Shown here: one piece after another, positions 1 through 61,022 of the stretch
Position numbering within the stretch: position 1 is the stretch's first letter
How the letters are laid out: every line of letters begins with the position of its first letter
Assembly: GCA_964486155.1 (NCBI GenBank)
Contig: CAZAKQ010000003.1
Coordinates: 1-61,022 of the forward strand
DNA length: 61,022 bases
DNA from: an uncultured Candidatus Saccharibacteria bacterium
Lineage (GTDB): Bacteria > Patescibacteriota > Minisyncoccia > Phycocordibacterales > UBA12079
Direction: 5' to 3'
The notes under the pieces: generated by a model
Databases searched by the model: none
What the model was told of the DNA's origin: nothing
Seen by the model: the letters and a program-made list of their open reading frames with translations, nothing else
Position numbers and translations under genes: made by a program

Positions 1-150
1 ATTGTTTCATTAGATTTTTTGCCAGAAAAGTCTAATATGTATGTGAACTTATTCAATCCTATATTTTTATTAGAGGTGTTTGGTATTTTTACTAAACACC
101 TCTTTAAATTTTGTTTTATTATCAAAATAAGAAAAATTTTTTGAGCTGGA

Positions 151-170
151 CCTGTCTGCCGGCAAGTAGG
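151..170. repeat. G+C-rich hairpin, family 2 (degenerate copy), running into a T-loop-like GGTTCGATTCC
   Basis: The sequence is cctgtctgccggcaagtagg. It resembles the CCTGYCTRCCGAYAGGCAGG copies at 9353, 12938, 36325, 44414 and 49908. Confidence 0.5.
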
Positions 171-413
171 TTCGATTCCAAACCACTAAGTAAAATTTTT
201 TGTTCCTAATCTCAAGAATTTGGCCGGGCTGTTTGGTCACAGGTTTTTAAGTAAAGTTTTCGGAATATGCCGGACTGGATTCGGTTTCCAGTTCTAAGTT
301 CAAACTTCATCAAAACTTTTAAAAAAGTTTTGATTTGTTTTCACTAAGAACTCGCAACCCCGCTCACTCAAATTTTTCTTTTGCTATCGCTTCAGAAAAA
401 TATATTCGTTCGT

Positions 414-437
414 TTCGAATCCAGCCCCTGATACGCA
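414..437 (+). repeat. Inverted partial copy of the tRNA-Tyr T-arm and acceptor 3' half
   Basis: ttcgaatccagccc (414-427) is identical to the sense T-loop/T-stem/acceptor start of the minus-strand tRNA-Tyr. It is separated from the tRNA only by the 435-484 hairpin. Confidence 0.6.
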
Positions 438-481
438 CTAAATATAAAAAACAGAGGAAACCCTCTGTTTTTTATATTTAG

Positions 482-564
482 TGCGCCGGGCTGGATTCGA
501 ACCAGCGTAATCCGAAGATGCGAGTTTTACAGACTCGTGTATTTGACCGCTCTACCACCGACGC
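482..564 (-). tRNA. tRNA-Tyr(GTA), class II (long variable arm)
   Basis: The reverse complement reads GCGTCGG..CTGTAAA anticodon loop..variable-arm hairpin..GCTGG-TTCGAAT-CCAGC-CCGGCGC-A. The acceptor stem is 7 bp. No CCA is encoded. Confidence 0.9.
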
Positions 565-701
565 TCATAGATAATCTTAATAAATTTTGTTTTAAAAAAC
601 AAAATTTATTTTAGAGTATCTTGACCCCTCACCCAGAAAAAGTAATATTTTTTTGGGTGAGGGGGATTTATTTGATTTTCAATTTCTTTTGCAATTGTTA
701 A

Positions 702-791
702 GAAGTCCGACCTCAGTAATGAAAAAACAAAACAAATTACTAAAGATTACGGTTATTTTAGTTAATCCGCCAGCTGGCGGAGTCGGACTTC
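702..791 (-). ncRNA. ~90-nt 3'-flank structured element, copy 1 (downstream of clpB)
   Basis: The closing stem is gaagtccgac (702-711) with gtcggacttc (782-791). Inside are the conserved ctaaagattacggttattttag hairpin and the 16-nt palindrome tccgccagctggcgga (766-781). The element lies 4 nt beyond the clpB stop. Confidence 0.5.
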
Positions 792-795
792 GAAA

Positions 796-3471
796 TTACT
801 TTGTAATTTTTTCTGTTTTAATGTTTTTATGTTCTCGTGTTTTAATAATCCGTCTCTTCTTTATTACAAATGATAGTTTATCATTTTTTACACTAACTGC
901 AACTATTCCTCCTGCAATCATTCCTTCAGAAATCATCATTGAGGCTACTGGAGTCAATATCTCGCTTTGAATTAATCTTTTTAAAGGACGAGCTCCATAT
1001 TGTGAGTCGTAACCTTTTTTAGCTAAATATTCTAATACAGTTTTTGGAACATTTAGAGTAATTTCTTTTTCTTTTAATCTTTCTTTTACTATATTTATTT
1101 GGATATTTACTATTTTTAATATAGATTTCTTATTTAATGTATCAAAGATTATAATATCATCTAATCTATTTAGAAATTCTGGTTTGAAATGACTTTTCAA
1201 AGAGGTTGTTATATTTTCTTTAGCATTATTATACATATCTTCATCACTATCATTATTAAAACCTATAGATTCCATTTTATCTATAAATTTAGAGCCTATA
1301 TTAGAAGTCATTATTATAATAGTGTTTCTAAAATTAGCTACTTTTCCTTTAGCATCTGTTAAAATACCGTCATCTAAAACTTGTAATAATATATTGAATA
1401 CTTCTGGATGAGCTTTTTCTATTTCATCAAATAAAACTATAGAATAAGGTTTATGACGAATAGTTTCTGTTAAGGAACCTCCTTCTTCATGTCCTACATA
1501 TCCAGGAGGAGCTCCAATCAATTTAGAAACGCTGTGTTTTTCCATAAATTCTGACATATCTACTCTTACAAGAGATTTTTCATTATCAAACATAAATTCA
1601 GCTAATTTTTTAGTTAACTCAGTTTTCCCCACTCCTGTTGGTCCCAAAAATAAGAAAGAGCCAATTGGTCTATTGGGATCAGAAATTCCTACCCGAGATC
1701 GTTTAATTGCATCTGATATTTTTTTAATTACAGAACTCTGTCCTATTACTTTAGTTTTTAGTTCTTTTTCCATTCTGTTTAATTTAGCCGTTTCTTCTTC
1801 TAGCATTTGGGTAATGGGTATTCCCGTCCACCGGCTAACTATTTCGGCTATTTCATTGTCTGTAATTTCTTCATTCAAAAGTCGTCCACCTTTTTTTAAT
1901 CGTTTAAGGCGATTTATTTTTGATTTTAATTCTTTTTCTAATTGAGGAATTTTCCCATAACGAATTTCGGCTGTTTTGGATAAATCAGTATCTGTTTCGC
2001 TCTGATCAGCCTCTATCCTTGCAATTTCTAAATCTTTTTTAAGTTCTTTAATTTCAGATAAAATGGTTTTTTCATTATTCCATTTAATATCTAACTCAGA
2101 CGTTTTTTCTCTTAGATTAGCTATTTCTTTTTTTATCTCAGTTTTTCTTTTTTTATGTTTAGCACTTGTTTCATTTTTTAAAGCTTCTTTTTCTATTTCC
2201 AAACGAGTGACTGCTCTGTCTGTTTCTTCTAAAATAGGTGGTTTATTTTCTAAAGAAATCTTTAGAGATGCGGCTGATTCATCTATTAAATCTATTGCTT
2301 TATCAGGTAAATATCTATCGGTTATATAACGACTAGATAAAACTACCGCTGATTTAATTGCCTCATCAGTTATTTTAACCCCGTGATATAATTCATATTT
2401 TTCTTTTAATCCTCTTAGAATAGAAATAGTATCCTCAATAGAAGGTTCATTTATATGAACTGGTTGAAATCTTCTTGTTAAAGCGGGATCTTTTTCAATA
2501 TATTTTTGATATTCTTTTAATGTGGTTGCTCCTATAGCTTGTAATTCTCCCCTAGCTAAAGCTGGTTTTAGCATATTGGAAGCGTCCATTTGTCCTTCTG
2601 AAGCTCCTGTTCCTACCAAAGTATGAATTTCATCAATAAACAAAATTACTTTTCCTTTGGTTTTTTTGATATCTTTCATTATAGCTTTAAGTCTTTCTTC
2701 AAATTCTCCTCTATATTTAGTCCCTGCTACTAATAAACCTAAATCAAGGGAAACTAATTCTTTATCTCTTAAAGAAACAGGGATATCTCCTTGAGCTATT
2801 TTTAGAGCTAAGCCTTCAGCCACCGCAGTCTTTCCTACTCCTGCATCCCCTATTAAAATAGGATTATTTTTTGTTCTTCGCGAAAGAATTTGAACAATTC
2901 TACGAATTTCCTCGTCTCTTCCAATAACTGGATCCAATTTATTTTCATTAGCTAATTGGGTTAAGTTTCTAGTAAATTTAGCTAAAGCTCTATGTTTTGG
3001 TTTATTTTCTACATCTACTATTTTTCCTTCTTTTATTTCTTTTAAAATCTTAAGAACATCTTCTCTTTGAATTTTAAATTTATTTAATATTTCAGTTACA
3101 TCTCCTGGGATTTCTAATAACCCTAAAAATAAATGTTCGACTGAAATAAACGAATCATTTAATTCTTGAGCGATTTGTGTGGCTCTATTTAAAGATTGTG
3201 TTAATTCGGGAGTAAAAAATAATTGATAAGAAGGAGTAATTGTTCCTCCTTTTGTAGGAGTTTCTATTAAATCTAAAAGAGAATCCGCTAGTAAAATAAT
3301 ATCTACATCTAATTTTTCTAAAATAGAGATTACCATATTTTCCTCTTGCAACAGAATTGCTGTAAAAAGATGCATATGACTAACATGATTTTGACCTCGT
3401 TCAATAGCCAGTTCATGAGAACGACGAATAATTTCTTTTGCTTTAGTTGTGAATTTTTGAAATGGGGGCAT
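796..3471 (-). CDS. clpB: ATP-dependent chaperone ClpB (two AAA+ modules with a coiled-coil middle domain)
   Basis: The ORF is 891 aa. It has Walker A motifs GDAGVGKT and GPTGVGKT, an N-terminal Clp repeat and the long coiled-coil insert typical of ClpB. Confidence 0.95.
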
Positions 3472-3482
3472 GTTATTAGGTA

Positions 3483-3498
3483 TCCGCCAGCTGGCGGA
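3483..3498. repeat. 16-nt G+C palindrome TCCGCCAGCTGGCGGA (family 1)
   Basis: This is a perfect palindrome in the clpB leader, 12 nt upstream of the ATG. Confidence 0.8.
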
Positions 3499-3523
3499 AG
3501 GTTTTTAGAAATTAGGTATTTAG

Positions 3524-3548
3524 GAAAAATTTGCTTCGCAAATTTTTC
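3524..3548 (-). promoter_or_regulatory. Leader hairpin GAAAAATTTGC-ttc-GCAAATTTTTC upstream of clpB
   Basis: This is a perfect 11-bp stem. The same hairpin occurs at 9303-9330, with variants at 44191-44211 and 56639-56661. In each case a CTAAT-rich tract follows it before the start codon. Confidence 0.5.
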
Positions 3549-3633
3549 TTATTGTTTTTTGTTAAAATAGGGCGAGGCTTTGCCTCGCCCTATCTATAGT
3601 TTACTTGCAATTTAGACTTAGTCAATACTTTTT

Positions 3634-4485
3634 TTATTCAGAGTTAATTTGATTAAATTTTTCTAATATAGTATTTATAGGTGTAAATATTCCATTTTTA
3701 GATCTAATTCCTATAATTTCTCCATTTAAATTAATTAAAGCTATCATAGAGCGAGACGGATTTAAATTAGTTTCAATTTTTTTAGTTATAATTTTCTCTA
3801 CAGCTTCTTTGTTTTCAGTAGCTTCTTTTGTAACAATTTTATCTCTAATTAAATTAGAGATAATCCCAGTTAAAATCATATCCGTTTTTTCTCCACCTAG
3901 AACTATAATACTTTGACCTAATTGAAGAACATCTGAATCACCAAACTCCACTTTTTTGAATTTAAGTTTTGAGCTTTCGTTTAGTTTAAGAGTTAAAAAC
4001 ATAAAATCATTTTCTTTATTTTCTCCTACATTGACTTCTATTTCTTCATTATTATAGTTAATGTAATAATTTGTTTCTTCTGATTCTTCTGATGTTATGA
4101 AGTCATTTGTTTGAGCCAAAATAATACCATTTCTTGTAAAAAACAAACCAGTTCCTACGAAATACTTCTCTAGTTCTTTCTCATCATTTTCAAGATAGGA
4201 ATAAATTCTTACTAATGATTTTGAATTTTTATTAACGGCATCTATCACGAAATCTTCTTCGCTGACTATAATTGTTTTATTATTTTCTATAATTGTAGCT
4301 TTTTGATCTCCTGGGACTACTTTTTCTACTGTTTTTTCATAAACTTTATGAATTGTTTCAGTTACTACCGGAGGAGCTTGGTTGACCAAAGAAACAGTTA
4401 CAATTCCAGTAGCAATTGAAGTAACAAAACTTACTAGAAGAGTAAGTAAAATTATTTGAGTAGGATTTAGTTCGTTTAAATTCAT
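3634..4485 (-). CDS. Membrane-anchored trypsin-like (HtrA/S1C-like) domain protein, probably non-catalytic
   Basis: The ORF is 283 aa with an N-terminal TM helix. It has S1C-like blocks (GTGLFF..NGIIL, GDSDVLQLGQSIIVLGG, INLNGEIIGI). The His and GNSGG Ser motifs are not recognisable. Confidence 0.5.
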   Translation of the reverse strand: MNLNELNPTQIILLTLLVSFVTSIATGIVTVSLVNQAPPVVTETIHKVYEKTVEKVVPGDQKATIIENNKTIIVSEEDFVIDAVNKNSKSLVRIYSYLENDEKELEKYFVGTGLFFTRNGIILAQTNDFITSEESEETNYYINYNNEEIEVNVGENKENDFMFLTLKLNESSKLKFKKVEFGDSDVLQLGQSIIVLGGEKTDMILTGIISNLIRDKIVTKEATENKEAVEKIITKKIETNLNPSRSMIALINLNGEIIGIRSKNGIFTPINTILEKFNQINSE

Positions 4486-4761
4486 AAAATTAGTCGTAAG
4501 TCTATAAAGCTGAAAGTCTATAAAGTTTTAAATTTACTCTCTAAATTTTATAACTTTTGACCTTAAAGACTTTATGAGCTTTTTACTCTTACATTATATA
4601 GCATTACTTTAATTATACCAAATCTTGGATGTGAATAAAAATAAATAACCTCACATATTGTTTTAAATAATACACAAGGTTATTCTAAAAGTTTAACTTA
4701 ATTAAGTTTTTTATTTGTTGTTTTTTGTTTAATATCTTTTACTATATTTCCTTTGATTGAA

Positions 4762-4947
4762 TTAAATATTTACAATTTTATTAATAACTTTTCTTAATTC
4801 TTCGGATTGATCTTCTCTCATTGTTGCTTCTATGCGAAAAGCTTTAGGCCCTTTAAAAACAGCACATAATACAAGAATAATAGCTGCAAATATAAAACTT
4901 ATAGCTAGAATAAGACTGTTTCTTATTCCTTGAAAATATTTTTTCAT
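4762..4947 (-). CDS. Small membrane protein, hypothetical
   Basis: The ORF is 61 aa with one hydrophobic helix and is co-oriented with its neighbours. Confidence 0.4.
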   Translation of the reverse strand: MKKYFQGIRNSLILAISFIFAAIILVLCAVFKGPKAFRIEATMREDQSEELRKVINKIVNI

Positions 4948-5006
4948 TTGAAATTCCTTTCTTTTAAAATATAAAAAATAATACTTCTATTATAGAGGGT
5001 AAGCTT

Positions 5007-6188
5007 TTACTTCAGCAAAGTCAATTGTTTTACAACATAATCAATTTCTTTTTTAGTAGAAAATTTCCCCAAAGTAAATCTTAAAGAATTTTGAATTTGT
5101 TTTTTTGTTTTTCCTAAAGATTTAATAACATATGAATATTTTTCTGTAGAACAAGCGCTTTTTGTAGAACAAGCTATTCCTTTGAAATCTAATTGAATTA
5201 CAGAAAAATCATTATTGGTAGCAGGTATAGAGATATTAACGTTATTAGATAAACGATTTTCCAGCCCTCCATTTAAATCAGCTTTGGGGACTTCTTTTAA
5301 AACTTTTTTTATAAAATAATTTCTTAATTTTGTAAGTCTAGTAATTTCTTTGAGTTGTTCTTTTAAAGCTAATTTTAAGGCCTTAGCAAAGCCAACTACC
5401 AAAGGAGTATTAGGAGTTCCAGGACGCATTCCGTTTTCTTGACTTCCACCAACTATTAAAGGATTTATTTCTAACCCCTTTCTAATATACAAAGCTCCAA
5501 CCCCTTTAGGTCCATAAATCTTTTGAGCATCAAAACTCATTAGATCAATTCCTATTTTTTTAATATCTAAAGGGATATATAACAAAGCTTGAGCTGAATC
5601 TGAATGGAGAATAGGTGTAATAGATTGATTATTTTTTAATTTTTTCTTTTTAAAATTTCGAATAATTTTAACGATTTCTTTCATTGGTTGGATAGTTCCT
5701 ATTTCATTATTAACAAACATTATAGAAATTAAAATAGTATTTGGTTTTAATAATTTTTTAAATTGTTTTAAATCTATAAAACCCTCTTTAGTTATGTCGA
5801 TTAAATCTAAAGTTGCCCCTCTTTTTTCAAAATGTTTAAAATAATTTAAAACAGAAGGATGTTCCATTTTTGTAGTAATTAAATGCATATCTTTTATTTT
5901 CAATCCCTCTTCATTTAATTTGTCTAATACTCCAAAAATAGCTGAGTTATTAGATTCAGTTCCACCAGAATTAAAAATTATTTCTTTAGGTTGTATCTTT
6001 AAAGATTTAGCAATTAATTTTCTAGATTTTTCTATCGTTTGTTTGGCTATAACTCCTTCTGTATGAATAGCTCCAGCATTGCCAAAATCTTTATCCCAAT
6101 ATCTATCCATCATTGTTTTGACCTCTTTTCGTAATGGAGTAGCTGCAGCATAATCCATATAAATTCGTTTTCTTTTTTTCTTAAACAT
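5007..6188 (-). CDS. Cysteine desulfurase (class V aminotransferase, NifS/IscS family)
   Basis: The ORF is 393 aa. It has the IYMDYAAATP N-terminus, the PLP-lysine context SFDAQKIYGPKGVGALY and a C-terminal active-site Cys loop (STKSACS). Confidence 0.85.
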   Translation of the reverse strand: MFKKKRKRIYMDYAAATPLRKEVKTMMDRYWDKDFGNAGAIHTEGVIAKQTIEKSRKLIAKSLKIQPKEIIFNSGGTESNNSAIFGVLDKLNEEGLKIKDMHLITTKMEHPSVLNYFKHFEKRGATLDLIDITKEGFIDLKQFKKLLKPNTILISIMFVNNEIGTIQPMKEIVKIIRNFKKKKLKNNQSITPILHSDSAQALLYIPLDIKKIGIDLMSFDAQKIYGPKGVGALYIRKGLEINPLIVGGSQENGMRPGTPNTPLVVGFAKALKLALKEQLKEITRLTKLRNYFIKKVLKEVPKADLNGGLENRLSNNVNISIPATNNDFSVIQLDFKGIACSTKSACSTEKYSYVIKSLGKTKKQIQNSLRFTLGKFSTKKEIDYVVKQLTLLK

Positions 6189-6311
6189 TCTTTTATATTA
6201 ACATTATTTAATTAAAATGTTAAAAAATTAAAAATATAATGTTAAGTTATATTAAAATTAAAAGCCCAGTAATTTATAACTAAATAAATTACTGGGATCT
6301 TCCTTTGTGAA

Positions 6312-6857
6312 TTAATCATCTTTAGGAAGTGTTTTTAAAGAATGTAAAATCCAACCTTCCGTTTTTTTGAATTCCCCCTCTTTGTCAGGATTGGAATCCA
6401 AAAAAATATGTTTTTGAGTTATAAATTGTTTTGGAAAGGCTTCCTCTATTAGAGGGATTTCTCTATTAGGTTTTCTTAATTTACTATTTTCTATGGAAAA
6501 ATATCTTGAAAGTAAAGAACCATCTTCTAATATAACTTTAATATAATCTGACGAGGTATTAGGCCCCTCTACAAATTTAATTAATTTATAGGTTTTACCA
6601 TCTATTAAGTTTGTTATAGGCATTCCTTGATAATTTCTTTTAGTTTCAATCTGAGTATTTTTTCTTATTAAACTAAAATGATAAATATTTATAATTATCA
6701 TAAAAAAGTAAAATATAAGGAGGCATAAAAGATATCCGCCATGTGCAATATACGTACATTCTTTTGTTTGTTTCATTTGAAATTTACGATAAGACCAAAA
6801 TAGAAATATTGTTACCCCTAAAACAGTTATAACCGTTGAAAATATTACGGTTTCCAT
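6312..6857 (-). CDS. Hypothetical membrane protein
   Basis: The ORF is 181 aa with two N-terminal TM helices. I recognise no family. Confidence 0.45.
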   Translation of the reverse strand: METVIFSTVITVLGVTIFLFWSYRKFQMKQTKECTYIAHGGYLLCLLIFYFFMIIINIYHFSLIRKNTQIETKRNYQGMPITNLIDGKTYKLIKFVEGPNTSSDYIKVILEDGSLLSRYFSIENSKLRKPNREIPLIEEAFPKQFITQKHIFLDSNPDKEGEFKKTEGWILHSLKTLPKDD

Positions 6858-7024
6858 TTTTCACCTCCTTTAAAAATTAAAATTTCAATAAATACATTTC
6901 TACTGATTAAATAGTAATCTTTAAATAAGTTTTAGTCAATCAGATATCTTGAATTTTAAACAAAAAATTAAAGAATTTAAGTAATCAAATTGCAAAAAGT
7001 TATATCTAATGTATAATTTGGATT

Positions 7025-7489
7025 ATGTTATTTACAGAAAAATTTGTTATATATGCCCTTATGGGAGTCATTATTTTATTAATTTTATGGATTTTTAGTC
7101 TTGATAGAAGAACTCGTGATATTAAAGTTTTAAAAGATAAAGAATCTTTATTAAAAAAATTCAAAAATATTGAAAAGAGATTCAATGATTGTTGGGATTT
7201 TGAAAAACAAGCAGAAGATAATTTTGCTGTTATAGAAGAAAGATTAAATGAAAGTATTCAAAATATTGAAATTATTCGATTTAATCCTTTTAAAAATGAT
7301 GGTATGGGAGGAGATCAAAGTTTTGCTTTTACTTTGTTAAACAAAAAAGGAAATGGAGTAATTGTTTCCAGTCTTTATTCTAGAGAAAAGGTTTCTGTAT
7401 TTACTAAACCAATAGTAAATTGGCAATCTAAATATGAACTTTCTGAAGAAGAAGGAGGAGTATTGGAACAAGCAAGAAACAAAAATTAG
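7025..7489 (+). CDS. DUF4446-like protein
   Basis: The ORF is 154 aa with an N-terminal TM helix. The block RFNPFKNDGMGGDQSFAFTLLNKKGNGVIVSSLYSRE resembles DUF4446. Confidence 0.55.
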   Translation: MLFTEKFVIYALMGVIILLILWIFSLDRRTRDIKVLKDKESLLKKFKNIEKRFNDCWDFEKQAEDNFAVIEERLNESIQNIEIIRFNPFKNDGMGGDQSFAFTLLNKKGNGVIVSSLYSREKVSVFTKPIVNWQSKYELSEEEGGVLEQARNKN

Positions 7490-7658
7490 GTAAGTAGAAA
7501 ATTATATAATAAATAATAATTTCTTTTTTAAAATTTTCAATTATCAATTTGCAATTTTCAAGGAATTTTCAATGTTGAAATTTTCAATATTGACGAATTT
7601 TGACGAAGTCAAAATTCGTGTTTCAAAATTGATAATTAATTCATTGATAATTGATTGA

Positions 7659-7674
7659 TCCGTCAGTTGGCGGA
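7659..7674. repeat. Family 1 palindrome, degenerate copy (tccgtcagttggcgga)
   Basis: It differs from the consensus at two positions. It lies in the infB leader, inside the TTG-extended ORF, which argues against that upstream start. Confidence 0.6.
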
Positions 7675-7707
7675 TTGAGAATTGAAAATTCTATAACTTT
7701 GAATATT

Positions 7708-9249
7708 ATGACCATAAAAAATAAAACAAATTCTTATTCTGAAAAGGGACAAGAACACATAATAGAGCGTTCCCCTGTGATAGTAGTTATGGGTCATATT
7801 GATCATGGAAAATCAACTCTTTTAGATTATATTCGGAAATCTAATATTGTTGAAGGAGAAGCTGGTTCTATCACCCAGCATGTGTCAGCTTACGAGGTAG
7901 TTCATAAAGATTCCAAAGGGGTGGAGAAAAAAATAACTTTTATTGATACTCCTGGGCATGCAGCTTTTTCAGCGATGAGATCTCGTGGCGCTAATATAGC
8001 CGATATTGCAATTTTAATAGTTTCTGCTGAAGATGGGGTTAAACCTCAAACTTTAGAAGCTTATAAAAGTATCCAAGAAGCTAAAATTCCTTTTGTGGTT
8101 GCTATTAATAAAATTGATAAACCTAACGCAAATATAGAAAAAGTAAAATCAGAATTAATTGAAAATGGAATTTATTTAGAAGGTTCTGGAGGAGATATTC
8201 CTTTTGTTCCGATCTCTTCTAAGAATGGAGAAGGAATTCCTGAACTTTTAGATATGATGATTTTAATTACTGAAATGGAAGAATATAAAGGAGACATCTC
8301 TCTGTTAGCTGAAGGAATAATTTTAGAATCTAAAATGGATCCTAAAAAAGGAATTGATACTATGGTAATCATTAAAAATGGAACTTTAAAACAGGGAAAT
8401 TTTATCGTAGTTAATAATAAAATTAGCCCTATTAGAAGAATTGAGGATTTTCAAGGAAATCAAATTAGTGAAGCTATTTTTTCTAGTCCTGCTAGAATAA
8501 TTGGTTGTTGTGATCTTCCTGATGCAGGTTTATCTTTTAAAACCTATGCTACAAAAAAAGAAGCTCAAAATAATTTAGAAGAACATTGTGTTGCATCTGA
8601 TAATGATAAAATTATTTTAAATAATGCTAAAAATTGTAGTGAAGCAGTTGAAATATTTTTGATAATTAAGGCCGATGTTTTTGGCACTATTGAAGCTATA
8701 AAAAAAGAAATAGCTAAAATTAAAACTGATAGAATTATTATTAAAGTTATTTCAGAAGGAGTAGGAGATGTTACAGAAAATGATATAAAAATGGCTCGTC
8801 ATAATTCGAATTCTTTAATTGCAGGTTTTAACGTAAAAATTAATCAAGATATTCTTAATTTAGCTGATCAATCTAATATAAAAGTAGCTTCTTTTAACAT
8901 TATTTATAATCTTACTGAATGGCTGGAAGAAAATATAGAAATTATGATACCTAAAATAGAAGTGGAGAAACAAACAGGAAAAGCTAAGATCTTAGCTATG
9001 TTTAATAAAGATAAGGGAGAGCAGATTTTAGGAGGACAAGTTTTAGAAGGAATGATTAAGTTAAATTCTATTGTAAAAATAATGAGAAGAGATTTTGAAA
9101 TAGGAACAGGAATTATTTCTAATTTACAAAGTCAAAAAATACAAGTAAAAGAAGTTAAAGAAGGTGGAAAATTTGGTATAGGAATAAAATCTAAAATAGA
9201 TATTGCTATTGGAGATAATATTGAAGCTTTTGAAACAGTTACAAAATAA
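7708..9249 (+). CDS. infB: Translation initiation factor IF-2 (short form without the N-terminal extension)
   Basis: It has the G-domain motifs GHIDHGKST, DTPGH and NKID, and IF-2 domain order. I chose the ATG at 7708 over the TTG at 7651. Confidence 0.9.
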   Translation: MTIKNKTNSYSEKGQEHIIERSPVIVVMGHIDHGKSTLLDYIRKSNIVEGEAGSITQHVSAYEVVHKDSKGVEKKITFIDTPGHAAFSAMRSRGANIADIAILIVSAEDGVKPQTLEAYKSIQEAKIPFVVAINKIDKPNANIEKVKSELIENGIYLEGSGGDIPFVPISSKNGEGIPELLDMMILITEMEEYKGDISLLAEGIILESKMDPKKGIDTMVIIKNGTLKQGNFIVVNNKISPIRRIEDFQGNQISEAIFSSPARIIGCCDLPDAGLSFKTYATKKEAQNNLEEHCVASDNDKIILNNAKNCSEAVEIFLIIKADVFGTIEAIKKEIAKIKTDRIIIKVISEGVGDVTENDIKMARHNSNSLIAGFNVKINQDILNLADQSNIKVASFNIIYNLTEWLEENIEIMIPKIEVEKQTGKAKILAMFNKDKGEQILGGQVLEGMIKLNSIVKIMRRDFEIGTGIISNLQSQKIQVKEVKEGGKFGIGIKSKIDIAIGDNIEAFETVTK

Positions 9250-9302
9250 CTTTGAATTAAAGTTATTTCGAATTATAAATTTTAAATTTTAGATTTTAAA
9301 TT

Positions 9303-9330
9303 AGAAAAAATTTGCTTCGCAAATTTTTCT
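9303..9330 (+). promoter_or_regulatory. Leader hairpin AGAAAAAATTTGC-ttc-GCAAATTTTTCT upstream of rbfA
   Basis: It is the same hairpin as in the clpB leader. It is followed by cctaaaaacctaaatacctaat. Confidence 0.5.
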
Positions 9331-9352
9331 CCTAAAAACCTAAATACCTAAT

Positions 9353-9371
9353 CTACCTGCCGATAGGTAGG
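9353..9371. repeat. G+C-rich hairpin, family 2 (ctacctg-ccga-taggtag)
   Basis: It has a 7-bp stem including a G-U pair and a CCGA loop. It lies 20 nt upstream of the rbfA ATG. Confidence 0.7.
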
Positions 9372-9391
9372 TTATCTAATAACCTAATAAA

Positions 9392-9709
9392 ATGACTTTA
9401 AGACAAAATAAAGTAAAAGAAAATATTCGAAATATAATAGCTCAATTTTTGGAAACTGAATCTAATAGAACTTCTATGATCACAGCTACAGATGCTAATG
9501 TTTCTAAAGACTTAAAAAAAGCAACAATCTTTGTTTCTGTTTTGCCTGAATCAGAAGAAGAATCAGCTTTAAATTTTTTGAAAAGGAAACGAAGTGATGC
9601 TAGAAATTATCTTCGAAATAGATTAGATATGAGGACTATTCCCTTCTTAGATTTTGAATTAGATTATGGAGAAAAAAATCGCCAAAGAATTGACGAACTA
9701 TCCCAATAA
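9392..9709 (+). CDS. rbfA: Ribosome-binding factor A
   Basis: The ORF is 105 aa and sits directly after infB, the conserved infB-rbfA order. It has an RbfA-like KH-fold sequence (ATIFVSVL...). Confidence 0.85.
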   Translation: MTLRQNKVKENIRNIIAQFLETESNRTSMITATDANVSKDLKKATIFVSVLPESEEESALNFLKRKRSDARNYLRNRLDMRTIPFLDFELDYGEKNRQRIDELSQ

Positions 9710-9736
9710 TCGTAGAATATAAAAAACCATAACAAT

Positions 9737-9809
9737 GGCCATGTGGTGAAGTAGTTAACACGACGGTCTGCAAAACCGTTATGCGTGGGTGCAAATCCCA
9801 CCATGGCCT
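9737..9809 (+). tRNA. tRNA-Cys(GCA)
   Basis: The sequence reads GGCCATG..ACGGT-CTGCAAA-ACCGT..GTGGG-TGCAAAT-CCCAC-CATGGCC-T. The discriminator is U73. No CCA is encoded. Confidence 0.9.
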
Positions 9810-9834
9810 CAAGAATTTTCGCCAGAAAATATCT

Positions 9835-9973
9835 CTGGTAGGATTTGCACGGAACTTTTTCGCCGTAGGATTAAGAAAAAGTCTGAGGTTTTGGGGGAAG
9901 TTTGTGAGTATATCGTGAATACTTGGAACGATACGAACAAACTGGAGGAAAAAAATTCCCACCATGGCCTCAA
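9835..9973 (+). ncRNA. tRNA-Cys-linked shadow unit (inverted 3'-half copy ... direct copy of the tRNA 3' end)
   Basis: ctggtaggatttgcacgg (9835-9852) is a degenerate reverse complement of the tRNA-Cys T-arm and acceptor. tcccaccatggcctcaa (9957-9973) exactly repeats 9796-9812. The two ends can pair (TGGTAGGA with TCCCACCA). Confidence 0.4.
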
Positions 9974-10024
9974 AAAAGTTGAGTATTTTGAAAAATAGTA
10001 TAAAATAAGAAAAATGCCTGGGTG

Positions 10025-10106
10025 GTGGAATTGGTATACACGCAGCACTTAAAATGCTGTCTCTTCGGGGATGCGGGTTCGACTCCCGCCCCAGGCACAA
10101 AAAAGA
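10025..10106 (+). tRNA. tRNA-Leu(TAA), class II
   Basis: The sequence reads GCCTGGG..CAGCA-CTTAAAA-TGCTG..long variable arm..GCGGG-TTCGACT-CCCGC-CCCAGGC-A. Confidence 0.9.
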
Positions 10107-10154
10107 AAACATTAATTATTTAAATTAAGGTTTTTCTTTTTGTTTCCTGCAGGA

Positions 10155-10177
10155 CGGGAGTCGAACGGTGATAGAAA
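10155..10177 (+). repeat. Inverted partial copy of the tRNA-Leu T-arm and acceptor
   Basis: cctgcaggacgggagtcgaacgg contains cgggagtcgaac, the reverse complement of the tRNA-Leu T-arm. It is separated from the tRNA by the 10107-10151 hairpin. Confidence 0.55.
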
Positions 10178-10193
10178 AACTATAAAAAAGTCC

Positions 10194-10266
10194 TCCGTCC
10201 ATAGCTCAGACGGTAGAGCAGCAGCCTCTTAAGCTGACGGTCGCAGGTTCGATCCCTGCTGGGCGG
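10194..10266 (+). tRNA. tRNA-Lys(CTT)
   Basis: The sequence reads CCGTCCA-TA-GCTC..GAGC..CTCTTAA loop..GCAGG-TTCGATC-CCTGC-TGGGCGG-A. The C1-G72 pair is unusual. Confidence 0.8.
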
Positions 10267-10284
10267 ACAATTAAAAATAAAAAT

Positions 10285-10317
10285 AAAACGGGTCACTAGT
10301 GACCCGTTTTATTTTTT
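10285..10317 (+). terminator. Intrinsic terminator after the tRNA cluster
   Basis: aaaacgggtcactagtgacccgtttt is followed by a T-run. Confidence 0.8.
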
Positions 10318-10323
10318 TGTTAA

Positions 10324-10482
10324 TTATTTTTTACCTTCTTTGTGAATAGTGTGTTTTTTACACCATTTACAATATTTCTTGATTTCAATTTTATCAACTA
10401 TTAGTTTTTTATTTTTACTTGACCAATAATTTATTCTTTTACATTTTTGGCAAGCTAATTTGATTAATCTATCTTGTGACAT
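10324..10482 (-). CDS. rpmG: 50S ribosomal protein L33 (zinc-ribbon type)
   Basis: This 52-aa ORF is not in the ORF track. It reads MSQDRLIKLACQKCKRINYWSSKNKKLIVDKIEIKKYCKWCKKHTIHKEGKK, with CxxC...CxxC and the KNK/KKYC/KHT L33 pattern. Confidence 0.85.
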   Translation of the reverse strand: MSQDRLIKLACQKCKRINYWSSKNKKLIVDKIEIKKYCKWCKKHTIHKEGKK

Positions 10483-10691
10483 GACTGATTTTTAAGGAGT
10501 TAGCGACTTTAAAAATCGTTATCCAACTCTACTTTTATTTATTATTTATTAATACTTTATTTATTAACAGCTTATTTCTATCAAAGTCAAAATAAAATCT
10601 AAATGATAAAAGTAGGGCTGGGTATTTTTGTTTGATTAAGTATGCAGACTATTATATATAAAAATAGATAAAAATCAATGTTTTTTAATTG

Positions 10692-10763
10692 CGGGCCTAG
10701 CAGGACTCGAACCTGCAGTCCTGGTTTTGGAGACCAGTGGTTTACCAGTTAACCGATAGACCC
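10692..10763 (-). tRNA. tRNA-Trp(CCA)
   Basis: The reverse complement reads GGGTCTA..CTGGT-CTCCAAA-ACCAG..GCAGG-TTCGAGT-CCTGC-TAGGCCC-G. Confidence 0.9.
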
Positions 10764-10806
10764 AATTTACAACTAGCACTATCTTATCAAACTTTTACTG
10801 TTTTTT

Positions 10807-12426
10807 CTACAAAAACAACTTAACTAACTTAATATCTTCCCAAGATATATTATCAGGGAGAGCTTTTTTGATTGGGCTTAATTTATCTCCACCTACTTTT
10901 TTCCAAACTTTTAATATTTTATCAAAATTTTCTATATCATCTTTTATATATTCAAAATTTACTCGAGTGTCTTCTTTTTCTTCCGCTAATTTTTCTAAAT
11001 GATTTATTATAGTAGAAAGAGTTAAATTTCTTTCTCGGGCGATATCTTCTAGTATCATTTCTTTAATTATCATTTCTTTGGTAATATCATAGGTAGAAAT
11101 TTTGTTTTCAGTAAAATCTTTTACAGCTGAATTTTCTATAAAATTTTCTTGAATTTCTTTTGATTTAGACTCTGTTTCTAGTCTTAAAACAACTCTCTTA
11201 GATTCTTTTCTTAATTCAGTATCAAAATCTAAAATTTCAGAATCAACCTGGAGAGCAGTATTGTTAATACCCTTTAAATATAAGCCATCTAATGATTTAA
11301 CTCGAGATAATGCCACATAACCCATTCCTGCGACAAAAGACTTTGAAAGGTCAATTTCAGCTAAATCAAGACTCATTCCTTGGCTTTTATGGATTGTAAT
11401 AGCCCAAGCTAATCGTAAAGGTATTTGAGTAATTTTAGCTTTTATTTTTCCTTCTTCTTCAATGTGCCAAGTTTCATCTTCTACTAAAATTTCTTTACCA
11501 CTGTAAGTTTCTACTATTGGTTTTCCTCCACTAAAATCTATAATTGTTCCCAAAGTTCCATTTACAAAATCCTTTTCAAAATTATTTTTTATAAACATTA
11601 CGACTGCCCCTTTTTTAAGATGTAACTCTTCCTGTGCTAAACAAGATTTTTTTAAAGATTCTACCAACTTTTTATTTCCAGTGTTTTTCATTCTAAATAT
11701 AATAGGATATTCTTCAATTTTGTCTAATTCTTGCATATTTAAAAGATCTACATCTTGATTGTGAGTATATAATTTTGTGGGAGTAAATTTGTATTTGTCA
11801 TATTGTTGTCGTTCTTGTAATAATTTCCAAGTTTGTTCCCCTACTTCATTATCTCTAATTTCATTTAAAATCTTTAATAAAGAATCTCCATCATTTTGTC
11901 TGTATTGTTCTTCCAAATAACAAATATTTAAATCCATATTTTTCCAGATATTTGATTTATAAGCAAAATTAGTTTCTTCCCCAGTTTTGTTAATAGGTGG
12001 TAATTGAAAAAAATCTCCACATAAAATAATTTGCATTCCACCAAAAGGTTCTTCGTTATGTTTAAAGGCGCGACAAATAATATCAATAGCATCTAATTGA
12101 AAAGAATGAAGCATTGAAATTTCATCAATAATTAAAACTTGAGCATATTTAAATCTTCTTTTTAAATAAGCTTTTTCTAAAAGAGATTCTATATCTATGG
12201 CTGATAATTTATCTTTAATCCCTAAACCAGACCAAGAATGAATAGTTACTCCATTCATATGGGTTGCCGCAATTCCAGTAGAGGCAGTCACTCTGACTGG
12301 CACTTTTTTAGACTTTAAAAAATTTATATATTGATTTAAAAGATAAGTTTTTCCTGATCCAGCGGGACCAGTTAAAAATACATTTTTCCCCATTTTTAAG
12401 ATATCTAAAGCTTCTGATTGTTTCAT
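10807..12426 (-). CDS. PIF1/RecD-family (SF1B) DNA helicase with a C-terminal helical/HTH tail
   Basis: The ORF is 539 aa. It has Walker A GPAGSGKT, the LIIDEISM motif, and the ITIHKSQG and YVALSRV blocks typical of the AAA_30/UvrD_C_2 architecture. Confidence 0.85.
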   Translation of the reverse strand: MKQSEALDILKMGKNVFLTGPAGSGKTYLLNQYINFLKSKKVPVRVTASTGIAATHMNGVTIHSWSGLGIKDKLSAIDIESLLEKAYLKRRFKYAQVLIIDEISMLHSFQLDAIDIICRAFKHNEEPFGGMQIILCGDFFQLPPINKTGEETNFAYKSNIWKNMDLNICYLEEQYRQNDGDSLLKILNEIRDNEVGEQTWKLLQERQQYDKYKFTPTKLYTHNQDVDLLNMQELDKIEEYPIIFRMKNTGNKKLVESLKKSCLAQEELHLKKGAVVMFIKNNFEKDFVNGTLGTIIDFSGGKPIVETYSGKEILVEDETWHIEEEGKIKAKITQIPLRLAWAITIHKSQGMSLDLAEIDLSKSFVAGMGYVALSRVKSLDGLYLKGINNTALQVDSEILDFDTELRKESKRVVLRLETESKSKEIQENFIENSAVKDFTENKISTYDITKEMIIKEMILEDIARERNLTLSTIINHLEKLAEEKEDTRVNFEYIKDDIENFDKILKVWKKVGGDKLSPIKKALPDNISWEDIKLVKLFL

Positions 12427-12468
12427 AATTTAATAGTATATCACAAATTATGAACACCCCAACTGGCT

Positions 12469-12496
12469 AAACTATTCCAGTTAACTGGAATAGTTG
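12469..12496. repeat. 28-nt palindrome (a)aactattccagtt|aactggaatagttg
   Basis: It matches the perfect palindrome at 28657-28684 at 27 of 28 positions. Confidence 0.75.
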
Positions 12497-12563
12497 AACT
12501 TATCTTTATTATAATATTATATATAATATTATAATATTAATTTAGAAGATATTGGTATAAAAT

Positions 12564-12820
12564 AAAAAAAGCGCCCAGAAGACAGAAACCTTTATCTGTT
12601 CCGGGGCGCAATCCGCGAATAGCGGTTTTTTCGACAAATGATTTAAATGGAATTTCCGGTCAGAGGATTTCCCATTCTGACCTAAATCATCTGAAGTAAA
12701 AACCCTCACTGGACCGTCTTATTTTCCTGGTCCTTCTGCAAGTAAGGGTTGTTTTCAAGGGGAAAACTTTCTTTCTGCACTGATTTTTCCCCTAAGACCA
12801 ACCATCATGAGGCTGGATTT
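12564..12820 (-). ncRNA. Orphan structured RNA gene (~255 nt), class unknown
   Basis: On the minus strand there is a TTGACA -35 (12849-12854), a 16-nt spacer and a TAATAT -10 (12827-12832). The body is G+C-richer with several stems (GGGGAAAA/TTTTCCCC, GGTCAGA/TCTGACC, GATGATTTA/TAAATCATT). It ends in the terminator GCGCCC..GGGCGC followed by T7 (12564-12609). Confidence 0.55.
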
Positions 12821-12937
12821 CTATCTATATTACATTATAATAATTATTTGTCAAGCTTTATTGATAATAAATAACAAACAAAAATAAACAGCTCACCTAG
12901 GTGAGTCCTTTATTTCTATAATTTATAATTTTAAATT

Positions 12938-12957
12938 CCTGTCTGCCGACAGGCAGG
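12938..12957. repeat. G+C-rich hairpin, family 2 (cctgtctg-ccga-caggcagg)
   Basis: It has an 8-bp stem and a CCGA loop. It lies 33 nt beyond the argS stop. Confidence 0.7.
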
Positions 12958-12989
12958 TATCATTTATAATTCAAAATTTTTGATTTTGA

Positions 12990-14723
12990 CTACATTTCCT
13001 CAATAGTTTCAATTCCTAATAGTCCTAGACCATTTTTTAAAACTTGGGCACTGGCTTCTGATAAAGCTAAACGAATACCTTTTTCTTTTTCAGAAGCTTG
13101 AGTTACAGGACAATGAGCATAAAATGAATTAAATCTTTGAGCTAATTCATACAAATAATTACACATTGTGTGAGGAGAAATTTCTACTCCTGATTGATAA
13201 GCTTTTTGAGGATAACGATATAGCCATTTTAACAAACTAATTTCATATTCATTCATCCCTGAACCACTTGGGGGTGCTACCCCCAAGTGGTTTGATTTTC
13301 GGAGGATTGATTGTGCTCGGACATAAGCATACAAAATATAAGGTCCTGAATATCCTTCAAAATCTACAAATTTTTCAGGATCATAATTAACATCCTTATT
13401 AAAATCATGAGATAAAATTAAAAATTTTAAACCAGCTAGGGCCACCACTCTTGAAATTTCTATTCGTTTCTCTTCGCTGTAATCTTTCAATTCAGCGATT
13501 TTAGTTTTAGCTACTTTTAATGCTTCTTTAAGAATATCAGTTCCTTTCACATTTTTTCCTGAACGAGAACTTGTTTTCTTTCCATCCATTAACAACCAAC
13601 CAAAAGAAATATGAAAATATTTATTTTTAAATTTAGAATCTAAAGTTTCTAATATTTTAATTACAGCTTTGAAATGATCTCCCTGCTCTACTCCAGTTAA
13701 AGTTAAATTTAAAGTTAAATCAGGATAATCTTCAAATTTTTGATAACCAAGAGCTAAATCTTTAGCTAAATAAGTTGGATTTCCTTCACTGGTTTGCACT
13801 ACCCATGTATTTAAACCTTCTTTTTCTCCATCATAAATAATAGCCCCTTGGCTTTCTATAAAAATATTTTTAATATTTTTATTTACTATCGTTAAAGCAT
13901 TCTCATAAACCTGAGATTCTGGATATTGTTTGTCATAAATAACTCCTAAATCAGCAAAAACAGCTTCTTGATGTTCAAGACTCCAGTCTTTTAACTTTTC
14001 GTACATTTCAGTTGCTTCAGTTTTGTTTTTTCGATAAATGTCGGTATTAATTTTTCTTATAACTTCTTCATTTTCACTAAAATTTTGAGTAGCATAAACA
14101 TAAGCCTCGGCAATAAATTCCATTTTTTTATGTTTACCCCAAGTTTCAAAATCTTCAGGTAGTCCTTTTTCTAAAATTCCCCAAGTACTTTTAGCCGTAT
14201 GCATCCCTATATCACCGTAATAGTTTGTTTTTATTACTTTGTGACCTAAATTTTCAATTAATTTACAAATAGACAGTCCAGAAATAGTTCCTTTGATGTG
14301 TCCTACTGTAAAAGCTTTATGAGTATTTGGTTGACCAAACTCAACCATGATTTTTTTAGCTTCAGATAATTCAAATGACCCATAATTTTCTTTTTGATCT
14401 AAAATATTTTGCAATTCCGAAATATAATAATCTTTTTTAATTTTAAAGTTTATAAAACCAGGAGCAGCAATTTCTTTAATTTCTATTAAATCAGGTAAAT
14501 TAATTTTTTCAATAATTTCTTTAGCAACCTCTAAAGGATTTTTCTTTAAAGTTCCCGCCAAAACCATAGCGACATTAGTAGCATAATCTCCGTGAGATTC
14601 TTCTGCAGGATGTTCAACAACAAAATTAACACCTTTTTCTATAATTTTAGATATTTCTTGATGTAATAAATCTTTTATAGGATCAATTACTGTATTATTT
14701 TTTAAAATTTCTTGTATTTGCAT
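12990..14723 (-). CDS. argS: Arginine--tRNA ligase
   Basis: The ORF is 577 aa. It has the class I HIGH-like FTVGHIKG motif, ArgRS-specific N-terminal and anticodon-binding (DALR) domains, and a C-terminal ...IETIEEM. Confidence 0.93.
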   Translation of the reverse strand: MQIQEILKNNTVIDPIKDLLHQEISKIIEKGVNFVVEHPAEESHGDYATNVAMVLAGTLKKNPLEVAKEIIEKINLPDLIEIKEIAAPGFINFKIKKDYYISELQNILDQKENYGSFELSEAKKIMVEFGQPNTHKAFTVGHIKGTISGLSICKLIENLGHKVIKTNYYGDIGMHTAKSTWGILEKGLPEDFETWGKHKKMEFIAEAYVYATQNFSENEEVIRKINTDIYRKNKTEATEMYEKLKDWSLEHQEAVFADLGVIYDKQYPESQVYENALTIVNKNIKNIFIESQGAIIYDGEKEGLNTWVVQTSEGNPTYLAKDLALGYQKFEDYPDLTLNLTLTGVEQGDHFKAVIKILETLDSKFKNKYFHISFGWLLMDGKKTSSRSGKNVKGTDILKEALKVAKTKIAELKDYSEEKRIEISRVVALAGLKFLILSHDFNKDVNYDPEKFVDFEGYSGPYILYAYVRAQSILRKSNHLGVAPPSGSGMNEYEISLLKWLYRYPQKAYQSGVEISPHTMCNYLYELAQRFNSFYAHCPVTQASEKEKGIRLALSEASAQVLKNGLGLLGIETIEEM

Positions 14724-14756
14724 TTGTGTTATTATAACATAATAATATTAAAAAAT

Positions 14757-15050
14757 ATGAATAAGAGATTTCAGAGGAAAATAGAAGATTTTAGATGCAA
14801 AAATTGTGGAAATGAAGTAAAAGGAAATGGTTATACAAATCATTGCCCTATTTGTTTATGGAGTAGGCATGTTGATATAAATCCTGGAGACAGAGCTTCT
14901 GATTGTAAAGGATTAATGGAACCGATTAAAATTGATAAAAAAGGAGAAGAAATAATAATTACCCATAAATGTTTAAATTGCAAACATATGAAAAAAAATA
15001 AATCATCAGAGAGTGATAATTATGATGAAATTCTAAATCTTATAAATTAA
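14757..15050 (+). CDS. RNHCP zinc-ribbon domain protein
   Basis: It has FRCKNCGNEV...YTNHCPICLWSRHVD...GDRASDCKGLMEP, which matches the RNHCP pattern. I prefer the ATG at 14757 over the TTG at 14712, which overlaps the argS start. Confidence 0.65.
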   Translation: MNKRFQRKIEDFRCKNCGNEVKGNGYTNHCPICLWSRHVDINPGDRASDCKGLMEPIKIDKKGEEIIITHKCLNCKHMKKNKSSESDNYDEILNLIN

Positions 15051-15099
15051 AAAAATGGAGAAAAAATAATTTCCCCCATTTTTTGTCAGCGATTTAATT

Positions 15100-15489
15100 T
15101 TATCTATAAAACTGGCAAGAAACAAATAAATCTTTTTTAAAATTATATTTAAAAATTCTATCAGAAGGAATTGAAGAAAAAAGTAAATGGAAATGAAGTT
15201 TGTGTACAATTGCTTCGTTTACTGATAACTCTACTTCAGAATCTTTAAATATTGTTTTAACGGTAACCTCTTTTGAAAGAAAAACAGTAATCGGTTCATC
15301 TTCTTTAGAAAAAGCTATTATTAACTCTTTCTCATTTTTTAATATAAATCTCTCTTCAATCCAATGAGAAGGAACTACAAAAGCAGCCCCTTCAATTAAA
15401 AAAGTTTTTGATTCTTTATAAATTAAAGAATCACTTCTTTTTGTAGAAAAAAATTTACCAGTAGTTTTTGCTACTAATTTTTTTAACAT
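15100..15489 (-). CDS. Hypothetical protein
   Basis: The ORF is 129 aa. I recognise no motif. Confidence 0.4.
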   Translation of the reverse strand: MLKKLVAKTTGKFFSTKRSDSLIYKESKTFLIEGAAFVVPSHWIEERFILKNEKELIIAFSKEDEPITVFLSKEVTVKTIFKDSEVELSVNEAIVHKLHFHLLFSSIPSDRIFKYNFKKDLFVSCQFYR

Positions 15490-15726
15490 AAATCTTCTCC
15501 TTCAATAAAAAATTAAAGAATACAACTATACTGATATGAGAATATCTTAAAAAGTTTTTAAAGTCAATTTATATTTTTATTAAAACCTTCCCTAAAAAGT
15601 TATTGAGGAGTTGGATCTCTCAGTAACTTTGGAGGAAAAGGTTGATTTTTTTTTATTAAAATGATATTCTAAAAATAGAAAGTTAGATAATTAGATAATA
15701 AAATCTTTAAAAATAAGGAGGTTGTT

Positions 15727-15930
15727 ATGACCAAACAACAAGAAGAAATTGCAAAACAACTAATCTCAGAGTTAAAAGATACTATATCTAAAAAAAAGGA
15801 AGAAGCCAAAAAACATGTTATAGATACAGACTCTCACTTTAATACTTTTAATGAAGGGAACAAAAAATTAGAAGATTTTGTTCTTGCTTGTAATCGTGCT
15901 TTGGATTCCATGAATAGAACTTGTAAATAA
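15727..15930 (+). CDS. Hypothetical small helical protein
   Basis: The ORF is 67 aa. A strong SD (aaggagg) lies 5 nt upstream of the ATG. Confidence 0.5.
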   Translation: MTKQQEEIAKQLISELKDTISKKKEEAKKHVIDTDSHFNTFNEGNKKLEDFVLACNRALDSMNRTCK

Positions 15931-16062
15931 ATACTCAATGAATTTTCAGGATGAAGAGGTTTAAAAGATATTCTTTTAAAATTCGAAAAATAAAATGCTC
16001 ATAAAACCTTGGAAAGATTATCTTCCAAGGTTTTTGAATTTTGTAAATATTGAATATCTAAA

Positions 16063-16578
16063 TTATTCAAATAAAATAGGGATTTCTAAAGCATTATCTA
16101 AATTCTTATCATTAGAAACATTATCTTTTCTTAATATTAAAATTCCTCGTTCTCCATACTCAGGTTTTTCAAATTCTAAAGTTCCTTTAAAAGGAATAAA
16201 ATTTTCGGAATAGTCCGCCGGCTGGCGGAGAGCTGTAACATAACCTTCTACAATGATTTTCCCATCCCAATCAGTTAAAATAACAGGGAAATCTCCTTCA
16301 AAATACCAATTTCCTACAGCTTGCCCTTCTAGAACTAAAGGGCTTGATATTTTTTGATTAGGTCTAACTGAATTTAATTCAATTAAATCTTGAACTTCAA
16401 AAATATTTCCAATGTTTTCTGTATAAGTTTTATCAGTTTTTGGGTCTCGACATTTTTGGGGATAAGATTCCATTATTGGATTTCCTGCTTCAGCACAAGA
16501 AATAAAATCATTTATTTCATTATTATTTATTTTATTAAAACTACAAACCCCTACACATTGAAGTGTACAAGGAGCCAT
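16063..16578 (-). CDS. Gmad2 Ig-like domain protein; the annotated ORF is probably the 3' part of a frameshifted longer gene
   Basis: It has the Gmad2-like block SPLVLEGQAVGNWYFEGDFPVILTDWDGKIIVEGY...FIPFKGTLEF. The frame stays open upstream to 16857 with no ATG/GTG/TTG. An ATG at 16823 in another frame precedes an A6 run. Confidence 0.6.
   Translation of the reverse strand: MAPCTLQCVGVCSFNKINNNEINDFISCAEAGNPIMESYPQKCRDPKTDKTYTENIGNIFEVQDLIELNSVRPNQKISSPLVLEGQAVGNWYFEGDFPVILTDWDGKIIVEGYVTALRQPADYSENFIPFKGTLEFEKPEYGERGILILRKDNVSNDKNLDNALEIPILFE
16214..16229. repeat. Family 1 palindrome variant (tccgccggctggcgga) inside a CDS
   Basis: It lies in frame within the Gmad2 gene and encodes LRQPAD. 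Confidence 0.6.
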
Positions 16579-16910
16579 GGGGTCATTATTGTGACGGCAA
16601 GCAGATTCGCATTCAGAAAAATTACCTTTGTGTTCGTTACACCAAGTTTTGTTAGTATACTCACATTCTTTTTCTTCGTTTAACCAATTAGCTTCGGTGG
16701 CTTCACAGGCTCCTGCGATTGTGTTAATAACATTTAAATCATTTTCTTGTTTGGGTTTTAAACCATAATTATAAACAAAGAAAATAATTAAAATTATAAT
16801 TGCTATATATTCAGTTTTTTCATTATAAATTTTTTTAATTAATAAAATAATTATAGATTATAACATATTAAAGAGTTTTATTTTTATATTTTTAATATAT
16901 AATAATTTTA

Positions 16911-17084
16911 TATGAAGCGAGCATATAATTACATCGTTCGGATTATATAAAAACATATTATTACATAATCGTTTTTATAAATCCTCACTTGAAATTATAT
17001 GAAGCGAGCATATAATTACATCGTTCGGATTATATAAAAACATATTATTACATAATCGTTTTTATAAATCCTCACTTGAAATTA
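16911..17084. repeat. Perfect 2 x 87-bp tandem duplication ending at the start codon of the VanY-like gene
   Basis: The unit tatgaagcgagcatataattacatcgttcggattatataaaaacatattattacataatcgtttttataaatcctcacttgaaatta occurs at 16911-16997 and 16998-17084. A related copy lies at 47906-47968. Confidence 0.9.
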
Positions 17085-18025
17085 TGGAAAAAATCAAAAA
17101 CTTAGTAAAAAAAATTGAATTAATTTATTGGATAATTATAATTATTTTTATTATAATATTTATTATAATAGGATTTTTAGTTTGGGATGGAAAAAATCGG
17201 TTTAATCAAATAAATAAAAAAATAGATTTAATTACTAATAATTTAAATATTTTGGAAATTAAATCAGCTTCTAGTACTGCTCAATTACAAGAAAGTATCA
17301 GTAAAACACATTCAGATTTATCTTTAGCTCTTGATAAAGAGAAACAAAAAGCAGGAGAAATTAAAAATTTACTTGGAACAGTTAAAAAACAAAATGAAGA
17401 AATAACTGGAACAGTTACTACTTTACAAAAATTAAGTGATATTGACCCTGAAATATTACAAAAATATTCTCAGGTCTTCTTTCTGAATGAGCATTACTCT
17501 CCTGCTCGTTTATCTGAAATTCCAGATAAATATGAATATCATGAATCTAAATTTTCAAAATTAGATTCTCAAGTCTGGCCTTATTTAGAAAATATGTTGA
17601 AAGCTTCACTTGCTGATGACTTAGAAATTTATGTTTATTCAGCCTTTCGTTCTTACGAAGAACAAAATGCTCTTAAAAGTTATTATACTGTAACTTATGG
17701 AAAAGGAACCGCTAACCAATTTTCTGCCGATCAAGGATATTCTGAGCATCAATTAGGAACTACTGTAGATTTAATTACTACAGGAATTAATGGAACTTTA
17801 GATGGTTTTGATGAAACTAAAGCTTATTCTTGGCTTCTAAATAATGCTTACAAGTATGGTTTTGTACTTTCTTATCCTGAAAAAAATAAATCTTATATTT
17901 ATGAACCTTGGCATTGGCGTTTTGTGGGAGTTAAATTAGCTACTTATTTACATAGTAATAATAAGGGGTTTTATGATTTAGATCAACGAGAAATAGATGA
18001 ATATTTGATTAATTTATTTGAATAG
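17084..18025 (+). CDS. D-alanyl-D-alanine carboxypeptidase, M15B/VanY family, membrane-anchored
   Basis: The ORF is 313 aa with a TM helix and a coiled coil. It has SAFRSYEEQ, SEHQLGTTVDL and EPWHWRFVG, which supply the Zn ligands of the VanY fold. Confidence 0.85.
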   Translation: MEKIKNLVKKIELIYWIIIIIFIIIFIIIGFLVWDGKNRFNQINKKIDLITNNLNILEIKSASSTAQLQESISKTHSDLSLALDKEKQKAGEIKNLLGTVKKQNEEITGTVTTLQKLSDIDPEILQKYSQVFFLNEHYSPARLSEIPDKYEYHESKFSKLDSQVWPYLENMLKASLADDLEIYVYSAFRSYEEQNALKSYYTVTYGKGTANQFSADQGYSEHQLGTTVDLITTGINGTLDGFDETKAYSWLLNNAYKYGFVLSYPEKNKSYIYEPWHWRFVGVKLATYLHSNNKGFYDLDQREIDEYLINLFE

Positions 18026-18095
18026 AAAATGTAAGTAAGAAAGCCGGTTTACATTAAACCGGCTTTTTAGATTCTAATATTCAAAAGAAAAGAAA

Positions 18096-18512
18096 TCAAG
18101 CTTTGGTGCCTGCCTCGACCTTGCTAACATCTTTTTTCTGAATTTTTTTCTTAAAAGGTAAATCGCAAACATCATACTCACCACAATTTTCACAAATATG
18201 ATTGTCTTCTTCAAAAATCATTTCTGTCAAAAATGAATTCATAATCATATCCAAAAAGTTTTCCTCTGGAGAAAATTGAACAATATAGTATCCTTTACGA
18301 ATTCCTATACCTGGCATATCATAAGTTTTAAGACGATTTTTGATAGTCTTCCATAAAAGCTTCTTGATGAACAATTGATCGCTTTTAATTTTCTCAAGTA
18401 TTTGTTGTTTTTCTTTTGAGAATTCCTCTTTGCTAAACAAATCCAATTTTTCATTGAATTCATCAGTAAGAATACTTAATGTTGAAAAAATTGCTTTTTC
18501 AAAAACTGTCAT
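18096..18512 (-). CDS. Hypothetical protein with a C-terminal CxxC motif
   Basis: The ORF is 138 aa. A ggag SD lies upstream. It is translationally coupled to the 40-aa ORF upstream. Confidence 0.5.
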   Translation of the reverse strand: MTVFEKAIFSTLSILTDEFNEKLDLFSKEEFSKEKQQILEKIKSDQLFIKKLLWKTIKNRLKTYDMPGIGIRKGYYIVQFSPEENFLDMIMNSFLTEMIFEEDNHICENCGEYDVCDLPFKKKIQKKDVSKVEAGTKA

Positions 18513-18520
18513 TTCTCCAA

Positions 18521-18643
18521 TTACAGTTTCTTTCTGAGCAACTTTTTTTCAAGAACTGGTAAAAAATTTAAGCTGAGCATAAATTCAACCACTTTTTCCA
18601 TAATTGTTCCGGCGAATAAATTTGCATCAATTTTTTGTGACAT
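18521..18643 (-). CDS. Small ORF (40 aa), hypothetical, first gene of a two-gene unit
   Basis: It reads MSQKIDANLFAGTIMEKVVEFMLSLNFLPVLEKKLLRKKL. A strong SD (aaggaga) precedes it. Its stop lies 8 nt before the next ATG. Confidence 0.4.
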   Translation of the reverse strand: MSQKIDANLFAGTIMEKVVEFMLSLNFLPVLEKKLLRKKL

Positions 18644-18859
18644 TCTAATCTCCTTTTAAATGTTTATTTTCTCTGCTGAGAAAAAATTATATATGTACTA
18701 CTCTTCCAAACTTCATATACTTAATCAAATTAAACTTAATTTGTCAATACTTGTAGGTAATGTCTAAACACATATGGCACTTTTTGATAGATTATATAAA
18801 TCATAAAAAATCAGACATTCGATGTCTGATTTTTTTCATCTTTTATTTTTTATATATTT

Positions 18860-19168
18860 TTATTCTAATTTTATTCGGTTTAAGATTCCTCCTTCTAAAT
18901 TTGAAACATTAATGAATCCTAAATTTTCTAGAATTTGACAAGCAAAACTACTACGAGCTCCGCTTCTACAATAAACTATTATTTTTTGTGTTTTATCATT
19001 TATACCTATTTTATTTAAATTTTCTTCAGATAAATCTTGCATTGGTAAAAGAATTGCACTAGAAATTTTTCCTTCGTTAAATTCCTCAGGTGTTCTCACA
19101 TCTAGTAAAGTAAAATTTTCTTTATTTTTAATTTTCTCCTCTAATTGAGTAGTATTTATATTTTTCAT
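18860..19168 (-). CDS. Rhodanese-domain sulfurtransferase
   Basis: The ORF is 102 aa with the active-site loop CRSGARS. Confidence 0.85.
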   Translation of the reverse strand: MKNINTTQLEEKIKNKENFTLLDVRTPEEFNEGKISSAILLPMQDLSEENLNKIGINDKTQKIIVYCRSGARSSFACQILENLGFINVSNLEGGILNRIKLE

Positions 19169-19344
19169 TAATTTAATTTTACCACCTACCCACCAAAAAA
19201 CCAGTAGTTATTACAACTACACTAAACTCACGACCGTGAGTTTAGTGTAGTAAATATTGAGAGCGTAAGTACGGGCGTACGTACATCCGTATGTACGAAA
19301 TTTAAAAAGCTTGACATTTAAAATGCCAAGTCTTTTTAATTATG

Positions 19345-19415
19345 TTGCCAGATTAGGACTCGAACCTAAATTACTTGGACCAAAACCAAGCGTCCTACCA
19401 TTAGACGATCTGGCA
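19345..19415 (-). tRNA. tRNA-Gln(TTG)
   Basis: The reverse complement reads TGCCAGA..CTTGG-TTTTGGT-CCAAG..TTAGG-TTCGAGT-CCTAA-TCTGGCA-A. The U1-A72 pair is typical of tRNA-Gln. Confidence 0.9.
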
Positions 19416-19547
19416 ATACTTAACTTGTTGACATACATTTTACCTTTTTTTTATATTTTTTCAACTTAATCATTGACTTCATAAAGTTTTTTAGATAATC
19501 TTTTCTTAGAGTTAATTAATAATAAAAAATAGGAAGGGAGTATTAAA

Positions 19548-19880
19548 ATGGATGAAAAATTAGAAGTCCCTCTTTTTATTAAAAAGAGAGGGTGTATTAA
19601 TTGCGAGAAATCAAAAATGCATATGAAAAAACACAAGAAACCTTTCGGAGCTGACCATGAATTAATGGCGTCTTGTCTTTTATTAGGTTGTCAATCTTTT
19701 GGATTTTCTCTTTTAAATCCTTTCACTGATCCAGAAGAGTTAATTAAATTAGCTGAAAAAGAATATCCAGATAAAATCCAAAACGCAATAAAATATTGCA
19801 AACAAATTGATAAAGAATTAGGTAATTTTTATCAAAAAATAGGAGTCTCTCTTAAAAAATTGATAGCCGATTATGAATAG
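19548..19880 (+). CDS. Hypothetical protein
   Basis: The ORF is 110 aa with an SD (ggaaggga) upstream. A promoter-like TTGACA, a 17-nt spacer and TATATT lie at about 19427-19456. Confidence 0.5.
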   Translation: MDEKLEVPLFIKKRGCINCEKSKMHMKKHKKPFGADHELMASCLLLGCQSFGFSLLNPFTDPEELIKLAEKEYPDKIQNAIKYCKQIDKELGNFYQKIGVSLKKLIADYE

Positions 19881-19915
19881 AATAGATTGAGATGGTATAG
19901 TTATTTCTATACCAT

Positions 19916-20947
19916 CTATTTTTTTATCAATTTTATCAATACTAACTCCAGAGGTAATTGAGAAATATAAGATTGTTTTATTTGATCTGAACTATTTATT
20001 AATTCTATTAAAGTTTTAGCATTTAAGTTCGAATCTTTATTTTTAGCTAATTTTTCAATAAATTCAAAATCTTTTTCTGAAAAATCGTCTTGAACAATCT
20101 TAACCATATCTTTAGCAAATCTTACCAATAAAACAGCTCTAATTTTGTGTAAAATCAATTTTAAGAATAACTGAGCATCAATACTATCTTCTGTAGCCTC
20201 TTGAACAGCTTTTAATCCCTTATCTAAATTATTTTCAGAAATTGCCGATATATAATCATTCACTAAATCTCCTTTCGGTGCTCCTGTTATTTTTTCTACT
20301 TCTTTGATTGAAATTTTTTGGTCACCTGAAGCAGAAATAACTTTTTGTAAAATCCCTAAAGTATCTCTAAAAGATCCATCACCTAATAAAGCAATTAAGT
20401 CTTCAGCTCCGTTTTCTAATTGTAGTTTTTCTTTTTTACAAATATCTAATACTGATTTCTTAAGAATTTCTAAAGAAGGTTTTTTGAAAGTAAAGGATTG
20501 ACAACGAGATAAAATAGTATCTGGGATTTTTTCTATTTCAGTAGTGGCTAGAACAAAAATTACATGTTTAGGAGGTTCTTCTAAAGTTTTCAACAAAGCA
20601 TTAAAAGCTTCCTTAGTTAACATATGCACTTCATCTATAATATAGACTTTATAAGGTGATTCAAAAGGAAGCACTGTCACAGCCTCTCGTAATTCTCTAA
20701 TATCGTCAATTCCTCTATTAGAAGCAGCATCAATTTCATTTAAATCATTTAAAGAGGTTTTAATTTCTTGAGCCAAAAGCCGAGCAATAGTGGTTTTTCC
20801 AGTTCCTCGAGTGCCTGAAAACAAATAAGCGTGTGCTATATTCCCTAGTGAAATAGCTTTTTGTATAGTATCTACTATATGATCTTGACCTAAAACTTCT
20901 GAAAATTTTTGAGGTCTATATTTTCTATATAAAACTAAGTTATTCAT
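19916..20947 (-). CDS. dnaX: DNA polymerase III subunit gamma/tau (short form)
   Basis: The ORF is 343 aa. It has YRPQKFSEVLGQ, Walker A GTRGTGKTT, DEVHML and the SRC motif. Confidence 0.9.
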   Translation of the reverse strand: MNNLVLYRKYRPQKFSEVLGQDHIVDTIQKAISLGNIAHAYLFSGTRGTGKTTIARLLAQEIKTSLNDLNEIDAASNRGIDDIRELREAVTVLPFESPYKVYIIDEVHMLTKEAFNALLKTLEEPPKHVIFVLATTEIEKIPDTILSRCQSFTFKKPSLEILKKSVLDICKKEKLQLENGAEDLIALLGDGSFRDTLGILQKVISASGDQKISIKEVEKITGAPKGDLVNDYISAISENNLDKGLKAVQEATEDSIDAQLFLKLILHKIRAVLLVRFAKDMVKIVQDDFSEKDFEFIEKLAKNKDSNLNAKTLIELINSSDQIKQSYISQLPLELVLIKLIKK

Positions 20948-21150
20948 CCCGTTAGAAATAGTTTTTTATAAACTATCTTGATTTAATTAACAATAATTCT
21001 TTTTTCCGTTTATCTTTTTATATACAAAATCTTTAACTGGATTTGTATTTATATAATTATTATATCACAAAAAACTTTTAGAGTTAAAATAAACTTTTTA
21101 CCTTTTTCTTACGGTCGTTTGAAAAAGGTAAAGATAATTTAAAAAACTAT

Positions 21151-21201
21151 CCACTTGGACGTTCCATTTGGACGTTCCACTTGGACGTTTCACGTCCAAG
21201 T
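21151..21201. promoter_or_regulatory. Three tandem 13-nt repeats (ccayttggacgtt) plus an inverted half-site
   Basis: ccacttggacgtt, ccatttggacgtt and ccacttggacgtt are followed by tcacgtccaagt. The block lies ~200 nt upstream of dnaX. Confidence 0.5.
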
Positions 21202-21313
21202 CGTAATGTGAAAAAATAAACAATAAACAAAAAATAGCCGATGAATTTACATTCACCGGCTAAATCAGTTGCTCTAAACCTCTTATTTGTTTTCCATCTA
21301 CCTAAATAATTCT

Positions 21314-21823
21314 TTAAATCTTTTTTATTTTAGGATACAAATAATGAAAAAGGATAAAAGAACTGAAATAAAAAAATGAAAAATATAATAGAATCGGTAT
21401 ATTTTTGTCAAATAAAAAAAGAATTATAAATGCTGCAGCAAAGGAAGCTAAACTAAAGGAAAATAAATTTTCTTTGTTTGTTTCTTTAGATACAAAAGAA
21501 TGAAAAAACAAAAGAGCGATACAAACGGCAGTTATCAAAATCATTATAATAATATGACGACTATCTAATTCTGGCATTAAAAAAGTCGCTGTAGGGATAA
21601 TCGCAAAAGAAACAAAAGCCAGTAAAATTCTTAAAATCAAACGATTATCTTCTTTAATACTTGAAAAATATCCTGCCGTACTCCCTAAAATAATTACTAA
21701 CAAAACAATTATTAAAGGCAAGAAATTAATTTTGAAATTTGTTCTGACAACTTTTTTAAAGTTAGATTTAAAAACTCCTTCCTCCAAAATTATTTCTTTT
21801 TTTAAAATATCGGTTTTTTTCAT
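21314..21823 (-). CDS. Hypothetical polytopic membrane protein
   Basis: The ORF is 169 aa with 4-5 TM helices. Confidence 0.5.
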   Translation of the reverse strand: MKKTDILKKEIILEEGVFKSNFKKVVRTNFKINFLPLIIVLLVIILGSTAGYFSSIKEDNRLILRILLAFVSFAIIPTATFLMPELDSRHIIIMILITAVCIALLFFHSFVSKETNKENLFSFSLASFAAAFIILFLFDKNIPILLYFSFFYFSSFILFHYLYPKIKKI

Positions 21824-22187
21824 TGGAAATATATATTTCCATAAAACTATAATAAACTCCTTTGTAGAAATTTCTATTTTCTATTACCTTTTTCTCTCCT
21901 GATATAAGTTCTTTTTGCTCTTCCAAAGAAATATCCCAATCTTTAGGTGCTTCATCTATAACAATATCAGCTGGACTATCATGTTTGTAAAACTTTCCAT
22001 TTTGGAAATAAACAGATGGAATTTTAGTTTCTGCTTTTCCAATTTCTGTTTGAGCTTGAACACATATACAGAAAAAACAGAACAAAATATAAGCAACAAA
22101 ACCTATCAAAATGATTTTAACTAAAGTTTTTTTGTTATCCTTAACTTTTTTTACTAATCTGTCAAAATTACTAGTTGAGTTATTCAT
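21768..22187 (-). CDS. Hypothetical membrane-anchored protein
   Basis: The ORF is 139 aa with one TM helix. It overlaps the next ORF by 56 nt in another frame. Confidence 0.45.
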   Translation of the reverse strand: MNNSTSNFDRLVKKVKDNKKTLVKIILIGFVAYILFCFFCICVQAQTEIGKAETKIPSVYFQNGKFYKHDSPADIVIDEAPKDWDISLEEQKELISGEKKVIENRNFYKGVYYSFMEIYISNEKNRYFKKRNNFGGRSF

Positions 22188-22336
22188 CCTAGATCTCCTT
22201 TTTGTTATCTATTTTAAGTTATTTATTTATTTTGTAATTAAACATCTACTATTTTTATACCGTAAATTAAGAAAATTAGCAAGAAAAACTCAACTATGAG
22301 CTCTGTTAATCCTACAATTGATATTTTTCTTTATTA

Positions 22337-22427
22337 GAAGTCCAACCCCAATATTAATAGAACAACATTCAACAACTAAAGTTCACGGTTATTTTAGTTA
22401 ATCCGCCAGCTGGCGGAGTTGGACTTC
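22337..22427 (-). ncRNA. ~90-nt 3'-flank structured element, copy 2 (downstream of rnc)
   Basis: The closing stem is gaagtccaac (22337-22346) with gttggacttc (22418-22427). Relative to copy 1, both strands have changed so that pairing is kept. It has the same core cacggttattttagttaatccgccagctggcggag. Confidence 0.5.
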
Positions 22428-22455
22428 GTTCAATAACTTAAGAAAAATATGAAAA

Positions 22456-22487
22456 GGGCGAAGGACTAAAGTCCTTCGCCTTTTTTT
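22456..22487. terminator. Bidirectional intrinsic terminator downstream of rnc
   Basis: The stem gggcgaaggac-taaa-gtccttcgcc is flanked by a T7 run on the plus strand and a T-run on the minus strand. Confidence 0.75.
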
Positions 22488-22491
22488 CTAA

Positions 22492-22507
22492 TCCGCCAGC
22501 TGGCGGA
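22492..22507. repeat. 16-nt G+C palindrome TCCGCCAGCTGGCGGA (family 1)
   Basis: This is a perfect copy, 28 nt beyond the rnc stop. Confidence 0.8.
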
Positions 22508-22535
22508 TTAACTTCCTAAAATCCTAATAATCTAA

Positions 22536-23228
22536 CTACATCCATTGCTTTGCTTCTAAAGCATTTCTAGCTGCAAGTTGTTCAGCTTCTTGTTTGGAAA
22601 CTCCTTCTCCCTCAGCAATCATTTTATTCCTCAAGAAAACTCCCACTTTAAATTTTTTAGCATGGTCAGGCCCTTCTTCTTCAATAGTTTGATAAGAAGG
22701 AGTTACTCGTTCAAATTCCTGAGCCTTTTCTTGAAAATGACTTTTATTATCCTGCCATAAAGAATCAGCTACTACCGTATCGGTTATTTTCAAAAAATAA
22801 GTGTCAATAAATTCTGCTGCTTTATCATATCCTTGATCTAAATAAATAGCTCCGATAATTGCTTCAATAACATTAGCTACTATAAAATTTCTAGCTCTTC
22901 CGGTATCTTTAGCTTCTCCTTTTGATAATAACAAATAATCATTTACCTCTAATTCCCCTGCTACTCGTAACAAAGAAGTAGTATTCACTATAGCTGAACG
23001 ATAAGCAGTTAAAACTCCTTCTTTTTCTTCTGGAAATTTTTTAAATAAATGATGAGTTACAACCAATTCTAAAACAGCATCACCTAAGAATTCTAATCTT
23101 TCATTATGTTCTAAGTTTTCACCCTTATTTTCATTTAAATAAGAACGATGAGTAAAAGCTGTTTTTAATAAATTAATATCATTAAATTCTATATTTATTT
23201 TTTCAGAAAATTTTTTAAATTTTTCCAT
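22536..23228 (-). CDS. rnc: Ribonuclease III
   Basis: The ORF is 230 aa. It has the signature ERLEFLGDAVLE and a C-terminal dsRBD. Confidence 0.95.
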   Translation of the reverse strand: MEKFKKFSEKINIEFNDINLLKTAFTHRSYLNENKGENLEHNERLEFLGDAVLELVVTHHLFKKFPEEKEGVLTAYRSAIVNTTSLLRVAGELEVNDYLLLSKGEAKDTGRARNFIVANVIEAIIGAIYLDQGYDKAAEFIDTYFLKITDTVVADSLWQDNKSHFQEKAQEFERVTPSYQTIEEEGPDHAKKFKVGVFLRNKMIAEGEGVSKQEAEQLAARNALEAKQWM

Positions 23229-23232
23229 TTTA

Positions 23233-24144
23233 TTATTTTTTCTTTTTTAATATTTCAATTCCTTTTTTTATAATTGGACGCATATCATCATAAAATTCTA
23301 AATCTTTTAATTCTCCTAAGTGAAACCATCTTATGTCGTCAATTACTTTAGAACTTTTTTGATTTTTATCTAAATCTAAATCAGAAAATTTACTTTTAGC
23401 TAAATAAAATGTACTTTTTCTTCTAACATAACCATCTTCAGTATGATTAGTAACATATTCATGCTTTCCTAATTTATTTTCAATTTCTATATCTAAACCT
23501 AATTTATTTTTAGCTTTTCTTATCACACATTTTTCTATAGATTCATCTTCCTCTTTTTTTCCTTTTACTAGAGACCAATACCCAAAAATATTATGAGTTA
23601 AAGCTACTAAAATACTTTCGTTATGAATAGAATAAACCATTGCCCCTCCTAGTTCATGAATCACCATGTCTTTTTTATTTACTTCTTTTTTTCTAGATTC
23701 ACTCGTTTCGTGTTTTTGCGGTTCTCCTAATTCTTTATAAATAGTTCCCATTACTCCACTTATGAATCTACCACTGTTCTCACCTCCAAAAGCCTTAGAT
23801 AATTCAATGGCTTCGTTTATGGCTACTTTAGGAGGAACTTCCTTTCTGTCAGAATATAATAATTCACAAATCCCTATTCTTAAAATATTTCTATCAATTA
23901 CTGGGATTTTTTCAATAGGCCATTGAGGAGCAGCTTTTTGAATAATATTATCTAAATCTTTTTGCTTCTCAAAAACACAATTTATTACCTTTTGAGCAAA
24001 ACTAGGAATTTTGTCTGTTTGAGCAAAATCTTCAACATTCTTTAAAAGAATATTTTGAATATCTTCTTTATGATTGTCTTTTCTAACATCCCATTCAAAA
24101 AGAGATTGTAAAACTATTGATCTTAATAAATGTCTTTCTAACAT
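23233..24144 (-). CDS. nusB: NusB antitermination factor fused to a C-terminal degenerate Nudix-fold domain
   Basis: The N-terminal ~150 aa are NusB-like (LRSIVLQSLFEWD..., NEAIELSKAFGGENSGRFISGV). The C-terminus has a Nudix-box remnant, GKKEEDESIEKCVIRKAKNKLGL. I moved the start to the ATG at 24144 (MLERH) because the upstream ATG at 24189 lies inside a hairpin loop. Confidence 0.8.
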   Translation of the reverse strand: MLERHLLRSIVLQSLFEWDVRKDNHKEDIQNILLKNVEDFAQTDKIPSFAQKVINCVFEKQKDLDNIIQKAAPQWPIEKIPVIDRNILRIGICELLYSDRKEVPPKVAINEAIELSKAFGGENSGRFISGVMGTIYKELGEPQKHETSESRKKEVNKKDMVIHELGGAMVYSIHNESILVALTHNIFGYWSLVKGKKEEDESIEKCVIRKAKNKLGLDIEIENKLGKHEYVTNHTEDGYVRRKSTFYLAKSKFSDLDLDKNQKSSKVIDDIRWFHLGELKDLEFYDDMRPIIKKGIEILKKKK

Positions 24145-24243
24145 ATTTTTATAAATATAAATTAAAAACACCTCTGGGAAAGCAGTCATTCATTCGTAAA
24201 AGCTTTTCAGGAGGTGTTTGTAATTAAATTACAACTAACAAAT

Positions 24244-24546
24244 TTATTTAGTTTTTTTAGATAATTTTCTAGGATCTAAAGCTTTAACTTCTTCTTCCTT
24301 GTCTTTAGCATTAGGGTCTATTCCTAGAGACTTCATTTTAGCAATTTTTCTTTCATTCTTTTTAGCTATTTTAGCATTCATATCTATAACTTGTCTATCT
24401 TGATAAGTTCCACAAGTATCACACATTCTATGTCGTAAATGAAAAGCTTCGCATTTTTTACAACGCGATAATCTTGGAGATTTTATTCCGTGATGGGAAC
24501 GACGGCTCCTTGTTTTTCCACTTGTTATTCTCATTCTTGATGACAT
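24244..24546 (-). CDS. rpmF: 50S ribosomal protein L32 with a basic C-terminal extension
   Basis: It has the basic N-terminal segment SGKTRSRRSHHG and the CKKC...CDTCG zinc ribbon. Confidence 0.8.
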   Translation of the reverse strand: MSSRMRITSGKTRSRRSHHGIKSPRLSRCKKCEAFHLRHRMCDTCGTYQDRQVIDMNAKIAKKNERKIAKMKSLGIDPNAKDKEEEVKALDPRKLSKKTK

Positions 24547-24584
24547 ATAGTTTTGAATTATATACTATTTTATAAAAAAAGCAA

Positions 24585-25154
24585 TTAATTATTTTGTATA
24601 ATATCTTCTATATTTTTAATTATTTCATCATAATTTACCCTATTTAAGTTAGTAGTATTTACATTTATTATTTCTCCTTCTATATCTAAAGTTTCCATAT
24701 ACCCTCTTTTTAAAGAATCCTTAATTTCATCATACATATTTTCTTCACAATGTCCGGGATGTCTAAAATTTAAAGCTGTTCTTTTTTTAAATCTTTTTGC
24801 TAACCTATTTTTTTCAGCTGTTAAATTAATCTGGATCGGAATAAAATCAATATTTTTTTTAATTTTTTTAATTTTTTCTGCATCTAGTTGAGGTACAAAA
24901 TTTCCATCTATAACTAAAGGTTTATAATCTTTTAATATTATTTCAATAAAATAATATAAAATAGAATAAGCAATTCCTCCTATTTTTAAAGATTTTTGAC
25001 GATCTCCCCAACCTAATTCTTCAAATAATAATTCTTTTATGAAATCTTTACTGATAAACGGAATAGACATATTTTGAGAAATCTTTCTTCCAATAGTAGT
25101 TTTACCTGAACCCGCTGGTCCGATCATAATTATTAGAATAGGTTTTTTTTGCAT
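24585..25154 (-). CDS. P-loop NTPase/kinase (AAA_33-like)
   Basis: The ORF is 189 aa with Walker A GPAGSGKTT near the N-terminus. Confidence 0.6.
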   Translation of the reverse strand: MQKKPILIIMIGPAGSGKTTIGRKISQNMSIPFISKDFIKELLFEELGWGDRQKSLKIGGIAYSILYYFIEIILKDYKPLVIDGNFVPQLDAEKIKKIKKNIDFIPIQINLTAEKNRLAKRFKKRTALNFRHPGHCEENMYDEIKDSLKRGYMETLDIEGEIINVNTTNLNRVNYDEIIKNIEDIIQNN

Positions 25155-25279
25155 AATTATAAATTAACTAAATATTAAACATTTAATCATAATAAATAAA
25201 ATTTTCTTTTCAGATTTTTCTTTAATTATTTTATTAATATTTTATTTCATAATTTAAACTCTTATTATATAATAACATT

Positions 25280-28200
25280 ATGTCTAAGTTTTCACACCTT
25301 CATATTCATAGTCATTTTAGTCTTTTGAATGCTTTACCTAAAACAAAAGAATTGGTTTCTCGTGCTAAAGAATTAGAAATGTCTGCTCTAGCGATAACTG
25401 ATAATGGAAATATGTATGGCACAATTGAATTTTATCAAGAGTGTTTAAAACAAGAAATCAAACCTATCTTAGGAGTTGATTTTTATACTGCTTTAAAAAC
25501 TCGTCATGACAAAAGACCTGGGATAGATAATCGTAGTAATCGTTTAATTTTGTTAGCCAAAAATGAACAGGGTTATAAAAATTTAATTAAATTAGTAACT
25601 AAATCTTATTTAGAAGGTTTTTATTATCGTCCTAGAATTGATCGTGAATTAATCCAAAAATATAAAGAAGGCTTACTTTGCATAATGCCTCATTTTAGTG
25701 GAGAATCTTCTAAAGCTCTTCAATATGGAGATATTGAAAAAGCAAAAGAAGTTACAGATTGGTATCGAAAAATTTTTTCTGATTTCTATTTGGAAATCAC
25801 TCATCATCCAGAAATTGAAGGACAAGTTGAACTTAAAGAAAAAATTATAGATTTTGCTAAAAAAGAAAATTTAGATTTAGTGGCTTGCCAAGATGTTTAT
25901 TACATGAATCCTGATGACAAAAAAGCTCGAGATATTTTAATGTCAATTCAAAGTTCTAATACTAAATTTAGAAATGAAAAAGAAGATTTTTCTTTTATAG
26001 ATGAAATAACAGCTCAAAAATATTTTAAAGACACCCCAGAAGCAATTGAAAATATTCAAAAGATCGTAGATAAATGTAATATTGAATTAGATGTTGATAG
26101 TTGGTATTTCCCTGATATTGAAATTCCAAAAGGAGAAGATTATAATTCTCAACTTCGCAAAACTACTTATGCTGGAATAGAAAAAAGAGGTTTTACAAAA
26201 ACTAAAGAAATTGAAGAAAGGATTGAATATGAACTAAAAATTATTAAAGATAAAGGTTATTCATCATATTTTTTGATAATTGCTGATTTAATTCAATATG
26301 CTAGATCTGTAGGAATTTTGACTAATACTAGAGGTTCAGCAGCAGGATCTCTTGTTTCCTATTTAAATTTTATTACTAAAGTAGATCCTCTTAAATTAAA
26401 ACTTCCTTTTGAACGATTTATGAATCCTGGACGTCCCGGAATTCCTGATATTGATGTCGATATTGCTGATATTCGTCGAGATGATGTAATTGATTACATG
26501 AGAAAAAAATATGGGAATAAAGCTGTCGCTCAAATAGGAACTTTTGGAACTATGGCAGCTCGCGGATCTGTAAGAGATGTGACTAGAGCTTTAGGTTTTC
26601 CTTATGAACTAGGAGATAAAATTGCTAAATTAATTCCAATGGGCTCTCAAGGTTTCCCAATGACAATCGCCCGAGCTCTAGATATGGAAAAAGATTTGGA
26701 AAAATTACATAAAAATGATAAAGATGTTCAAGAAATAATTAAATACGCTCAAAAAATTGAAGGGTGTGCGAGACATATTTCTACTCATGCTGCTGGAGTT
26801 TTAATTTCTCCAACTCGAGTAGACGATTATACTCCTGTACAACAGGATAAAGACGGAAAAATTATTACTCAATATGATATGTATACTGGAGGTCGCGATG
26901 GAGTAGTTAATTTACCTAAATTTGATATTTTAGGAATTAAAAATTTATCTATTTTAGCTAATGCTATAAAATTAGCAAAAAAATTAAAAGGAGTAGAAGT
27001 TGATTTAGATAATATAGATTTAGAAGACAAAAAAACCTACGATATGTTAGCTCGAGGAGAAACCATGGGAACTTTCCAATTGAATGGACAAGGAATGACT
27101 CAGTATTTAAAAGAGTTGGAACCTCAAACTATTTGGGATATTATGGCAATGGTAGCTCTGTATCGTCCTGGACCAATAGCTTTTATCCCTGATTATATTA
27201 AAAGAAAAAATAATCCTAAATTAGTAACTTATTTACATCCTGAATTAAAAGATATTTTAGAACCAACTTACGGAATTATCATTTATCAAGATGATGTCAT
27301 GATGATTGCTGTAAATTTAGCCGGTTATACTTGGGCGGAAGCTGACAAATTCCGAAAAGCCATGGGAAAGAAAATTCCTGAAATGATGGCTGAACAACAT
27401 GATAAATTTTTCAAAGGTTGTTTAGAACATGGATTAGAGAAAAAAACTGTTAAAAAATTATGGGAGACTATTGAAACTTTTGCTGCTTATGGATTTAATA
27501 AAGCCCATTCTGCAAGTTATGGACGAATAGCTTATGAGACATCATATATGAAGGCTAACTTCCCTATTGAATATATGACTGCTTTGTTAATGGCTGATTC
27601 TGGTGACACAGATAAAGTTTCTGAAATAATCACAGAGTGTAAAAGATTAGGAATTGAAGTTCTTCCTCCTGATATAAATGAATCTTTTACAGATTTTACT
27701 ATTATTAAAAATGAAGAAACTGGTAATGAAGCTATTCGTTTTGGACTACAAACTATTAAAAATTTTGGAGAAGGAGTAGCTAATGAAGTAATTCAAGAAC
27801 GAAAGAAAAATGGAAAATTTAAATCGCTAGTAGATTTTTTGGAAAGAATTCAAGGAAGAAATATGAACAAAAAATCTCTAGAAGCTTTGACTATGTGTGG
27901 AGCTATGGATAAATTAGGCGAAAGAAAACAGATTATAGAAAATATGTATGAATTATTACAATACTCTAAAGATTTTGCCTCTAAACCAGAAGGTCAAGAT
28001 TCTTTATTTGGAGAGGATGTTAGTGTTTCTGAAATTACTCTTGAAAAAACTGAGCCAGCTACTATGGAACAAAAATTAATTTGGGAGAAAGAATTATTAG
28101 GTTTATATATTTCGGGACATCCTTTAGATAAATTTTCTAAACAATTATCAAAAAATCAAACTAATTTAATTAAAGTTAAAAAAGAATCTTTAGAAGGACT

Positions 28201-28444
28201 AACTACAGTAGTGGCTGGAATTGTAGAAGAATGCAAACCTATCTTAACCAAAAAAGGTGACAAAATGGCTTTTGTTCGGTTGTCTGATTTTAGCGGATCT
28301 TTAGAAGTGGTGGTTTTCCCAAAAGTTTACACAGAATTTGCTGACCTATTAGAAGAAGAAAAATGTATTATGATAAAAGGAAAAATTTCTAAAAGGAATG
28401 ACGAAACATCATTACTCGCTGAAAAAATAAAAGAACTTAAATAA
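25280..28444 (+). CDS. dnaE: DNA polymerase III alpha subunit
   Basis: The ORF is 1054 aa. It has an N-terminal PHP domain (HLHIHSHFSLL), the palm/fingers block FNKAHSASY and a C-terminal OB fold. Confidence 0.95.
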   Translation: MSKFSHLHIHSHFSLLNALPKTKELVSRAKELEMSALAITDNGNMYGTIEFYQECLKQEIKPILGVDFYTALKTRHDKRPGIDNRSNRLILLAKNEQGYKNLIKLVTKSYLEGFYYRPRIDRELIQKYKEGLLCIMPHFSGESSKALQYGDIEKAKEVTDWYRKIFSDFYLEITHHPEIEGQVELKEKIIDFAKKENLDLVACQDVYYMNPDDKKARDILMSIQSSNTKFRNEKEDFSFIDEITAQKYFKDTPEAIENIQKIVDKCNIELDVDSWYFPDIEIPKGEDYNSQLRKTTYAGIEKRGFTKTKEIEERIEYELKIIKDKGYSSYFLIIADLIQYARSVGILTNTRGSAAGSLVSYLNFITKVDPLKLKLPFERFMNPGRPGIPDIDVDIADIRRDDVIDYMRKKYGNKAVAQIGTFGTMAARGSVRDVTRALGFPYELGDKIAKLIPMGSQGFPMTIARALDMEKDLEKLHKNDKDVQEIIKYAQKIEGCARHISTHAAGVLISPTRVDDYTPVQQDKDGKIITQYDMYTGGRDGVVNLPKFDILGIKNLSILANAIKLAKKLKGVEVDLDNIDLEDKKTYDMLARGETMGTFQLNGQGMTQYLKELEPQTIWDIMAMVALYRPGPIAFIPDYIKRKNNPKLVTYLHPELKDILEPTYGIIIYQDDVMMIAVNLAGYTWAEADKFRKAMGKKIPEMMAEQHDKFFKGCLEHGLEKKTVKKLWETIETFAAYGFNKAHSASYGRIAYETSYMKANFPIEYMTALLMADSGDTDKVSEIITECKRLGIEVLPPDINESFTDFTIIKNEETGNEAIRFGLQTIKNFGEGVANEVIQERKKNGKFKSLVDFLERIQGRNMNKKSLEALTMCGAMDKLGERKQIIENMYELLQYSKDFASKPEGQDSLFGEDVSVSEITLEKTEPATMEQKLIWEKELLGLYISGHPLDKFSKQLSKNQTNLIKVKKESLEGLTTVVAGIVEECKPILTKKGDKMAFVRLSDFSGSLEVVVFPKVYTEFADLLEEEKCIMIKGKISKRNDETSLLAEKIKELK

Positions 28445-28496
28445 ATTCAAAACCAACGAACTTCATCGTCAGTCTTGGAAAAATGTTTGAACTTTT

Positions 28497-28586
28497 GAGG
28501 TCCGACTCCGCCAGCTGGCGGATTAACTAAAATAACCGTAATCTTTAGCTAATTGTTCTATCTTATCAATGCCGAAGTCGTACCTC
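28497..28586 (+). ncRNA. ~90-nt 3'-flank structured element, copy 3 (downstream of dnaE)
   Basis: The closing stem is gaggtccgac (28497-28506) with gtcgtacctc (28577-28586), followed by T7. It has the same core, including tccgccagctggcgga (28507-28522). It is co-oriented with dnaE. Confidence 0.5.
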
Positions 28587-28656
28587 TTTTTTTAAAACTC
28601 AAAATATTTCCCCTCACTTCCTCGAACTTCTTCTGATTTTATAGTTATTTAAAACT

Positions 28657-28684
28657 CAACTATTCCAGTTAACTGGAATAGTTG
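28657..28684. repeat. Perfect 28-nt palindrome caactattccagtt|aactggaatagttg
   Basis: It lies between the convergent dnaE and Nudix genes. A near-identical copy is at 12469-12496. Confidence 0.8.
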
Positions 28685-28689
28685 ATTTT

Positions 28690-29523
28690 CTATTTTTCTA
28701 AATATTTTTTAACTTCATTAAGTAAATTTTGAGATTCTTTAAAAGTAATAGTACTTAAAGCTTCAGAATAATTTAACCATTTTATTTGTTTTATTTCATG
28801 CTTAAATTCATTTGTTATTTTTTTATTAGTATCCGAAACAAATCCAATGAAATATTTTACTTGTTTATCATGTTTTTTACCATCTTTTTCAAAAGAATAA
28901 AATTCAAAAAACTCTTTCTCATTTTCTAATTTTATATTTTTAATTCCAGTTTCTTCGTAAAGTTCTCTTTTAGCAGTATCTAAATCATTTTCGTTTGTTT
29001 TTTTGTGACCTTTGGGAAAAGCCCAGTGACCTCCTTTGTGTAAAACTACTAGAAATAAATCTTCTTTTGTATCTTCTGAAAACACAGGTATTACTCCAAT
29101 TGATTTGTCTTTAATTTTTTTATTTATCGCTTTATCAATAAAAAGATAAATCAAATTAACAACCAATACTGCTATAAAAATTATTCCTGATTGTATTAAA
29201 AAAAAGAGAATTGCAAATCCTTCTGCTTCACCTTGAAAAACAATAAATACCCAAGGGAATAACAAAATGCTTCCAAATAGAACATATGATAAAGGAATAA
29301 GAAGACTTTTACCATAACTTACAAAATCACGATTTTTATGCTGATAGAGTAGACACGTTAAAATAATAAAAATAGGAAACACCCATGAATAAATAAAACC
29401 AATTATATCAAATAATGAAAAAGCAAATCCAGATTTAAAAAATCTTTCTGTAATCACCAACAAGGTAAATAATATTACGAAAACACCATTTACAATTAGT
29501 ATTTTATTAATTAATTCTTTCAT
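28690..29523 (-). CDS. Membrane-anchored Nudix hydrolase (polytopic N-terminal domain plus canonical Nudix box)
   Basis: The ORF is 277 aa with ~4-5 TM helices. It has GHKKTNENDLDTAKRELYEETGI, which fits GX5EX7REUXEEXGU, and an HWAFPKGH Ap4A-hydrolase-like context. Confidence 0.75.
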   Translation of the reverse strand: MKELINKILIVNGVFVILFTLLVITERFFKSGFAFSLFDIIGFIYSWVFPIFIILTCLLYQHKNRDFVSYGKSLLIPLSYVLFGSILLFPWVFIVFQGEAEGFAILFFLIQSGIIFIAVLVVNLIYLFIDKAINKKIKDKSIGVIPVFSEDTKEDLFLVVLHKGGHWAFPKGHKKTNENDLDTAKRELYEETGIKNIKLENEKEFFEFYSFEKDGKKHDKQVKYFIGFVSDTNKKITNEFKHEIKQIKWLNYSEALSTITFKESQNLLNEVKKYLEK

Positions 29524-29727
29524 ACACTTTTATTATTTATTTGTTAATATAATTTTCGTGTTTTTGATATTATTTGGAATGGATAATTCTAAAATAAATT
29601 TAATAGATAATAACCTTTTACATCCTCCAATTGTATCCATTCAGTATACTGTTTACTTATCTCACTATTAATTTTTTTTAAAATTTATCCTTTTCAAAAA
29701 TTTATGCTCATTTTCAAAAGTTTATGC

Positions 29728-30168
29728 TCATTCTTGTTTTGAATGCCTATAGCATTCATTTTTCCAGGATTCTGTTTTGATCATATCGCAAATGGAAGAA
29801 TCTTTAATAGTTATTGCAACATTAATCAAGCAAGAATCAATAAGCTTGTTTACATCATTAGAGATTAATCCGGAAACCATTACCATATTTTGACAAATAT
29901 TGGGATCTTTTTTCCCTGCTGCTGTGCCAATAATGCAGGCATTTTTTAATTCTTTGTTCTTAATATTTTGACAGATGTCCAAATCTTTTTTCTCGAAAGC
30001 AATCTTAGTATAACAGCTTGAAACACAAGAAGCGCAATCGGAAAAAATTCTTTCTTTAATGCTATTTTTGCAAGAGGCAAAGGGATCATTTAATATATGG
30101 AAACTAAATCCAATTATCGATATAACTACTATAATTACTAAAATAAATACTATTTTTTTATTTTTCAT
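29728..30168 (-). CDS. Secreted or membrane-anchored Cys-rich repeat protein, hypothetical
   Basis: The ORF is 146 aa with a signal/anchor helix and repeated C-x(n)-C units (DLDICQNI, DPNICQNM, DSSICDMI). Confidence 0.45.
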   Translation of the reverse strand: MKNKKIVFILVIIVVISIIGFSFHILNDPFASCKNSIKERIFSDCASCVSSCYTKIAFEKKDLDICQNIKNKELKNACIIGTAAGKKDPNICQNMVMVSGLISNDVNKLIDSCLINVAITIKDSSICDMIKTESWKNECYRHSKQE

Positions 30169-30197
30169 TTTTTCATTATACCATGTTCAAAAAATTT

Positions 30198-30226
30198 CAA
30201 CACCTCAAGTCGTTGAGGTGTTCAGC
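30198..30226. repeat. Hairpin caacacctcaag-tc-gttgaggtgtt(cagc), copy 1
   Basis: Its first 30 nt are identical to 31420-31449, and the homologous flank extends to about 48 nt. It lies just beyond the stop of the STAS-like gene. Confidence 0.8.
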
Positions 30227-30241
30227 TCCTTTATAGCTATG

Positions 30242-30544
30242 TTAAGCAAAAATATTATCTAACTTAATATTTGAAACTGGTTCTTTTTTAATTGCCATAG
30301 ACCGAGCTACAATTTCAAACATTTTTGAAATATCTTCGTTTGTGTTTTCAAATATTAAATATTTATTTTTCTTAACTTTATATTCTTCTTTTAATTTTAA
30401 AAATTCATGAGCAGCAGATCTAGAAATAAAGTCAACGTTAGAAAAATCTAAAACAACAGAATTGTCTTTTGCTTTTTCTATCTCTTTTTGATAATCTCTT
30501 ATCAAATCACGAGAACTTAAGATTTTTCTTTTTATTTTTATCAT
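30242..30544 (-). CDS. STAS-like (DUF4325-type) small protein
   Basis: The ORF is 100 aa. It has VVLDFSNVDFISRSAAHEFLKL, typical of STAS-like DUF4325. It is paired with the upstream GHKL ATPase. Confidence 0.55.
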   Translation of the reverse strand: MIKIKRKILSSRDLIRDYQKEIEKAKDNSVVLDFSNVDFISRSAAHEFLKLKEEYKVKKNKYLIFENTNEDISKMFEIVARSMAIKKEPVSNIKLDNIFA

Positions 30545-30568
30545 AATGTTTATGTTTATATAATAATA

Positions 30569-31387
30569 CTATTCTACAAAATTATAAAAGTCAATTTTTG
30601 ATTCAGGAAGAGGAATACGATAAGAAATAACAACTCCTTCCCAATTAATAGGAAATTGAGAAATTGTTTCCATTTTTGAATTAGCAAAATAAAATGCTTC
30701 TCCTGATATTAAAACAAATTCTCCCAACATCCCTTTAGTCACAAGTTCCTTTGAAGTTCTTAAACCATAACCTCTTTCTTCTCCTTTTGTACTATTCCCC
30801 TTAAATACTTCTTTTATAGAATCTATGTCTGATAAATCTATATTTTGATGATCTTTATAATTTTTAGAAAAACCTTTCCCTGTATCTACAATACAGATTT
30901 CTAATACTTTTTTATTAGGATAATATTGTAGTAAAGTATAACCAAAATCTTCTCCGCTATGTTCAAATATGTTTGTTATCAACTCACTCAAAGGTAATAA
31001 ATATGAATTTCTATTACCCTCTTGTTTTTTTGGTAAAAATTGAAATAGTTTTTGAAAAAATAAATTTTTGAAATCTTCTCTATCTTCTATATTATCATTT
31101 TTTAATTTAATTATAGGTGTATAAGTTTTATTTAGTAATCTAGAAATTCTTTTAAAAGAATTTTTATTATCGATTCCATTTGGGAATCTTACTGTTTTTA
31201 AATAATCTGAAATATTTGAAGATATATTTTTATAATCAGAATTATTTTTATCAATATAAGCAGAAATAGGTAATAATAGAATAGGTTCTATCCAATTAAT
31301 CTTAGAAAAATCAAAACAATCCGTTTCCTTAAAATTTTTAAAAATATCTATAAAAGAAATTAATTGTTTTTTTGTTAAAGGGTTCAT
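30569..31387 (-). CDS. GHKL-superfamily ATPase (anti-sigma-factor/Ser-kinase-like HATPase_c) with an unknown N-terminal domain
   Basis: It has the Bergerat-fold boxes ELITNIFEH (N box), DTGKGF (G1) and GYGL (G2). Confidence 0.65.
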   Translation of the reverse strand: MNPLTKKQLISFIDIFKNFKETDCFDFSKINWIEPILLLPISAYIDKNNSDYKNISSNISDYLKTVRFPNGIDNKNSFKRISRLLNKTYTPIIKLKNDNIEDREDFKNLFFQKLFQFLPKKQEGNRNSYLLPLSELITNIFEHSGEDFGYTLLQYYPNKKVLEICIVDTGKGFSKNYKDHQNIDLSDIDSIKEVFKGNSTKGEERGYGLRTSKELVTKGMLGEFVLISGEAFYFANSKMETISQFPINWEGVVISYRIPLPESKIDFYNFVE

Positions 31388-31419
31388 TAATAAAATTATA
31401 TCATATTTTAAAAAACTAC

Positions 31420-31448
31420 CAACACCTCAAGTCGTTGAGGTGTTCAGC
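31420..31448. repeat. Hairpin caacacctcaag-tc-gttgaggtgtt(cagc), copy 2
   Basis: It is a direct repeat of 30198-30226. It lies just beyond the stop of the wHTH gene. Confidence 0.8.
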
Positions 31449-31458
31449 TTTTTGATGG

Positions 31459-31764
31459 CTATATTACTTGATAATACACAGATTGACCAACTGTGCCGAT
31501 TTGTTTAATTTTTCCTTCTTTTTCTAACTGATCAAGATATCTTTCTGCAGTTGCGTTAGATACATTACATAGTTCTTCTATATCATTATTCGTTATCTTT
31601 TCGTTATCGTTTAAAAATTCTAGAATTTTAGATTTATTTTCAATTTTGGCTTCTGCTTGTTTTGAAAGAATATTTTTCTTTCCTCTTCCTCCTTTTTGCA
31701 TACTAAAATAACTTCCAATAATAATTCCTGCTATTCCTATTATAATTAAAATTGTGTAGTTCAT
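31459..31764 (-). CDS. Membrane-anchored winged-helix DNA-binding protein
   Basis: The ORF is 101 aa with an N-terminal TM helix. It has a wHTH segment ITNNDIEELCNVSNATAERYLDQLEKEGKI. Confidence 0.55.
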   Translation of the reverse strand: MNYTILIIIGIAGIIIGSYFSMQKGGRGKKNILSKQAEAKIENKSKILEFLNDNEKITNNDIEELCNVSNATAERYLDQLEKEGKIKQIGTVGQSVYYQVI

Positions 31765-31825
31765 ATAAATTATTGTAACATATCTGATTGAGTTTTTACT
31801 ATAAGTTGATATAATCCAAGTTATT

Positions 31826-31900
31826 GGCCCTATCGTCTAATGGTTAGGACGCAAGCTTCTCAAGCTTGTAATCCGGGTTCGACTCCCGGTAGGGTCACCA
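31826..31900 (+). tRNA. tRNA-Glu(CTC), CCA encoded
   Basis: The sequence reads GGCCCTA..CAAGC-TTCTCAA-GCTTG..CCGGG-TTCGACT-CCCGG-TAGGGTC-A-CCA. Confidence 0.92.
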
Positions 31901-31999
31901 AATCCTGTTTTTCTATATATTTATCCGTCTTGACACAAAAAACCAAAGCATGTTTCGGTTTTTTGTGTTTTTGGGGTAAAATTAAAGATATAAATAAAC

Positions 32000-32905
32000 A
32001 TGCAAAAATATAATTTTATAAAAAAAGATATTATTGATAATTTATCCCATCAAAAAAATCCACCTTTTAAACTTGTTGAAATATGTCATGATATCAATAC
32101 TAATTATTTAAAAAATAGATATCAAGTAGTGATAGTATTTATCAGAGCTGTATTAGATTACATCCCTCCAATTTTTGGATATAAAACAACTTCTCAAGTA
32201 TATAGTAATTTAAAAAAATATAAATCATTCAAAAAAGCTCTAGAAGGAGTAGATAAATCTACAAGAAATCTTGCTGATGATATATTACACAATCAAGCAA
32301 CTATTAATGAAATAATAAAAGTTGATAAACCCTCTTGTGATTTTGTTAGAGATAATTTAACTCTTATTCTTACCTCTGTTATAAATCAATTAGAAAAAAA
32401 AGATTTACGAACTACTTCTCTAAATCGATTAGAAAAAAAATATGAAAAACCTAAATCTCAAATCCAATTATTTGAAAAATATATAAAAAATATAAGAAAC
32501 TGGAAAAAAGAATTTATAAACAGCAAAGAAGTTTGGATTTATTCAAAAGATAATTTATACCAAATTCATCAACAAGATGATATTAAAGATTTTTCAGAGC
32601 CTTGGACTCAAGTTTGGTTCAATTCAAAAGGTTCTGGTAAATATTATATAGATTTAAAATATAATGGTAGCATCATAAAACAATTTCCAATGATTTATTT
32701 TGATGGGGGAAGAGAAAATATAATTATGCCAAAAATGGAAACTTCTTCAAAAACTAATTTCTGGGAAAATAAAGATATTTATGGAGGTCATTATAAAAAT
32801 GTTGCTTACTATATAATTAAAGATAGTATAGAGTACAACCTATCAAAACTTTTAGGTTCAAATATTGAAAAGATAATTAAAAAGTCTAATATTGAGATAA
32901 GATAA
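32000..32905 (+). CDS. Hypothetical protein (orphan, between tRNA-Glu and the tRNA-Glu-like repeats)
   Basis: The ORF is 301 aa and Lys/Asn-rich. I recognise no family. Confidence 0.5.
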   Translation: MQKYNFIKKDIIDNLSHQKNPPFKLVEICHDINTNYLKNRYQVVIVFIRAVLDYIPPIFGYKTTSQVYSNLKKYKSFKKALEGVDKSTRNLADDILHNQATINEIIKVDKPSCDFVRDNLTLILTSVINQLEKKDLRTTSLNRLEKKYEKPKSQIQLFEKYIKNIRNWKKEFINSKEVWIYSKDNLYQIHQQDDIKDFSEPWTQVWFNSKGSGKYYIDLKYNGSIIKQFPMIYFDGGRENIIMPKMETSSKTNFWENKDIYGGHYKNVAYYIIKDSIEYNLSKLLGSNIEKIIKKSNIEIR

Positions 32906-33156
32906 TTTATATAAATAAAACAAAAAACTACCGTCTAGTAACGGTTTCTATTTCTGATAAAATTAGCAAAAATAGGTAGAGGGGTTTGTTTTAGTATGAT
33001 AGATAAGCTATATACAAACTTTTTGCTAATTTTTTATAATTAATATTATTTGGAATTTTCTTTTTTAATTCAGTATAACAAGAATACTTGAGCCAAGGAT
33101 TTTTTTTCGAACAATAACGCTGAAATATTAGGTCTCTTTCATTCTGTGGTTCTAAA

Positions 33157-33185
33157 GTTCGAGAGTTGTCCCGATAGGGTTCACA
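33157..33185 (+). repeat. Degenerate tRNA-Glu 3'-end copy (unit U0) followed by a terminator hairpin
   Basis: gttcgagagttgtcccgatagggttcaca compares with the tRNA's gttcgactcccggtagggtcacca. It is followed by aaaaaactcagtcttttgactgggtttttt. Confidence 0.5.
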
Positions 33186-33224
33186 AATTTAAAAAACTCA
33201 GTCTTTTGACTGGGTTTTTTAAAT

Positions 33225-33367
33225 TCTAGTGAATCCCCTGTGTGGGATAGTCGAAAGTCAGAAGAAAATTCGAGATTTTCTGAGACGGGGTCGAGAACAC
33301 TTTGTAAAATTTGAGTTTACGAAAAATTTTACTTAGTGATTCGTGACCGACTCCCGGTAGGGTCACA
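33225..33367 (+). ncRNA. tRNA-Glu-like structured unit U1
   Basis: It ends in cgactcccggtagggtcac, a 19-nt exact match to tRNA-Glu 31880-31898. It contains two AT hairpins set in G+C-rich junction helices. A 21-bp perfect hairpin follows at 33364-33409. Confidence 0.4.
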
Positions 33368-33409
33368 AATCGCCAAAGAGCAAATAGTTTTGCTCTTTGG
33401 CGATTTGTG

Positions 33410-33525
33410 AAGGCGGAGGCCTATTTTTACGACCTATTAGAGAGTAAAAAAGCTGAGCCGAGGTCACGAACACTTAGATATTTTAAGTCCGTAAGGACGA
33501 AAAAAATATTTAGTGATTCGGGACA
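33410..33525 (+). ncRNA. tRNA-Glu-like structured unit U2 (lacks the acceptor-like 3' end)
   Basis: It has the same module order as U1 and U3: ...ggaggc, AT hairpin, ctgagccgaggtcacgaacac, AT hairpin, gtgattcgggac. Confidence 0.35.
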
Positions 33526-33606
33526 CAAGTAAACTCAGTATGCAAAGCACTCAATTAACTCAACTAAAGAATCAAAGCGAATGCTTTGATTTTTTATATT
33601 TTGGTA

Positions 33607-33770
33607 GACCCTACTGGGAGCCGAAAGACGGAGGCTGCGAAGCCATATTTTTCAGAAAGAAAAATATGCAGTCGAGTCCGGGCAGGAGCCACTTGATAAA
33701 ATATAAGTGAACTTGTGAACGAAATATTTTATCTTAGTGAGCTGACGCCGAATCTTCCGGTAGGGTCACA
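33607..33770 (+). ncRNA. tRNA-Glu-like structured unit U3 with a complete acceptor-type closing stem
   Basis: 5' GACCCTAC (33607-33614) pairs perfectly with 3' GTAGGGTC (33760-33767), followed by ACA. The interior holds two AT hairpins and G+C junction helices homologous to U1 and U2. Confidence 0.45.
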
Positions 33771-33869
33771 AAAACTCAAATATCTTTACTTTTTAAACTT
33801 TTTAGTTTATATTTTTTGTAGAAGAAGTAACAGTTAATTTAAACTTCAAACCCAAAAAGGAGCCCTTTT

Positions 33870-34298
33870 ATGAAAATCTTACTTATTTTTATACAAAGAA
33901 CTTCACCCTTAATACTTGAAGCATTGGAAAAAATGCAGGAAAAAGCATCTTCCATTGGTGTTAATACAGGTGAATCAACAATCACCGTCTCAAACAAAAA
34001 CTTAGGTAGTTATAAACTGACCCTATCATTAACAAACAACACCCAAGTTAGAGTTAATGTTCCTGGAAAAAGTGATGTAAATTTTGCTGGTGTTGCCGCT
34101 TTAAAATCAGTTCAAATGCAACGCACGAAAAAACCCAGTGGTAAAGATGATGGGTTTATTGGAGAAATACCGTATAAAGGAGGTTTATGTTTCAACAAAG
34201 ACGGATATTCTGTACAAGTGTCTTACAGCGGGGGAACTCAGAATGAAGATGTGGAAATTGCAAAAGTCGGAATTAGTGAAATGATGTTTTTAGTATAA
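33870..34298 (+). CDS. Hypothetical protein, weakly GlcG/DUF336-like
   Basis: The ORF is 142 aa. The C-terminal GGLCFNKDGYSVQVSYSGGTQNEDVEIAKVGI resembles the GlcG/HbpS motif. The SD is aaaggag. Confidence 0.4.
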   Translation: MKILLIFIQRTSPLILEALEKMQEKASSIGVNTGESTITVSNKNLGSYKLTLSLTNNTQVRVNVPGKSDVNFAGVAALKSVQMQRTKKPSGKDDGFIGEIPYKGGLCFNKDGYSVQVSYSGGTQNEDVEIAKVGISEMMFLV

Positions 34299-34494
34299 TT
34301 TATTATTTCAAAACATAGCCAATAAATCACTTAATGAAAAATCGCTCAGCGACTTTATCGTTAAGTGGTTTTTCTATTCCCTACCTAACAAACAAAAGAT
34401 AAAGATTTTATTACAAAACTTATATAAGTTTATATGTTTATAGTAGATAAAAACAAATGTATAAATTTTTACAATAAAAAATAAGGAGAGTAAA

Positions 34495-34527
34495 ATGTGT
34501 GAAGAACATCCATTTTCACATCATTAG
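34495..34527 (+). CDS. 10-codon mini-ORF MCEEHPFSHH with a strong SD, overlapped at its stop by a terminator
   Basis: The SD taaggagag lies 5 nt upstream. The stop TAG is the first 3 nt of the hairpin tagtagcaat-ccg-attgctacta, which is followed by a T-run (34525-34552). Confidence 0.3.
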   Translation: MCEEHPFSHH

Positions 34528-34598
34528 TAGCAATCCGATTGCTACTATTTTTCGGAATTAAGGTATAGACATTGGGTGTCTGTGCCTGTAATTTTACG

Positions 34599-36233
34599 TT
34601 ATTTTCTTAATTTTTGTTCTATTGAATATAAAATAGAATTTATTTCTTCATTCTTTAATAGTTTAAGAGTAATGAACCAAGCAATAATTCCCATTACTCC
34701 AGATAATAAACCTTGTAAGAAAATTCCTACTAAAGTATTTATGTTAAAAATGTCATCCCAAATTTTTAGTGAGAAATAAGCTATTATCCCCATTATTAAA
34801 GAAGCTACACAAATCTGAAAAAAAGATCTTGATAAATCTTTTAATAAATATTGAAAATCTTTTTGGATGAAGAAATAAAGTAAAAACATATTTAATATAA
34901 CAGCGATAGCAAAACTAAGGGGCAAAATAATTACTTGAATATCAGAAATATCTTCTATCTTTAATAAATAACCTAAACCTGTTAACAAAATAGGGGTAGT
35001 TGTAAAAATCCATTTAAACAAAAAAACTAAAATAACAGTAAAAATAGAAGAAAAAATATTTATCAATACAGGTCTTTTAGTTATCCCAGCTGCATAATAA
35101 CCTCGTATAAAAAACAAAACTAGAGATTGAGCTGGAATAGAAATAGCAAAAATTGCTAAACAAGCAGCAGTCAAACGAGTATCTATCCAAGTAAATTCCC
35201 CTGAACCTAAAACCGTTCTTACAATCTGAGCCCTCAAAACAAACAGCAATACCATAGCAAAAATAGTCCAAAATAAAATATGTCTAGCCGTTATTCCTAT
35301 TTGTCGCATAAATTCACTTTTTTTATTTATTGATATTTTAGACAATAAAGGAAAAGCTGCTGTAGTATAACTTACTCCAATTATGGTTAATGGAATAGAC
35401 TGTAAAGCAAAAGCAAAATTAAAAATGGCAATAGACCCTTCTTTTAAATAAGAAGCTATTGAAAATAATATTAAAACAGCTATACTACTTGAAGAAACAG
35501 CTAAGGTTCTAGGTAAAGATAATTTAACTATATCTTTTATTTTATTTATGTTTATCTTATGAGTAAATTGGGGGATAAAGTTTAATCTATAAATAGAAGG
35601 TAATTGTATTATTAAATGCAAGAAAGCTCCTGTAATAACCCCTACGGCTAGCCCAGAAATCCCCCACAAAGGATAATAAAACAATATTCCGATAATAATA
35701 CCTATATTATATAGAAGTGGACTTAAAGCATAAACATAAAATTTATTTTTAGTTTGAATAATACTAGTAAAGAAATTAGATAGTCCTAAAAGAATCGGAG
35801 ACAAGAGCATTATTCTAGAAAGATTTATAACTTGATTTGAAGTATCTGTTCCAAAACCACTAAAAATAATAGGGATTATTTTGGGTATAAGAAAAAAAGC
35901 TATAACTGAAACAAATAAAATTAAAACCAAAAAGACAGAAAAAATCTCACTCATTAAGTTTTTAGCCTCTTCGTCATTTTTTTCTTTTGATAAGATAGGA
36001 ATTAAAACAGAAACTGAAACAATTGAAGCTACTATAATAAAAATAAAATCAGGAATTCTGAAAGCAGAATAGTAAATATCTAAAGTTTCTCCGGCACCAA
36101 ATGTATGAGCCAAAATCCGATCTCTTAACAAAGCCAATAATTGAGATAAAAAAGCAGAAAAACCTAAAATATAAGCGGCCTTATGCAGACCGCTTATATC
36201 TTTGTCTAAGAAATTAAATACTCGTTTTATCAT
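34599..36233 (-). CDS. murJ: Lipid II flippase MurJ
   Basis: The ORF is a 544-aa polytopic MOP-superfamily protein. Its N-terminus AAYILGFSAFLSQLLALLRDRILAHTFGAG is typical of MurJ. Confidence 0.88.
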   Translation of the reverse strand: MIKRVFNFLDKDISGLHKAAYILGFSAFLSQLLALLRDRILAHTFGAGETLDIYYSAFRIPDFIFIIVASIVSVSVLIPILSKEKNDEEAKNLMSEIFSVFLVLILFVSVIAFFLIPKIIPIIFSGFGTDTSNQVINLSRIMLLSPILLGLSNFFTSIIQTKNKFYVYALSPLLYNIGIIIGILFYYPLWGISGLAVGVITGAFLHLIIQLPSIYRLNFIPQFTHKININKIKDIVKLSLPRTLAVSSSSIAVLILFSIASYLKEGSIAIFNFAFALQSIPLTIIGVSYTTAAFPLLSKISINKKSEFMRQIGITARHILFWTIFAMVLLFVLRAQIVRTVLGSGEFTWIDTRLTAACLAIFAISIPAQSLVLFFIRGYYAAGITKRPVLINIFSSIFTVILVFLFKWIFTTTPILLTGLGYLLKIEDISDIQVIILPLSFAIAVILNMFLLYFFIQKDFQYLLKDLSRSFFQICVASLIMGIIAYFSLKIWDDIFNINTLVGIFLQGLLSGVMGIIAWFITLKLLKNEEINSILYSIEQKLRK

Positions 36234-36324
36234 ATTTTAGAAATTAGAAATTAGATTTTAGGTAATTAGAAACAAATTTTGTAGAACAAAATTTATTTGT
36301 TTTAATATTCTAGTGTTCTTGTGC

Positions 36325-36342
36325 CTGCCTACCGATAGGCAG
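36325..36342. repeat. G+C-rich hairpin, family 2 (ctgccta-ccga-taggcag)
   Basis: It has a perfect 7-bp stem and a CCGA loop. It lies 5 nt beyond the stop of the O-antigen-ligase-like gene. Confidence 0.75.
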
Positions 36343-36346
36343 ATTT

Positions 36347-38761
36347 TTATGATTCTAGTTCTTCTTCAGTAGTTTCTTCTCCATCTTCAGCTTCTTCTTC
36401 GTTTTCACTTTCTTCTTCTACCTCTTCTTCTATTGGAGTAGGAAGAGTTTGTTGTTGGAATCCAGCAAAAGGATTTCTTCCTTCTTTTATATTTTCTAAA
36501 ATTTTATCTATATTTGTATCGTTAGGGTTTAAAATTTTTAAATCTTGGAATTGACCTATAGCTTTATCTCGTTGACCAATTTCATTATAAGTTAAAGCTA
36601 ATAAATATTTAGCATCTGAATAATAAGGACTTAATACAACTGCTCTCTCTAGAAAAGCTTGAGCTTTTTTATAATCTCGTTCTTCATAATTTAAAGCCCC
36701 TAACTGAAGGAACACCTGAGGATCATTTGGAGAAACTGAAGCTAGTGCTTCAATTATTTGTATTGCTTGTTCTTTATTACCAGCATTCAGTTCTAATTGG
36801 GATAACAAGTAATAAGCATTTGAATAATTTTGTTTCATTTGAATTGAAATTCCAATATACTCCTTAGCTTTTTCTAAATCTCCTTTAGTAATTTCTAAAT
36901 TAGCTAAATTCAGAACTAATAACGGACTCTTTGGATTTAAACGAATAGCTTGAGAATAAGCTTGGAAAGCCTTATCATAAGCTCCTTCTATTTGTAAAGG
37001 AGCTACAGCTCCGTAAACTTTAGCTAAAGAATTCCAATTTTGATAATTACTTTGATCTAACAAAATAGCTTGTTGAGCACTTCCTATAGTAGCCGAAAAA
37101 ATCGCTTGAAATTGTTCTTGTAACTGTTCTTGACTAACATCTTTTTGATTAAACACATTTTGCAATTGTATTAGATTTAAATCAGTCAAATTTCTAAAAT
37201 AAAGATCATTTGGATAAACAGTAGCAGCTTTAACTAATGAATTGTATCCTTTATTAAAATCCTGATCTATATTAATAGCTTTTGAAGCTTGATTAAATTG
37301 AATTGAAGCATAAACTTTTTTAGAAAATAAAAATGTTCCAAAAGCAGTAGTTCCTAAAATAACTACCATTAAAATAATAAATACTATTAATCTTGGTTTT
37401 GATTGATTAAAAGAAATCCTTCTCACTTTTATTAAGTTTTCTTTTTTTAAGAAAGCTATTAAAATTCCTAAAATTGAGAATGTTAGGCCTAAAATAACTA
37501 TCCCTGGAACATAAAAAATGAAAAATAAAATTAAATACAAACTCAGGCTAAATAAAGACAATATAACGAAATGATCAAGTTTGTTATAATAAGAGGATTT
37601 TATTAATTTAAATCCAAGATAAAGAATTGATCCAATAAACAACAACCATGCTAAGAAACCTACTGAACCTACTGTTGCTAGCGAAGACAATATAAAACCT
37701 GCTCCTGAATTAAAATCAGTATTCCAAAATTGAGTAAGAGCTATTTCTTGAGGTTTATGTAAAATCCATTGATTAATAAATTTACTTGGTCCTGCTCCTA
37801 GAATTAAATCTGTGCCTAAAGTAGATTTACCTATATCTAATGTACTTGAAATTGTAGGGCGTACTTCTATATTAGAAATACCAAAAGTTTGGGGTAAAAA
37901 TCCTGTTATTTGCCCTGGTAACAATATAAATAATAAAGTTATTATAAAAACATAGGAAGAAGGATTTTTATATAATTTTTTGAAGTTAAATCCATTTTCA
38001 GTTTTATTTAAGAAAAAATTATAAATAACTAAAAACAAAGAAATTAACATTAAAAATATCCAAACTAAATTAAAATTAATTAATGAAATAAATAATAAAG
38101 ATATTATTAATAATACCAAGCTAGTAATTTTAATAATTTTATTTTTATTTAAATATTCATTAGCTATTAATGTAATAATTACAATCAATCCCAAAAAAAC
38201 TCCTAATTCATTCCAAGTTCCAACCAAATTAGAAATATTAGAGTTTAAAAGCCCTAAAGATAAAAAATTTGGCCCTAAAAATAATCTTAACAAATGCACC
38301 AACATCATCAGGAAGGCTGATAAAATTAAACTTATATAAAAGAAAAATACCTTTCTCCTAGAGTTAAAAGATTTAGCCGTAAAAAACAACAACATAAACA
38401 AGGCTAGGATCATAGCAAAAGAACTTGTTTCAAATCCATAACCAATTAATCCCGCCATTTTAGACCCTGAAAAAAAAGCTGATAGTAAATAAGTCAAAGG
38501 AATTAAATAAGCGGATATTACTAAAAGATTTTTAGAAACAAAAAAATCTCTATTTTTAATTCTATCAATTATCCACATTAAAAATAATAAAATTACTCCT
38601 AAGAACAAAATTATATTTTTACTTGCCACGAAGGAAATTAAATTTACAGGAATAATAAAAATAGGCAAAAGAAAAGCCATGGCTATTCCAATTATAAGTG
38701 AAATTTTATTCATAAAAAATCCTTGCTTATCTATATCTATAGTTGTGTTTGATGTATCCAT
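36347..38761 (-). CDS. O-antigen ligase (Wzy_C)-like polytopic membrane protein with C-terminal TPR repeats and an acidic tail
   Basis: The ORF is 804 aa. It has ~12 TM helices, then TPR-like repeats (AYYLLSQLELNAGNKEQA...), and ends EEEVEEESENEEEAEDGEETTEEELES. Confidence 0.75.
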   Translation of the reverse strand: MDTSNTTIDIDKQGFFMNKISLIIGIAMAFLLPIFIIPVNLISFVASKNIILFLGVILLFLMWIIDRIKNRDFFVSKNLLVISAYLIPLTYLLSAFFSGSKMAGLIGYGFETSSFAMILALFMLLFFTAKSFNSRRKVFFFYISLILSAFLMMLVHLLRLFLGPNFLSLGLLNSNISNLVGTWNELGVFLGLIVIITLIANEYLNKNKIIKITSLVLLIISLLFISLINFNLVWIFLMLISLFLVIYNFFLNKTENGFNFKKLYKNPSSYVFIITLLFILLPGQITGFLPQTFGISNIEVRPTISSTLDIGKSTLGTDLILGAGPSKFINQWILHKPQEIALTQFWNTDFNSGAGFILSSLATVGSVGFLAWLLFIGSILYLGFKLIKSSYYNKLDHFVILSLFSLSLYLILFFIFYVPGIVILGLTFSILGILIAFLKKENLIKVRRISFNQSKPRLIVFIILMVVILGTTAFGTFLFSKKVYASIQFNQASKAINIDQDFNKGYNSLVKAATVYPNDLYFRNLTDLNLIQLQNVFNQKDVSQEQLQEQFQAIFSATIGSAQQAILLDQSNYQNWNSLAKVYGAVAPLQIEGAYDKAFQAYSQAIRLNPKSPLLVLNLANLEITKGDLEKAKEYIGISIQMKQNYSNAYYLLSQLELNAGNKEQAIQIIEALASVSPNDPQVFLQLGALNYEERDYKKAQAFLERAVVLSPYYSDAKYLLALTYNEIGQRDKAIGQFQDLKILNPNDTNIDKILENIKEGRNPFAGFQQQTLPTPIEEEVEEESENEEEAEDGEETTEEELES

Positions 38762-39005
38762 AATTATATTTAGTCAAAAGTTTATAAAAAAATAAAAAAA
38801 ATTTACTCTATATTTTTTAAATCATACCTATTAAACTTTCAACTTATCGTTATTAATGTTAATAATAATTTATTATATATATTATACACTTTTTTATATA
38901 CAAGTAACAATAAACAACCTGTGAATAAGTTAATATTTTTTAAATAAACTAAAAATAGCTTACTAAAAATAATCTTCAGTAAATAATTTTAACTTTTTAT
39001 GAATA

Positions 39006-40079
39006 TTAAATTATTTCTTCTTTAATCACTCCCTCCAACTCTTTAAGTAAGGAATTAACCATTTCTTGCAAATCATTAATTTGTTGTTCTATTGAAGTAA
39101 TTAGTTTTTGTTTATCTATTGAAAAGGATTGATTTACTTCTTCATTCTGTACTGAATTAAGTTGATTAAGTTGTTCTCTTGTCTTAGGCCCTACTATTCC
39201 ATAACCTGTAGTAGTTGGTGTTCCTTCACATACAATATTGTATTTACATTGGAAAGCTTTAACTGCGGTTTCTGTTACTGTTCCATAATAACCTGTATCC
39301 CATGGATGTTTAAATAGATTTAAAGTTCTTAATAATTTTTGTAATTTTAAAGTTTCGTTGTTGGTTTGTCCTTTGTTTAGATTATTTGTGAAAGTGTAAA
39401 TTAATTGTTGATTAACTAGATCACTTTGCTCTTCACGAAGACTAGAAGAAACCGGCAAAATTTTACTTTGTTCATCTTCATCATGATAAACTACTGTTCC
39501 ATCTGCATAGATTGTTTGCATTCTTGATATTAGATGTTTTGGAGTTGGGATAGTTCCTGTAAATATTCCTCCTTGATCTATTAATACACAAATAGCGTCA
39601 GCCCCTGAACCAGAAACTAAATATCCAGAGCTACAAGTAGCCGAACCACAAGTAGGAAATGAATTATATGTACTAGTATGATCAATCAATGTGCAAAGAT
39701 CCGTGCAATCTGTAGTAGCAGAAGGTCTAATAGTATATATTCCTGAATCAGCAGGTAAAGTAGCATAACTTGTACCTGCTGTAATATTTTCTGAACAAGC
39801 CACTACAGATCCATCTTTAGAAATTTGCATTGATTTAACTGTGCTGTCTGAGGAACCGACTTTAAAATCTGAAGCTGGATTAGTTACTGTAAATACACCA
39901 ACATCAAATGAAATTTCTTCTGATGTAGACCCATTAAAGATAATCATATCAGCTATAGTTTGACCAAAAGTTACATCTGCAATAGTCATGTCTGAACCAG
40001 CCACAAAATCATTTGTGGCAGACATGACAAACAAAGGAAATAAAAATATTGTTAAAATTGTTGATTTAAAAAATTTCAT
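39006..40079 (-). CDS. Secreted protein with a peptidoglycan-binding (PG_binding_1-like) domain and a C-terminal coiled coil
   Basis: It has a signal peptide. The segment LKLQKLLRTLNLF...GYYGTVTETAVKAFQ...GIVGPKTREQL matches the PGBD pattern. Confidence 0.6.
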   Translation of the reverse strand: MKFFKSTILTIFLFPLFVMSATNDFVAGSDMTIADVTFGQTIADMIIFNGSTSEEISFDVGVFTVTNPASDFKVGSSDSTVKSMQISKDGSVVACSENITAGTSYATLPADSGIYTIRPSATTDCTDLCTLIDHTSTYNSFPTCGSATCSSGYLVSGSGADAICVLIDQGGIFTGTIPTPKHLISRMQTIYADGTVVYHDEDEQSKILPVSSSLREEQSDLVNQQLIYTFTNNLNKGQTNNETLKLQKLLRTLNLFKHPWDTGYYGTVTETAVKAFQCKYNIVCEGTPTTTGYGIVGPKTREQLNQLNSVQNEEVNQSFSIDKQKLITSIEQQINDLQEMVNSLLKELEGVIKEEII

Positions 40080-40130
40080 ATTTTATTTTTAATTTAATTT
40101 TTTAACAAAAAATTAAACTTTTAGTTATTT

Positions 40131-41543
40131 CTAAAAACAAGCCGTTGTAGGTGCATGTAATTGCATATCCACTCCAGCTCCATTACAAAAACAATAATAA
40201 TCAGAAGTGTCATTATAAAAAAGAACACCTTCAGGAAAATCTGAACCACAAGGATCTGCAGTGACTTGGTCTGCTCGAATTCCTCCATCAACATCTAGTT
40301 TAGTCGCTGGAGAAGTTGTTCCTATTCCTATGTTTCCTTTAAAATAATTATCTCCACTTCCTGATGAATAGATACTCCCTGATGTTTTTATTTGAGTAAC
40401 ATTTGAATTTCCTAACATAACTTGATTAGAAATATCAGGTTCAGCATCGTATCCTATAGCTGTTGAGTTTGAATAAACAAATTGAGGAGTTAATGTAAAA
40501 ATTCCTGTTCCTTCATCTGTTATTTGTTCTTTTATATATTGGAGAGTATTAACGTCAATTATTTTCCAATATTCAGTATTAGAATTTAATCCTGACGGTA
40601 AAGAACCAGTCGAAGTTGGTTTTAAATTTATATAAGTATTATTAGCTCCAAATCCATGATCAGTGATAGTTACTTGATTTAAAACAGGAGTTACTGTTTC
40701 TACATCTTTTGCGTTAACTGTATCTTCTACAAAAGAAGTAAAAGCCAAACTTCCAATAGCAGTATTATAATTGCCATCATTATTTTGTCCTGCATAATGC
40801 CCTACTACAGTTTGATAAAGTCCTGTATTGAAATAACCGGAGTAAACTCCCAAAGCAACTTGAGAACCTCCAGCATTTGAACGACCTGCAAAATAACCTA
40901 CAGCAACTTGATTTTCTTCCAAATTATATGAACCAGCATTAACTCCAATAGTTGTTTGTTTATCCCCTATATTTTTATAAGCAGCATGATGGCCTATTGC
41001 AGTTTGATTATTTCCTATATTTTCTTGTCCTGCATTAAGACCAACAACAGTTTGAAAAGTTCCTATATTTTGATAACCTGCGTAAGAACCTATAGCTGTT
41101 TGATAATCCTGCGTATTTTGATATCCAGCAGATTCTCCGATTGATGTTGAATAATCTGTATCTGTTCCTGCATTTTTACCTAATTTTGTAGAATAACTAG
41201 AAGTCCATAATTTTATAAAATCCTCTCCTCCAAATTTAATCACTTGATCATTAGGAATATTTATAGAACCATTTATGTCTAATTTATAATTTGGTGTTGT
41301 AGTTCCAACCCCAATCCTCCCATTAACAGAATCAACATAAAAAGTATCAGTGTCTACAGTTAAATCAGTTGATATTGTAGTAGTAGCTAAAGTTGAAGCT
41401 CCTGTCACAGTCAATGTTCCTTCAGTATTAATATTTTCATTAATTGTTGTGGCTGCTGTTACTAACGTAAATACAAACAGAAATGTAATAGTTATTGAGA
41501 GTAAAATAGACAGAGGACCTTTATTGTGATTGATTTTTTTCAT
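40131..41543 (-). CDS. Secreted fibre/adhesin-like repeat protein, paralog A
   Basis: The ORF is 470 aa. It has an N-terminal anchor, repeated Q(T/V)A(I/V)G..AG..N(I/T)G units and the GNIGIGTTSPATKLDVDG motif common in tail-fibre-domain proteins. Confidence 0.7.
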   Translation of the reverse strand: MKKINHNKGPLSILLSITITFLFVFTLVTAATTINENINTEGTLTVTGASTLATTTISTDLTVDTDTFYVDSVNGRIGVGTTTPNYKLDINGSINIPNDQVIKFGGEDFIKLWTSSYSTKLGKNAGTDTDYSTSIGESAGYQNTQDYQTAIGSYAGYQNIGTFQTVVGLNAGQENIGNNQTAIGHHAAYKNIGDKQTTIGVNAGSYNLEENQVAVGYFAGRSNAGGSQVALGVYSGYFNTGLYQTVVGHYAGQNNDGNYNTAIGSLAFTSFVEDTVNAKDVETVTPVLNQVTITDHGFGANNTYINLKPTSTGSLPSGLNSNTEYWKIIDVNTLQYIKEQITDEGTGIFTLTPQFVYSNSTAIGYDAEPDISNQVMLGNSNVTQIKTSGSIYSSGSGDNYFKGNIGIGTTSPATKLDVDGGIRADQVTADPCGSDFPEGVLFYNDTSDYYCFCNGAGVDMQLHAPTTACF

Positions 41544-41581
41544 TTTTTTAATGTTTATATTTTTAAAGATAATTTATTGAT

Positions 41582-42805
41582 TTAATTATCTAATCTTACC
41601 CAACCACTACTTTTACATCCCCAAAAACTATCATTATCTTCATTGTAAAACATTGAGCCTCTTAACAATGATGAACAGGTTGTAGAAGCTGTTTGATGAA
41701 CCTTAACTAATCCATCAACATCTAGTTTAGTCGCTGGAGAAGTTGTTCCTATTCCTATGTTTCCACTACTAATAGTTGTTCCTGTACCATCAACTGCTGT
41801 TCCAAAAATTAGATTACCAATAGTCATCGTTTCAGAATTAATTGCTGTAGGAGAATCGATATCATATCCTATAACTATATTCGCGCTTCCTGTAGTTAAA
41901 TTATCACCGGCTTGATAGCCAAATAATATATTGTTATCTGCCCCAGTTAGAATTCCATAACCCGCCTTATATCCCATTATTAAATTATTCGATACATCTG
42001 ATGCGCCAACCATTCCATAACCTGCTTGAAATCCAAAAATAGTATTATTATGACCATACCTATTGTAATATAAAGTATGATCTCCAAGAGCAGTGTTATA
42101 ATTACCTGTCACATTTCTTCCTAATGCATAATGTGGTCCTATTGCAGTATTATAAGTACCAGTAGTATTAAAACGTAAGGCATATGATCCTAAAGCCAAA
42201 TTATAACTACTTGTAGTACTATCACGCAAAGCGTTATAACCTAAAACAGTATTATATGAGCCTTCTATATTACTACGTAAAGCACTAACACCAACAGCTG
42301 TATTTAACCCACCAGTAGTATTTGCACTCATAGCTCCTTGTCCAATAGCAGCATTAGCAACACCAGTAGTATTAGCAACTAAAACACCTGATCCGATTGC
42401 AGTGTTATAAGCACCTGTAGTTAAACCAGCTAAAGTATTTTCACCCAAAGCTACATTATAACTAGAATTATCACCACTGGAATGTGTCATTAAAAAGTTC
42501 CCAGAATTTTTTCCTATAAATACATTAGCTCCTGTTCCTTCAAAAGGAAGATAATCGTGAATAAATTTATTTCCATTTTTATAAATTACACCTATTGATG
42601 AACCTGTTGTTGTCTCTAATTCTAAACTTGTTGATATTGTAGTAGTAGCTAAAGTAGAAGTTCCTGTCACAGTCAATGTTCCTTCAGTATTAATATTTTC
42701 ATTAATTGTTGTGGCTGCTGTTACTAACGTAAATACAAACAGAAATGTAATAGTTATTGAGAGTAAAATAGACAGAGGACCTTTATTGTGATTGATTTTT
42801 TTCAT
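41582..42805 (-). CDS. Secreted fibre/adhesin-like repeat protein, paralog B
   Basis: The ORF is 407 aa. It has YadA-head-like repeats (NTAIG..AL..NTTG). Its N-terminal region and the GNIGIGTTSPATKLDVDG block match paralog A. Confidence 0.7.
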   Translation of the reverse strand: MKKINHNKGPLSILLSITITFLFVFTLVTAATTINENINTEGTLTVTGTSTLATTTISTSLELETTTGSSIGVIYKNGNKFIHDYLPFEGTGANVFIGKNSGNFLMTHSSGDNSSYNVALGENTLAGLTTGAYNTAIGSGVLVANTTGVANAAIGQGAMSANTTGGLNTAVGVSALRSNIEGSYNTVLGYNALRDSTTSSYNLALGSYALRFNTTGTYNTAIGPHYALGRNVTGNYNTALGDHTLYYNRYGHNNTIFGFQAGYGMVGASDVSNNLIMGYKAGYGILTGADNNILFGYQAGDNLTTGSANIVIGYDIDSPTAINSETMTIGNLIFGTAVDGTGTTISSGNIGIGTTSPATKLDVDGLVKVHQTASTTCSSLLRGSMFYNEDNDSFWGCKSSGWVRLDN

Positions 42806-42820
42806 TTTTTTAATGTTTAA

Positions 42821-42905
42821 AGTTATTAATTTTTTATGTTCTTTGTTTTTTAAACTTAATCCTAGGTCTGACCTCGGCTAAGTAGAGTTATTAATTTTTT
42901 ATGTT
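42821..42905. repeat. 20-bp perfect direct repeat flanking a 45-bp G+C-richer insert
   Basis: agttattaattttttatgtt occurs at 42821-42840 and 42886-42905. The insert contains cctaggtctgacctcggcta. Confidence 0.8.
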
Positions 42906-43092
42906 TTTTTAAATTAATTATGAACTGCTTCATCAAGATTTTTTATTTAAAAAAATAAAAAATCTTTCTTTCTCGCGAAGATTATATTTTTTCTCTTTTC
43001 TTAGATTATACTATTATACCATATCTCAGCTATAATATATTATTTTATTTGATAACTTTTTTAATCATTTCGTAGAGTGAATTTTTTAATTT

Positions 43093-44148
43093 CTATCCAA
43101 TTAAAGCAACTACCATTCCTAAAATGGCAAAAATAATACTAATGACCCAATAACGCATTACTACTTTATAACTTGGCCAACCTAAAGCTTCAAAATGATG
43201 ATGAATAGGAGCCACTAAAAATATTTTTTTACCTCTAATTTTTTTTGAAGCTACTTGAATTATATTTCCTAAAACAGTTGCAAAAAGAGGAAAAGCTATA
43301 ATAGGTAAAACTAAAACTTGTCCTGTTAAAAAAGCCACAACCGTTAAAGTTACAGTTAATCCTAAAATACCTGTTTCCGACATATAAAAACGAGCAGGTG
43401 GAATATTAAACCATAGGAAAGCTAAAATACCTCCAACAATAACTGCACAGAAAGCAGCCAAATCTATTTGATTCTGAAAAAAAGCAATACCAGTATAAGC
43501 TGAAAAAATAGTAGCCATTACACCCCCGGATAAACCATCAATTCCATCAATTACTCCGCTAGCAAAGAGCGAAAGCATCACTAGCATAAAAATTGGAATA
43601 AAGAACAATCCTAGATGCCATTCTCCAACAAACGGAATCAAAATAGAAAATACTTCTAACTTAAAATAAAACCAGATAGCTCCAACAAAAGCAATCCATA
43701 ATATTATTAAGATTCTTGTTCTTAAAGATAAACCTCCTGCTATATATTTACCTTTTTTAGAAACTACCAAAATATCATCAAATAAACCTACTAAAGACCC
43801 TGCAACTAATGTAAATAAAGGAAGCCAAGTCTGACCCCTACTCATAAAATCCATTTTTTGAGTAAAATCAGTTGGGAAAAGCCAAGATACAAACCAAAAA
43901 ATAAAAATTGTTATTAAAACACTTCCCCAAATTACAATGCCTCCCATCCTAGGAGTTCCTATTTCTTTCTTTTTATGTAATTTGTTGAAAATTGGAGTTC
44001 CTCCTCCCCCTAAACCAACAGGATTTCCATTAGTTTTTTTCCACATCTTATACTTATATAGATAATGAGTTATAAGAGGAGCAATAGCTAAACCAACAAA
44101 AAAAGAAATTGTCCAAGGTATAAATATTTTTACTATATCTAAAGTCAT
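43093..44148 (-). CDS. mraY: Phospho-N-acetylmuramoyl-pentapeptide transferase
   Basis: The ORF is a 351-aa polytopic protein. It has GTPRMGG, DDxxxV and PIHHHFE motifs. Confidence 0.9.
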   Translation of the reverse strand: MTLDIVKIFIPWTISFFVGLAIAPLITHYLYKYKMWKKTNGNPVGLGGGGTPIFNKLHKKKEIGTPRMGGIVIWGSVLITIFIFWFVSWLFPTDFTQKMDFMSRGQTWLPLFTLVAGSLVGLFDDILVVSKKGKYIAGGLSLRTRILIILWIAFVGAIWFYFKLEVFSILIPFVGEWHLGLFFIPIFMLVMLSLFASGVIDGIDGLSGGVMATIFSAYTGIAFFQNQIDLAAFCAVIVGGILAFLWFNIPPARFYMSETGILGLTVTLTVVAFLTGQVLVLPIIAFPLFATVLGNIIQVASKKIRGKKIFLVAPIHHHFEALGWPSYKVVMRYWVISIIFAILGMVVALIG

Positions 44149-44190
44149 ATTTTAATTAATTAGTGAATTAGTAAATTAGGTTGTTAGGAT

Positions 44191-44211
44191 AAAAATCGCT
44201 TTGCGATTTTT
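44191..44211 (-). promoter_or_regulatory. Leader hairpin AAAAATCGC-ttt-GCGATTTTT upstream of mraY
   Basis: It is a variant of the clpB/rbfA leader hairpin. In gene sense it is followed by atcctaacaacctaatttactaattcactaatt before the ATG. Confidence 0.45.
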
Positions 44212-44413
44212 CTCGACTCATTTTTAATTTTGTAATTTTTAAATAATTTCTAATGTTTCAATGATTCAATTTTCTAAATTTTAATTTCTGGGTCTCTTCG
44301 TTAGAGAATTTTTTAAATTTTAAAAAATTTAAAAAATTCTATGCCTCGCGAAAGCGAAAAGCAGCAGCTTTTCGTTAATAAATTTTACTTTAGTAAAATT
44401 CATTTGTTTTAAT

Positions 44414-44436
44414 GCCTGTTTGTCTGATAGGCAGAC
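44414..44436. repeat. G+C-rich hairpin, family 2 variant
   Basis: The sequence is gcctgtttgtctgataggcagac. It lies 18 nt beyond the DD-carboxypeptidase stop. Confidence 0.55.
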
Positions 44437-44453
44437 TTTTTCGTTTTGATGTT

Positions 44454-45398
44454 TTAATGAACTCCAACACTTGCCCAATATAATTTTTCCATATCTTCAA
44501 AGCGAGCTTCTTTTGTAGATCCCATTACTGAAATTATTACATTATGCCCTAACCCAATATCAAAAGCCATAACTAAATTACCTCCAGCTAAATCTGTAAA
44601 TCCTGTTTTTGAGGCCAACACTCCGGGCAATTTATCTACTATTATATTTGTATTTTTAGTCTGATGAACAACAGAATCTGAATCAATCTGAATTTCCTTT
44701 AATACACTAGCTTTTAATAAGCTAGGATTTTCTTCTAAAATATGCTCCATTAGAATCACAACATCCCTGACAGAGCCATAAGCTCCACTAATTTTTTCAT
44801 TTATATCTAAACCAGATTCATTAAGGAAAAAAGATTGGGTCATCCCCAAATCTTTTGCTGTATTATTCATTTTTCTTATAAAAGTTTCTTGATTTGTTTC
44901 AGTATTCAATGAAGATATCACCGAACCTAAAGCACTAGCACCGTCATTTGATGAAGTTATCAACACAAAATCAATTAAATCTTTTAAATTCCATTTTTCG
45001 TTTAAAACTAAACCACTTTCACCCTCAGTGTTTAAATTTTCTTCTTGGATAGTCAAAACAGAATTACTTTTTGCATGATTAGAAGCTACTAAAACTGTCA
45101 TTAATTTAGTTAAAGAAGCCATAGGAAACTGAATTTCTTCATTAAGAGAAGAAATTTTTCGTTGATGTTTTACATCCCAAACTAAATAAGAATTAGCTGA
45201 AAGAACAAGATCCTCAAAACGATTATCTTTTTTCACTCCTAAAACTTCAACCAGATTTTCTCTTTGTATTAAATCTTTTTCATATTGATGATTAAAATAT
45301 AATGTAGCTTGAACAGATAAATAAAAAACTCCTGCTAGCAAAGCAATCCCAAAAATTGAGATAAATTGTTTTTTAGTAATCTTTAATTCAATTTGCAT
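44454..45398 (-). CDS. D-alanyl-D-alanine carboxypeptidase (S11, PBP5/6-like)
   Basis: It has the SxxK (ASLTK), SxN (SSND) and KTG (SKTGFT) motifs and an N-terminal anchor. Confidence 0.85.
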   Translation of the reverse strand: MQIELKITKKQFISIFGIALLAGVFYLSVQATLYFNHQYEKDLIQRENLVEVLGVKKDNRFEDLVLSANSYLVWDVKHQRKISSLNEEIQFPMASLTKLMTVLVASNHAKSNSVLTIQEENLNTEGESGLVLNEKWNLKDLIDFVLITSSNDGASALGSVISSLNTETNQETFIRKMNNTAKDLGMTQSFFLNESGLDINEKISGAYGSVRDVVILMEHILEENPSLLKASVLKEIQIDSDSVVHQTKNTNIIVDKLPGVLASKTGFTDLAGGNLVMAFDIGLGHNVIISVMGSTKEARFEDMEKLYWASVGVH

Positions 45399-45409
45399 AT
45401 TAATAATCT

Positions 45410-45964
45410 TTAATTTTTTTCTTCTTCCTTTGGTAAATTAGATTCTAATGTTTGTTCTATCTCTTTTTTTATTTCTTTATATTCTGGTAAATCATCAATT
45501 TTTGATATTCCTAAAAACGATAATAAATTTATAGATGCTTTATATAAATAACTTCGGGAATCATTAGGATTTTCTATTTTTTCTATTAATCCTCTGACGT
45601 GCAGGTTTCTTAAAATAAAATTAGAATTAACTCCTCTAATATAATCAATTTTAGCTCTAGTAATTGGACCTCTATATAAAATAATAGAAAGGGTTTCTAG
45701 AGACGCTTTACTTAAATCTTTATTTATTTCTTCTTTTTTTATTGATTCTATTATATCAGAAACTTCTGGAGATGTACCTAAAGAAATTTTATTTTCATCA
45801 ATTATTAAAATAATTCCCCTTTCTTCTAATTTAGATTTTAATATCTCTAAAGCTTCTTGAATTTCATCTAAATCTTTCTGAAAAATTTTAGATAATTTAT
45901 TTATTGTAATTGCTTCTCCGTTAAAAAATAAAACCGCTTCTATTTGTGCATCTAATGTTAACAT
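45410..45964 (-). CDS. scpB: Segregation and condensation protein B
   Basis: The ORF is 184 aa with tandem wHTH domains (IEAVLFFNGEAITI...; LETLSIILYRGPITRAKIDYIRGV). It follows scpA. Confidence 0.85.
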   Translation of the reverse strand: MLTLDAQIEAVLFFNGEAITINKLSKIFQKDLDEIQEALEILKSKLEERGIILIIDENKISLGTSPEVSDIIESIKKEEINKDLSKASLETLSIILYRGPITRAKIDYIRGVNSNFILRNLHVRGLIEKIENPNDSRSYLYKASINLLSFLGISKIDDLPEYKEIKKEIEQTLESNLPKEEEKN

Positions 45965-46051
45965 ATTTAATTTTATTTTAAATTTATTTATTTTAAAAAA
46001 TTAAAATTTATATAAACTTTAATTTTATATTTATAATCTTAAAAAATGTAA

Positions 46052-46816
46052 TTATATTCTTTCCATATAATTAGGAATACTCACTTCTTGAGTATCCATA
46101 TCTATATCTCCAAATTGACTATCTTGCTTTACACTTATAGCTCCTTGTTTAACCAATTCAAGCATAGCCAAAAAACTTATAACTACATTTACTTTTTTTT
46201 CTTTTGAAGAATTATTTAAAGTATTTAATCCTGAATATTCATTAAAACTCATTTTTAATACTGAATTAATTCTATTACTTAAATCATCTATAACATCTTC
46301 CAAAGCGATTATTTTATCAACAATTGCTTTTGGTGACAAGACTTTCTTAGGAATTCGTCGGATAAGATTTTTAATCAAAAATAATGATTCTCCAACTTTA
46401 AAGTTTTTATCAGGAGAAAAAATTATTTCTCTTTTTTTAGAATATTGACGAAAAAAGATGATCTTCTTAGCAAATAATCTTTCTACATTTAGACTTAATT
46501 GTTTTATCTTCTGATATTCTTTTAATCTATTTTCTAAATCTTCTATACTTCGTCTTTCTTCTTGATTTAAATCCAATTCAGGTAATAAAGACTTGGATTT
46601 TATTAGCATTAAAATGGAAGCTGTTAAAATAAAATCTGCTGAAGATTTTAAGGAAAACTTTTCCATTTTTTCTAAATAAGCTATATAGTCATCAGCTATT
46701 TGAGACAAAGAAACATCACTTATATGCATCTTTCTCTTTTCAATTAAATGCAGAAGTAAATCTAAAGGACCTTGAAAGGCCTCTGTTACCACATTATATT
46801 TTTCTTTGTCCGACAT
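46052..46816 (-). CDS. scpA: Segregation and condensation protein A
   Basis: The ORF is 254 aa. It has FQGPLDLLLHLIEKRKM and a C-terminal FLAMLELVKQG kleisin motif. Confidence 0.85.
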   Translation of the reverse strand: MSDKEKYNVVTEAFQGPLDLLLHLIEKRKMHISDVSLSQIADDYIAYLEKMEKFSLKSSADFILTASILMLIKSKSLLPELDLNQEERRSIEDLENRLKEYQKIKQLSLNVERLFAKKIIFFRQYSKKREIIFSPDKNFKVGESLFLIKNLIRRIPKKVLSPKAIVDKIIALEDVIDDLSNRINSVLKMSFNEYSGLNTLNNSSKEKKVNVVISFLAMLELVKQGAISVKQDSQFGDIDMDTQEVSIPNYMERI

Positions 46817-46965
46817 TTGTTAATTATATAATATAATTTTAATTTTAGATAATTAAAACTGTGCAAAACAAAAAAAATAATTACCTTGCTAATTTTTCTT
46901 AACTATGTTATTTATTTAGTTTAGAGAAAGTTCATTAACTTAAATTAAACTGAAAGGAATTGAAA

Positions 46966-47460
46966 ATGTTTAAAGAAAAAAGAAATACTGCAAAATCTAT
47001 AAAGATTTTATTGGCTGTAATTTTATTCTTTGTAGGAATCTATATGTTATCTCTTATTATAGATGCTATAAACAAATGGACTAAAGAAATACATAATCAA
47101 GAAATTATTTATAATACTGTCCAGCAAAAAGAAAGCAGTATACCACCCAGAGATTCTACACAATTGATTGGAAACATTATAGTAGTTGAAATTGCTCAAT
47201 ATCATGAAAACTTAAAAAATAAGAAGGAGCTTAGAAGCTTCCTGATTGATAATGTAACTGAATATTTAAATTCCGAAAAAAGAATTTTGAAAATTTATGC
47301 AAAATTAGGAAATTTCAAAAACGACAATGTTCAAATAGAATACTCCAGAAGTAAAGAAACAAAACAAGCTTCTTGGGAAATACGAGTAGGGAGTCAGCCA
47401 ACAAAAAAACCCGTAAAAGTTTTACTTTTTGATAAAGATTTTAATCAGTTATACAGATAG
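46966..47460 (+). CDS. Hypothetical membrane-anchored protein
   Basis: It has an N-terminal TM helix. I prefer the ATG at 46966, with aaagga upstream, over the TTG at 46960. Confidence 0.45.
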   Translation: MFKEKRNTAKSIKILLAVILFFVGIYMLSLIIDAINKWTKEIHNQEIIYNTVQQKESSIPPRDSTQLIGNIIVVEIAQYHENLKNKKELRSFLIDNVTEYLNSEKRILKIYAKLGNFKNDNVQIEYSRSKETKQASWEIRVGSQPTKKPVKVLLFDKDFNQLYR

Positions 47461-47495
47461 ATAAGTTCTTAATTTATAAAAGATAAGGAGAAGAA

Positions 47496-47765
47496 ATGAC
47501 TGGAATCAGGGAAATCAAAGATTTTTTTATGGATAAGGAATTTGGAACTCCTTTTTCCATTCAAAATAACGAAATATTAATTTTTTTAGGATTTTATCAG
47601 AATGATGCAGGAAAAGATGAAGGAGTTTTAACTTGTAATCCCCATACTAAAAATCCCAAATTAATTAAACATCGATTTGAAAAAATTAAACCTCAGACTA
47701 CTTCCTTTACTCCTAAATTTCCACCTTGGGAGTATAGTATGTTTTTTCCTTTTTTAATTAAATAA
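47496..47765 (+). CDS. Hypothetical protein
   Basis: The ORF is 89 aa with the SD aaggagaag. A terminator hairpin lies at 47780-47819. Confidence 0.5.
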   Translation: MTGIREIKDFFMDKEFGTPFSIQNNEILIFLGFYQNDAGKDEGVLTCNPHTKNPKLIKHRFEKIKPQTTSFTPKFPPWEYSMFFPFLIK

Positions 47766-47815
47766 ACAAAGGTTTGAAGAACAAGTGAATAAGATTATAA
47801 TTCTGATTCACTTGT

Positions 47816-48039
47816 TTTTATTATCGACGTAGTGCGAGAGTAATAGAAAAATGTAGCAAAGCGAAATTTTTCTATTGCCGAGCCGAGGAGTTAATATAAG
47901 GAAACCATATAATTCCTACGTTCGGATTATATGAAAATAAATTTTCACAAATCCTCACTTGAAATTATAAGACGAAGTGCTTTTATTATCGACGTAGTGC
48001 GAGAGTAATAGAAAAATGTAGCAAAGCGAAATTTTTCTA
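47816..48039. repeat. Nested repeat block: two 59-bp direct repeats flanking a copy of the 87-bp-family element
   Basis: ttttattatcgacgtagtgcgagagtaatagaaaaatgtagcaaagcgaaatttttcta occurs at 47816-47874 and 47981-48039. Between them, 47906-47968 is related to the 16911 unit (catataatt..cgttcggattatat...aaatcctcacttgaaattat). Confidence 0.85.
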
Positions 48040-48088
48040 CAATGCTTCGTCAGCTTGTTGTGAGGAATTTTTATTTTAGTATTTTAAA

Positions 48089-49159
48089 TTATTCTTTTTC
48101 AGGTTTATCTAATAAAACAGGTTCTATTTCAGCAGAATCTCCAGTAATTCTATAAACATCTTTGTCTACTTTCTTTAATTCTTTTCTAGACCTATTAAAA
48201 TGATTAACTGTAGTAGAAAGAGAATTTCCTAATTTAGTATGATAAGTATCATAGGCTTTAATATGCCCTTTTAATTTTTCTACATTTTTGTATATTTCTT
48301 GAGCATTTTTTTCTATCTTAAAAGCATTAAATCCTTGCAATATAGTATTTAAATAAGCCACAAAAGTAGTCGGAGAAACTATTATTACTTTTCTATCACG
48401 ATAAGCATATTCAATTAAAGATTTTGTGTTTACTTTTATAGAACCTACTTCGTTTACTAACAAATCATAATAAATAGCTTCAGCAGGAATATACATAAGA
48501 GCAAAAGGGAGAGTACCTTCTTTAGGTTTTATATATTTTGCAGTTTCATCAATTCTTTTCTTTAAATCATTTTTGAATTCCTTTTCTAAAATTATTTTTT
48601 TGTCTTCATCATCTTCATTTACAATTCTATTATAATTATCTAAAGAAAATTTAGCATCTACAGGAATAATTCCATCTTTAGAATGAATTACTGCATCTAC
48701 AATATCTCCATCCTTAAATGAATATTGCATTTGATAAGCTGTCGGAGGAAGAATATTATTTAAAATTAAATCTAAACCTCTTTCACCTAAATTTCCTCTT
48801 TGTTTTTGGTTTTTTAAAACTTTTTCAAGATTTTGTAATTGTTCAGTCATTCCAAATACTTGTTTGTTGGTTTCTTTTATTTCAGTCATTTTTTCAGTAA
48901 TATCTTTAATTAATTTCTGAGATTCACCAAATTGATTTTTTACTGACTCACTCATTAACTTTGAAGACTCCCCTATTTTTAAATCAAGAGTTTTATTCAA
49001 TTCATTCATTTGATTTTGTAAAAGTAAAAAAGATTTATCGTCTTCTTTATTTTCTGATTTTTGTTGACCTTGTTTTATTATTTTATAAACAAACCAAAAA
49101 AAAGCTCCATTTAAAACAAAAGCTAAAAGAATTAATAAATAAATAGTTGTTGAACTCAT
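48089..49159 (-). CDS. rmuC: DNA recombination protein RmuC
   Basis: The ORF is 356 aa with an N-terminal TM helix and coiled coil. The C-terminal nuclease-like domain has the block VDAKFSL...MYIPAEAIY. Confidence 0.85.
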   Translation of the reverse strand: MSSTTIYLLILLAFVLNGAFFWFVYKIIKQGQQKSENKEDDKSFLLLQNQMNELNKTLDLKIGESSKLMSESVKNQFGESQKLIKDITEKMTEIKETNKQVFGMTEQLQNLEKVLKNQKQRGNLGERGLDLILNNILPPTAYQMQYSFKDGDIVDAVIHSKDGIIPVDAKFSLDNYNRIVNEDDEDKKIILEKEFKNDLKKRIDETAKYIKPKEGTLPFALMYIPAEAIYYDLLVNEVGSIKVNTKSLIEYAYRDRKVIIVSPTTFVAYLNTILQGFNAFKIEKNAQEIYKNVEKLKGHIKAYDTYHTKLGNSLSTTVNHFNRSRKELKKVDKDVYRITGDSAEIEPVLLDKPEKE

Positions 49160-49233
49160 ATAATAAATTATATCAAAAATACCAAAATATTTAAACTATG
49201 AATTATTATAAATATTTAGAATTTTAAACTTTT

Positions 49234-49267
49234 AACATTCTAACATTCTATAGAATGTTAGAATGTT
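49234..49267. promoter_or_regulatory. Perfect 34-nt palindrome (aacattctaacattcta|tagaatgttagaatgtt)
   Basis: It lies between the rmuC start (49159) and the promoter of the orphan RNA at 49332. Each arm is a direct duplication of aacattct. Confidence 0.5.
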
Positions 49268-49365
49268 GACTCGTTAAATTTCTTAATTTATCGATTATTG
49301 TCGGTTATAGTGTAGCCGATAAATAGTTTTCTTGACTTTTTTTAATATTTTGATAATATTAAAAG

Positions 49366-49657
49366 ACCGTTACTGTCAGAGAGCACTTCGGAGAACTAGG
49401 GGAAATAATATTTCAAGTAATAATGAGATCGTTTTGTAGAAATGGATCCAATTGATGTCAGTAAAGTACGATATTGAGAGAGAAGGGATTCTCTATATCC
49501 ACTCAATTTCTGAAAAACACTGAATATCTTGTTGTCTCAAGAGAAAACTTTCTATTTCATAGACAAACAAAACTTACCCTAGTTTCTCTGACAGTTGTTA
49601 TAGATGTTCTTTTTAAAGAGATACCACTTGATTAAATGTAACATCAAGTGGTTTTTT
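49366..49657 (+). ncRNA. Orphan structured RNA gene (~290 nt) with a long closing helix; 6S-like architecture is a hypothesis only
   Basis: It has a TTGACT -35 (49332-49337), a 16-nt spacer and a TAATAT -10 (49354-49359). 5' ctgtcagaga..aactaggg (49373-) pairs with ccctagtttctctgacag (49577-49594). It has internal stems and a terminator accacttgat..atcaagtggt followed by T6 (49623-49657). Confidence 0.55.
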
Positions 49658-49679
49658 GTTGTCAAATTTTAATTATTTA

Positions 49680-49786
49680 GAAATCCGACCTCAGTATTAA
49701 TACTAAAAGAAATCCGACTTCGTATTCTATAAAACAAAATTAATTATCTAAAGATTATTGGTATCTTAATTAAGAAGTCGAATTTC
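49680..49786 (-). repeat. Degenerate copy 4 of the ~90-nt 3'-flank element, lacking the 16-nt G+C palindrome
   Basis: The sequence is gaaatccgacctcagta...ctaaagattattggtatcttaattaa|gaagtcgaatttc. It aligns with copy 1 except that TCCGCCAGCTGGCGG is absent. It lies downstream of the P-type ATPase gene. Confidence 0.45.
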
Positions 49787-49907
49787 GTACTAAAATTTAT
49801 GAACATCTTGATTAAAAAATCAAACTTTAATTTTGGGTTGTTTCACTATCGTTCACAAAGACGAATTTTACGAGGCAAAATTCGTTAACAAAAAACTTTA
49901 GTTTTTT

Positions 49908-49932
49908 GTCCCTATCGGACAGGTAGGCAGAG
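49908..49932. repeat. G+C-rich hairpin, family 2 variant
   Basis: The sequence is gtccctatcggacaggtaggcagag. It lies ~32 nt beyond the ATPase stop. Confidence 0.5.
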
Positions 49933-49963
49933 CTGACGACAAAATATGTTAAATTTGAGTTTA

Positions 49964-52570
49964 TTATTTTTTTAGGAAAAATAAATATTTAGCTACTTCT
50001 ATTAAAATTAAATTAAAAATTCCTAGAAGTATTATTACCCACACGTCAAAAATATTTAATGAAACTGTATGTAAAATTAATTGTAAAAAAGGAACATATA
50101 TAGCAGCTAAAATCATTCCCATACTTAAAATCCAAGAAATTATTAAAAATTTGTTTGAAAAAATATTTATTTTCCATATAGGTTTATGCAAAGATTTTAG
50201 CGAAATAGCAAAAAATAAAGAATCAATAGAAAGAGCTACAAACATAATAGTTCTTATTTCTTCTAACGGAAGATTTAATTTTGTCAAAACAAAATAAAAA
50301 GCTATCAAAAATGAACCTGTAATCAAAGCTATCATCGTTATCATATTTCGTAAACGAGGAGTTAGAATCTCTGAATTATAAATTTTATCATTTTTAGTTT
50401 TAGAGTATCTTTCTTTTGGCTCAAAAACAAAAGCAAAATTCATAAAACCCTCTTCTACAATATTTATCCATAGAATTTGTGAAGCCAATACCGGCAAAGG
50501 TAACCCAAATAATAAAGCTCCAGCTACTACAAACACTTCGGAGAAAGAAGTTGAAAGTAGATAAGCCGTTATTTTTTTTAAATTATCAATAATCCTTCTT
50601 CCTTCTTCTACAGCAAAAACAATAACTGAAAAAGAATTATCTAATAAAACTAAATCAGCAGATTCTTTTGCTACTTCGGTCCCACTTTCTACTGCCATTC
50701 CTACATCAGCATTTCTTAAAGCAGGAGCATCATTTATACCGTCACCTGTCATAGCAATTATTTCTCCCATTCTTTTTAATTCTCTAGAAACTCTTAATTT
50801 TTGATTAGGATTCATTCGAGCAAAGACATTGATTTTTCTTAGAGCTTTTTCTAATTCATCGTCATTCATTTTCTCAACTTCAGACCCTGTCAATACAGGA
50901 TCTCCTTTTTTACAAATACCCACTTCTTCAGCTATTTTTCGAGCAGTTCCTTGATTATCTCCTGTTACCATTATAGTTCTAACTCCCAATCTTTTTGTAA
51001 TTAAAAGAGATTCTTTTACATCTTTTCTAATAGGATCCTCAAAAACAATTAAGCCAACAAATACTAAGTCTTTTGTTATTTCTTTATTTATTTTGTCCCA
51101 AGAAACTTTTTTATAAGCTTGTCCTGTCAATCTCAATCCTAAATTAGTTTTTTCAGTTAATATCTTTTTAAAATGGGTTTTTTCTTTTTTTGTAATTTTT
51201 CGCTTTTTTCCATTTTCAAAAATATAAGTAGATTTTTCTAGCAAAATATCTGGACGTCCATTTATATATAAAATATTTTCTTTTTCTGAAGATTTATTTA
51301 AAGAAGCTGAATAACCGTTTTTTGATGAAAACAAAAGTAAATCTAAACGAGCATTTTCTGTTTCTAATTCTTCTTGACTAATCCCTTTTTCTAATCCTTT
51401 GGTAATAATAGCTTTTTCTATAGGTCTTCCTTGAACAACCAATTTTTCGTTTTCATCTTTTTCTACAAAAGCATCAGAACCTATTACGGCCATTTTTAAG
51501 GCTTCATTTTTATCATTTTTATTTATAGTTATTAAATCTGCTAATTTCATTTTAGCCTCAGTAATTGTTCCTGTTTTATCAGTCAAAATAATAGAAACAT
51601 TTCCTAAAGTTTCTGAAGCTAAAAGATTTTTTACTAAACCACCTTTCTTTAAAATTTGTTTCATTCCAACTGCCAAAACAGCAGTAGTAGCTATAGGTAA
51701 CCCTTCTGGAATTACTGCTATAGCAACAGCAATAGCCACTAAAAACATATCTACATAAGACTCTCCTTTAAAAATTCCTAAAAAGAAAATTAAAACAGTT
51801 GCAAATAATACAGTTATGGTTAGAAAACGAATCAACCTATCCATTTTTCTTTTCATTGGAGTAACTCTTTCATAATTAGTTAAATTTTGAGAAATTTTAC
51901 CTAATTCTGTCTCATTTCCTATAGCTGTCACTAAACCTAACCCATAACCAGCTGACACAGAAGTCCCCATCCAAAGCATATTTTTTTGATCAGAGATACT
52001 TAAGTTTTCTTTTTTTATTATTTTAGAATTCTTTTCTACATCTATCCATTCTCCTGTTAAAATAGCTTCATTTACTTGTAAATTTTTTGACTGAATAAGA
52101 CGTATATCAGCTGGAACATAAACTCCTGCATTTAAAACTACTAAATCTCCTTTAGTTAAATTCTGAATAGGAATTATTTTTTGCAACCCTTCTCTTATCA
52201 CTGTGGCGGTTTTTTCTTGTGCTTTATTTAATTTCTCAAAAGCTTTATCTGCTTTATCTTCTTGGAAAATACCAACTGTTAAATTTATAAAAACAGCTAA
52301 AAATACTACGGTAGCATCTAAAAATGAACTCAGCACTAAAGCAACAATTCCTGCAATTATCAAAATAAGATTCAAAGGGCTTTTGATATGTGAAAAAACC
52401 TTACTTATAAAAGTAATTTTCTTTTTTTTATTAATTATATTAAAACCGTATTTTTTAGAATTATTAGAAACTTTTCTTAAAGTAAGACCTTTTTCTAAAT
52501 TAGATTTAAACCTTTTTTCTAATTCTTCTTTTTTAAGACTATACCAAATCTCTAGAGAATTTGTTATCAT
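49964..52570 (-). CDS. Cation-transporting P-type ATPase (P2/Ca2+-type architecture)
   Basis: The ORF is 868 aa. It has the DKTGTIT phosphorylation motif, TGE, MVTGDN and GDGINDAPAL, with 10 TM helices. Confidence 0.9.
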   Translation of the reverse strand: MITNSLEIWYSLKKEELEKRFKSNLEKGLTLRKVSNNSKKYGFNIINKKKKITFISKVFSHIKSPLNLILIIAGIVALVLSSFLDATVVFLAVFINLTVGIFQEDKADKAFEKLNKAQEKTATVIREGLQKIIPIQNLTKGDLVVLNAGVYVPADIRLIQSKNLQVNEAILTGEWIDVEKNSKIIKKENLSISDQKNMLWMGTSVSAGYGLGLVTAIGNETELGKISQNLTNYERVTPMKRKMDRLIRFLTITVLFATVLIFFLGIFKGESYVDMFLVAIAVAIAVIPEGLPIATTAVLAVGMKQILKKGGLVKNLLASETLGNVSIILTDKTGTITEAKMKLADLITINKNDKNEALKMAVIGSDAFVEKDENEKLVVQGRPIEKAIITKGLEKGISQEELETENARLDLLLFSSKNGYSASLNKSSEKENILYINGRPDILLEKSTYIFENGKKRKITKKEKTHFKKILTEKTNLGLRLTGQAYKKVSWDKINKEITKDLVFVGLIVFEDPIRKDVKESLLITKRLGVRTIMVTGDNQGTARKIAEEVGICKKGDPVLTGSEVEKMNDDELEKALRKINVFARMNPNQKLRVSRELKRMGEIIAMTGDGINDAPALRNADVGMAVESGTEVAKESADLVLLDNSFSVIVFAVEEGRRIIDNLKKITAYLLSTSFSEVFVVAGALLFGLPLPVLASQILWINIVEEGFMNFAFVFEPKERYSKTKNDKIYNSEILTPRLRNMITMIALITGSFLIAFYFVLTKLNLPLEEIRTIMFVALSIDSLFFAISLKSLHKPIWKINIFSNKFLIISWILSMGMILAAIYVPFLQLILHTVSLNIFDVWVIILLGIFNLILIEVAKYLFFLKK

Positions 52571-52678
52571 AATATTTAAGATATATTAAAAATTTTCAAT
52601 TTGTTTTTTAATTTTAACATATATTTAAAAAAGTTTCTGTTTAAAATATTTTTATAAAAAACTTTACCATACTATACT

Positions 52679-52720
52679 ATATCTATTATATTATTATATA
52701 TAATAATATAATAGATATAT
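52679..52720. promoter_or_regulatory. Perfect 42-nt AT-only palindrome in the divergent ATPase/arsR intergenic region (candidate operator)
   Basis: The two arms are atatctattatattattatat and atataataatataatagatat. It lies 30 nt upstream of the ArsR-family gene. Confidence 0.5.
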
Positions 52721-52750
52721 TAAGACTATAAATTAATTTTTAAAATTAAA

Positions 52751-53044
52751 ATGAAGTTCACAGGAAAACAAACTAAATTATTAGAACTTTTTTCTAAAGC
52801 TCTGGCTAATAGAAATAGAATTAAAATTCTGAATCTTATAGATGAAAAACCTAAATTAAATGTAGAAGAAATTTCAGATATTTTAAAAATGAACTATCAA
52901 TCAGGAGCTGTTCATACTCAAAGATTAGAAAAAGTCGGTTTTGTATATAAAAGATACAAAGGTTTATCTGTAGAACATATAATTACAAAGAGAGGTAAAC
53001 ATTTTTTAATTTCTCTCAAAAAAGCATTAACTTTAGAGCTTTAA
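52751..53044 (+). CDS. ArsR/SmtB-family winged-helix transcriptional regulator
   Basis: The ORF is 97 aa. It has LFSKALANRNRIKILNLI...LNVEEISDILKMNYQSGAVHTQRLEKVG, an HTH_20-like segment. Confidence 0.75.
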   Translation: MKFTGKQTKLLELFSKALANRNRIKILNLIDEKPKLNVEEISDILKMNYQSGAVHTQRLEKVGFVYKRYKGLSVEHIITKRGKHFLISLKKALTLEL

Positions 53045-53141
53045 TACTAAAAAAGTATTATAATATTATTATTATAATATTATATATAATAATATAATAA
53101 TAATTACTAACTTATTTACTTAATATTAATAAATAAAAAAT

Positions 53142-53606
53142 ATGAATATTCAAAAACAAATTAAAGAAGAAATGATGGAAGCAATGAAGAATCGTGAAGA
53201 AGTTCGTTTATTAGTTTTACGAAGTTTATTATCTGGGTTTACTAATGAACTAGTGGCTTCTGGTAAAAAACCCCAAGACGAACTTGAAGACTCTGGGGCT
53301 TTAACAGTAATTAAACGAGCAGTTAAACAAAGAAAAGATTCTATTGAACAATTTGAAAAAGGAGGACGGTTAGAATTGGCTCAAAATGAAAAAGCTGAAT
53401 TGGCAGTTTTGGAAAGATATTTACCCGAAATGATGAGTGAGGATAAAATTAAAGAAATAGCTTCAGTCAAAAAAGAAGAATTAGGAATTGAAGATAAAAC
53501 CAAAATGGGAATTTTAATTGGAGCTGTATTAGGGCAAATTAAAAGCATTGGCGAAGAAGCGGACGGTGGATTAGTGAAAAAAGTTGTTGAAGAGTTGTTT
53601 GATTAA
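53142..53606 (+). CDS. GatB/YqeY domain protein
   Basis: The ORF is 154 aa. It has IKEEMMEAMKNREEVRLLVLRSL...KRAVKQRKDSIEQFEKGGR..LA..E..E..VLERYLP. Confidence 0.85.
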   Translation: MNIQKQIKEEMMEAMKNREEVRLLVLRSLLSGFTNELVASGKKPQDELEDSGALTVIKRAVKQRKDSIEQFEKGGRLELAQNEKAELAVLERYLPEMMSEDKIKEIASVKKEELGIEDKTKMGILIGAVLGQIKSIGEEADGGLVKKVVEELFD

Positions 53607-53619
53607 ATATTTTTAAATT

Positions 53620-54087
53620 TTAATGACATCTATTAAAAGGAGGTGTAAGCATTGGTTGTCCTTCATACCATTCAGATGTTTTTTGATAATATTTTTCACA
53701 TTCTTTTATTTCAAACAACTCTTGTTCTTTTTTAGTTTGTTCCATCATATTTTGGAAGTCTTTATAAGTAATAGATTGATCGCTAAAAAATAATAGTATA
53801 TATGGCGCAACAAAGATAAATATTCCTATCAAAATTATTATTAATTTTACTAAAATATAAACATCTTTTTTATATAATTTTGAAAATATTAAAGTAAATA
53901 TAGACATTCCTAATAAAATAAAAGCGGGAATACCTAAAACAATAAACAATCCTCCCATTTGAAATACATCACAATAAAAAGGAGAACCTGTTTCATTACA
54001 TTTTAATAACCAATACCAATATACAATCCCATCAATTAAACTGAAAACAAATAATATTCCAGCTAATTTTAAAAAAAATTTATTCAT
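53620..54087 (-). CDS. Hypothetical membrane protein
   Basis: The ORF is 155 aa with 4 TM helices. Confidence 0.45.
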   Translation of the reverse strand: MNKFFLKLAGILFVFSLIDGIVYWYWLLKCNETGSPFYCDVFQMGGLFIVLGIPAFILLGMSIFTLIFSKLYKKDVYILVKLIIILIGIFIFVAPYILLFFSDQSITYKDFQNMMEQTKKEQELFEIKECEKYYQKTSEWYEGQPMLTPPFNRCH

Positions 54088-54260
54088 AAAAAAATTAAAT
54101 TAATAATAATTAATATTATTATATAATAATATCACAAAATAACGTATAAAATAGTATTTTTACTGGAAGGATAATCTGATTATTTGGAGATACAGGAAAA
54201 TAAAGAAATTCATTCCATTTCTCAGCACAAATTAAACACCCCAACATGTTGAGGTGTTTA

Positions 54261-54480
54261 ATTTGTGCTGAGGGGCACTCGTCCTGACGATCTCTAAATA
54301 AAATTCTTCGCTATCGCTTAAATTTTATTAAGAGTCGCGGGACACGGCTCACTATCGTTCCGTTTCCTTCGCTTCGCTACGGAATACTCACGATATGCTC
54401 CGCCGTTCGAGCCCGCACGAAAGCCAAACAATTGGCTTTCTCTCTCAACAAAAATTAAAATTCCCGATTTGGGAATTTAA
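54261..54480 (-). ncRNA. tRNA-Phe-linked shadow unit
   Basis: In minus sense it starts just after the tRNA-Phe trailer hairpins. It contains gtgcgggctcgaacggcgg, an inverted T-arm copy whose plus-strand form gttcgagcccgc lies at 54405-54416. It ends in gtgcccctcagcacaaat, which repeats the tRNA 3' end (16-nt identity between 54261-54276 and 54481-54496). Confidence 0.4.
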
Positions 54481-54485
54481 ATTTG

Positions 54486-54558
54486 TGCTGAGGGGCGGGC
54501 TCGAACCGCCGACCCTTCGCTCTTCAGGCGAATGCTCTACCAACTGAGCTACCTCAGC
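54486..54558 (-). tRNA. tRNA-Phe(GAA)
   Basis: The reverse complement reads GCTGAGG-TA-GCTCAGTTGGTAGAGC..TTCGC-CTGAAGA-GCGAA..GGCGG-TTCGAGC-CCGCC-CCTCAGC-A. Confidence 0.92.
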
Positions 54559-54707
54559 ATATTTTATTTTCGATTATACTACCTTATTAATATATATCAA
54601 TATTTTCCGCATTCTGCGAATGCTTTTTCCTATCACCTCGTAAACATCGGTGATTTTCTCACTATCGTTCGAAATCGGATAAAAAACAAAGCAGTTTGTT
54701 TTTTCTT

Positions 54708-54730
54708 CAACTGAGCTACCTCAGCATATT
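54708..54730 (-). repeat. Duplicate of the tRNA-Phe 5' end plus 5 nt of leader (23-nt identity)
   Basis: caactgagctacctcagcatatt at 54708-54730 equals 54541-54563. Confidence 0.85.
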
Positions 54731-54771
54731 TAACTATTCAATTATTATATAATTCTAAAAATATTTTGCAA

Positions 54772-55107
54772 TTAAAATCCCAATAAATTATTTCCCAAAT
54801 CAAAAATAGATTCAATTACTCCTGTTGTTACTTCAGTAGTAGTTGTCACTCCATCCGAAACAACATCTACTCCAGATTGAATTTGGTTAAAAGTTTCTTT
54901 AGCTTGATCCAAAGTTTGCATAGCGCTATCTAAATAAGGTTGAAGATAATAATAAGCTCCCAAAGAAGCTCCTATTATAACAACCCAATAAACTAAACGA
55001 ATTGCACTCCCCCAAAACATCTTCCGGCGAATTTTACTAAGCATTCTCTTATTCTCTTTAGCAATTTCTAAAGTTTCTTTTATTATTTTTTTATCTTCTG
55101 GATCCAT
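54772..55107 (-). CDS. Hypothetical membrane protein
   Basis: The ORF is 111 aa with one TM helix. Confidence 0.45.
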   Translation of the reverse strand: MDPEDKKIIKETLEIAKENKRMLSKIRRKMFWGSAIRLVYWVVIIGASLGAYYYLQPYLDSAMQTLDQAKETFNQIQSGVDVVSDGVTTTTEVTTGVIESIFDLGNNLLGF

Positions 55108-55126
55108 ATTTATATTATATCATAAA

Positions 55127-55687
55127 TTAAACTTGTTTATGCCTAAAACATCTAACTTCATGATCATTTACCATTCCAATGGCTTGCATATAAGCATATA
55201 TAATCGTCGGGCCAACAAAGTTCATTCCTCTCTTTTTTAGATCTTTAGAAATTTTTTCTGAATCTTTAGTTTGAGTTGGAATTTCTGAAATTTTAGTAAA
55301 TTTATTATTTATCGGTTTTCCGTTCACGAAACCCCAAATATATTTATCAAAGCTTTCAAATTCTTTTTGAATTTCTAAAAATATTTTTGCATTTTGAACA
55401 ATTGAATTTATTTTTAAATTATTTCTGATAATTCCTTCATTTTTTAATAATTTTTCTATTTTGGTTTTTGTATATTGAGATATTTTTTTAGGATTAAAAT
55501 TATCAAAAACTTTTCTGTAATTACTTCTTTTATTTAAAATAATTTCCCACGAAAGTCCTGCCTGAGCTCCTTCTAAAATAAGCATTTCAAAGAGTTTTCT
55601 GTCATTATGAAGAGGCACACCCCATTCTTCATCGTGATATTTTTTATATATTTTGTTTTTAGGATTTACCCAAGCACATCTTTTCAT
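55127..55687 (-). CDS. tag: DNA-3-methyladenine glycosylase I
   Basis: The ORF is 186 aa. It has CAW....YHDEEWGVP, LEGAQAGLSW and a C-terminal ...NDH...C zinc-snap motif. Confidence 0.9.
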   Translation of the reverse strand: MKRCAWVNPKNKIYKKYHDEEWGVPLHNDRKLFEMLILEGAQAGLSWEIILNKRSNYRKVFDNFNPKKISQYTKTKIEKLLKNEGIIRNNLKINSIVQNAKIFLEIQKEFESFDKYIWGFVNGKPINNKFTKISEIPTQTKDSEKISKDLKKRGMNFVGPTIIYAYMQAIGMVNDHEVRCFRHKQV

Positions 55688-55689
55688 AG

Positions 55690-55761
55690 TGTCCTTGATA
55701 GGAATCGAACCTATATCTGATCCTTAGGAGGGATCTGTTCTATCCATTAAACTACAAGGAC
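55690..55761 (-). tRNA. tRNA-Arg(CCT)
   Basis: The reverse complement reads GTCCTTG..GATCC-CTCCTAA-GGATC..ATAGG-TTCGATT-CCTAT-CAAGGAC-A. It ends 3 nt from the tag start codon. Confidence 0.9.
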
Positions 55762-55791
55762 AAAAAATTGGCCCCTCAAGGGACCAATTTT

Positions 55792-56022
55792 TTAAAGGCT
55801 TAAAAGATTAGAAATTTTAGCTTGATCAAAACCAACAACTATTTCATCTCCTATCTCTATAACAGGAACTCCCATCTGTCCACTTTTATCTACTAATTCT
55901 TGTCTTTTTTTCTCGTCTACTGAAACATCAAAGACTTCTACTTCTATCCCTTTTTCATCAAAGAAATCTTTTGCTAAGTTACAATATCCACAAGAAGGAG
56001 TTGAATACATTTTTACTTTCAT
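55792..56022 (-). CDS. Glutaredoxin/NrdH-like redoxin
   Basis: It reads MKVKMYSTPSCGYCNLAKDFF..., with a CGYC active site and GVPVIEIG. I moved the start to the ATG at 56022, because the upstream extension covers palindromic spacer. Confidence 0.8.
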   Translation of the reverse strand: MKVKMYSTPSCGYCNLAKDFFDEKGIEVEVFDVSVDEKKRQELVDKSGQMGVPVIEIGDEIVVGFDQAKISNLLSL

Positions 56023-56197
56023 ATTTTTCTTAACGAGCAAAGCGAGTTCAGAAAAATATGACCCGATGAAATTTGTTCTATAAATAGAACAAATTTTTTG
56101 ATTTTTTGTTAAAAAATCAAAAAACATTTTATTCGGATAATTCCTTAACACACTCTAACTCAAATTATCTAATAAGTTTCTCTATTTTACTATTTTT

Positions 56198-56584
56198 TTA
56201 AAAAAAATCAAAAAAATCTATTATTCTCTCTAAAATATTTTCTTTTTTATTTTTATAAAAATCATTCTTTTCATCTTGAGAATTTAAAATTATCGCCATT
56301 TGCTCTCCTTCTTTTACTACTCTAAACTTATTTCTTAATTCAGCTTCTATTCCTTTTTTAGTTTGCAAATATTCTATATCTAATAACACATTCTTTTGAG
56401 CATCTTTTAATTCCTTCAAAATTAATTCAGTTTTAATCCGATTGGAATATGATTTTCTTTCTCCTTGATATGCTATCAAAACACTTTTTATCAAGAAAAA
56501 AAGTAAAATAAATAACCCTATAAGAAATATCCAAGAAAAAATATTTTTACTTATTCTTTTTCTTTTTTTGCTTGAGTAAGACAT
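56198..56584 (-). CDS. Septum-formation-initiator (FtsB/DivIC-like) protein
   Basis: The ORF is 128 aa with an N-terminal TM helix followed by a coiled coil. Confidence 0.55.
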   Translation of the reverse strand: MSYSSKKRKRISKNIFSWIFLIGLFILLFFLIKSVLIAYQGERKSYSNRIKTELILKELKDAQKNVLLDIEYLQTKKGIEAELRNKFRVVKEGEQMAIILNSQDEKNDFYKNKKENILERIIDFFDFF

Positions 56585-56638
56585 TTATTTAGAGAATTAG
56601 CAAATTAGATAGTTAGTTCACCAGCTAGCAGATTAGAA

Positions 56639-56661
56639 GAAAAATCGCTCTGCGATTTTTC
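56639..56661 (-). promoter_or_regulatory. Leader hairpin GAAAAATCGC-tct-GCGATTTTTC upstream of the FtsB-like gene
   Basis: It is a variant of the clpB/rbfA/mraY leader hairpin. In gene sense a ctaat-rich tract follows it. Confidence 0.45.
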
Positions 56662-56713
56662 CACCTTTATTAACTTTATAAACTTTTGACTAATTTTAGT
56701 TTTCAGTATAAAA

Positions 56714-56812
56714 CTAAAATGGAATATAAACAAGAACCATGCTGACAGCTACTAAAATTCCTATTACAGCCCAAATCATTTTTATTACTTTTTGATTTTT
56801 TTTATCAAACAT
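56714..56812 (-). CDS. Small membrane protein (32 aa), hypothetical
   Basis: It reads MFDKKNQKVIKMIWAVIGILVAVSMVLVYIPF. It is not in the ORF track. It has a single TM helix. Confidence 0.3.
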   Translation of the reverse strand: MFDKKNQKVIKMIWAVIGILVAVSMVLVYIPF

Positions 56813-56961
56813 AAATGTGTATTAAGTATACTGTATTATGTATTAAGCATAAAGGGTAGCAGACTTTACCTGCCACCCTTTATTTTTATTAATTTTATGA
56901 TACTATATTTTTAGTTGCAAGTAAATAACCAAAAACCGAAAAATACAAAAGGAGAGAAAAG

Positions 56962-57333
56962 ATGAATCTTATAGACGTTTTTAAAATGGCGATGTTTCCA
57001 AAAGAAGGAGGTGTCAACAAAAGAAGTCCTGAAATAATAGGTCTCGCTGAAGAATTTATCAAAAAAGGATCTCTATCTAAAGAAGAAATTAATTTATTAA
57101 GTAAAGATTTTTTTGAAAAAACAATCCAGAACAAACCAGATGAAGCATCTTATGCACACATTATAAAATCCGCTAAAAATGAATATTTAGCAAAATTGAT
57201 TTTAAACAAAACAGACTGGAGAGGATCTTCAACAAAAACCCTTCAAGACTTCCAAAAAAATAGCGGTAACCATTCTGTTGTAATGAAAAAAATGCAAAAA
57301 TTAATCGAACTAGCAGAATTAGATCTGCTTTAA
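56962..57333 (+). CDS. Hypothetical protein
   Basis: The ORF is 123 aa. The SD aaggagag lies upstream. Confidence 0.5.
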   Translation: MNLIDVFKMAMFPKEGGVNKRSPEIIGLAEEFIKKGSLSKEEINLLSKDFFEKTIQNKPDEASYAHIIKSAKNEYLAKLILNKTDWRGSSTKTLQDFQKNSGNHSVVMKKMQKLIELAELDLL

Positions 57334-57497
57334 CAACTATTACAAACTCGTTTAACAAAGGAAACTCGTTTAACGGGTTTTCTTTATACTTAGATAAAGT
57401 AAGGACACTTGCTTCACAGCTGCCCTTTCAAAAAATTAAAAGATTAATTTATTAGAAATTATTTAAAAATTAAAAATTATAAAATTAAAAATTTATT

Positions 57498-59276
57498 TTA
57501 ATCATTCTTCATCATCTTCAAAAACACATCTTGTGAAATATTCACTTTACCTTGAGACAACATTTTCTTTTTTCCTTTCTTTTGTTTTTCTCTTAATTTC
57601 ATTTTTCTAGTAATATCACCTCCATATAAATGACCCGTTACATCTTTCTTCAATGCGGATAATCTTTTAGAAGAAATAATTCTTCCACAAACCTTGGCTT
57701 GAATTTTAGTAACAAACATTTGTCTCGGTAGAATTTTATATAATTTATCAACAGACTTTTCAGCCTCCTCTTGCATTCTTCGTCTAGAAACAATTCTTGA
57801 AAAAGCTGGTACAATTTCTTCTGCTACTAAAATATCCATTCTAACTACATCAGCCAAACGATAATCCAACATTTCATAAGCCAAAGAAGCATATCCCGAT
57901 GAAGCGCTTTTTAAATTATCAAAGAAACCTCTCATCAATTCACGCAAAGGCATTTCAGCTGAAATAGATAAACGTCCATCTCCAAAATCTTCAGATCCTC
58001 CCATCTCTACTTCATGTTCATAAAATAATTGCATTATTTCTCCTAAATATTTAGAAGGTAACATTATTTTTAAAGAAATCCACGGCTCTAATATTTTTTC
58101 TTCTTCTCCATGTTCAGGAAAAAATACAGGTGAATAAATCATTTTTTTCCCTAATCCTTTGAAATAAACCTCGTACGAAATACTGGGATGTGTAACAATT
58201 AATTCAATTCCAAACTCCCTCTTTAATCTTTCTGTAATTATTTCTAAATGCAACATACCTAAAAAACCGCAACGAAATCCTCGTCCCAAAGCACCTGAGG
58301 TTTCTTCATCATGAGAAAAAGAAGCATCTGATAATTGCAATTTTCCTAAAGCTAATCGCAAAGAATTAAAATCATCTGAATTTTCAGGATAAATTGAAGC
58401 CCATACAACTGATTTAGGTTGTTTATAACCTCCTAACACAGGCAAAGAACTTTTAGATAAAGTAATTGTATCTCCAACCGATGCCACTCCAGGTTTTTTA
58501 ATTCCAGTTACTATATATCCAATTTCACCCATTTTTAAAGAATCTTTTGGAGTTTCATCAGGGGAAAAAGTCCCTACTTCTAGTGAATTAAATTTCTCCT
58601 TAGCTCCTCTAAAAATTAAAGGATTATTTTTAGAAATTTCTCCATCCATTACCCGAACATAAACAATAATTCCTCTATGAGTAGAATATTTAAAATCAAA
58701 AACCAAAGCTCTAAAATCGTCCTTAACTTCAACCTTAGGTTCAGATATTTTCTCTATAATCCCATCCAACAATTCAACTACTCCTTGCCCTGTTTTTCCA
58801 GAAGTCTCATAAATATCATTAATATCACAGTCTAATAATTTAGATACTTCTTCTTTTACATCACTTACCATAGCTAAAGGAGAATCAACTTTTGATAAGA
58901 CAGGAATAATAGGAATTTTTAAATCTTTAGCCATATTCAAAGTAGTTAAAGTCTGAGCTTGTACACCTTGAGTTGCATCAACCAACAAAACAGAACCTTC
59001 TACAGCTCTTAAAGCCCGAGAAACTTCATATGAAAAATCAATATGTCCAGGAGTATCAATCAAATTTAAAATATGTCCTTTATATTCCATTCGAACTGGT
59101 TGCATTTTTATAGTAATTCCTCGTTCTCGTTCTAATTCCATTGTATCCAACAATTGCTCTTTCATCTTTCTTTTTTCTATTGTATTAGTAATTTCAAGCA
59201 TACGATCAGCTAAGGTAGATTTACCATGATCTATATGAGCAATTATAGAAAAATTTCTTATATTTTTAATTTCCAT
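57498..59276 (-). CDS. lepA: Elongation factor 4 (LepA)
   Basis: The ORF is 592 aa. It has AHIDHGKST, DTPGH and the LepA-specific C-terminal domain. Confidence 0.95.
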   Translation of the reverse strand: MEIKNIRNFSIIAHIDHGKSTLADRMLEITNTIEKRKMKEQLLDTMELERERGITIKMQPVRMEYKGHILNLIDTPGHIDFSYEVSRALRAVEGSVLLVDATQGVQAQTLTTLNMAKDLKIPIIPVLSKVDSPLAMVSDVKEEVSKLLDCDINDIYETSGKTGQGVVELLDGIIEKISEPKVEVKDDFRALVFDFKYSTHRGIIVYVRVMDGEISKNNPLIFRGAKEKFNSLEVGTFSPDETPKDSLKMGEIGYIVTGIKKPGVASVGDTITLSKSSLPVLGGYKQPKSVVWASIYPENSDDFNSLRLALGKLQLSDASFSHDEETSGALGRGFRCGFLGMLHLEIITERLKREFGIELIVTHPSISYEVYFKGLGKKMIYSPVFFPEHGEEEKILEPWISLKIMLPSKYLGEIMQLFYEHEVEMGGSEDFGDGRLSISAEMPLRELMRGFFDNLKSASSGYASLAYEMLDYRLADVVRMDILVAEEIVPAFSRIVSRRRMQEEAEKSVDKLYKILPRQMFVTKIQAKVCGRIISSKRLSALKKDVTGHLYGGDITRKMKLREKQKKGKKKMLSQGKVNISQDVFLKMMKND

Positions 59277-59332
59277 GAGTCGTAGTTTAGCATATTCTTT
59301 AAAGTAATAACACCAATTTACCTATGTTAAAC

Positions 59333-60964
59333 CTAGGCAACTAGACTTAAAGGGTTGCTCTTTTGGAAAAAATAAATATACAAAATCAAGAATAATCCCG
59401 AAAACCATAAAATCCAATCTCCCAAATAAGTATAAAAACTATTTTTTTCAACCAACTCAACTGGATAAGTTAAATAACCATTATCCAAATCTTCTGTCTT
59501 AGCAACTATAGAACCCTTATTATCTATAACTAACGAATGTCCATAATTACTAGATTGAATAAAATAACGATTAGTTTCTACTGCTCGGACTTTAGCAACT
59601 TTTTCCAATTGAGATAATAATAATTGAGATCCTCTAAAGGTAGCATAGGAGGCTGACAAACCCACCAATTCAGCTTTTTGAAATACTAAATCTTGAAATA
59701 AAATAGGAGAAAAAATTTCCGAACAAAATACAACTCCTATATTTGAATTATTATATAAACCTAGTCCGATTTCTTCTTGATTAGATTTTGTATATGATTT
59801 ATTTTTTTTAAAATAATCTATCCATTCTGACAACCCAAATACTTTCATCAACACCTTAATTAACTCAGGCATAGTTTCTCCGTTTTGAGCCAATAATTGT
59901 TTTTCATAAATATTATAATCTTGATTTTTAGTATTATAAAAATACATTTTTGATTTTGCTTTACCATAAGAATCTCGTACAAAAGCAGAGTCTATAATTA
60001 AAATCTCTTTTCCTGAAAAAAGATTATTATAAAAACTCTCGTCCTGTTCCTTTTTCATTAAATCTAAAACAAAATCAGTTCCTTCTGGAAAAAGAATGAT
60101 ATCTGTTTGGGGCTCTTTATTTTTTATAGCAAATAAAATATCTTTATAAATTTCATTTCTTTCTAATTTATTTTTATCATTATTTTCACTGGAAAAACTT
60201 AAAAATTTAGTTTGTAAAAGAGATACATTCAAAATTTTAGATTCCTCTAACTTTGAATTTAAAAAATTTGCATAAATTAAAATTATAAATATAAAAATAA
60301 TCAAAAAAATTAAGCTTTTATTTATTTTTAAAATATTTTTAATATTAAAATAATTTAAAGAGAAAATATTATTCCTATTTTTAAAAATAAAAAATAAAAT
60401 AGCATTTACAAAAACAACAATAAAAGATAATAAATAAACACCTCCCACTCCTGCTAATTGAATTAAAAAATTAGAATTAGCTAAATTGTACCCTAACAAA
60501 GCAAAAGTATAATGGGATCCTAAAAGAGATTCTGGAGAATAAGACCCTAAAGAGTAAATCCATATTCTTATAAATTCAAAAACAATCCATAAGGTTGAAA
60601 TTAAATAAACATCTTGAATCTTATTTGATTTCAATTTACAAAAAATTATAGCAAAAAATCCAAATACAAAACTTAAAACAAAAGGAATTAAAAACCAAGT
60701 TACCAAAACTATCAAAAAATTAAAAAACTCATTTTCTAATTTTATCCAAACTATAGGATAAGTACTCAATAACCAAAAAAATGCTCCGAAAAGATATACA
60801 AATCCTGACAAATAAGCATAGCCAAAAACTTTCTTTAAATTTTCGGTATTATAAATTAAATATAATAAAGGAATTAGAGCAAAAAAACTTACCCACCAAA
60901 AAAAATCTAAATTATAAGAAAGAATTAACAGACCCCCTGATAAAATAGATAAAAATAAATTCAT
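59333..60964 (-). CDS. lnt: Apolipoprotein N-acyltransferase
   Basis: The ORF is 543 aa. It has N-terminal polytopic TM helices and a C-terminal CN-hydrolase domain (FPEG..., VVFCSEIF). Confidence 0.8.
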   Translation of the reverse strand: MNLFLSILSGGLLILSYNLDFFWWVSFFALIPLLYLIYNTENLKKVFGYAYLSGFVYLFGAFFWLLSTYPIVWIKLENEFFNFLIVLVTWFLIPFVLSFVFGFFAIIFCKLKSNKIQDVYLISTLWIVFEFIRIWIYSLGSYSPESLLGSHYTFALLGYNLANSNFLIQLAGVGGVYLLSFIVVFVNAILFFIFKNRNNIFSLNYFNIKNILKINKSLIFLIIFIFIILIYANFLNSKLEESKILNVSLLQTKFLSFSSENNDKNKLERNEIYKDILFAIKNKEPQTDIILFPEGTDFVLDLMKKEQDESFYNNLFSGKEILIIDSAFVRDSYGKAKSKMYFYNTKNQDYNIYEKQLLAQNGETMPELIKVLMKVFGLSEWIDYFKKNKSYTKSNQEEIGLGLYNNSNIGVVFCSEIFSPILFQDLVFQKAELVGLSASYATFRGSQLLLSQLEKVAKVRAVETNRYFIQSSNYGHSLVIDNKGSIVAKTEDLDNGYLTYPVELVEKNSFYTYLGDWILWFSGLFLILYIYFFQKSNPLSLVA

Positions 60965-61022
60965 AAACTAAATCTCCTGATACCTAGGAACTAAATTAAT
61001 ATAAAAGGAAGATTGTGCTGTA

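Follow-up and report, generated by a model that had tools for sequence, protein, structure and literature searches.

Non-coding modules with copies of the upstream gene's 3′ end in Patescibacteria: a candidate family of small mobile insertion units

The tRNA-Tyr locus

Why would an intact tRNA gene be followed by a long perfect hairpin, an inverted copy of its own 3′ end and, further out, more pieces of itself? The question is raised by the tRNA-Tyr gene near the left end of the stretch of DNA analysed here (61,022 nucleotides from a Paceibacteria-like genome, called the window). Its features are as follows, with X, antiX and X′ denoting the gene's 3′ end, its inverted copy and its direct copy.

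482-564, minus strand: intact tRNA-Tyr (GTA); Rfam tRNA, 57.5 bits
482-501, minus strand: X, the functional gene part from the T-loop onward, within tRNA-Tyr (target 3′-end copy)
434-485, minus strand: perfect hairpin of 24 bp with a 4-nt loop; arms 434-457 and 462-485, 100% complementary (repeat search)
414-427, minus strand: antiX, perfect 14-nt inverted copy of the T-loop and 3′ T-stem (repeat search; BLAST)
284-413, minus strand: class-B core, three-way junction (covariance-model match at 262-404; fold)
269-283, minus strand: X′, direct copy of the tRNA-Tyr T-loop, T-stem and acceptor 3′ strand (repeat search)
214-263, minus strand: remnant 2, putative older class-B core 3′ end (CTTTACTTAAAAACCTGTGACC) and shorter tRNA-Tyr 3′ copy (alignment A2)
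146-205, minus strand: remnant 3, tentatively a core 3′ end (TTTTACTTAGTGGTTTGG) and strongly decayed tRNA-Tyr 3′ copy (GAATCgaacCtActtGCCGGCaGAC) (alignment A2)

A sequence-only reading had placed the tRNA on the minus strand at 482-564, with a perfect 23-bp hairpin at 435-484, an inverted copy of the tRNA 3′ half at 414-427 and a long palindrome around the trailer hairpin. Rfam returned the same tRNA span and ARAGORN gave 481-564; the palindrome was recovered by repeat search, and the hairpin extends to 24 bp. The inverted copy (TTCGAATCCAGCCC) is the perfect inverse of 488-501, with which it pairs. Two parts make up the hairpin: a stem resembling an intrinsic terminator (ACAGAGG/CCTCTGT, with an A-tract and a U-tract), and the last bases of tRNA-Tyr (CGCAC) paired to an inverted copy, GTGCG, at 434-438. 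It is not a chance structure, since its 24-mer has a BLAST E-value of 2.5e-8 and the fold a z-score of -9.7. This fold, of the read-through pre-tRNA (405-564, minus strand), reaches -76 kcal/mol and was equalled by 0 of 200 shuffles; in it the hairpin is predicted to be part of a 25+13 bp hairpin, and the inverted copy outcompetes the cloverleaf in silico. The antiAcc segment was considered as a copy of the tRNA 5′ acceptor strand, as in a tRNA mimic or a permuted tRNA. This was rejected, because it has a C at the tRNA-Tyr T4.G69 wobble, which complements the 3′ strand, and because the pairing also spans the discriminator base.

The possibility of an assembly artefact at a palindrome had been raised. 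Two independent JGI contigs, L001 and L005 (samples 3300007511 and 3300009106), read through the stretch with sequence matching the window; the locus is thus identical in at least three assemblies, which excludes an artefact. No empty or variant site was found among the compared contigs of this population at the Tyr and Glu loci, and neither an insertion event nor a free form nor a close relative's empty site came to light. Contigs spanning the Glu array described below have a 964-nt interval, equal to that of the window, and together with the unchanged Tyr sequence this means that the compared contigs show no polymorphism. Among the sequences compared there is no paralogue of the minus-strand gene that starts at window position 10 and extends past the left end (MKQFNISKGVKGWRTLENDVLKFR...).

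A structured core and putative older remnants behind tRNA-Tyr

Read on the minus strand, antiX lies directly 5′ of a core that was matched by the covariance model R1 at 262-404 (29.5 bits, E 2e-7, cmsearch). This model was built from metagenome sequences only (alignment A1), with no window sequence among its members. The fold of 262-436 (minus strand) has helices P1, P2 and P3 at -59.7 kcal/mol (z -5.8). An AT hairpin with the loop ttgctatcgctt had been noticed earlier; it is real and is the P2 hairpin of the core (approximately 367-405, loop GCGATAGC), the GCGATAGC loop appearing again at tRNA-Phe. The junction sequence is GAGCGGGGTTGCGAG; P3 (approximately 300-360), with a tip that varies, contains the paired CTTAGT motifs. 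The core ends 3′ in a degenerate ACTGGAAAC (consensus ACTCGTGACC). From the 3′ end of tRNA-Tyr down to the start of the junction motif GAGCGGGG is 116 nt, within the metagenome range of 70-126 nt.

Next to the core on its 3′ side, without a gap, stands X′ (CGAATCCAGtCCGGC), identical to 485-499 at 14/15 positions. In the predicted fold, X′ and antiX form the closing helix P1, with 11 bp in the MFE structure. By analogy with the protein genes discussed below, where the copies of the gene end have diverged synonymously, X′ at 269-283 can be read as a displaced older 3′ end of tRNA-Tyr. A third, shorter copy of 9 nt (CAGCCCGGC) lies at 223-231. The fragments at 269-292 and 222-231 had been listed as further pseudo-T-arm pieces: they are indeed tRNA-Tyr copies, in direct orientation, but they do not stand as independent pseudo-T-arms. 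They would instead be tRNA 3′ ends displaced by successive insertions, each following the 3′ end of an older module.

Remnant 2 is too short for the covariance model, so that we can only infer it, from the alignment and from 59-61-nt periodic repeats (D1-D5, repeat search); its tRNA-Tyr copy is CAGCCCGGCC (plus strand, 222-231). Remnant 3 is suggested by the same alignment with low certainty. The stretch 146-205 might alternatively hold a plus-strand T-arm-like piece, as 167-179 matches the T-arm of tRNA-Arg over 13 nt (BLAST E 0.085). This match is probably coincidental, because the stretch aligns to a core 3′ end followed by a decayed Tyr copy.

Related copies in the window

The layout is found at four to five of the nine tRNA loci of the window, and modules or remnants occur at five loci. 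Besides Tyr, these are the following.

54260-54424, minus strand: Phe sister copy with a class-B core (cmsearch R1, 34.8 bits, E 5e-9)
33237-33770, plus strand: Glu array of three tandem class-B modules (cmsearch R1, 83, 59.3 and 21.4 bits)
9811-9973, plus strand: Cys module (BLAST, repeats)
10099-10175, plus strand: partial Leu(TAA) module, with a terminator hairpin and a 12-nt inverted T-arm copy at 10155-10166

The direct and inverted copies thus bear out the earlier proposal that Cys, Leu and Phe share the Tyr layout, and extend it to Glu. The Phe copy has a 12-nt inverted T-arm copy (54405-54416), a 17/17 direct copy of the tRNA 3′ end and trailer (54260-54276) and, 2 nt 5′ of antiX, a small hairpin termed hp1 (GAAAGCCAA/TTGGCTTTC). 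At Cys, an inverted T-arm copy at approximately 9838-9851 (12/14) is followed by a terminal 17/17 direct copy of the tRNA 3′ end (9957-9973); this module has a P2-like hairpin (ATATCGTGAATACTTGGAACGATA), is without the P3 part and gave no match to R1. The Leu(TAA) module has neither a core nor a direct copy, and tRNA-Lys follows directly.

The Glu-derived array extends over 33160-33770 in total, 1.3 kb downstream of tRNA-Glu (31826-31900) and past an unannotated 301-aa ORF for which no family match was found in Pfam or NCBIfam. It contains copies of the tRNA-Glu 3′ end at 33348-33366 (19/19) and 33757-69 (13/13). The fall in score among the window copies, from 83 to 21 bits, points to decay. 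Several contigs of other samples begin or end within the array, which was absent from the sequence-only reading's list of loci.

A widespread family in Patescibacteria

An inverted T-arm copy of at least 10 nt was found downstream of 31/256 tRNAs from 80 other Patescibacteria loci or genomes, against 32/2650 in a permuted null, an enrichment of about tenfold. These copies typically lie at +50 to +70 from the tRNA. Direct 3′-end copies of at least 10 nt follow 25/256 tRNAs, typically at +120 to +190, and the wrong-side controls were close to the null. More than 120 metagenome stretches contain a 24-nt core motif; for 76 of 121 matches a co-oriented tRNA ends 70-126 nt upstream (76 also within 260 nt), and these tRNAs represent 28 isoacceptors. 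The same core also stands behind protein genes, for example rplL and an FtsZ-like gene. A tie to tRNA genes, as first proposed, holds for the tRNA loci but is not exclusive, the modules behind protein genes carrying copies of those genes' 3′ ends. The modules are always co-oriented with the gene and lie behind genes with intrinsic terminators. They form a widespread family in Patescibacteria of structured, non-coding units of approximately 150-250 nt behind gene terminators. Absence of the pattern from other tRNA loci and relatives had been named as what would speak against it; it is present in both, and the enrichment, the stereotyped spacing and a covariance model derived from unrelated metagenome sequences argue, as had been proposed, for a shared mechanism or function over random decay.

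In the orientation of the upstream gene, the order is X, a terminator-type hairpin, antiX and the three-way-junction core, and then X′. X comprises 15-80 nt at the end of the target gene, which for a tRNA means the T-loop through the 3′ end. antiX is often interrupted by hp1, a stereotyped 9-bp hairpin with a CTGC-type loop and fully compensatory stems. Being seen in 18/30 modules, the Phe copy of the window included, hp1 is a frequent but non-universal feature; the Tyr copy is without it and has a 6-nt linker, tatcag (428-433), in its position. At more than 100 loci whose targets are unrelated, the interval between the repeats has a stereotyped length of 130-190 nt and the right terminus is exact (GTGACC, then X′). 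Approximately two thirds of the metagenome class-B copies are without a long exact direct copy of X′ upstream, so their arms may be short or decayed.

The core exists in several classes, of which the Tyr copy belongs to class B (consensus: P2 with a G-S-C outer stem, junction GAGSCGGGGTCGMGAG, P3 with paired ACTTAGT, 3′ end ACTYGTGACC). Comparison of 46 diverse cores gives a GC/CG switch (22/20), a UA/CG switch (30/16) and a G.U that never varies (46/46), and P2 and P3 are rich in compensatory pairs; the core also has internal loops of tandem G.A type. The sense strand outfolds the antisense strand in 26/28 units (p 5e-6). A strand-specific single-strand structure with covarying stems is thus shown for the core.

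One core lineage is found behind many different genes, with arms matching each gene. Whether within one genome or between genomes, the closest relative of a core almost always stands behind another tRNA. The orthologous ClpC-tRNA-Tyr site is occupied by a module in only about 11/44 genomes, and these modules belong to differing core classes. Perfect tandem arrays are also seen, such as the 3 x 142 nt of L048.

The family is apparently undescribed. Searches of the literature on tRNAs, repeats, non-coding RNAs and palindromes in Patescibacteria/CPR, on miniature or non-autonomous att elements and on CIMEs returned no description of such modules. The one paper retrieved on non-coding RNA and hairpins in Patescibacteria, on TIGR-Tas, deals with another kind of array. 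At gathering threshold, Rfam 15 matched only tRNAs in the window, and up to E 5 it gave no plausible match on the modules of the window, L037, L048 and L060. Hammerhead, twister, pistol and hatchet ribozymes, H/ACA or box C/D guides, retron msr/msd and group II domain V were considered and rejected, as their consensus features misfit the modules and Rfam lent none of them support. Motif scans for the core in IMG/VR (2.9 million viral contigs) returned chance matches in coding sequence or none. Among the tested ORFs near modules, Pfam and NCBIfam identified housekeeping genes only and no integrase, reverse transcriptase or transposase.

Probably imported 3′ ends at protein genes

At protein genes, the X′ that follows the core is a second 3′ coding end, differing from X almost only at third codon positions. 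These copies are 37-68 nt long, X′ includes the stop codon, and antiX corresponds to the copy within the gene, not to X′. Among the protein-gene cases compared (FtsZ-like, L136), 19/22 differences between X and X′ are at third codon positions (p 4e-7), as are 4/4 in rplL. The encoded peptides are essentially identical (VPAFLRRSKLK; 21/22 aa). Differences that are almost only synonymous argue that the insertion imported a replacement 3′ end. Duplication in situ followed by neutral decay was rejected: by our own estimate it would place about 46% of the differences at third positions, versus 19/22 (approximately p 1e-4, by a normal approximation made by hand). The test covers three or four protein-gene loci, X and X′ at tRNAs being too conserved to be told apart.

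Small mobile modules as the best reading, and its rivals

We consider the modules to be small non-coding mobile insertion units that carry a replacement gene 3′ end, and give this reading a probability of about 0.62. X, terminator, antiX and core would be inserted together, immediately 5′ of a resident sequence that can pair with antiX. As the insertion would bring its own X, the gene would stay intact and its old 3′ end would be displaced downstream as X′. Repeated insertion at the same tRNA would drive older copies outward, where they would decay, and successive insertions would account for the gradient at Tyr (269-283, 222-231 and approximately 146-180). The Tyr flank, as part of the same reading and with the same confidence, would be one nearly complete module and two older 3′ remnants. 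If the unit exists free, as a circle or as RNA, it would take a dumbbell shape in which the X:antiX helix separates the terminator hairpin from the core.

A host function seems unlikely. The modules would then be cis-acting RNA elements in the 3′ region of the upstream or read-through transcript, in which antiX pairing extends the terminator, blocks read-through, creates an RNase III site or controls 3′ processing, and the core is a switch that binds a protein or ligand and competes via P1 (antiX:X′). Constant co-orientation behind genes with intrinsic terminators fits such a role, but the canonical terminator stands between gene and module, so most transcripts would not include the module. 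Structure in the direction of the upstream gene, with its invariant G.U and tandem G.A-type loops, the mutual exclusivity of the antiX and X′ pairings and a long hairpin that beats the cloverleaf in silico would also suit a cis element. Its patchiness at the orthologous tRNA-Tyr site, with differing core classes, the tandem arrays and decayed remnants, and core lineages common to unrelated genes and genomes speak against one, and it would have no need for a second intact, synonymously diverged coding end with a stop codon. X′ is perfect in places where the neighbouring trailers have diverged (e.g., L045), which could reflect selection on pairing, i.e., function. Were the modules host elements, they would constitute a widespread and new class of RNA structures at 3′ ends, pairing with the T-arm and the acceptor strand of the tRNA.

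It is improbable that the direct repeats are attL/attR scars of a tyrosine integrase acting at the tRNA T-loop or 3′ end, with the interval as the deleted remnant of a larger element or as a CIME moved in trans. CIMEs are a described element category (PMC5704250). tRNA 3′-end direct repeats do flank the insert, as an att duplication or a CIME requires. Running from the T-loop to the tRNA 3′ end, they resemble a T-loop class of integrase sites in tRNA genes, reportedly described by Williams in 2002, but the distal copy has no preceding 5′ T-stem-like half-site. A classical 1.8-kb insertion in L020, with a 42-nt repeat from the anticodon loop, and the 1.4-kb interval with an ORF between tRNA-Glu and the first repeat would also fit. 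However, neither an integrase nor any ORF lies between the repeats at Tyr, Phe and Cys (none of at least 100 aa in 284-481), the interval is stereotyped with an exact right terminus, and a covarying single-strand structure is not what a double-stranded attP should show. Nor is the target fixed, as att duplication and CIMEs would have it: the same core lies behind 28 tRNA isoacceptors and the ends of arbitrary protein genes, for which a sequence-specific integrase cannot account.

A local mutational by-product, with template switching (quasipalindrome correction) and slippage enlarging terminator hairpins and copying the adjacent tRNA 3′ end inverted and direct, is very improbable: it could yield perfect palindromes that include the trailer, perfect tandem arrays by slippage between direct repeats, and an antiX held matched to X, but it leaves unexplained both the synonymous differences of X′ and the conserved core of approximately 100 nt common to more than 120 loci in many genomes, which refutes it as the sole explanation. 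Template switching may contribute to keeping the arms matched.

If the modules are mobile, Patescibacteria genomes hold many copies of a previously unrecognised selfish element, and very small genomes devote much intergenic DNA to it. The family would account in large part for the unusual GC-rich intergenic DNA of these genomes, for their pseudo-tRNA fragments and for the breaks in their assemblies. A replacement 3′ end with its terminator would be a strategy that makes insertion tolerable to the gene entered.

More speculatively, and as a tentative extension of the mobile-module reading, the modules may be viroid-sized, protein-less elements with a programmable address. antiX would pair near a gene's 3′ end and set the insertion point immediately 5′, while the element's own spare 3′ end and terminator would render the insertion harmless. 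The core would do the catalysis or the recruiting, as a new ribozyme or RNA-guided handle (cleavage and ligation, or reverse transcription) or else as a folded single-strand DNA site. The free form would be a circle of approximately 150-250 nt folded as a dumbbell.

Comparison with known systems

Integrative elements that target gene 3′ ends (phages, ICEs, CIMEs) resemble the modules in supplying a new 3′ end, so that the gene stays intact, in displacing the old 3′ end as a direct repeat and in accreting in tandem at the same tRNA. The modules differ in their size (150-250 nt), in being without an integrase and in ending exactly at a structured core; they also have an inverted target copy beside that core, structure on one strand and arbitrary targets.

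REP/REPIN and MITE-type repeats (BIME, Correia, RPE) are likewise numerous short hairpin-forming sequences without coding capacity that follow gene 3′ ends, often resemble terminators, and occur as intact and decayed copies together. These families have the same repeat and terminal inverted repeats everywhere, whereas the arms of the modules vary from locus to locus with the 3′ end of the neighbouring gene. The invariant arms and body and the short identical target-site duplication expected of a MITE or REP were not found in the modules.

Integron attC sites and the CTX-phage attP(+), which mimics dif, are folded single-strand recombination sites. Their possible likeness to the modules lies in a strand-specific structure that is conserved rather than sequence, in two inverted target-like copies that fold into a hairpin mimicking a double-stranded target, and in arrays with the newest unit beside the entry site. 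The module arms, unlike attC and attP(+), copy whichever gene is upstream and hold no fixed site, and neither an IntI or Xer-type recombinase nor core-site motifs were found with the modules.

Finally, guide-bearing mobile RNAs, namely group I and II introns (IGS/EBS), the IS200/605 omega-RNA and the IS110 bridge RNA, place a structured scaffold beside a segment complementary or identical to the target. The modules differ from them in duplicating the target 3′ end, which none of those elements is known to do, and in being without an Rfam match to an intron, ribozyme or omega-RNA and without an adjacent protein gene. As proposed for the modules, the insertion point of these RNAs is the end of the guide-target pairing, and group IIC introns insert after terminators, much as the modules stand behind intrinsic terminators. 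An antisense copy of the target beside a structured core is a guide-plus-scaffold architecture, and it raises the testable question of whether a small RNA or single-strand DNA element chooses its integration site by base pairing.

The tRNA-Tyr locus and its surroundings

The window has a G+C content of about 28% and carries nine tRNA genes, as well as housekeeping genes for a ClpB/C-type ATPase, IF-2, RbfA, ArgRS, DnaE, LepA and MurJ. No species representative has a ClpC more than 65-67% identical to that of the window, and the best matches are all from Patescibacteria, mostly Paceibacteria/Parcubacteria MAGs.

A sequence-only reading had described a palindrome at tRNA-Tyr, with an inverted copy of part of the tRNA and further direct fragments of it. 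These copies are real, and the coordinates proposed for the locus are correct within one base.

Features of the tRNA-Tyr locus, from the tRNA outward
482-564, minus: tRNA-Tyr
434-457/462-485: perfect 24-bp hairpin with a 4-nt loop, including the last bases of tRNA-Tyr
414-427: inverted copy of the T-loop and 3' T-stem, perfect over 14 nt
413-284, minus: class-B core
283-269, minus: direct copy of the same tRNA stretch, 14/15
223-231: second, shorter direct copy of the tRNA 3' part, 9 nt

On the minus strand, tRNA-Tyr is followed by the terminator hairpin, GTGCG (the complement of the last bases of the tRNA), a 6-nt linker, the inverted T-arm copy, the core and the direct copy. The inner part of the 24-bp hairpin is a terminator-type stem between an A-tract and a U-tract. 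The possibility that the palindrome is an assembly artefact was dismissed, since two independent JGI contigs (L001 and L005) and the window have the identical sequence.

Folded in silico as RNA, the read-through precursor (405-564, minus) forms a hairpin of 25+13 bp (-76 kcal/mol, z -9.7) in which the inverted copy sequesters the T-arm and the 3' strand of the acceptor, the competition that the earlier reading had raised. The unit at 262-436 (minus) folds into P1, the pairing of the inverted with the direct copy, together with the core hairpins P2 and P3 (-59.7 kcal/mol, z -5.8). Further out, two stretches, 263-214 and 205-146, can each be aligned with a class-B core 3' end plus, behind it, a copy of the tRNA-Tyr 3' end that is more decayed in the outer stretch; this accounts for the 59-61-nt periodicity of the flank. 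The locus thus comprises one nearly complete module and two 3' remnants, the outermost of which (205-146) is an uncertain assignment. Decay of the copies grows with distance from the tRNA, a gradient that fits serial insertion beside the functional gene.

Contigs L001, L005 and L006, from other samples, share an end point 64 nt beyond the left edge of the window, within the beginning of a gene on the minus strand (MKQFNISKGVKGWRTLENDVLKFR...; window 1-10, L001 13462-13535). The shared ends suggest a repeated or strain-variable gene beside the Tyr array; no paralogue of it was found among the sequences compared.

An unrelated intergenic repeat family, CTAAAGATTACGGTTATTTTAGTTAATCCGCCAGCTGGCGGAGTCGGAC, has copies of 49-54 nt with 94-100% identity and a 16-nt palindrome, TCCGCCAGCTGGCGGA, as its core. 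It looks like a REP/MITE-type element, and one copy adjoins the Tyr locus, between tRNA-Tyr and clpC.

Copies of the CTAAAGATTACGGTTATTTTAGTTAATCCGCCAGCTGGCGGAGTCGGAC repeat
740-788
28500-28548, inverted
22375-22428
22489-22513
3482-3498

Elsewhere in the window, about 270 nt of non-coding, GC-richer sequence between the genes for the PIF1-like helicase and ArgRS (12560-12830) contain several hairpins; Rfam gives no match for this stretch, which is possibly an unrecognised structured RNA. The intergenic region 47800-48050 holds a local repeat, TTATTATCGACGTAGTGCGAGAGTAATAGAAAAATGTAGCAAAGCGAAATTTTTCTA, present twice (about 70 nt each, about 170 nt apart).

A conserved, structured core

The sequences between the inverted and the direct copies sort into a few classes by conserved motifs. 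Those at Tyr, Phe and Glu in the window belong to class B, a 24-nt motif of which was found in more than 120 metagenome stretches. Alignment of 46 diverse class-B copies gave a three-way junction with clear covariation: a GC to CG switch in P2 (22 vs 20 sequences), a UA to CG switch in P3 (30 vs 16), an invariant G.U pair (46/46) and a second position with G-C in 30 and G.U in 15. Compensatory change is almost free in the inner stems. P2 is the AT hairpin with loop ttgctatcgctt already noticed in the sequence-only reading. The tRNA-sense fold was more stable than the antisense fold in 26/28 units, by a mean of 6 kcal/mol (p 5e-6), so the structure belongs to a single strand, the one that runs in the direction of the upstream gene. 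In many modules the inverted copy is preceded, at a distance of exactly 2 nt, by hp1, a perfect 9-bp hairpin with a CTGC loop. The stem sequences of hp1 differ wholly from copy to copy; in the Tyr copy, the 6-nt linker takes the place of hp1. No Rfam family matches the module core. A class-B covariance model built from metagenome copies only found five copies in the window.

Class-B copies found by the covariance model
33237-33369: 83 bits
33392-33546: 59 bits
33607-33770: 21 bits
54260-54424, minus: at tRNA-Phe, 35 bits
262-404, minus: at the Tyr locus, 29.5 bits, E 2e-7

In a 700-nt non-coding stretch 3' of tRNA-Glu, the 3' end of this tRNA recurs several times, in both direct and inverted orientation. 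Between tRNA-Glu and the Glu-derived module array (interval 31901-33236) lies an ORF of 301 aa (32000-32905), without a match in Pfam or NCBIfam, that an insertion at tRNA-Glu may have brought in as cargo.

Distribution among tRNA genes

The same layout had been noted at the Cys, Leu and Phe loci, where we also see it, and it extends to relatives. ARAGORN called 256 tRNAs in 1.3 Mb of sequence surrounding ClpC at 80 Patescibacteria loci; the 300-nt flanks of each tRNA were searched with annotated tRNAs masked, pairing each tRNA with the flank of another as the null. An exact inverted copy of the tRNA's own T-arm, of at least 10 nt, occurs downstream of 31/256 tRNAs vs 32/2650 in the null, typically at +50 to +70. 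Exact direct copies of at least 10 nt of the last 13-23 nt follow 25 of the 256, typically at +120 to +190. Upstream inverted copies and downstream copies of the 5' half were at null level in this set. With this spacing, tRNA, hairpin, inverted copy, intervening part and direct copy form a stereotyped unit about 130-190 nt long.

At the orthologous ClpC-tRNA-Tyr site, modules are present in only about 11/44 genomes, with cores of differing classes. The nearest relative of a given core is nearly always behind a different tRNA, in the same or another genome (L013 Tyr and Trp; L044 Leu-CAA and L060 Cys; L043 Tyr and L059 Lys, all among the contigs compared), and in every such case the arms fit the local tRNA. 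Class-B cores were found behind 28 different isoacceptors. Perfect tandem arrays exist, for example 3 x 142 nt in contig L048, and the copies of the window range from well preserved to decayed. We infer from these sequence comparisons that the modules probably move.

Upstream of tRNA-Phe (54565-54731), a perfect 24-nt direct repeat (54541-54564 and 54708-54731) consists of the first 18 nt of tRNA-Phe and 6 nt of upstream flank. Between its copies lie 143 nt with the motif CTCACTATCGTTCG, common to the module downstream of tRNA-Phe, and a hairpin of hp1 type whose loop is ACTGC. Similar 5'-end duplications, up to the D-loop, are found upstream of 15/256 tRNAs in other genomes. They may be older tRNA-plus-module remnants or a second insertion type.

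Modules behind protein genes

Some class-B cores are found behind protein genes, including rplL and an FtsZ-like gene, with an unchanged layout: the gene end is followed by the hairpin, then by an inverted copy of that end, the core and a second copy of the same end. The two direct copies differ, with 19 of the 22 differences at the third position of a codon (binomial p 4e-7). The second copy keeps the C-terminal peptide VPAFLRRSKLK and, as read by eye in the FtsZ-like case, the stop codon; in contig L136, 21/22 residues are identical between copies over 68 nt. Both copies have thus evolved as real gene ends in different lineages and, judged by their sequences, are xenologous. Since the inverted copy fits the in-gene copy and not the distal one, the in-gene 3' end, terminator, inverted copy and core would have been imported together, displacing the resident 3' end to just behind the core. 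The duplication starts where the stretch pairable with the inverted copy ends. The tRNA copies are too conserved for such a lineage test; their architecture is identical to that of the protein-gene cases.

Behind an FtsZ-like gene in the metagenome contigs L098 and L135, a class-A-type 3' motif, GGTGTACAGTTCCTGTAAGGAAAGG, is directly 5' of the class-B core, suggesting nested or hybrid modules.

Proposed mechanism and comparison with known systems

The comparisons establish a family with a common anatomy, a single-strand structure, arms matched to each host gene and a patchy distribution. Insertion would take place immediately 5' of sequence complementary to the inverted copy, and the module would bring a spare 3' end and terminator for the gene entered. 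In a free form, the spare 3' end would pair with its own inverted copy, giving a dumbbell whose two ends are the terminator hairpin and the core. Template switching within palindromes could help the arms stay matched.

A host RNA element that acts on the transcript of the upstream gene would account for the strand-specific structure and the competing pairings, but leaves the distribution, the arrays and remnants, and the second intact coding end unexplained. Scars of classical integrases would produce the direct repeats; however, they do not account for the size of the modules, their arbitrary targets and precise core terminus, or for the inverted copy and covarying structure, and the classical case in contig L020 looks unlike the modules. 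There (2800-4767, minus), tRNA-Lys is the site of a 1.8-kb insertion of classical appearance, with a direct repeat of 42 nt that extends from the anticodon loop to the tRNA 3' end. This shows that the clade harbours ordinary integrative elements targeting tRNAs alongside the small modules. A purely mutational origin of the repeats cannot explain the shared core.

The nearest concepts are 3'-end-replacing integrative elements and CIMEs, folded single-strand sites (attC, CTX attP), REP/MITE repeats, and guide-bearing introns or omega or bridge RNAs. Each has one or two features in common with the module and fails on defining ones. Because nothing similar was found in Rfam 15 or in full-text literature searches either, we rate the module, with the mobility and mechanism proposed here, as a putative new kind of element.

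Follow-up and report, generated by a model that had tools for sequence, protein, structure and literature searches.

The window, i.e. the whole stretch of DNA that was analysed, comprises 61,022 nucleotides of contig CAZAKQ010000003.1 and has a G+C content of 27.9%. It carries genes for ClpB, RNase III, DnaE and a P-type ATPase, each of which is followed by a copy of a repeated element of 77–91 nt without an open reading frame. Copy 1 (long form, 90 nt; 702–791, minus strand) starts 4 nt past the clpB stop codon, copy 2 (long form, 91 nt; 22337–22427, minus strand) begins 108 nt past the rnc stop codon, and copy 3 (long form, 90 nt; 28497–28586, plus strand) lies 52 nt past the dnaE stop codon. 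These three copies and the identity of the four genes are as given by the sequence-only reading of this DNA. The fourth copy called for a revision: a degenerate copy had been placed at 49680–49786 and one is indeed found near 49.7 kb, but the real unit is a 78-nt short form at 49709–49786 (minus strand), 177 nt past the ATPase stop codon, with a 13-bp terminal stem and AT-decayed arms. This unit sits inside a decayed fifth, or host, copy, whose 5′ part (49787–49828, minus strand) and 3′ part (49680–49708, minus strand; …TACTGAGGTCGGATTTC) align to the family consensus once joined, the remainder having the same form as in the nested copies of relatives (TTATAGCACCAATACTGAGGTCG…). A distance of 4–60 nt from the stop codon, proposed as a constant feature, therefore holds for copies 1 and 3 and fails for copies 2 and 4. 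A covariance model built from copies 1–3 recognized copies 1–4 with E-values of 1e-29, 4e-28, 3e-27 and 3e-10, respectively (116 bits for copy 1).

The surroundings of copies 2 and 3 contain further structures. Between rnc and copy 2 lie a solitary 16-nt palindrome, described below, and a canonical terminator-like hairpin (22457–22480, minus strand). Copy 3 is enclosed in a larger imperfect inverted repeat on the plus strand (left arm, 28445–28496; right arm, 28587–28650), which is found without the inner element in relatives L012 and L109. The open reading frame upstream of rnc (23233–24189) combines NusB and NUDIX domains, the NUDIX match being absent or faint in the gene of the closest relatives.

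Other repeats and hairpins were noted in the window. A 17-bp hairpin (625–664) separates copy 1 from the tRNA at 482–564; its counterpart in L159 has the same loop (AAAAATATTACTTTTT) and a different but complementary stem. The hairpin CAACTATTCCAGTTAACTGGAATAGTTG, present at 12470–12497 and 28656–28685, is terminator-like on both strands, and versions of it with covarying stems around the same CCAGTTAACTGG core occur in L107 and L015. Another hairpin, AACACCTCAAGTCGTTGAGGTGTT, is repeated at 30183–30244 and 31405–31466 and is also found after dnaE in L107 and L109. A perfect 87-nt tandem duplication (16908–17081) has a related copy at 47891–47972, next to a pair of 62-nt repeats (47813–47874 and 47978–48039, 98% identical); a 'AAATCCTCACTTGAAA'-like sequence after dnaE in L107 is similar to the repeats at 16908–17081 and 47813–48039, which make up a further repeat family of this clade. 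The tRNA at 31826–31897 has its 3′ end repeated at 33336–33369 (82% identity); the two enclose an open reading frame (32000–32905) without a Pfam match, and the segment 31826–33369 could represent a small element that integrated at this tRNA. Finally, two adjacent open reading frames without a Pfam match (40131–41543 and 41582–42805, in the region 40131–42829) share 218 nt at 94% and 54 nt at 100% identity as well as internal repeats, and probably encode paralogous repeat proteins.

The basic unit of the family measures 77–78 nt: a 13-bp G+C-rich terminal inverted repeat, GAAGTCCGACCTC … GAGGTCGGACTTC, surrounds an A+T-rich interior of about 52 nt, in which CTTTAG is conserved (family consensus, GARGTCCGAC CTC TTAAYTAAGATAAYCGTAAYC TTTAG TMATTTGTTTTGTTTTACCAATACTGAG GTCGKACYTC). 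In gene sense, the long form reads left arm GAAGTCCGAC, palindrome TCCGCCAGCTGGCGGA, TTAACTAAAATAACCGTAATCTTTAG, about 28 diverged bases and right arm GTCGGACTTC. Within the window, a closing stem of 10 bp shows double changes that preserve pairing in three different copies, and the covariation already noted there extends to the family as a whole, in which the stem is longer than had been supposed: over 58 copies, 13 bp are paired at 95%, and compensatory double changes affect 7 of the 13 pairs, a number reached by none of 500 shuffles. Position 3, for instance, is never mismatched (38 A-T and 22 G-C pairs; n = 60); position 11 is C-G or T-A; and 24 of 60 copies have a C.T mismatch at position 6. 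RNAalifold predicted the terminal stem alone, internal structure not being conserved. Indeed, the nearly invariant CTTTAG is conserved as sequence and not as structure, and the CTAAA/TTTAG hairpin that had been proposed inside the element lost its support in the wider family, where this pairing shows only one-sided changes and is impossible in the TTAACGTGTATACC subfamily. The earlier failure to match the element to a known motif was borne out: only tRNAs passed the gathering threshold in an Rfam search, E-value scans giving weak generic hairpin matches far below it. BLAST against plasmid and phage collections and scans of viral contigs produced no match for the element either; the viral-contig hits that did arise were chance matches in unrelated contexts.

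The 16-nt palindrome TCCGCCAGCTGGCGGA, carried by the three long copies (766–781 in copy 1, 22402–22417 in copy 2 and 28507–28522 in copy 3), is a separate small repeat that is independent of the element. It occurs seven times in the window with at most two mismatches, against zero expected from shuffles. Solitary occurrences are found at 3483–3498, 13 nt before the clpB ATG (a palindrome missing from the clpB leaders of L159–L162), and at 22492–22507, directly past the rnc stop codon, as part of a partial element-like stretch (22432–22507); L103 has the same palindrome after rnc. A diverged version, TCCGTCAGTTGGCGGA, lies at 7659–7674, about 35 nt before the infB ATG. The palindromes before clpB and infB could influence translation start or be a binding site. 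The palindrome is also present, at least seven times, in the portion of the FLOH genome that was sampled (see below), as well as in L103, sometimes at the tips of other hairpins. Its presence inside the element is, on the other hand, peculiar to the window genome: it is absent from all of the approximately 60 copies of relatives, which are always of the 77–78-nt form, and copies of other species have different G+C-rich palindromes at the same spot, right after the left arm. Note that matches to the 16-mer at position 16214 of the window and in L034 and L062, considered as additional repeats, were discarded as coincidences, being coding sequence for the peptide PPAGG: the window near-copy (16214–16229) lies within a Gmad2-domain gene and is carried at the matching place by L103, and the near-copies of L034 and L062 lie in unrelated genes.

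Comparison of the copies with one another suggests how the long form may have arisen. The 26 nt of copy 3 that follow the palindrome are 100% identical to copy 1, versus 73% and 54% identical to the positional orthologs, while for its 3′ part the identities are 82% and 75% with the positional orthologs, versus 69% and 56% with the paralogs. Judged by these identities, copy 3 is a chimera, with a 5′ half like copy 1 and a 3′ half like its positional orthologs. The simplest account would be that the palindrome entered one copy just past the left arm, and that a tract spanning approximately positions 4–52 was then copied to the other two long copies by gene conversion. Gene conversion would account for the near-identical 5′ halves and diverged 3′ halves of copies 1–3, and, together with the entry of the palindrome, for the modular look of the element, i.e. 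a constant 5′ half followed by a variable 3′ half.

The number of copies in the genome from which the window derives was estimated from the assembly graph, in which the depth of the core unitig, about three times that of single-copy sequence, corresponds to about three core copies in the whole genome, equal to the three copies in the window. The listed loose ends of the graph all lead to sites in the window, namely copy 1, copy 2 and the solitary palindrome at 22492. Because of this depth and because the loose ends all trace to the window, the genome holds only these copies. Contigs of public assemblies end inside copies, and one of them runs from copy 3 to copy 2. Across 10 population contigs the copies do not differ, and deletion joints were not encountered. 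The family thus seems nearly extinct in this genome, being represented by three full copies and a nested pair of decayed copies, all of them fixed, and we infer that the window copies are immobile relics. The window stems from a marine population of Patescibacteria (Paceibacteria). Marine metagenome contigs encode an RNase III identical to that of the window, and marine and seawater metagenome DNA runs contain the region. The relatives of its DnaE are all metagenome-assembled genomes of Patescibacteria (Paceibacteria/Parcubacteria), with 81% identity at best.

Exact core patterns of the element gave no match in the GTDB genome collection or in a first scan of metagenomes, from which this population is evidently missing, although L002 does carry the sequence. 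In 80 dnaE loci of other Patescibacteria, too, there was no copy. Closer relatives were retrieved by means of RNase III and ClpB homologues with 83–90% identity, and a gapped pattern made from the conserved parts of the element yielded 48 loci in a scan of metagenome contigs. Running the covariance model on relatives, as the sequence-only reading had recommended, recovered dozens of dispersed copies: the 48 loci gave 78 matches, of which approximately 60 are distinct, in a sample of relatives that covers each genome only in part and whose selection relied on a pattern derived from the element. At least 28 copies are present in one genome of about 0.7 Mb (GCA_900089805.1), where they span 85–582 kb of the 594-kb contig FLOH01000029.1. 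The family was found in one clade of aquatic Paceibacteria, with marine and lake relatives.

We then compared orthologous gene ends between species. After dnaE, the site is occupied in the window, L107 and L109 and empty in L011, L012, L103 and L105, the empty site of L012 having to be read with caution because its matching flanks belong to the outer inverted repeat. The dnaE-linked copies of L107 and L109 share their GAGG…CCTC arms with copy 3, that of L109 also the C.T mismatch. After clpB, the site is occupied in the window, L159 and L160, by a short-form positional ortholog of copy 1 in the relatives, and empty in L161 and L162; in the latter a tRNA lies within 15 nt of the clpB stop codon. 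The rnc 3′ end of L105 harbors a positional ortholog of copy 2 that carries other insertions. Several of the window copies are therefore old insertions, since sister species are occupied at the same sites. Past the clpB-linked tRNA, L160, L161 and L162 display one or several rounds of hairpins (ATACAATATTAAAACAGCAC…GTGCTGTTTTAATATTGTAT) with inverted copies of the tRNA 3′ end behind them, an arrangement that looks like scars of repeated integration or excision.

The flanks of the copies carry the marks of a preferred insertion site. In all 60 copies examined the 3′ flanking base is T, followed by T or A and then by A, and 52 of the 60 have a C or T immediately before the left arm; no direct repeat that could be a target-site duplication was found in the flanks of these 60 copies. 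In addition, many copies, among them copy 4, are nested in another copy at one recurring internal site (…CTTTAG NNY^TTATAGCAC…). The family thus combines several traits of miniature inverted-repeat transposable elements (MITEs): it is short and non-coding, has 13-bp terminal inverted repeats and is present in multiple dispersed copies, as in the FLOH01 genome, the window genome itself holding about three intact and two decayed copies. Classic MITEs carry target-site duplications, which these copies lack. The family likewise shows the hallmark of REP sequences and REPINs, an extragenic, hairpin-forming palindrome with a covarying stem.

Taken together, these observations lead us to consider the element as a member of a non-coding, hairpin-forming family of mobile repeats, MITE- or REPIN-like, found in one clade of aquatic Paceibacteria; we put the probability of this interpretation at about three in four. 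Spread would occur at the DNA level through an intermediate that requires pairing of both ends, which would explain why the ends covary, and insertion would target A+T-rich DNA between genes, where a pyrimidine is followed by T(T/A)A, the target not being duplicated. Against mobility counts the fact that several copies are kept at the same gene ends in species whose proteins are just 83–90% identical. Neither a new insertion nor an excision was observed directly. The window contains no transposase or integrase gene, neither the window nor the surroundings of solitary arms in the partial genomes of relatives yielded an autonomous element or transposase with these ends, and no RAYT (Y1 HUH) gene was seen in approximately 0.6 Mb of loci from the window genome and related ones. 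Long-range pairs of arms, and the open reading frames next to solitary arms, were inspected as a possible autonomous element, and only interrupted host copies and unrelated open reading frames came to light. A bolder version of this interpretation combines two propositions: that a transposition system undescribed in Patescibacteria moves the family as a single-stranded hairpin, requiring paired ends and inserting next to Y|T(T/A)A with no duplication of the target, and that the few copies kept after clpB, dnaE and rnc across species have been co-opted as hairpins protecting mRNA 3′ ends in reduced genomes. We regard this combination as rather unlikely.

The sequence-only reading had favored another explanation, namely a functional RNA element of 3′ untranslated regions, whose closing stem would end or stabilize the transcript as an RNA hairpin or would yield a 3′-derived small RNA. 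Several observations speak for it. The four window copies all have the orientation of the upstream gene; copies 1 and 3 are placed between the stop codon and the next terminator-like hairpin; the stem covaries, with predicted RNA folds of −22 to −31 kcal/mol (z-scores of −2.6 to −4.7); and copies have been kept after clpB, dnaE and rnc in several species. The constant co-orientation that had been put forward for the window weakens to a moderate bias at the level of the family, however: in 37 of 54 cases (69%) the element and the upstream gene point the same way, and between tandem genes sense copies outnumber antisense copies by 22 to 8, but the other 17 of the 54 run antisense to that gene; convergent gene pairs flank six copies and divergent pairs five, as exemplified by the copy upstream of typA in L107. 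Moreover, in the well-sampled genome the orientation of the copies agrees with GC skew in 18 cases versus 8, about the agreement obtained with gene direction, so that effects of replication direction and of gene direction are inseparable.

Further arguments against a dedicated RNA signal come from the sites and from the stem itself. In sister species the corresponding gene ends carry no copy, a terminator-like hairpin separates copy 2 from rnc, and nesting and dozens of insertions would be unexpected for such a signal. Three wobble pairs on the sense strand of copy 4 had seemed to hint at a sense RNA; this hint vanished over 60 copies, in which G.U pairs number six on the sense strand and seven on the antisense strand, i.e. 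without strand asymmetry, and the C.T mismatch at position 6 recurs in two fifths of the copies. The internal structure is not conserved and the 3′ flank is generally not U-rich. Finally, metatranscriptome contigs from the same studies contained nothing from the 19–32.5-kb stretch of the window, which includes copies 2 and 3. Copies in antisense or between divergent genes, orthologous sites without a copy, the location of copy 2 past a terminator-like hairpin, the lack of conserved internal structure and the lack of strand asymmetry weaken this explanation to the point that we consider it improbable, and, along with the dozens of dispersed copies, the nesting and the invariant 3′ base, they reverse the earlier preference for a 3′-untranslated-region element over a MITE. 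The best reading is that the element is not a dedicated gene-end RNA signal and that any RNA effect at 3′ ends is incidental. Copies 1 and 3 probably lie inside the clpB and dnaE transcripts, to which they would add a stable 3′ hairpin according to the folding predictions; since REP elements protect mRNA, these two copies may, by analogy, incidentally do likewise. The orientation bias and the near-invariance of CTTTAG could nonetheless be signs of function.

It is also conceivable, albeit quite improbable, that the element is kept as a chromosomal site at which the arms bind a dimeric protein involved in nucleoid organization, partition or recombination. The arms are the most conserved part of the element, each 13-bp arm being nearly palindromic (GAGGTC-S-GACCTC), hairpins made of arms only occur (e.g. 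L107:17922–17952 and L146:4181–4212), and the conservation of CTTTAG at the sequence level would suit a binding site. A fixed binding sequence should not covary between arms, though, as it does in 7 of 13 pairs, and the number of copies varies from about 3–5 here to at least 28 in a relative. The nesting and decay of copy 4 and its host copy indicate a lack of constraint, and no candidate protein was identified. As for an integron attC-like site or another site-specific recombination target at the boundaries of gene cassettes, the arms of copy 2 (GTCCAAC…GTTGGAC) do fit the attC core RYYYAAC…GTTRRRY and the stretches bordered by copies 2 and 3 are much shorter in L011, but we rejected it as highly improbable, since only copy 2 fits and the family consensus, GTCCGAC/GTCGGAC, departs from that core, the copies are single, dispersed and nested and form no co-oriented array, no integrase or recombinase is encoded in the window, and the intergenic regions of the clade vary at many sites devoid of the element.

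The repeats described here constitute a new family within a known class of elements and, as such, a fairly ordinary genomic repeat. Repeat families of this kind are apparently undescribed for Patescibacteria (CPR), a literature search having returned no account of such repeats in this phylum, and the main value of the finding is as an annotation and assembly caveat for these organisms: the repeats fragment metagenome assemblies of such genomes, as contigs of public runs stop within copies, and the element marks the hypervariable intergenic regions of the clade. The case also calls for caution in motif discovery from metagenomes, as a mobile repeat in decay can, through gene conversion and nested palindromes, pass for a modular structured RNA. 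Were a mobilizing enzyme to be found, the covarying ends and the insertion without target duplication would suggest a mechanism that depends on the hairpin, in a phylum whose mobile DNA is poorly known.

The element resembles several known systems in part. Intrinsic (Rho-independent) terminators share with it a G+C-rich stem near gene ends, and copy 3 is followed by T7; in contrast to them, the element has a loop of more than 50 nt (52–65 nt) and, in most copies, a T(T/A)A flank instead of a U-run, terminator scans skip it, and separate canonical hairpins are found nearby. The ERIC/IRU sequences of enterobacteria are, like it, imperfect palindromes of about 100 nt that reside in transcribed intergenic regions, show an orientation bias and give rise to larger variants through insertions at fixed internal sites; their sequence and host phylum are unrelated, and the ERIC stem is paired over most of its length, whereas only the 13-bp ends of the element are. 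MITEs such as the Correia elements of Neisseria are similarly small and non-coding, with terminal inverted repeats and many dispersed intergenic copies that are often co-transcribed, that nest in one another and whose presence differs between related genomes. The element differs from them in that its targets are not duplicated, no parent insertion sequence sharing its ends was found, its ends covary as if pairing prevailed over a fixed sequence, and its sequence is unrelated to any known MITE. The last comparison is with REP sequences and REPINs, which are mobilized by RAYT (Y1 HUH) transposases, and with palindromes derived from IS200/IS605. The REPIN likeness has its limits: the element has a long loop of 52 nt with a conserved CTTTAG, far fewer copies than typical REPIN populations and a T(T/A)A motif on its 3′ side instead of a GTAG-type motif on its 5′ side, and neither RAYT nor TnpA was seen in the available sequence. 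As in those systems, however, the whole unit is an extragenic hairpin with a covarying stem, the target is not duplicated, a short conserved motif flanks one side only, and a role as mRNA 3′ stabilizer is possible; the companion 16-nt palindrome, for its part, resembles a single REP. Because of the lack of target duplication, we infer that the family is closer to REPINs or to IS200/IS605-type hairpin elements than to cut-and-paste MITEs.

Follow-up and report, generated by a model that had tools for sequence, protein, structure and literature searches.

The 3' end of the tRNA-Cys gene in this Patescibacteria/Paceibacteria chromosome recurs shortly downstream, once inverted and once as an exact direct repeat. 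This raises the question of whether the segment in between is the scar of a lost integrative element, a gene or an element of its own kind. An inverted copy behind tRNA-Leu poses the same question. From the window, i.e. the whole stretch of 61,022 nt that was analysed, and from related genomes we arrive at a reading to which we assign a probability of roughly 55%: both segments belong to an undescribed family of non-autonomous cassettes that dock at tRNA 3' ends and most likely encode a structured RNA, the Cys copy being in decay and the Leu copy truncated. No description of these cassettes was found in the literature.

An earlier note on this DNA had placed tRNA-Cys correctly (9737-9809/10). 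The 17-nt 3' end that it reported as repeated, TCCCACCATGGCCTCAA, has exactly two copies in the 61 kb (9796-9812 and 9957-9973) at a chance expectation of 0.01, and two matches were reached in 0 of 100 shuffles. The small hairpin described behind the tRNA is present at 9813-9832. It is followed by the inverted copy at 9833-9850, the minus strand of which, GTGCAAATCCTACCAGAG, matches the T-loop, T-stem and acceptor of tRNA-Cys at 15 of 18 positions (chance expectation 0.01). The direct copy is termed S, the inverted copy S', the hairpin at the unit start T, and the hairpins of the core P2 and P3. The features of the Cys locus are as follows.

9690..9718, plus strand: predicted sigma-70-like promoter TTGACG-17-TAGAAT before tRNA-Cys; no further promoter-like site precedes the Cys unit
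9737..9809, plus strand: tRNA-Cys (GCA) with the unusual T-loop TGCAAAT; CCA is not encoded
9796..9812, plus strand: first copy of S, comprising T-loop end, T-stem 3' strand, acceptor 3' strand, discriminator and CAA of tRNA-Cys
9813..9832, plus strand: T, a small AT-rich hairpin (attttc-gcca-gaaaat) that terminator prediction did not score as a terminator
9833..9850, plus strand: S' (15/18), inverted T-loop, T-stem 3' strand and acceptor start of tRNA-Cys, including the complement of the unusual T-loop
9851..9884, plus strand: P2 hairpin of the type-D core, with compensatory changes at one pair in relative L174 and at two adjacent pairs in L080
9885..9898, plus strand: G-rich strand GAGGTTTTGGGGGA, partner of S in the conserved type-D fold
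9899..9943, plus strand: P3 hairpin of the type-D core, with compensatory changes in relatives
9957..9973, plus strand: second copy of S, an exact 17-nt direct repeat of the tRNA-Cys 3' end and right boundary of the cassette

In P3, gtttgt/acaaac is replaced by ctttct/agaaag in L002 and L174, and tatcgt/acgata by tattgt/a[ct]aata. It had been proposed that the inverted and direct copies pair and thereby close a unit of about 140 nt. Most other family members do close in this way, but here this is neither the favoured nor the conserved fold. The Cys S' (9833-9850) pairs better with the T-arm of tRNA-Cys than with the downstream S, and S (9957-9973) pairs with 9885-9898 in the single-sequence fold as well as in the three-genome consensus. 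The conserved type-D fold leaves the decaying S' of this unit unused. As a member of the family the Cys unit is complete, but in decay.

At the Leu locus the features described before are present, but their coordinates were 9 nt too high. tRNA-Leu is located at 10016-10097 instead of 10025-10106, and the inverted segment cctgcaggacgggagtcgaacgg at 10146-10168 instead of 10155-10177. The 12-nt core cgggagtcgaac is indeed the exact reverse complement of the tRNA-Leu T-arm.

9979..10006, plus strand: predicted promoter-like site of tRNA-Leu, TTGAGT-16-TAAAAT
10016..10097, plus strand: tRNA-Leu (TAA)
10098..10145, plus strand: AT-rich trailer hairpin of tRNA-Leu; a homologous hairpin occurs in L172, which has no unit at that site
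10146..10165, plus strand: S' of the Leu remnant, inverted acceptor 3' strand, T-stem 3' strand and T-loop of tRNA-Leu, with the 12-nt exact core
10166..10194, plus strand: initial ~29 nt of a type-E core (cggtgatagaaaaac...), cut off at the start of tRNA-Lys
10195..10267, plus strand: tRNA-Lys (CTT), adjoining the truncated Leu remnant
10279-10316: predicted strong terminator after tRNA-Lys

The Leu element is thus a truncated remnant, consisting of the palindrome and ~29 nt of type-E core and ended by tRNA-Lys. Rfam returned only miRNA-precursor-like matches far below threshold at the Leu palindrome (10075-10168).

Related loci were gathered by IF-2 scans, which yielded few close relatives, and more productively via RbfA. 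About 35 homologous units were found in the window and at least 15 related genomes, and in 34 of 35 a tRNA gene on the same strand lies directly upstream, the first unit starting 13-75 nt from its tRNA. Eight tRNA species host units (Trp, Lys, Leu(taa), Leu(tag), Glu, Cys, Tyr and Phe), and S and S' match each of them. Besides the Cys and Leu elements the window contains the following copies.

268..440, minus strand: type-A unit 3' of tRNA-Tyr (481-564), with S' at 414-440 and S at 268-284
33155..33775, plus strand: array behind tRNA-Glu, beginning with a degenerate 3'-end copy (33155-33187)
33238-33368, 33403-33528 and 33608-33771, plus strand: units U1, U2 and U3 of the tRNA-Glu array
54262..54430, minus strand: type-B unit 3' of tRNA-Phe (54485-54558)

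The homology between the Cys unit and the tRNA-Phe unit, suspected earlier from a shared interior motif, is borne out by nhmmer cross-hits between types, by alignments (A1 joins the unit types) and by a covariance model (R1), which finds only tRNA-linked copies in the 61-kb window. Type D, the type of the Cys unit, is the most divergent: the model detects the L174 copy (E = 7e-4) and misses the window copy. The family extends to the Kaiserbacteria-like L016 and the GC-rich L096.

A cassette measures 130-190 nt. It opens with T, which in many cases looks like a terminator; S', the conserved core of ~100 nt and S follow in this order. S' is the reverse complement of the T-loop and T-stem 3' strand of the adjacent tRNA, often also of the acceptor 3' strand, and in some units it is split by a conserved GAGAAAG...CTTTC hairpin. 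Inverted copies of this kind recur across the units examined, so that this element of the earlier description is conserved in relatives. S is a direct copy of the tRNA from about position 56 in the T-loop onwards. A trailer ACAAA, described as common to several tRNAs and units, goes back to two features: the direct copy runs 2-3 nt beyond the discriminator, and N73-C-N-A follows the acceptor in every inspected window tRNA. The junctions lie in the T-loop box, where S' always ends with ...TCGAA (or its local equivalent) and S begins with C56. On both sides the boundaries of the tested cassettes coincide with the tRNA 3' processing point. The T-loop is lost in every unit and replaced by the ~100-nt core.

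In well-kept units the S':S ends can mimic an acceptor/T-stem stack, with 17-19 bp in the Trp unit of L001. The split S' of Lys, Tyr, Phe, Leu and Cys units does so as well, with the exception of the window Cys unit. A copy of the tRNA 5' strand can be ruled out as the source of S', since it complements the 3' strand by exact Watson-Crick pairing where the acceptor has a G.U pair (Trp, Lys, Glu). A primer-binding site of the retroviral type is ruled out as well, because the complement of CCA is missing and often the acceptor part, too. Simple growth of a palindrome from the terminator fits the window Tyr and Leu loci and L001 Trp, which have long palindromes with the trailer hairpin in the middle, but fails for L172 and for L180 Trp, in which S' stands apart from the palindrome. 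A target duplication of the entire S-T-S' block would suit L093 with its 80-nt perfect repeat but does not suit the pair L184/L186, where T and S' arrive with the unit.

On the tRNA-sense strand the core folds into a three-way junction that shows strong covariation. The S':S helix forms P1, P2 contains a 3-bp GNC/GN'C helix beside a GGAG/GA purine loop, and P3 carries a conserved G.U pair that is kept in 19 of 31 sequences. Pairing is observed in 85.7% of cells compared with 70.4% after shuffling and 26-45% with the partners slid, and changes on both sides occur in 84 cells where 27 are expected. The covariation score of 0.389 (0.157 for shuffled data) was reached by none of 500 shuffles. The middle pair of the GNC helix alone occurs as four different Watson-Crick pairs (GC 15, AU 5, UA 3, CG 2). 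In 13 of 13 units tested the sense fold is more stable than the antisense fold. In comparisons of the window with L002 and L174, identity amounts to 83-87% in the type-D core, 77% in tRNA-Cys and roughly 50% in S' and flank. Since the core covaries and is more conserved than tRNA-Cys itself, terms such as deletion remnant or simple att scar are inadequate.

Rfam 15 contains no family that matches the units, at gathering or at permissive thresholds, including the hammerhead and other self-cleaving ribozymes. In a manual comparison the strands of the three-way junction (AAA, GG and none) did not fit the hammerhead core. The GGAG/GA loop is not a K-turn, as its bulge has 1 nt rather than 3 nt, and the resemblance of type-B GAGCCGTGT to group II intron domain V is not accompanied by a matching hairpin. 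The core was also considered as a degenerate inverted tRNA, but the tRNA model gives no match. Over 9811-9975 and 10098-10194 no tRNA match was obtained even at E <= 10, and ARAGORN and Rfam report only 9 true tRNAs in the window.

The view that the 17-nt repeats resemble att sites or a target duplication is supported by relative L180. There the Cys site is empty, and the window flank behind the second repeat (9979..10006) directly follows tRNA-Cys. The site is also empty in L001, L004 and L082; its occupants in other genomes are D (window, L002, L174), D+E (L174), a C-like unit (L172) or E (L003). A clean pair occurs at tRNA-Trp, filled in L184 and empty in L186. The change lies at a homologous-recombination breakpoint, with identical sequences upstream and a difference of about 10%, judged by eye, downstream; hence this pair represents allele replacement rather than de novo insertion. 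Perfect tandem duplicates (two 192-nt units in L172), arrays and type swaps at identical sites are found among close relatives. One core type occurs behind different tRNAs in different genomes with arms fitted to the local tRNA, as in L080, where type D follows tRNA-Leu with Leu-matching arms. Within one genome the units are old, diverged paralogues, and no burst of near-identical copies is seen. The same-species contigs L160-L169 contain no polymorphism at the loci concerned; the species is also present in JGI 3300007511 and ENA ERZ23498660.

Under the preferred reading, docking at tRNA 3' ends would proceed through recombination or copy-choice and make use of the near-universal T-loop sequence together with the 3' end. 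The duplicated 3' end would be both the scar of one docking event and the next docking site, which would allow arrays to grow. The activity might be supplied by an enzyme acting in trans or by host recombination or replication. Read-through transcription that starts at the tRNA promoter most likely yields an RNA of the core, and the S':S helix, as a mimic of acceptor and T-stem, may set the ends of this RNA for tRNA or dsRNA processing enzymes. Against this reading, neither an excised form nor the enzyme nor a fresh copy between loci was seen in the window and the relatives examined. If it is true, reduced CPR genomes host widespread, unrecognised elements that are free of genes, dock at tRNA 3' ends and specify a folded, conserved nucleic acid with ends rewritten for each tRNA. 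By what route a 150-nt element gains its target sequence in direct as well as in inverted form, whether bacterial tRNA-processing enzymes are co-opted for excising passenger RNAs, and whether guide-like pairing with the tRNA gene serves targeting are questions that would then arise.

A first alternative, unlikely in our opinion, is that the units are not mobile but are host small-RNA genes: tRNA-like RNAs cut from the tRNA transcript, whose copies arose by local duplication or template switching. In this case the S':S helix would serve as a stem for processing or would mimic a tRNA, with acceptor stem, one arm and T-stem and with the core in place of the T-loop; RNase P, RNase Z or RNase III would cleave it, and a CCA tail might be added. 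The coexistence of the diverged types A-E in one genome and their persistence across genera would suit such genes, as would the sense-specific covarying fold, a core conservation that exceeds that of tRNA-Cys, and the RNase III encoded in the window. Moreover, S' contains strands that resemble the 5' strands of acceptor and T-stem and follow each other as in a tRNA; in some units a hairpin takes the position at which the tRNA body would branch off. There is also a likeness to plant mitochondrial t-elements, mascRNA, the tRNA-like domain of tmRNA and YrlA Y RNAs, which share the paired ends, the position beside tRNA genes and a 3' strand that is a genuine tRNA acceptor/T-stem 3' strand with discriminator. 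In contrast to these, the cassettes have a 100-nt core instead of the T-loop, lack an Rfam match and have arms that follow the adjacent tRNA. Against host genes stands the observation that presence, number and type of units vary between close relatives for each tRNA, many tRNAs having none. Core type and tRNA are not paired in a conserved manner, and decayed or truncated copies such as the Cys S' and the Leu remnant are common. No sigma-70-type promoter is predicted before any unit and several units lie behind terminator-like hairpins; unit expression is therefore only putative.

Somewhat less probable still are programmable RNA elements that home to tRNA genes. Here S' would be a guide that pairs with the 3' strand of T-arm and acceptor and targets a chosen tRNA gene or its transcript, and an enzyme acting in trans would copy the element in behind the tRNA, thereby duplicating S. 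A reverse transcriptase, an HNH nickase like those in the tRNA cluster of relatives, or a recombinase are candidates. The tRNA-Lys unit of L093 has the S' CGTCAGGACTCGAA, which is also that of the L184 tRNA-Trp unit and matches tRNA-Trp perfectly, while its S is purely tRNA-Lys. This shared S' and the boundaries at the tRNA 3' processing point would fit homing. Such elements would be a bacterial counterpart of SINE-like retroelements that target tRNA genes, or of guide-RNA-directed recombination. Retron msr-msd, the EBS of group II introns and IS110 bridge RNAs share closure by terminal inverted repeats, two internal stem-loops and an internal segment complementary to sequence beside the insertion site. 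They differ from the cassettes in that no reverse transcriptase, intron domains or IS110 recombinase occur nearby and in that the complementary segment of the cassettes, 11-20 nt long, is a tRNA-derived copy that comes together with a direct one.

It is improbable that the units are scars of integrase-borne islands, i.e. attL/attR pairs left by deleted T-loop-integrated phages or islands of which ~150 nt remain, or attP-only satellites served by an integrase gene located elsewhere. Direct repeats that extend from the T-loop to just beyond the 3' end are the classical anatomy of att sites in tRNA genes; both empty sites and tandem arrays are found, and each unit brings a tRNA 3' end and a hairpin, as an integrating element must. 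In addition, the 1.3-kb insert at tRNA-Glu, with a 301-aa ORF, has a degenerate 3'-end copy at its boundary. These likenesses, including the start of the identity block in the T-loop and tandem accretion behind one tRNA, are shared with genomic islands, CIMEs and tycheposon-type arrays; the cassettes, however, are free of genes and combine a covarying strand-specific fold with an inverted tRNA 3' copy. The possibility raised earlier that relatives carry an integrase element between the 17-nt repeats was followed up with a negative result: occupied sites contain only units of 130-190 nt, and in none of the relatives does a larger element lie between the repeats. An integrase was found neither in the window nor in any of the ~15 related loci examined. 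Pfam detects no integrase, transposase or reverse transcriptase in ~50 window ORFs or among annotated genes next to the related units, and the precomputed Pfam families of genes at 28 related loci, with extra ORFs, include no recombinase. For ORFs inside arrays, PHROGs and Pfam gave matches to HNH endonucleases only, apart from one weak DUF5680 match below the Pfam cut-off. Searches of phage, plasmid and IMG/VR collections gave no unit match; four patterns run against viral contigs brought no true hit, the single match, L188, lying by chance in coding DNA. In the L184/L186 pair the repeat that departs from the empty allele is the distal and not the tRNA-proximal one, whereas a simple attL/attR scheme with a crossover in the T-loop predicts the opposite. 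Furthermore, a conserved, covarying, strand-specific fold with a G.U pair is not expected of protein-binding attP arms.

Just as improbable are elements that act as single-stranded DNA hairpins like integron attC sites, CTX phage or HUH elements of the REP/IS200 type, although the fold could act in single-stranded DNA instead of RNA. The S-T-S' palindrome would then rebuild a double-stranded tRNA-gene end for a recombinase or nuclease. The long palindromes of window Tyr, window Leu and L001 Trp, each with the trailer hairpin at its centre, speak for it. So do the loops GCGAAGC and C-GNNA-G, which recur in unit and trailer hairpins and are very stable in DNA, the resemblance of unit arrays to cassette arrays, and the free-standing HNH endonuclease genes in the same tRNA cluster of three relatives. 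On the other hand, no IntI, HUH or Xer-type gene is located near the units, and in many of them S' does not continue the hairpin palindrome. Within the 61-kb window, units on either strand share the orientation of their tRNA gene; this suggests an effect of transcription or of target orientation, not of the replication strand. Integron attC arrays share small modules, imperfect palindromes with a conserved short end box, swaps between relatives and parts in which the fold outweighs the sequence. The cassettes, however, are without IntI, attI and the R''/L''-L'/R' consensus. Their boxes are T-loop sequences (GGAnTCGAA / CGAnTCC) that mismatch attC RYYYAAC...GTTRRRY, the T-loop GTTCGAA not fitting GTTRRRY; their arms are those of the local tRNA, and a conserved non-coding fold takes the place of an ORF. 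With MITEs and REP/BIME-type repeats the cassettes have in common that they are short, non-coding, hairpin-rich, intergenic and non-autonomous with pairable inverted ends. They differ in ends that change with the neighbouring tRNA, in the strict location at the tRNA 3' end in tRNA orientation, in copies that are old, diverged types within a genome instead of numerous near-identical ones and, from MITEs, in a repeat of 17-20 nt or more of tRNA instead of a short fixed target duplication.

Functionless by-products of template switching at terminator hairpins beside highly transcribed tRNA genes (quasi-palindrome extension) plus chance, to which the trailer sequence within extended palindromes and the partial 5'-side tRNA duplications (Phe in the window, Lys in L001) would point, are largely refuted and highly improbable, given repeats far beyond chance, a core more conserved than the tRNA, and core covariation across genera and GC contents of 38-67%.

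The repeats account for breaks in assemblies and for false ORF calls within the tRNA clusters of Patescibacteria MAGs, and covariance model R1 is a marker of strain-level variation.

The window is unremarkable chromosomal DNA from a low-GC bacterium of the Patescibacteria (CPR), with housekeeping genes (IF-2, RbfA, ClpB, DnaE, ArgRS, LepA, RNase III and similar) and nine tRNA genes. Its nearest relatives among public genomes are MAGs labelled Paceibacterota/Patescibacteria. Ten independent assemblies from this species show the same layout, which rules out an assembly artefact. Among the approximately 50 window ORFs scanned, no integrase, transposase, reverse-transcriptase or HUH domain was found.

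The earlier note had reported a 17-nt direct repeat and an inverted copy of the tRNA 3' part behind tRNA-Cys. Both are real at these sites:

9737-9809, tRNA-Cys
9796-9812 and 9957-9973, the 17-mer TCCCACCATGGCCTCAA
9833-9850, inverted T-loop/T-stem/acceptor copy

The 17-mer occurs exactly twice (expected by chance 0.01) and the inverted copy agrees at 15/18 positions (expected 0.01). The latter contains the complement of the unusual T-loop of tRNA-Cys, TGCAAAT, and was thus templated by this tRNA. A 158-aa antisense ORF (9636-10112, minus strand) covers the end of rbfA, tRNA-Cys, the repeat-bounded element and tRNA-Leu. It is annotated as a gene in some public assemblies of the species (e.g. 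L161 5245-5721) but is almost certainly spurious.

The finding is real and bigger than the earlier note recognised. Comparable units lie in the window 3' of tRNA-Tyr, tRNA-Glu (three consecutive) and tRNA-Phe. Homology of the units at different tRNAs, previously proposed from a shared interior motif, is borne out by nhmmer searches, in which each unit matched others across the core classes (types A-E), and by a joint alignment of the first fifteen units collected, all of which were alignable. The consensus reads ...GGAnTCGAA-(A/C)G-GNC-GGAG-[hairpin]-GAG-N'C-GG-GGTCGCG-[hairpin]-TGTGAC-CGAnTCC.... A covariance model built on ten units recovered about 30 significant copies from 15 genomes in 1.7 Mb of related loci, reaching a Kaiserbacteria MAG (L016) and a unit of 67% GC (L096); within the window its matches were tRNA-linked copies only. 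Of the 35 tabulated units, 34 lie directly downstream of a same-strand tRNA gene, the lone exception being at a locus end, and the distance from the tRNA to the first unit is 13-75 nt. In the tabulated units, S and S' each fit their own upstream tRNA, with eight tRNA species represented.

Each unit consists of four parts, T, S', core and S. T is a hairpin that often scores as an intrinsic terminator. S' is the reverse complement of the T-loop and the 3' strand of the T-stem, and its terminus is invariably the complement of T54/T55 (...TCGAA, or ...TGCA at tRNA-Cys). In many units the complement of the acceptor 3' strand precedes S'. The two are contiguous in the Trp unit of L001 (19/19), are separated by a conserved GAGAAAG...CTTTC hairpin in Lys, Tyr and Phe units, and are split at the same position by a different hairpin in the Leu unit of L016 and the Cys unit of L096. 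In units whose tRNA acceptor includes a G.U pair (Trp, Lys, Glu), S' complements the 3' strand perfectly and does not reproduce the 5' strand. Hence, S' is an inverted copy. The core is about 100 nt long, and S repeats the tRNA sequence unchanged, starting at about C56 and extending 2-3 nt beyond the discriminator. The outline is tRNA-like (acceptor stem, one arm and T-stem), with the core in place of the T-loop.

The core has a conserved fold. In a model-based alignment of 31 units, 85.7% of cells pair; the figure is 70.4% for shuffles and 26-45% for slid partners. Two-sided changes were found in 84 cells (27 expected), and the covariation score was 0.389 versus 0.157, with 0/500 shuffles reaching it. 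The middle pair of a 3-bp GNC/GN'C helix occurs as GC, AU, UA and CG, the base of the core hairpin P3 shows a UA/CG exchange, and a G.U pair in P3 is retained in 19 of the 31 sequences. The fold is assigned to the sense strand, since all 13 units tested are more stable in the tRNA sense than in antisense, by 4-15 kcal/mol. Most simply, this predicted fold is that of an RNA; a role in single-stranded DNA is possible. Promoter prediction found no promoter upstream of any unit, and terminator-like hairpins precede several of them. Expression, which we infer together with processing, would rely on read-through from the tRNA promoter.

The Cys unit belongs to type D, the most divergent type, with orthologues 3' of tRNA-Cys in L002/L177 and L174. 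A further type-D copy in L080 lies 3' of tRNA-Leu and has arms fitting tRNA-Leu. The three-genome consensus fold comprises the core hairpins P2 (9851-9884) and P3 (9899-9943) and a helix of 9885-9898 with S (9957-9973). Seven of its pairs show compensatory change (e.g. gtttgt/acaaac to ctttct/agaaag), and P2 has an additional double compensatory change in L080. Between the window and L002/L174, core identity is 83-87%, as against 77% for tRNA-Cys and about 50% each for S' and the downstream spacer. Therefore, the core is constrained, and S' is decaying.

The features described earlier at tRNA-Leu are present, but their coordinates had been placed 9 nt too high:

10016-10097, tRNA-Leu
10146-10165, inverted copy (S')

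Together, the 3' end of tRNA-Leu, its trailer hairpin and the inverted copy make up a single long palindrome, which competes with the cloverleaf in a single-sequence fold; its Rfam matches were only miRNA precursors, far below threshold. The AT-rich trailer hairpin is native to tRNA-Leu and also occurs in L172, where no unit is present. It is followed by S', about 29 nt of the start of a type-E core (cggtgatagaaaaac, comparable to CGGTGATAGGAAAAG in L003, L172 and L180) and tRNA-Lys. The Leu unit is a truncated remnant, and is missing from L001, L002 and L172.

The sites turn over between relatives. In L180, tRNA-Cys directly abuts ...aggttgagtattttgacaaatagtataaaata, the tRNA-Leu promoter flank that follows the second 17-mer in the window; this is an empty site. 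Elsewhere the Cys site is occupied by type D (window, L002, L174), D followed by E (L174), a C-like unit (L172), E (L003) or solely a free-standing HNH endonuclease gene (L001), and in distant relatives (L004, L005, L009, L082) the Cys-Leu spacer is compact, at 21-70 nt. A second comparison is offered by L184 and L186, whose RbfA is identical. After tRNA-Trp, L186 reads ...GACCCGCA|AATGAATACT, and at this point L184 carries a 160-nt insert made up of T, S', core and S, the last with two mismatches. The two loci show no difference over 600 nt or more leading up to the tRNA-Trp 3' end (at 8626) and diverge by roughly 10% (by eye) downstream, so that the difference was probably imported by homologous recombination. 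The tRNA-Trp end or the unit marks the breakpoint. Perfect repeats also occur: a tandem pair of 192-nt units 3' of tRNA-Trp in L172, and an 80-nt repeat around a unit 3' of tRNA-Lys in L093. The suggestion that the repeats behave as att sites is supported by their anatomy and the empty site. The alternative, that an integrase element was deleted and left this remnant, finds no support, since in none of the relatives examined do the repeats enclose a larger element with genes.

Linkage to tRNAs, anatomy, fold and turnover of the units are shown. Most likely, the units are non-autonomous cassettes which use tRNA 3' ends as docking sites and have a conserved folded core. Their junctions fall in the T-loop box, the single sequence common to all tRNAs, and core types shift among different tRNAs with arms that fit the local one. 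Both observations suggest that cores would be transplanted at the T-loop, in either orientation, by recombination or copy-choice; we infer an enzyme and a rewriting of S'. Recombination between S copies would account for duplication and loss of units. The types are old paralogues side by side within one genome, which favours a core retained over the long term, as a host-useful element or an efficient parasite, over a recent MITE burst.

Among known systems, integrase att sites share the repeat anatomy, but the units carry neither recombinase nor cargo and have a covarying fold. Integron arrays are similar in form, but the units lack IntI and an attC consensus. MITEs or REPs are rejected because the unit ends vary with the target, retron RNAs because no reverse transcriptase is nearby; the units are not tRNAs either. 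Rfam families gave no match, the phage, plasmid and IMG/VR collections lack the units, and literature searches turned up no account of them. The closest functional analogue is a tRNA-like processing element joined to a passenger RNA, and the closest genetic one an att-flanked satellite. Within the established theme of insertions targeted to tRNAs, this kind of element appears new.

Several other tRNA-linked features were observed. Independently of the units, several relatives have a free-standing HNH endonuclease gene between tRNA-Cys and tRNA-Leu, which is not in the window (PHROG HNH endonuclease, E = 1e-43; Pfam HNH):

L001 8146-8629, HNH endonuclease gene
L002 8257-8784, HNH endonuclease gene
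L184 6500-6982, HNH endonuclease gene

Its product could act as the homing endonuclease of this tRNA cluster, or be the nuclease promoting rearrangements there. A second copy of the first ~18 nt of tRNA-Phe, with 4 nt of leader, lies 167 nt upstream of the gene, so tRNA 5' ends are also copied, and the interval contains a hairpin and core-like fragments (ccgatttcgaacgatagtgag, ggtgataggaaaaag). In three relatives, partial tRNA-Lys copies accompany the true gene, some upstream and some downstream of it. The Phe and Lys copies lie at:

window 54541-54562 and 54708-54729, minus strand, tRNA-Phe 5'-end duplicates
L001 8752-8808 and 8969-9058, partial tRNA-Lys copies
L002 8986-9065, partial tRNA-Lys copy
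L174 6960-7010, partial tRNA-Lys copy

In the tRNA-Lys copies a hairpin substitutes for the D-stem 3'/anticodon-stem 5' region, with a covarying stem and the conserved loop GAGATTCGCAA in L001 and L002 and a different loop in L174. They are a tRNA-linked element of another kind than the units. A 1.3-kb insert 3' of tRNA-Glu (31898-33187) has a single 301-aa ORF (32000-32905) that matched nothing in Pfam or PHROG. The tRNA borders this insert on one side and a degenerate copy of the tRNA's T-arm/3' end (33155-33187) on the other, so that it resembles an insertion with a gene at the docking site of the units.

The ACAAA trailer noted earlier for several tRNAs is explained by C-N-A (CAA, CCA or CTA) after the discriminator, in place of CCA or of a U-rich trailer. 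C-N-A was found in 7/7 window tRNA genes inspected and may reflect a particular route of 3'-end maturation. A short palindrome of the CTGCCTGCCGGTAGGCAGG type recurs in tRNA flanks, and also within the P3 loop of a unit in L174; it may be a further small insertion element.

window 480-483, 9809-9812, 10097-10100, 10267-10270, 31897-31900, 54482-54485 and 55686-55689, tRNA 3' ends with C-N-A
window 145-190; L003 8255-8280 and 10105-10125; L080 2350-2375; L174 6690-6715, palindrome of the CTGCCTGCCGGTAGGCAGG type

The window also contains further hairpin-rich intergenic repeat families, with neither tRNA linkage nor a match to the unit model:

window 700-795, 22375-22428 with 22465-22507, and 28493-28588
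window 16907-17081
window 47813-48039
window 30183-30244 with 31405-31466

Examples are a ~96-nt element in which GAAGTCCGAC/GTCGGACTTC close around CCGCCAGCTGGCGG, and a perfect tandem repeat of 87 nt.

Follow-up and report, generated by a model that had tools for sequence, protein, structure and literature searches.

The locus raises the question of what lies behind its tRNA-Glu gene (CTC; 31826..31900, + strand), which was located by ARAGORN and scores 65.3 bits with the Rfam tRNA model. The window, meaning the whole stretch of 61,022 nucleotides from an uncultured Candidatus Saccharibacteria bacterium that was analysed here, has a G+C content of 0.37-0.49 over positions 33150-33750, against 0.19-0.27 in the flanks. 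An initial inspection of the letters alone (the sequence-only reading) had divided this G+C-rich stretch into three or four homologous units, U0 to U3, and had taken them for expressed tRNA-like RNAs that arose in tandem beside their parental tRNA. For U1, U2 and U3, the homology, the G+C richness and the strong structure are upheld by our analysis: the three fold far better than shuffled sequences (z = -4.2, -4.7 and -7.7, respectively), and the units of the array, 120-170 nt long, are mutually diverged. We propose that each of U1-U3 is a copy of a structured RNA module, non-coding and present across the Patescibacteria, that is attached to the 3' ends of genes and spreads by keeping its core while taking new arms at each site (copy-and-re-arm). 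We give this reading a probability of roughly 45%.

U1 (33228..33366, +; 94.9 bits, E = 2e-21 with the covariance model of the family, R1) is a full unit, with a core that forms a three-way junction between a 5' arm (33229-33253) and a 3' arm (33348-33366). The 3' arm is an exact 19-nt copy of tRNA-Glu from the T loop to the 3' end, and the 5' arm is an interrupted complement of it. The source of the copies in U1 and U3 is the last 19 nt of tRNA-Glu before CCA (31880-31898, +), and this 19-mer, CGACTCCCGGTAGGGTCAC, is present twice, in the tRNA and at the end of U1. A 20-nt version of it has 90%-identical copies at 33351-33370 and 33754-33773 and a 75%-identical copy at 33168-33187, while CCGGTAGGGTCAC finds seven matches with at most three mismatches (1.0 expected). 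All three copies outside the tRNA continue directly with CAAA, not CCA, as the sequence-only reading had observed. U2 (33404..33529, +; R1 77 bits, E = 5e-17) is a short unit in which the core is complete but the 3' arm derived from the tRNA is missing, as is the inner 5' arm and with it the inner part of the closing helix. Across the U1/U2 boundary lies a perfect 22-bp hairpin (33363..33410, +; an inverted repeat with 100% complementarity), at the base of which the U1 tail TCACAAA pairs with TTTGTGA, the first nucleotides of U2. A riboswitch-style switch in U1, between its closing helix (P1) and this hairpin, was rejected, since the two share no more than 4 nt and the stem of the hairpin is without mismatches.

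The spacer between U2 and U3 contains a terminator-like hairpin with a T run (33565..33596, +); a hairpin of this kind had also been claimed downstream of U3, where none was found. U3 (33599..33770, +; R1 63.2 bits, E = 1e-13) is a full unit of a variant type, with GCAGGAGC..GCUGACGCC at the base of its long arm. The 5' strand that had been described as pairing with its 3' end does so, in a closing helix of 14 bp rather than 8 (5' arm 33607-33620, 3' arm 33754-33769, +), and 19 nt of this strand prove to be reverse-complementary to the tRNA 3' end. The core pattern GAGnnnRGGn7CACTT..ACGAA..TTAGTGA has three matches in the 61 kb, all within the array, with none expected. No ORF of at least 60 aa lies between U1, U2 and U3, and none of the array units contains a tRNA cloverleaf, ARAGORN and the Rfam tRNA model returning only nine true tRNAs in the window.

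U1-U3 are members of a real family of structured nucleic acids, in which the structure is conserved and the sequence diverges. The core of the full module is a conserved three-way junction of about 110-130 nt, and compensatory changes are seen in 19 of its 25 consensus pairs. In an alignment of 119 sequences, 95.1% of the cells are paired (74.5% when shuffled), and the covariation score of 0.536, against 0.159 for shuffled alignments, was matched by none of 500 shuffles, with slid controls at 0.045-0.073. The covariation that had been noticed in the helix enclosing hairpin 2 is thereby confirmed, and it persists in the larger alignment that the sequence-only reading had named as a check. The nucleotides of the junction are invariant. 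Since G.U outnumber A.C combinations in family pairs by 72 to 19, the folded strand is the one that carries the tRNA sense.

The family reaches far beyond this array. The strict core pattern selected at least 118 loci in species-representative genomes, each viewed over 8 kb, and every locus with a named lineage belongs to the Patescibacteria. A search of relatives with a covariance model, the other check that had been suggested, was productive: R1 detects about 175 copies in the 118 loci, plus two extra ones in the window (behind tRNA-Phe and tRNA-Tyr). Other tandem arrays comprise three units (locus L256) and four units (locus L192). The module attaches most often behind a tRNA or tmRNA gene and on the same strand; 84 of the 118 loci have such a gene upstream within 400 nt, 73 of these within 150 nt, and every isotype occurs among them. 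The genes concerned cover at least 19 tRNA isotypes in addition to tmRNA, and an origin beside a "parental" tRNA-Glu, as first envisaged, has to be given up for units that belong to such a Patescibacteria-wide family. In viral contigs, at least 120 loci matched a loose core pattern, yet R1 scores none of the 123 viral loci searched, so these matches are attributed to chance; CCGGTAGGGTCACAAA has three chance matches in viral contigs, all in coding sequence. Rfam 15 recognises only tRNAs in the window at gathering score, the best sub-threshold matches at E up to 10 being miRNA/sRNA noise, and only tRNA and tmRNA at the other loci of the family. The module is absent from Rfam 15, whose families include Y RNA/YrlA, tmRNA, ribozymes and riboswitches, novelty being judged here against that library.

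The arms of the module follow a common plan. A full module begins with a hairpin, at the base of which the 3'-terminal nucleotides of the upstream gene (X) pair with their own reverse complement; the three-way-junction core comes second, and a direct copy of X comes third. The complement arm and the copy arm together form helix P1, which closes the core. For tRNAs, X extends from T-loop position 56/57 to 1-3 nt beyond the discriminator. The reverse complement, of at least 8 nt, is the most constant of the variable features (77 of 84 tRNA/tmRNA-adjacent copies), and at most protein-gene loci it matches the end of the ORF, stop codon included. A direct copy with at least 12 matching nucleotides is present in 43 of the 84 tRNA/tmRNA-adjacent copies tested, starting most commonly 8 nt after TTAGTGA and at tRNA position -19. 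P1 is not universal, because short units such as U2 have no direct copy. The copies end in the gene's own tail, not in CCA (the only exception is L149), so that a derivation of the arms from mature tRNA by reverse transcription is not supported. We also rejected a derivation of the 5' arm from the residual 5' half of a duplicated tRNA, because what follows in the arm is the reverse complement of T-loop bases 56-60 (e.g. AATCG for CGATT, not TTCGA). The behaviour of the arms is best illustrated by two loci, L184 behind a tRNA-Phe and L208 behind a tRNA-Glu: their cores are about 96% identical and their arms are unrelated, each being matched to its own tRNA. Since nearly identical cores bear different, gene-matched arms, the likeness to tRNA is set by where the module sits and is not clearly a designed mimicry.

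The window contains further examples of this plan. A full unit (54221..54451, -; R1 53 bits, E = 3e-11) follows tRNA-Phe (54485-54558, -), with 5' arm pieces at 54442-54451 and 54406-54416, a core at 54279-54432, a 3' arm at 54261-54280 and a trailing hairpin at 54221-54272. A diverged unit (268..440, -; R1 22 bits, E = 0.001) lies behind tRNA-Tyr (481-564, -), and carries the complement of the tRNA-Tyr 3' end (414-426 and 434-440) and a diverged copy of it (268-282). Behind tRNA-Cys (9737-9810), a unit-like element (9836..9971, +) has the complement of the tRNA-Cys 3' end at 9836-9850 and a direct copy at 9956-9971, around a core that is very different and that R1 misses. Finally, a remnant behind tRNA-Leu (10016-10098) consists of a hairpin and the tRNA-Leu 3'-end complement (10152-10165) without a core (10099..10165, +).

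According to the reading that we favour, the module would be transcribed from the promoter of the upstream gene, as space for a separate promoter is usually lacking, and it would work as a folded RNA. It would multiply by copy-and-re-arm, the core being kept and both arms being taken from the new site, which would make it a non-autonomous mobile element or the domesticated descendant of one. The resemblance of P1 to an acceptor/T-arm would then be a consequence of landing behind tRNA genes. Mobility is suggested only by the patterns among paralogues, no pair of insertion and empty site having been caught, and transcription and any cellular role of the module are likewise inferred from sequence. 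Because orthologues persist in different species under structural selection, a function for the host fits at least as well as a selfish element. A bolder extension, which we regard as doubtful, is that of a protein-less, programmable RNA element: a single scaffold would spread among gene 3' ends and rewrite its complement and copy arms for each host, acting either as a mobile element that homes on the tRNA T loop or as a ribozyme or processing module in cis with a guide set by the gene.

A different account, possible if on balance unlikely, is that these units are a gene family of host-serving, tRNA-mimicking small RNAs like RtT of E. coli, and not a mobile element. P1 would imitate the stacked acceptor/T-arm minihelix, so that the transcript would be excised by the enzymes of tRNA maturation, with RNase P acting on the 5' side and RNase Z, or exonucleases and CCA addition, on the 3' side, after which the conserved junction would bind a translation or stress factor. 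Indeed, where the host is a tRNA, P1 reproduces the T-stem and the acceptor 3' strand exactly, and the layout of RtT is identical, with the annotated rttR RNA ending exactly at the tRNA-like CCA. The retention of orthologues with compensatory changes, and of the core across deep lineages of Patescibacteria, also agrees with such a role. However, protein genes stand upstream at no fewer than 12 of the 118 loci, and behind ftsZ, rplB and rplL the same core bears arms that are not tRNA-like; about half of the tRNA-adjacent copies are without the tRNA-derived 3' arm, copies lack CCA, and decayed or truncated copies are frequent (this window alone has three). Since the core follows ftsZ, rplB and rplL with the arms of those genes, mimicry is probably not the point. 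The proposal of a family of tRNA-like RNAs consequently survives as regards the structured family and its tRNA-sense strand, and probably not as regards the mimicry.

The reverse-complement arm might instead serve as a guide by base-pairing with the 3'-terminal nucleotides of the upstream RNA, the module acting in cis at the 3' end of its host gene. Two outcomes are conceivable, namely a long duplex for RNase III or for termination, or the placing of the RNA end in a catalytic core, as in a self-processing ribozyme. The constancy of the complement arm, and its fit to ORF ends as well, would be expected of a guide; the complement and the intervening hairpin together give duplexes that begin within the tRNA and have at most about 35 predicted pairs, invariant junction nucleotides are a property of ribozyme cores, and the analogous tyrT-distal region of E. 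coli presumably includes the tyrT terminator. We nevertheless consider this account improbable: no self-cleaving ribozyme in Rfam resembles the unit, the direct copy would be left without a role, and the tRNAs that have no unit (four of the nine in the window) mature by other means.

Comparison with a syntenic relative, L203, clarifies the history of the array. In L203 the tRNA-Glu abuts U1', and the segment of about 1.3 kb that separates tRNA-Glu from the array in the window (31901..33156, +) is missing at the same position. The sequence that had been counted as U0, GTTCGAGAGTTGTCCCGATAGGGTTCAC (33157..33184, +), aligns with the genuine tRNA-Glu 3' end of L203 and still has the T-loop GTTCGA; it has no core and no R1 match, and it folds no better than shuffled sequences (z = 0). 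U0 is not a unit but a scar, a decayed remnant of the tRNA-Glu gene's original 3' end, which the insertion of the 1.3-kb segment displaced; units that end in copies of the tRNA-Glu 3' end are thus U1 and U3. The hairpin in the U0-U1 spacer (33186..33225, +; an inverted repeat with 18-nt arms, 94% complementary) is homologous to the one behind the real tRNA-Glu of L203. U1 and U2 have orthologues in L203, U1' and U2', whose helix differences are fully compensated, and these changes point to selection on structure. Our favoured reading has the U1-U2 pair inherited behind tRNA-Glu, and the old tRNA 3' end displaced later by the insertion. The inserted segment contains a hairpin (31933-31968) and a 301-aa ORF (32000-32905) of no Pfam, PADLOC or NCBIfam family. 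Homologues of this ORF in other Patescibacteria are sited among resolvase, KAP NTPase, Fic and MrcB/HNH genes, and a 59% homologue lies behind tRNA-Glu in another genome. That the ORF is cargo of the RNA element was considered and rejected, since the L203 comparison makes it look like a separate, later insertion.

As for the machinery that could move the module, no recurrent partner (integrase, reverse transcriptase, TnpB or other) was found among the 2236 ORFs of the 118 loci. The largest recurrent neighbour family occurs at 12 of the 118, and ten representatives of neighbour clusters, judged by eye only, look like housekeeping proteins (e.g. FtsZ, MiaA). As the strict-pattern loci were seen as 8-kb views, a partner protein with its gene in another part of the genome would be missed. 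We know of no enzyme that makes both an inverted and a direct copy of its target, and none was found near the 118 loci within those views. The 142-aa ORF downstream of the array has no family in Pfam, PADLOC or NCBIfam. A further suggestion is that the units are recombination sites in single-stranded DNA, comparable to attC of integrons or to the attP that CTX phage folds, with the folded top strand mimicking a tRNA-gene 3' end for a recombinase supplied in trans and the direct copies serving for cassette exchange. In attC, too, the structure is conserved and the sequence diverges, copies of the tRNA 3' end flank the 1.3-kb segment, and in the variant contig L008, which has a partial, 89%-identical copy of U3, the sequence switches exactly where the tRNA-like copy of U1 ends, with different genes beyond; contigs also break in this stretch (33180-33370). 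We hold this suggestion to be highly improbable, as most units, 80-150 nt behind the tRNA, carry no cargo at all, no recombinase recurs nearby, the core is far more elaborate and more conserved in sequence than a recombination hairpin requires, and the tolerance of G.U pairs favours RNA.

Ordinary attL/attR scars, left by islands that an integrase repeatedly inserted into tRNA-Glu, have next to no chance as an explanation of U1-U3, because, although U0 is such a displaced end beside an insertion and homologues of the 301-aa ORF keep the company described above, covariation and distribution refute it for units whose covarying core recurs in about 175 copies, mostly without an island, whose reverse-complement arm is missing from att scars, and whose neighbourhood is without an integrase. 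The sequence-only reading was thus right to deny that U1-U3 are simple att scars and to report no integrase (none by Pfam in the ten ORFs from 25280 to 38761), and wrong to extend this denial to U0.

If the module is what we propose, Patescibacteria, whose genomes are very small, harbour numerous copies of a large, conserved and structured RNA that is in no curated library, at a time when new bacterial RNA classes of such size, breadth and clear covariation are rare. Arms matched to the host gene on a constant scaffold would imply either a new kind of target copying in two orientations or a guide-like function. In practical terms, the units probably account for assembly breaks and mis-called small ORFs beside tRNA genes in Patescibacteria.

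Several known systems share one or another of these features. Type III toxin-antitoxin arrays consist of near-identical short repeats and a gene for an endoribonuclease toxin, in contrast to the diverged units of 120-170 nt and the familyless 142-aa ORF seen here, and for an integron attC array, the window provides neither IntI (by Pfam) nor cassettes with ORFs of at least 60 aa between units. The att repeats of islands in tRNA genes are direct repeats that begin within the T loop and extend as far as the tRNA 3' end; U0 and the 1.3-kb insertion, bounded by such repeats (31880-31898 and 33157-33184), fit this description and are the only part of the array that does, whereas U1-U3 possess a complement arm and a core that covaries, have no integrase and usually no cargo. 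REP, BIME and REPIN elements are likewise multi-copy, non-coding and structured, lie behind genes, show compensatory changes and are mobilised, if at all, in trans; they differ in being simple hairpins of fixed sequence, with no target-derived arms and no preference for tRNA genes. The omega-RNA of TnpB/IscB and the bridge RNA of IS110 also combine a constant scaffold with a variable segment equal or complementary to the flanking target. Unlike those guides, the units match nothing in Rfam, have no gene for TnpB, IscB or an IS110 recombinase recurring beside them (in 8-kb views), and contain the target twice, as a complement and as a copy, which pair with each other.

The closest known system is RtT of E. 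coli, i.e. the tyrT-tyrV distal 178-bp repeats (RF00391; rttR sRNA), which has the same architecture and no detectable homology. Its units are also in tandem, on the same strand and just behind a tRNA gene, and they end in a 19-nt copy of the tRNA's 3'-terminal part, T loop onwards (AATCCTTCCCCCACCACCA), with the reverse complement (GGGGAAGGAT) some 110 nt upstream of that copy; in the RF00391 consensus structure, the unit is closed by the complement-copy helix, as in the present family. Ends of this type are found in U1, U3 and the family at large, and not in U2. The statement that the units could be assigned to no described class has to be amended accordingly, given an analogue with the same design of complement, core and tRNA 3' copy. 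R1 scores at most 4 bits on the E. coli locus, RF00391 has no match in the window at E up to 10, and the core folds differ; the copies of RtT include CCA and those of the present family do not, while the intervening hairpin is present here and absent from RtT. To our knowledge, RtT is confined to tRNA-Tyr in enterobacteria, whereas the present family is found behind tmRNA, some protein genes and tRNAs of no fewer than 19 isotypes, its arms being re-set each time. It would also offer a second and much richer case of the tyrT/RtT architecture, whose many host genes and hundreds of copies would make comparative and biochemical tests of that architecture practical.

Our analysis points to a widespread family of RNAs in Patescibacteria, outside Rfam 15 and architecturally akin to E. 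coli RtT, whose arms are re-set for each host gene. The window, from a low-G+C bacterial chromosome and with nine tRNA genes, carries an array of such units 3' of tRNA-Glu(CTC) (31826-31900), between the genes for DnaE (25280-28444) and MurJ (34599-36233). The final 19 nt of this tRNA ahead of its CCA, CGACTCCCGGTAGGGTCAC, recur exactly at 33348-33366, with a slightly diverged copy at 33754-33773 and a 75% copy at 33168-33187; CAAA stands in place of CCA after each of these non-tRNA copies. The G+C content of 33150-33750 is 0.37-0.49, against about 0.2-0.27 in the surroundings, and the repeat units U1, U2 and U3 have in common the fixed-spacing motif GAGnnnRGGn7CACTT..ACGAA..TTAGTGA (three occurrences in the window, none expected). 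All three fold much better than their shuffled sequences (z = -4.2 for U1, -4.7 for U2 and -7.7 for U3). The sequence-only reading was thus correct in its basic observation, and the scope of its finding proves wider than it supposed, the family extending beyond tRNA-Glu.

The 5' strand of U3 does pair with the tRNA-like end, as had been proposed: it is the reverse complement of the tRNA 3' end across 19 nt, and closes the unit by a helix of 14 bp rather than 8 bp. The terminator-like hairpin described after each tRNA-like end was not found after U3. U2 lacks a tRNA-like end; short units of this kind keep the core (the conserved three-way-junction part) and have neither the direct copy nor the inner complement. 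In the window, the RNA units are overlapped by mechanically called ORFs of 40-65 aa (33226-33366 on the minus strand; 33407-33532, 33513-33710 and 33715-33837 on the plus strand). Antisense to the unit in other genomes are spurious ORFs of ~90 aa, which group into 'families' at 8-11 loci; annotation of such ORFs as hypothetical proteins is a likely error.

A strict core pattern, searched in one genome per species, was found at 118 loci at least, and wherever a lineage name is given among the matches listed it falls within Patescibacteria (Paceibacterota, Saccharibacteria, and Kaiser-, Campbell-, Nomura- and Yonath-bacteria). When 116 of the listed loci are aligned with U1-U3 by plain MAFFT, the consensus fold comprises 25 pairs, of which 19 show compensatory changes; one pair, for example, is CG 40, GC 39, AU 19 and UA 13 times. 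Paired cells amount to 95.1%, against 74.5% in shuffles, and covariation scores 0.536 where shuffles score 0.159, none of 500 reaching the observed value; sliding the partners by 1-3 columns lowers it to 0.045-0.073. Among the pairs, G.U outnumbers A.C (72 vs 19), which places this conserved, covarying fold on the tRNA-sense strand. R1, the covariance model of the family, retrieved about 175 copies in Patescibacteria loci, with tandem arrays also outside the window, and none in 123 viral loci; no Rfam 15 family matched the units, in the window or at the other loci. At L218, L166, L243 and L159, the repeat following the core consists of the tRNA end plus the next hairpin, exactly identical over 30 to more than 40 nt, which implies tandem duplication of whole modules.

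Within the window, R1 scored U1, U2 and U3 at 94.9, 77 and 63 bits, respectively, and revealed two units unseen by the earlier reading, both on the minus strand: one behind tRNA-Phe (54279-54432; 53 bits) and one behind tRNA-Tyr (281-439; 22 bits). Inspection by eye adds a variant behind tRNA-Cys, its arms perfect but its core very different, and at tRNA-Leu a hairpin and complement arm only. With the tRNA-Glu array, a unit or remnant is therefore present at five of the nine tRNA genes.

The units occupy a fixed position just after genes. At 84 of the 118 listed loci a tRNA or tmRNA gene lies within 400 nt upstream on the same strand (within 150 nt in 73 of the 84), and these genes include Arg, Val, Leu, Glu, tmRNA and every other isotype. 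At least 12 of the 118 listed loci have a protein gene upstream on the same strand, and units lie directly past the stop codons of ftsZ (four genomes: L169, L181, L183, L190), rplB (three: L214, L219, L262) and rplL (three: L226, L237, L240). In most protein-gene units, the complement arm corresponds to the ORF's final 10-20 nt, including the stop codon, and in the ftsZ and rplL units the ORF end is repeated past the core. No recurrent protein family was found near the units, the largest cluster covering 12 of the 118 listed loci; the ten cluster representatives displayed, judged by eye from their sequences, are housekeeping-like (e.g. FtsZ, MiaA).

In a full module, the last nucleotides of the upstream gene (X) are followed by a hairpin, whose loop is often of a conserved CUGC type, and by the reverse complement of X. 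Then come CGAAAG and a 3-bp helix, GNC/GN'C, seen in all four Watson-Crick combinations; a variable hairpin, GA and GGGG; the long arm UCGAGAA-CACUU..(A/U helix)..GAG-small hairpin-ACGAA..UUAGUGA-UUCGUGACC; and finally a direct copy of X. Complement and copy form P1, the closing helix, on the three-way junction. At tRNA hosts, the copy most commonly starts 8 nt past TTAGTGA and at -19 from the tRNA end, i.e. T-loop position 56/57, and extends 1-3 nt beyond the discriminator. Among the listed loci, 43 of the 84 tRNA-adjacent units have a direct copy in which 12 nt or more match, and 77 a complement of at least 8 nt.

These arms are matched to the host gene, and the scaffold is kept while they are replaced. 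The cores of L184 (tRNA-Phe) and L208 (tRNA-Glu, another genome) are ~96% identical over ~135 nt with homologous hairpins, whereas their arms are mutually unrelated, each set matching its own tRNA; L191 (tmRNA) and L171 (tRNA-Val) show a like pattern, as do L204 and L224 (downstream of tmRNA and tRNA-Ser genes, respectively). New copies thus seem to keep the scaffold and take both arms from the new site. Direct copies end in the gene's own tail, without CCA, so that nothing indicates a mature-tRNA origin. A derivation of the complement arm from the tRNA's own 5' half was rejected, since the arm goes on as the complement of T-loop positions 56-60.

The structured family proposed by the sequence-only reading is real; the tRNA mimicry ascribed to it is regarded here as incidental to where the module lands, because the core is shared with units having non-tRNA arms. 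Of the two main rivals, a host-serving, RtT-like tRNA mimic, which the tRNA-derived arms would suit and the non-tRNA arms would not, seems to us rather unlikely. The complement arm also pairs with the final ORF codons of ftsZ, rplB or rplL, and units after these genes could, judging from sequence, affect the mRNA 3' end; a cis-acting 3'-end processing module guided to the upstream RNA by this arm is the other main rival and a less probable one. In the copy-and-re-arm reading that we prefer, the module would spread by such a step, would be transcribed from the promoter of the upstream gene, because the gap is usually too small for another, and would act as RNA. The direct copy might be explained by staggered cuts around X, and the complement might serve as a guide or stem from fold-back synthesis.

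The units have persisted vertically with compensated changes, and decayed copies occur. In L203, a syntenic locus of a related genome, the order is genuine tRNA-Glu, hairpin, U1', copy of the tRNA end, hairpin and U2', and window positions 33157-33530 can be aligned to the stretch from its tRNA-Glu end to U2'. U0, formerly counted as an array member, is by this alignment the decayed original tRNA-Glu 3' end, displaced by an insertion of ~1.3 kb (31901-33156) carrying a 301-aa ORF; its fold z is 0, and a model search with filters off found no core in it. U1-U2 is an inherited pair, and U3 is absent from L203. The distal helices of U1 and U2 differ wholly from those of their orthologues but are still paired, which shows selection acting on structure.

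The locus also varies between strains. L008, a variant contig from a like sample, is identical to window positions 31882-33367 and departs from the window exactly past the tRNA-like copy of U1. Beyond this point (L008 positions 1487-2365), U2-U3 and the 142-aa ORF of the window give way to another hairpin, a truncated unit resembling U3 (89% identical), a gene with an ASCH domain and an ORF of 71 aa. This is a strain-level exchange exactly at the tRNA-like copy. Several to many independent metagenome contigs with the flanking genes terminate within 33181-33299 (120 nt, from the U0 tail into the 5' half of U1), which suggests further structural variants or repeat-caused assembly trouble; with the L008 divergence, these ends indicate that the locus is polymorphic in the population.

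The 301-aa ORF (32000-32905) has tRNA-Glu on one side and, on the other, the displaced former 3' end of that tRNA gene. Its homologues (40-60% identity) occur in Patescibacteria only, amid resolvase, KAP NTPase, Fic and MrcB/HNH genes in the two longer contigs examined, and L146 has a 59% homologue directly after tRNA-Glu(CTC); the 1.3-kb segment looks like a small integrase-less island targeting tRNA-Glu. The window tRNA-Glu encodes CCA, GGGTCACCAAA (31898-31903); the copies in U1 (33366-33370) and U3 and the L203 tRNA-Glu read GGGTCACAAA, so the encoded CCA apparently arose by a recent insertion of one base. The other tRNA genes seen in the loci mostly encode no CCA and end N73-CA(A). Just upstream of tRNA-Glu, on the minus strand (29728-31764), are four small genes. 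Their products are one of 146 aa that belongs to no family, one of 100 aa with a STAS domain, one of 272 aa with a weak match to histidine-kinase-type ATPases and one of 101 aa of the winged-helix type; this set may be a partner-switching or anti-sigma module, and PADLOC returned nothing beyond generic HTH matches for it.

Among known systems, integron attC sites, type III antitoxin arrays, tRNA pseudogenes and TnpB/IscB/IS110 guide RNAs each failed at least one tested defining feature, and ordinary att scars account for U0 alone. The distal 178-bp repeats of E. coli tyrT/tyrV (Rfam RtT, rttR sRNA), to our knowledge restricted to tRNA-Tyr of enterobacteria and for which a link with the stringent response has been proposed, share a common design with the present units. 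No homology was detected in either direction (RF00391 against the window; R1 against E. coli). The E. coli unit ends with 19 nt of tRNA-Tyr, from T loop to CCA, where the annotated rttR terminates; the reverse complement lies ~110 nt upstream, and the Rfam consensus closes the unit with that helix. By this analogy the units, although outside RF00391, may be described as RtT-like in working.
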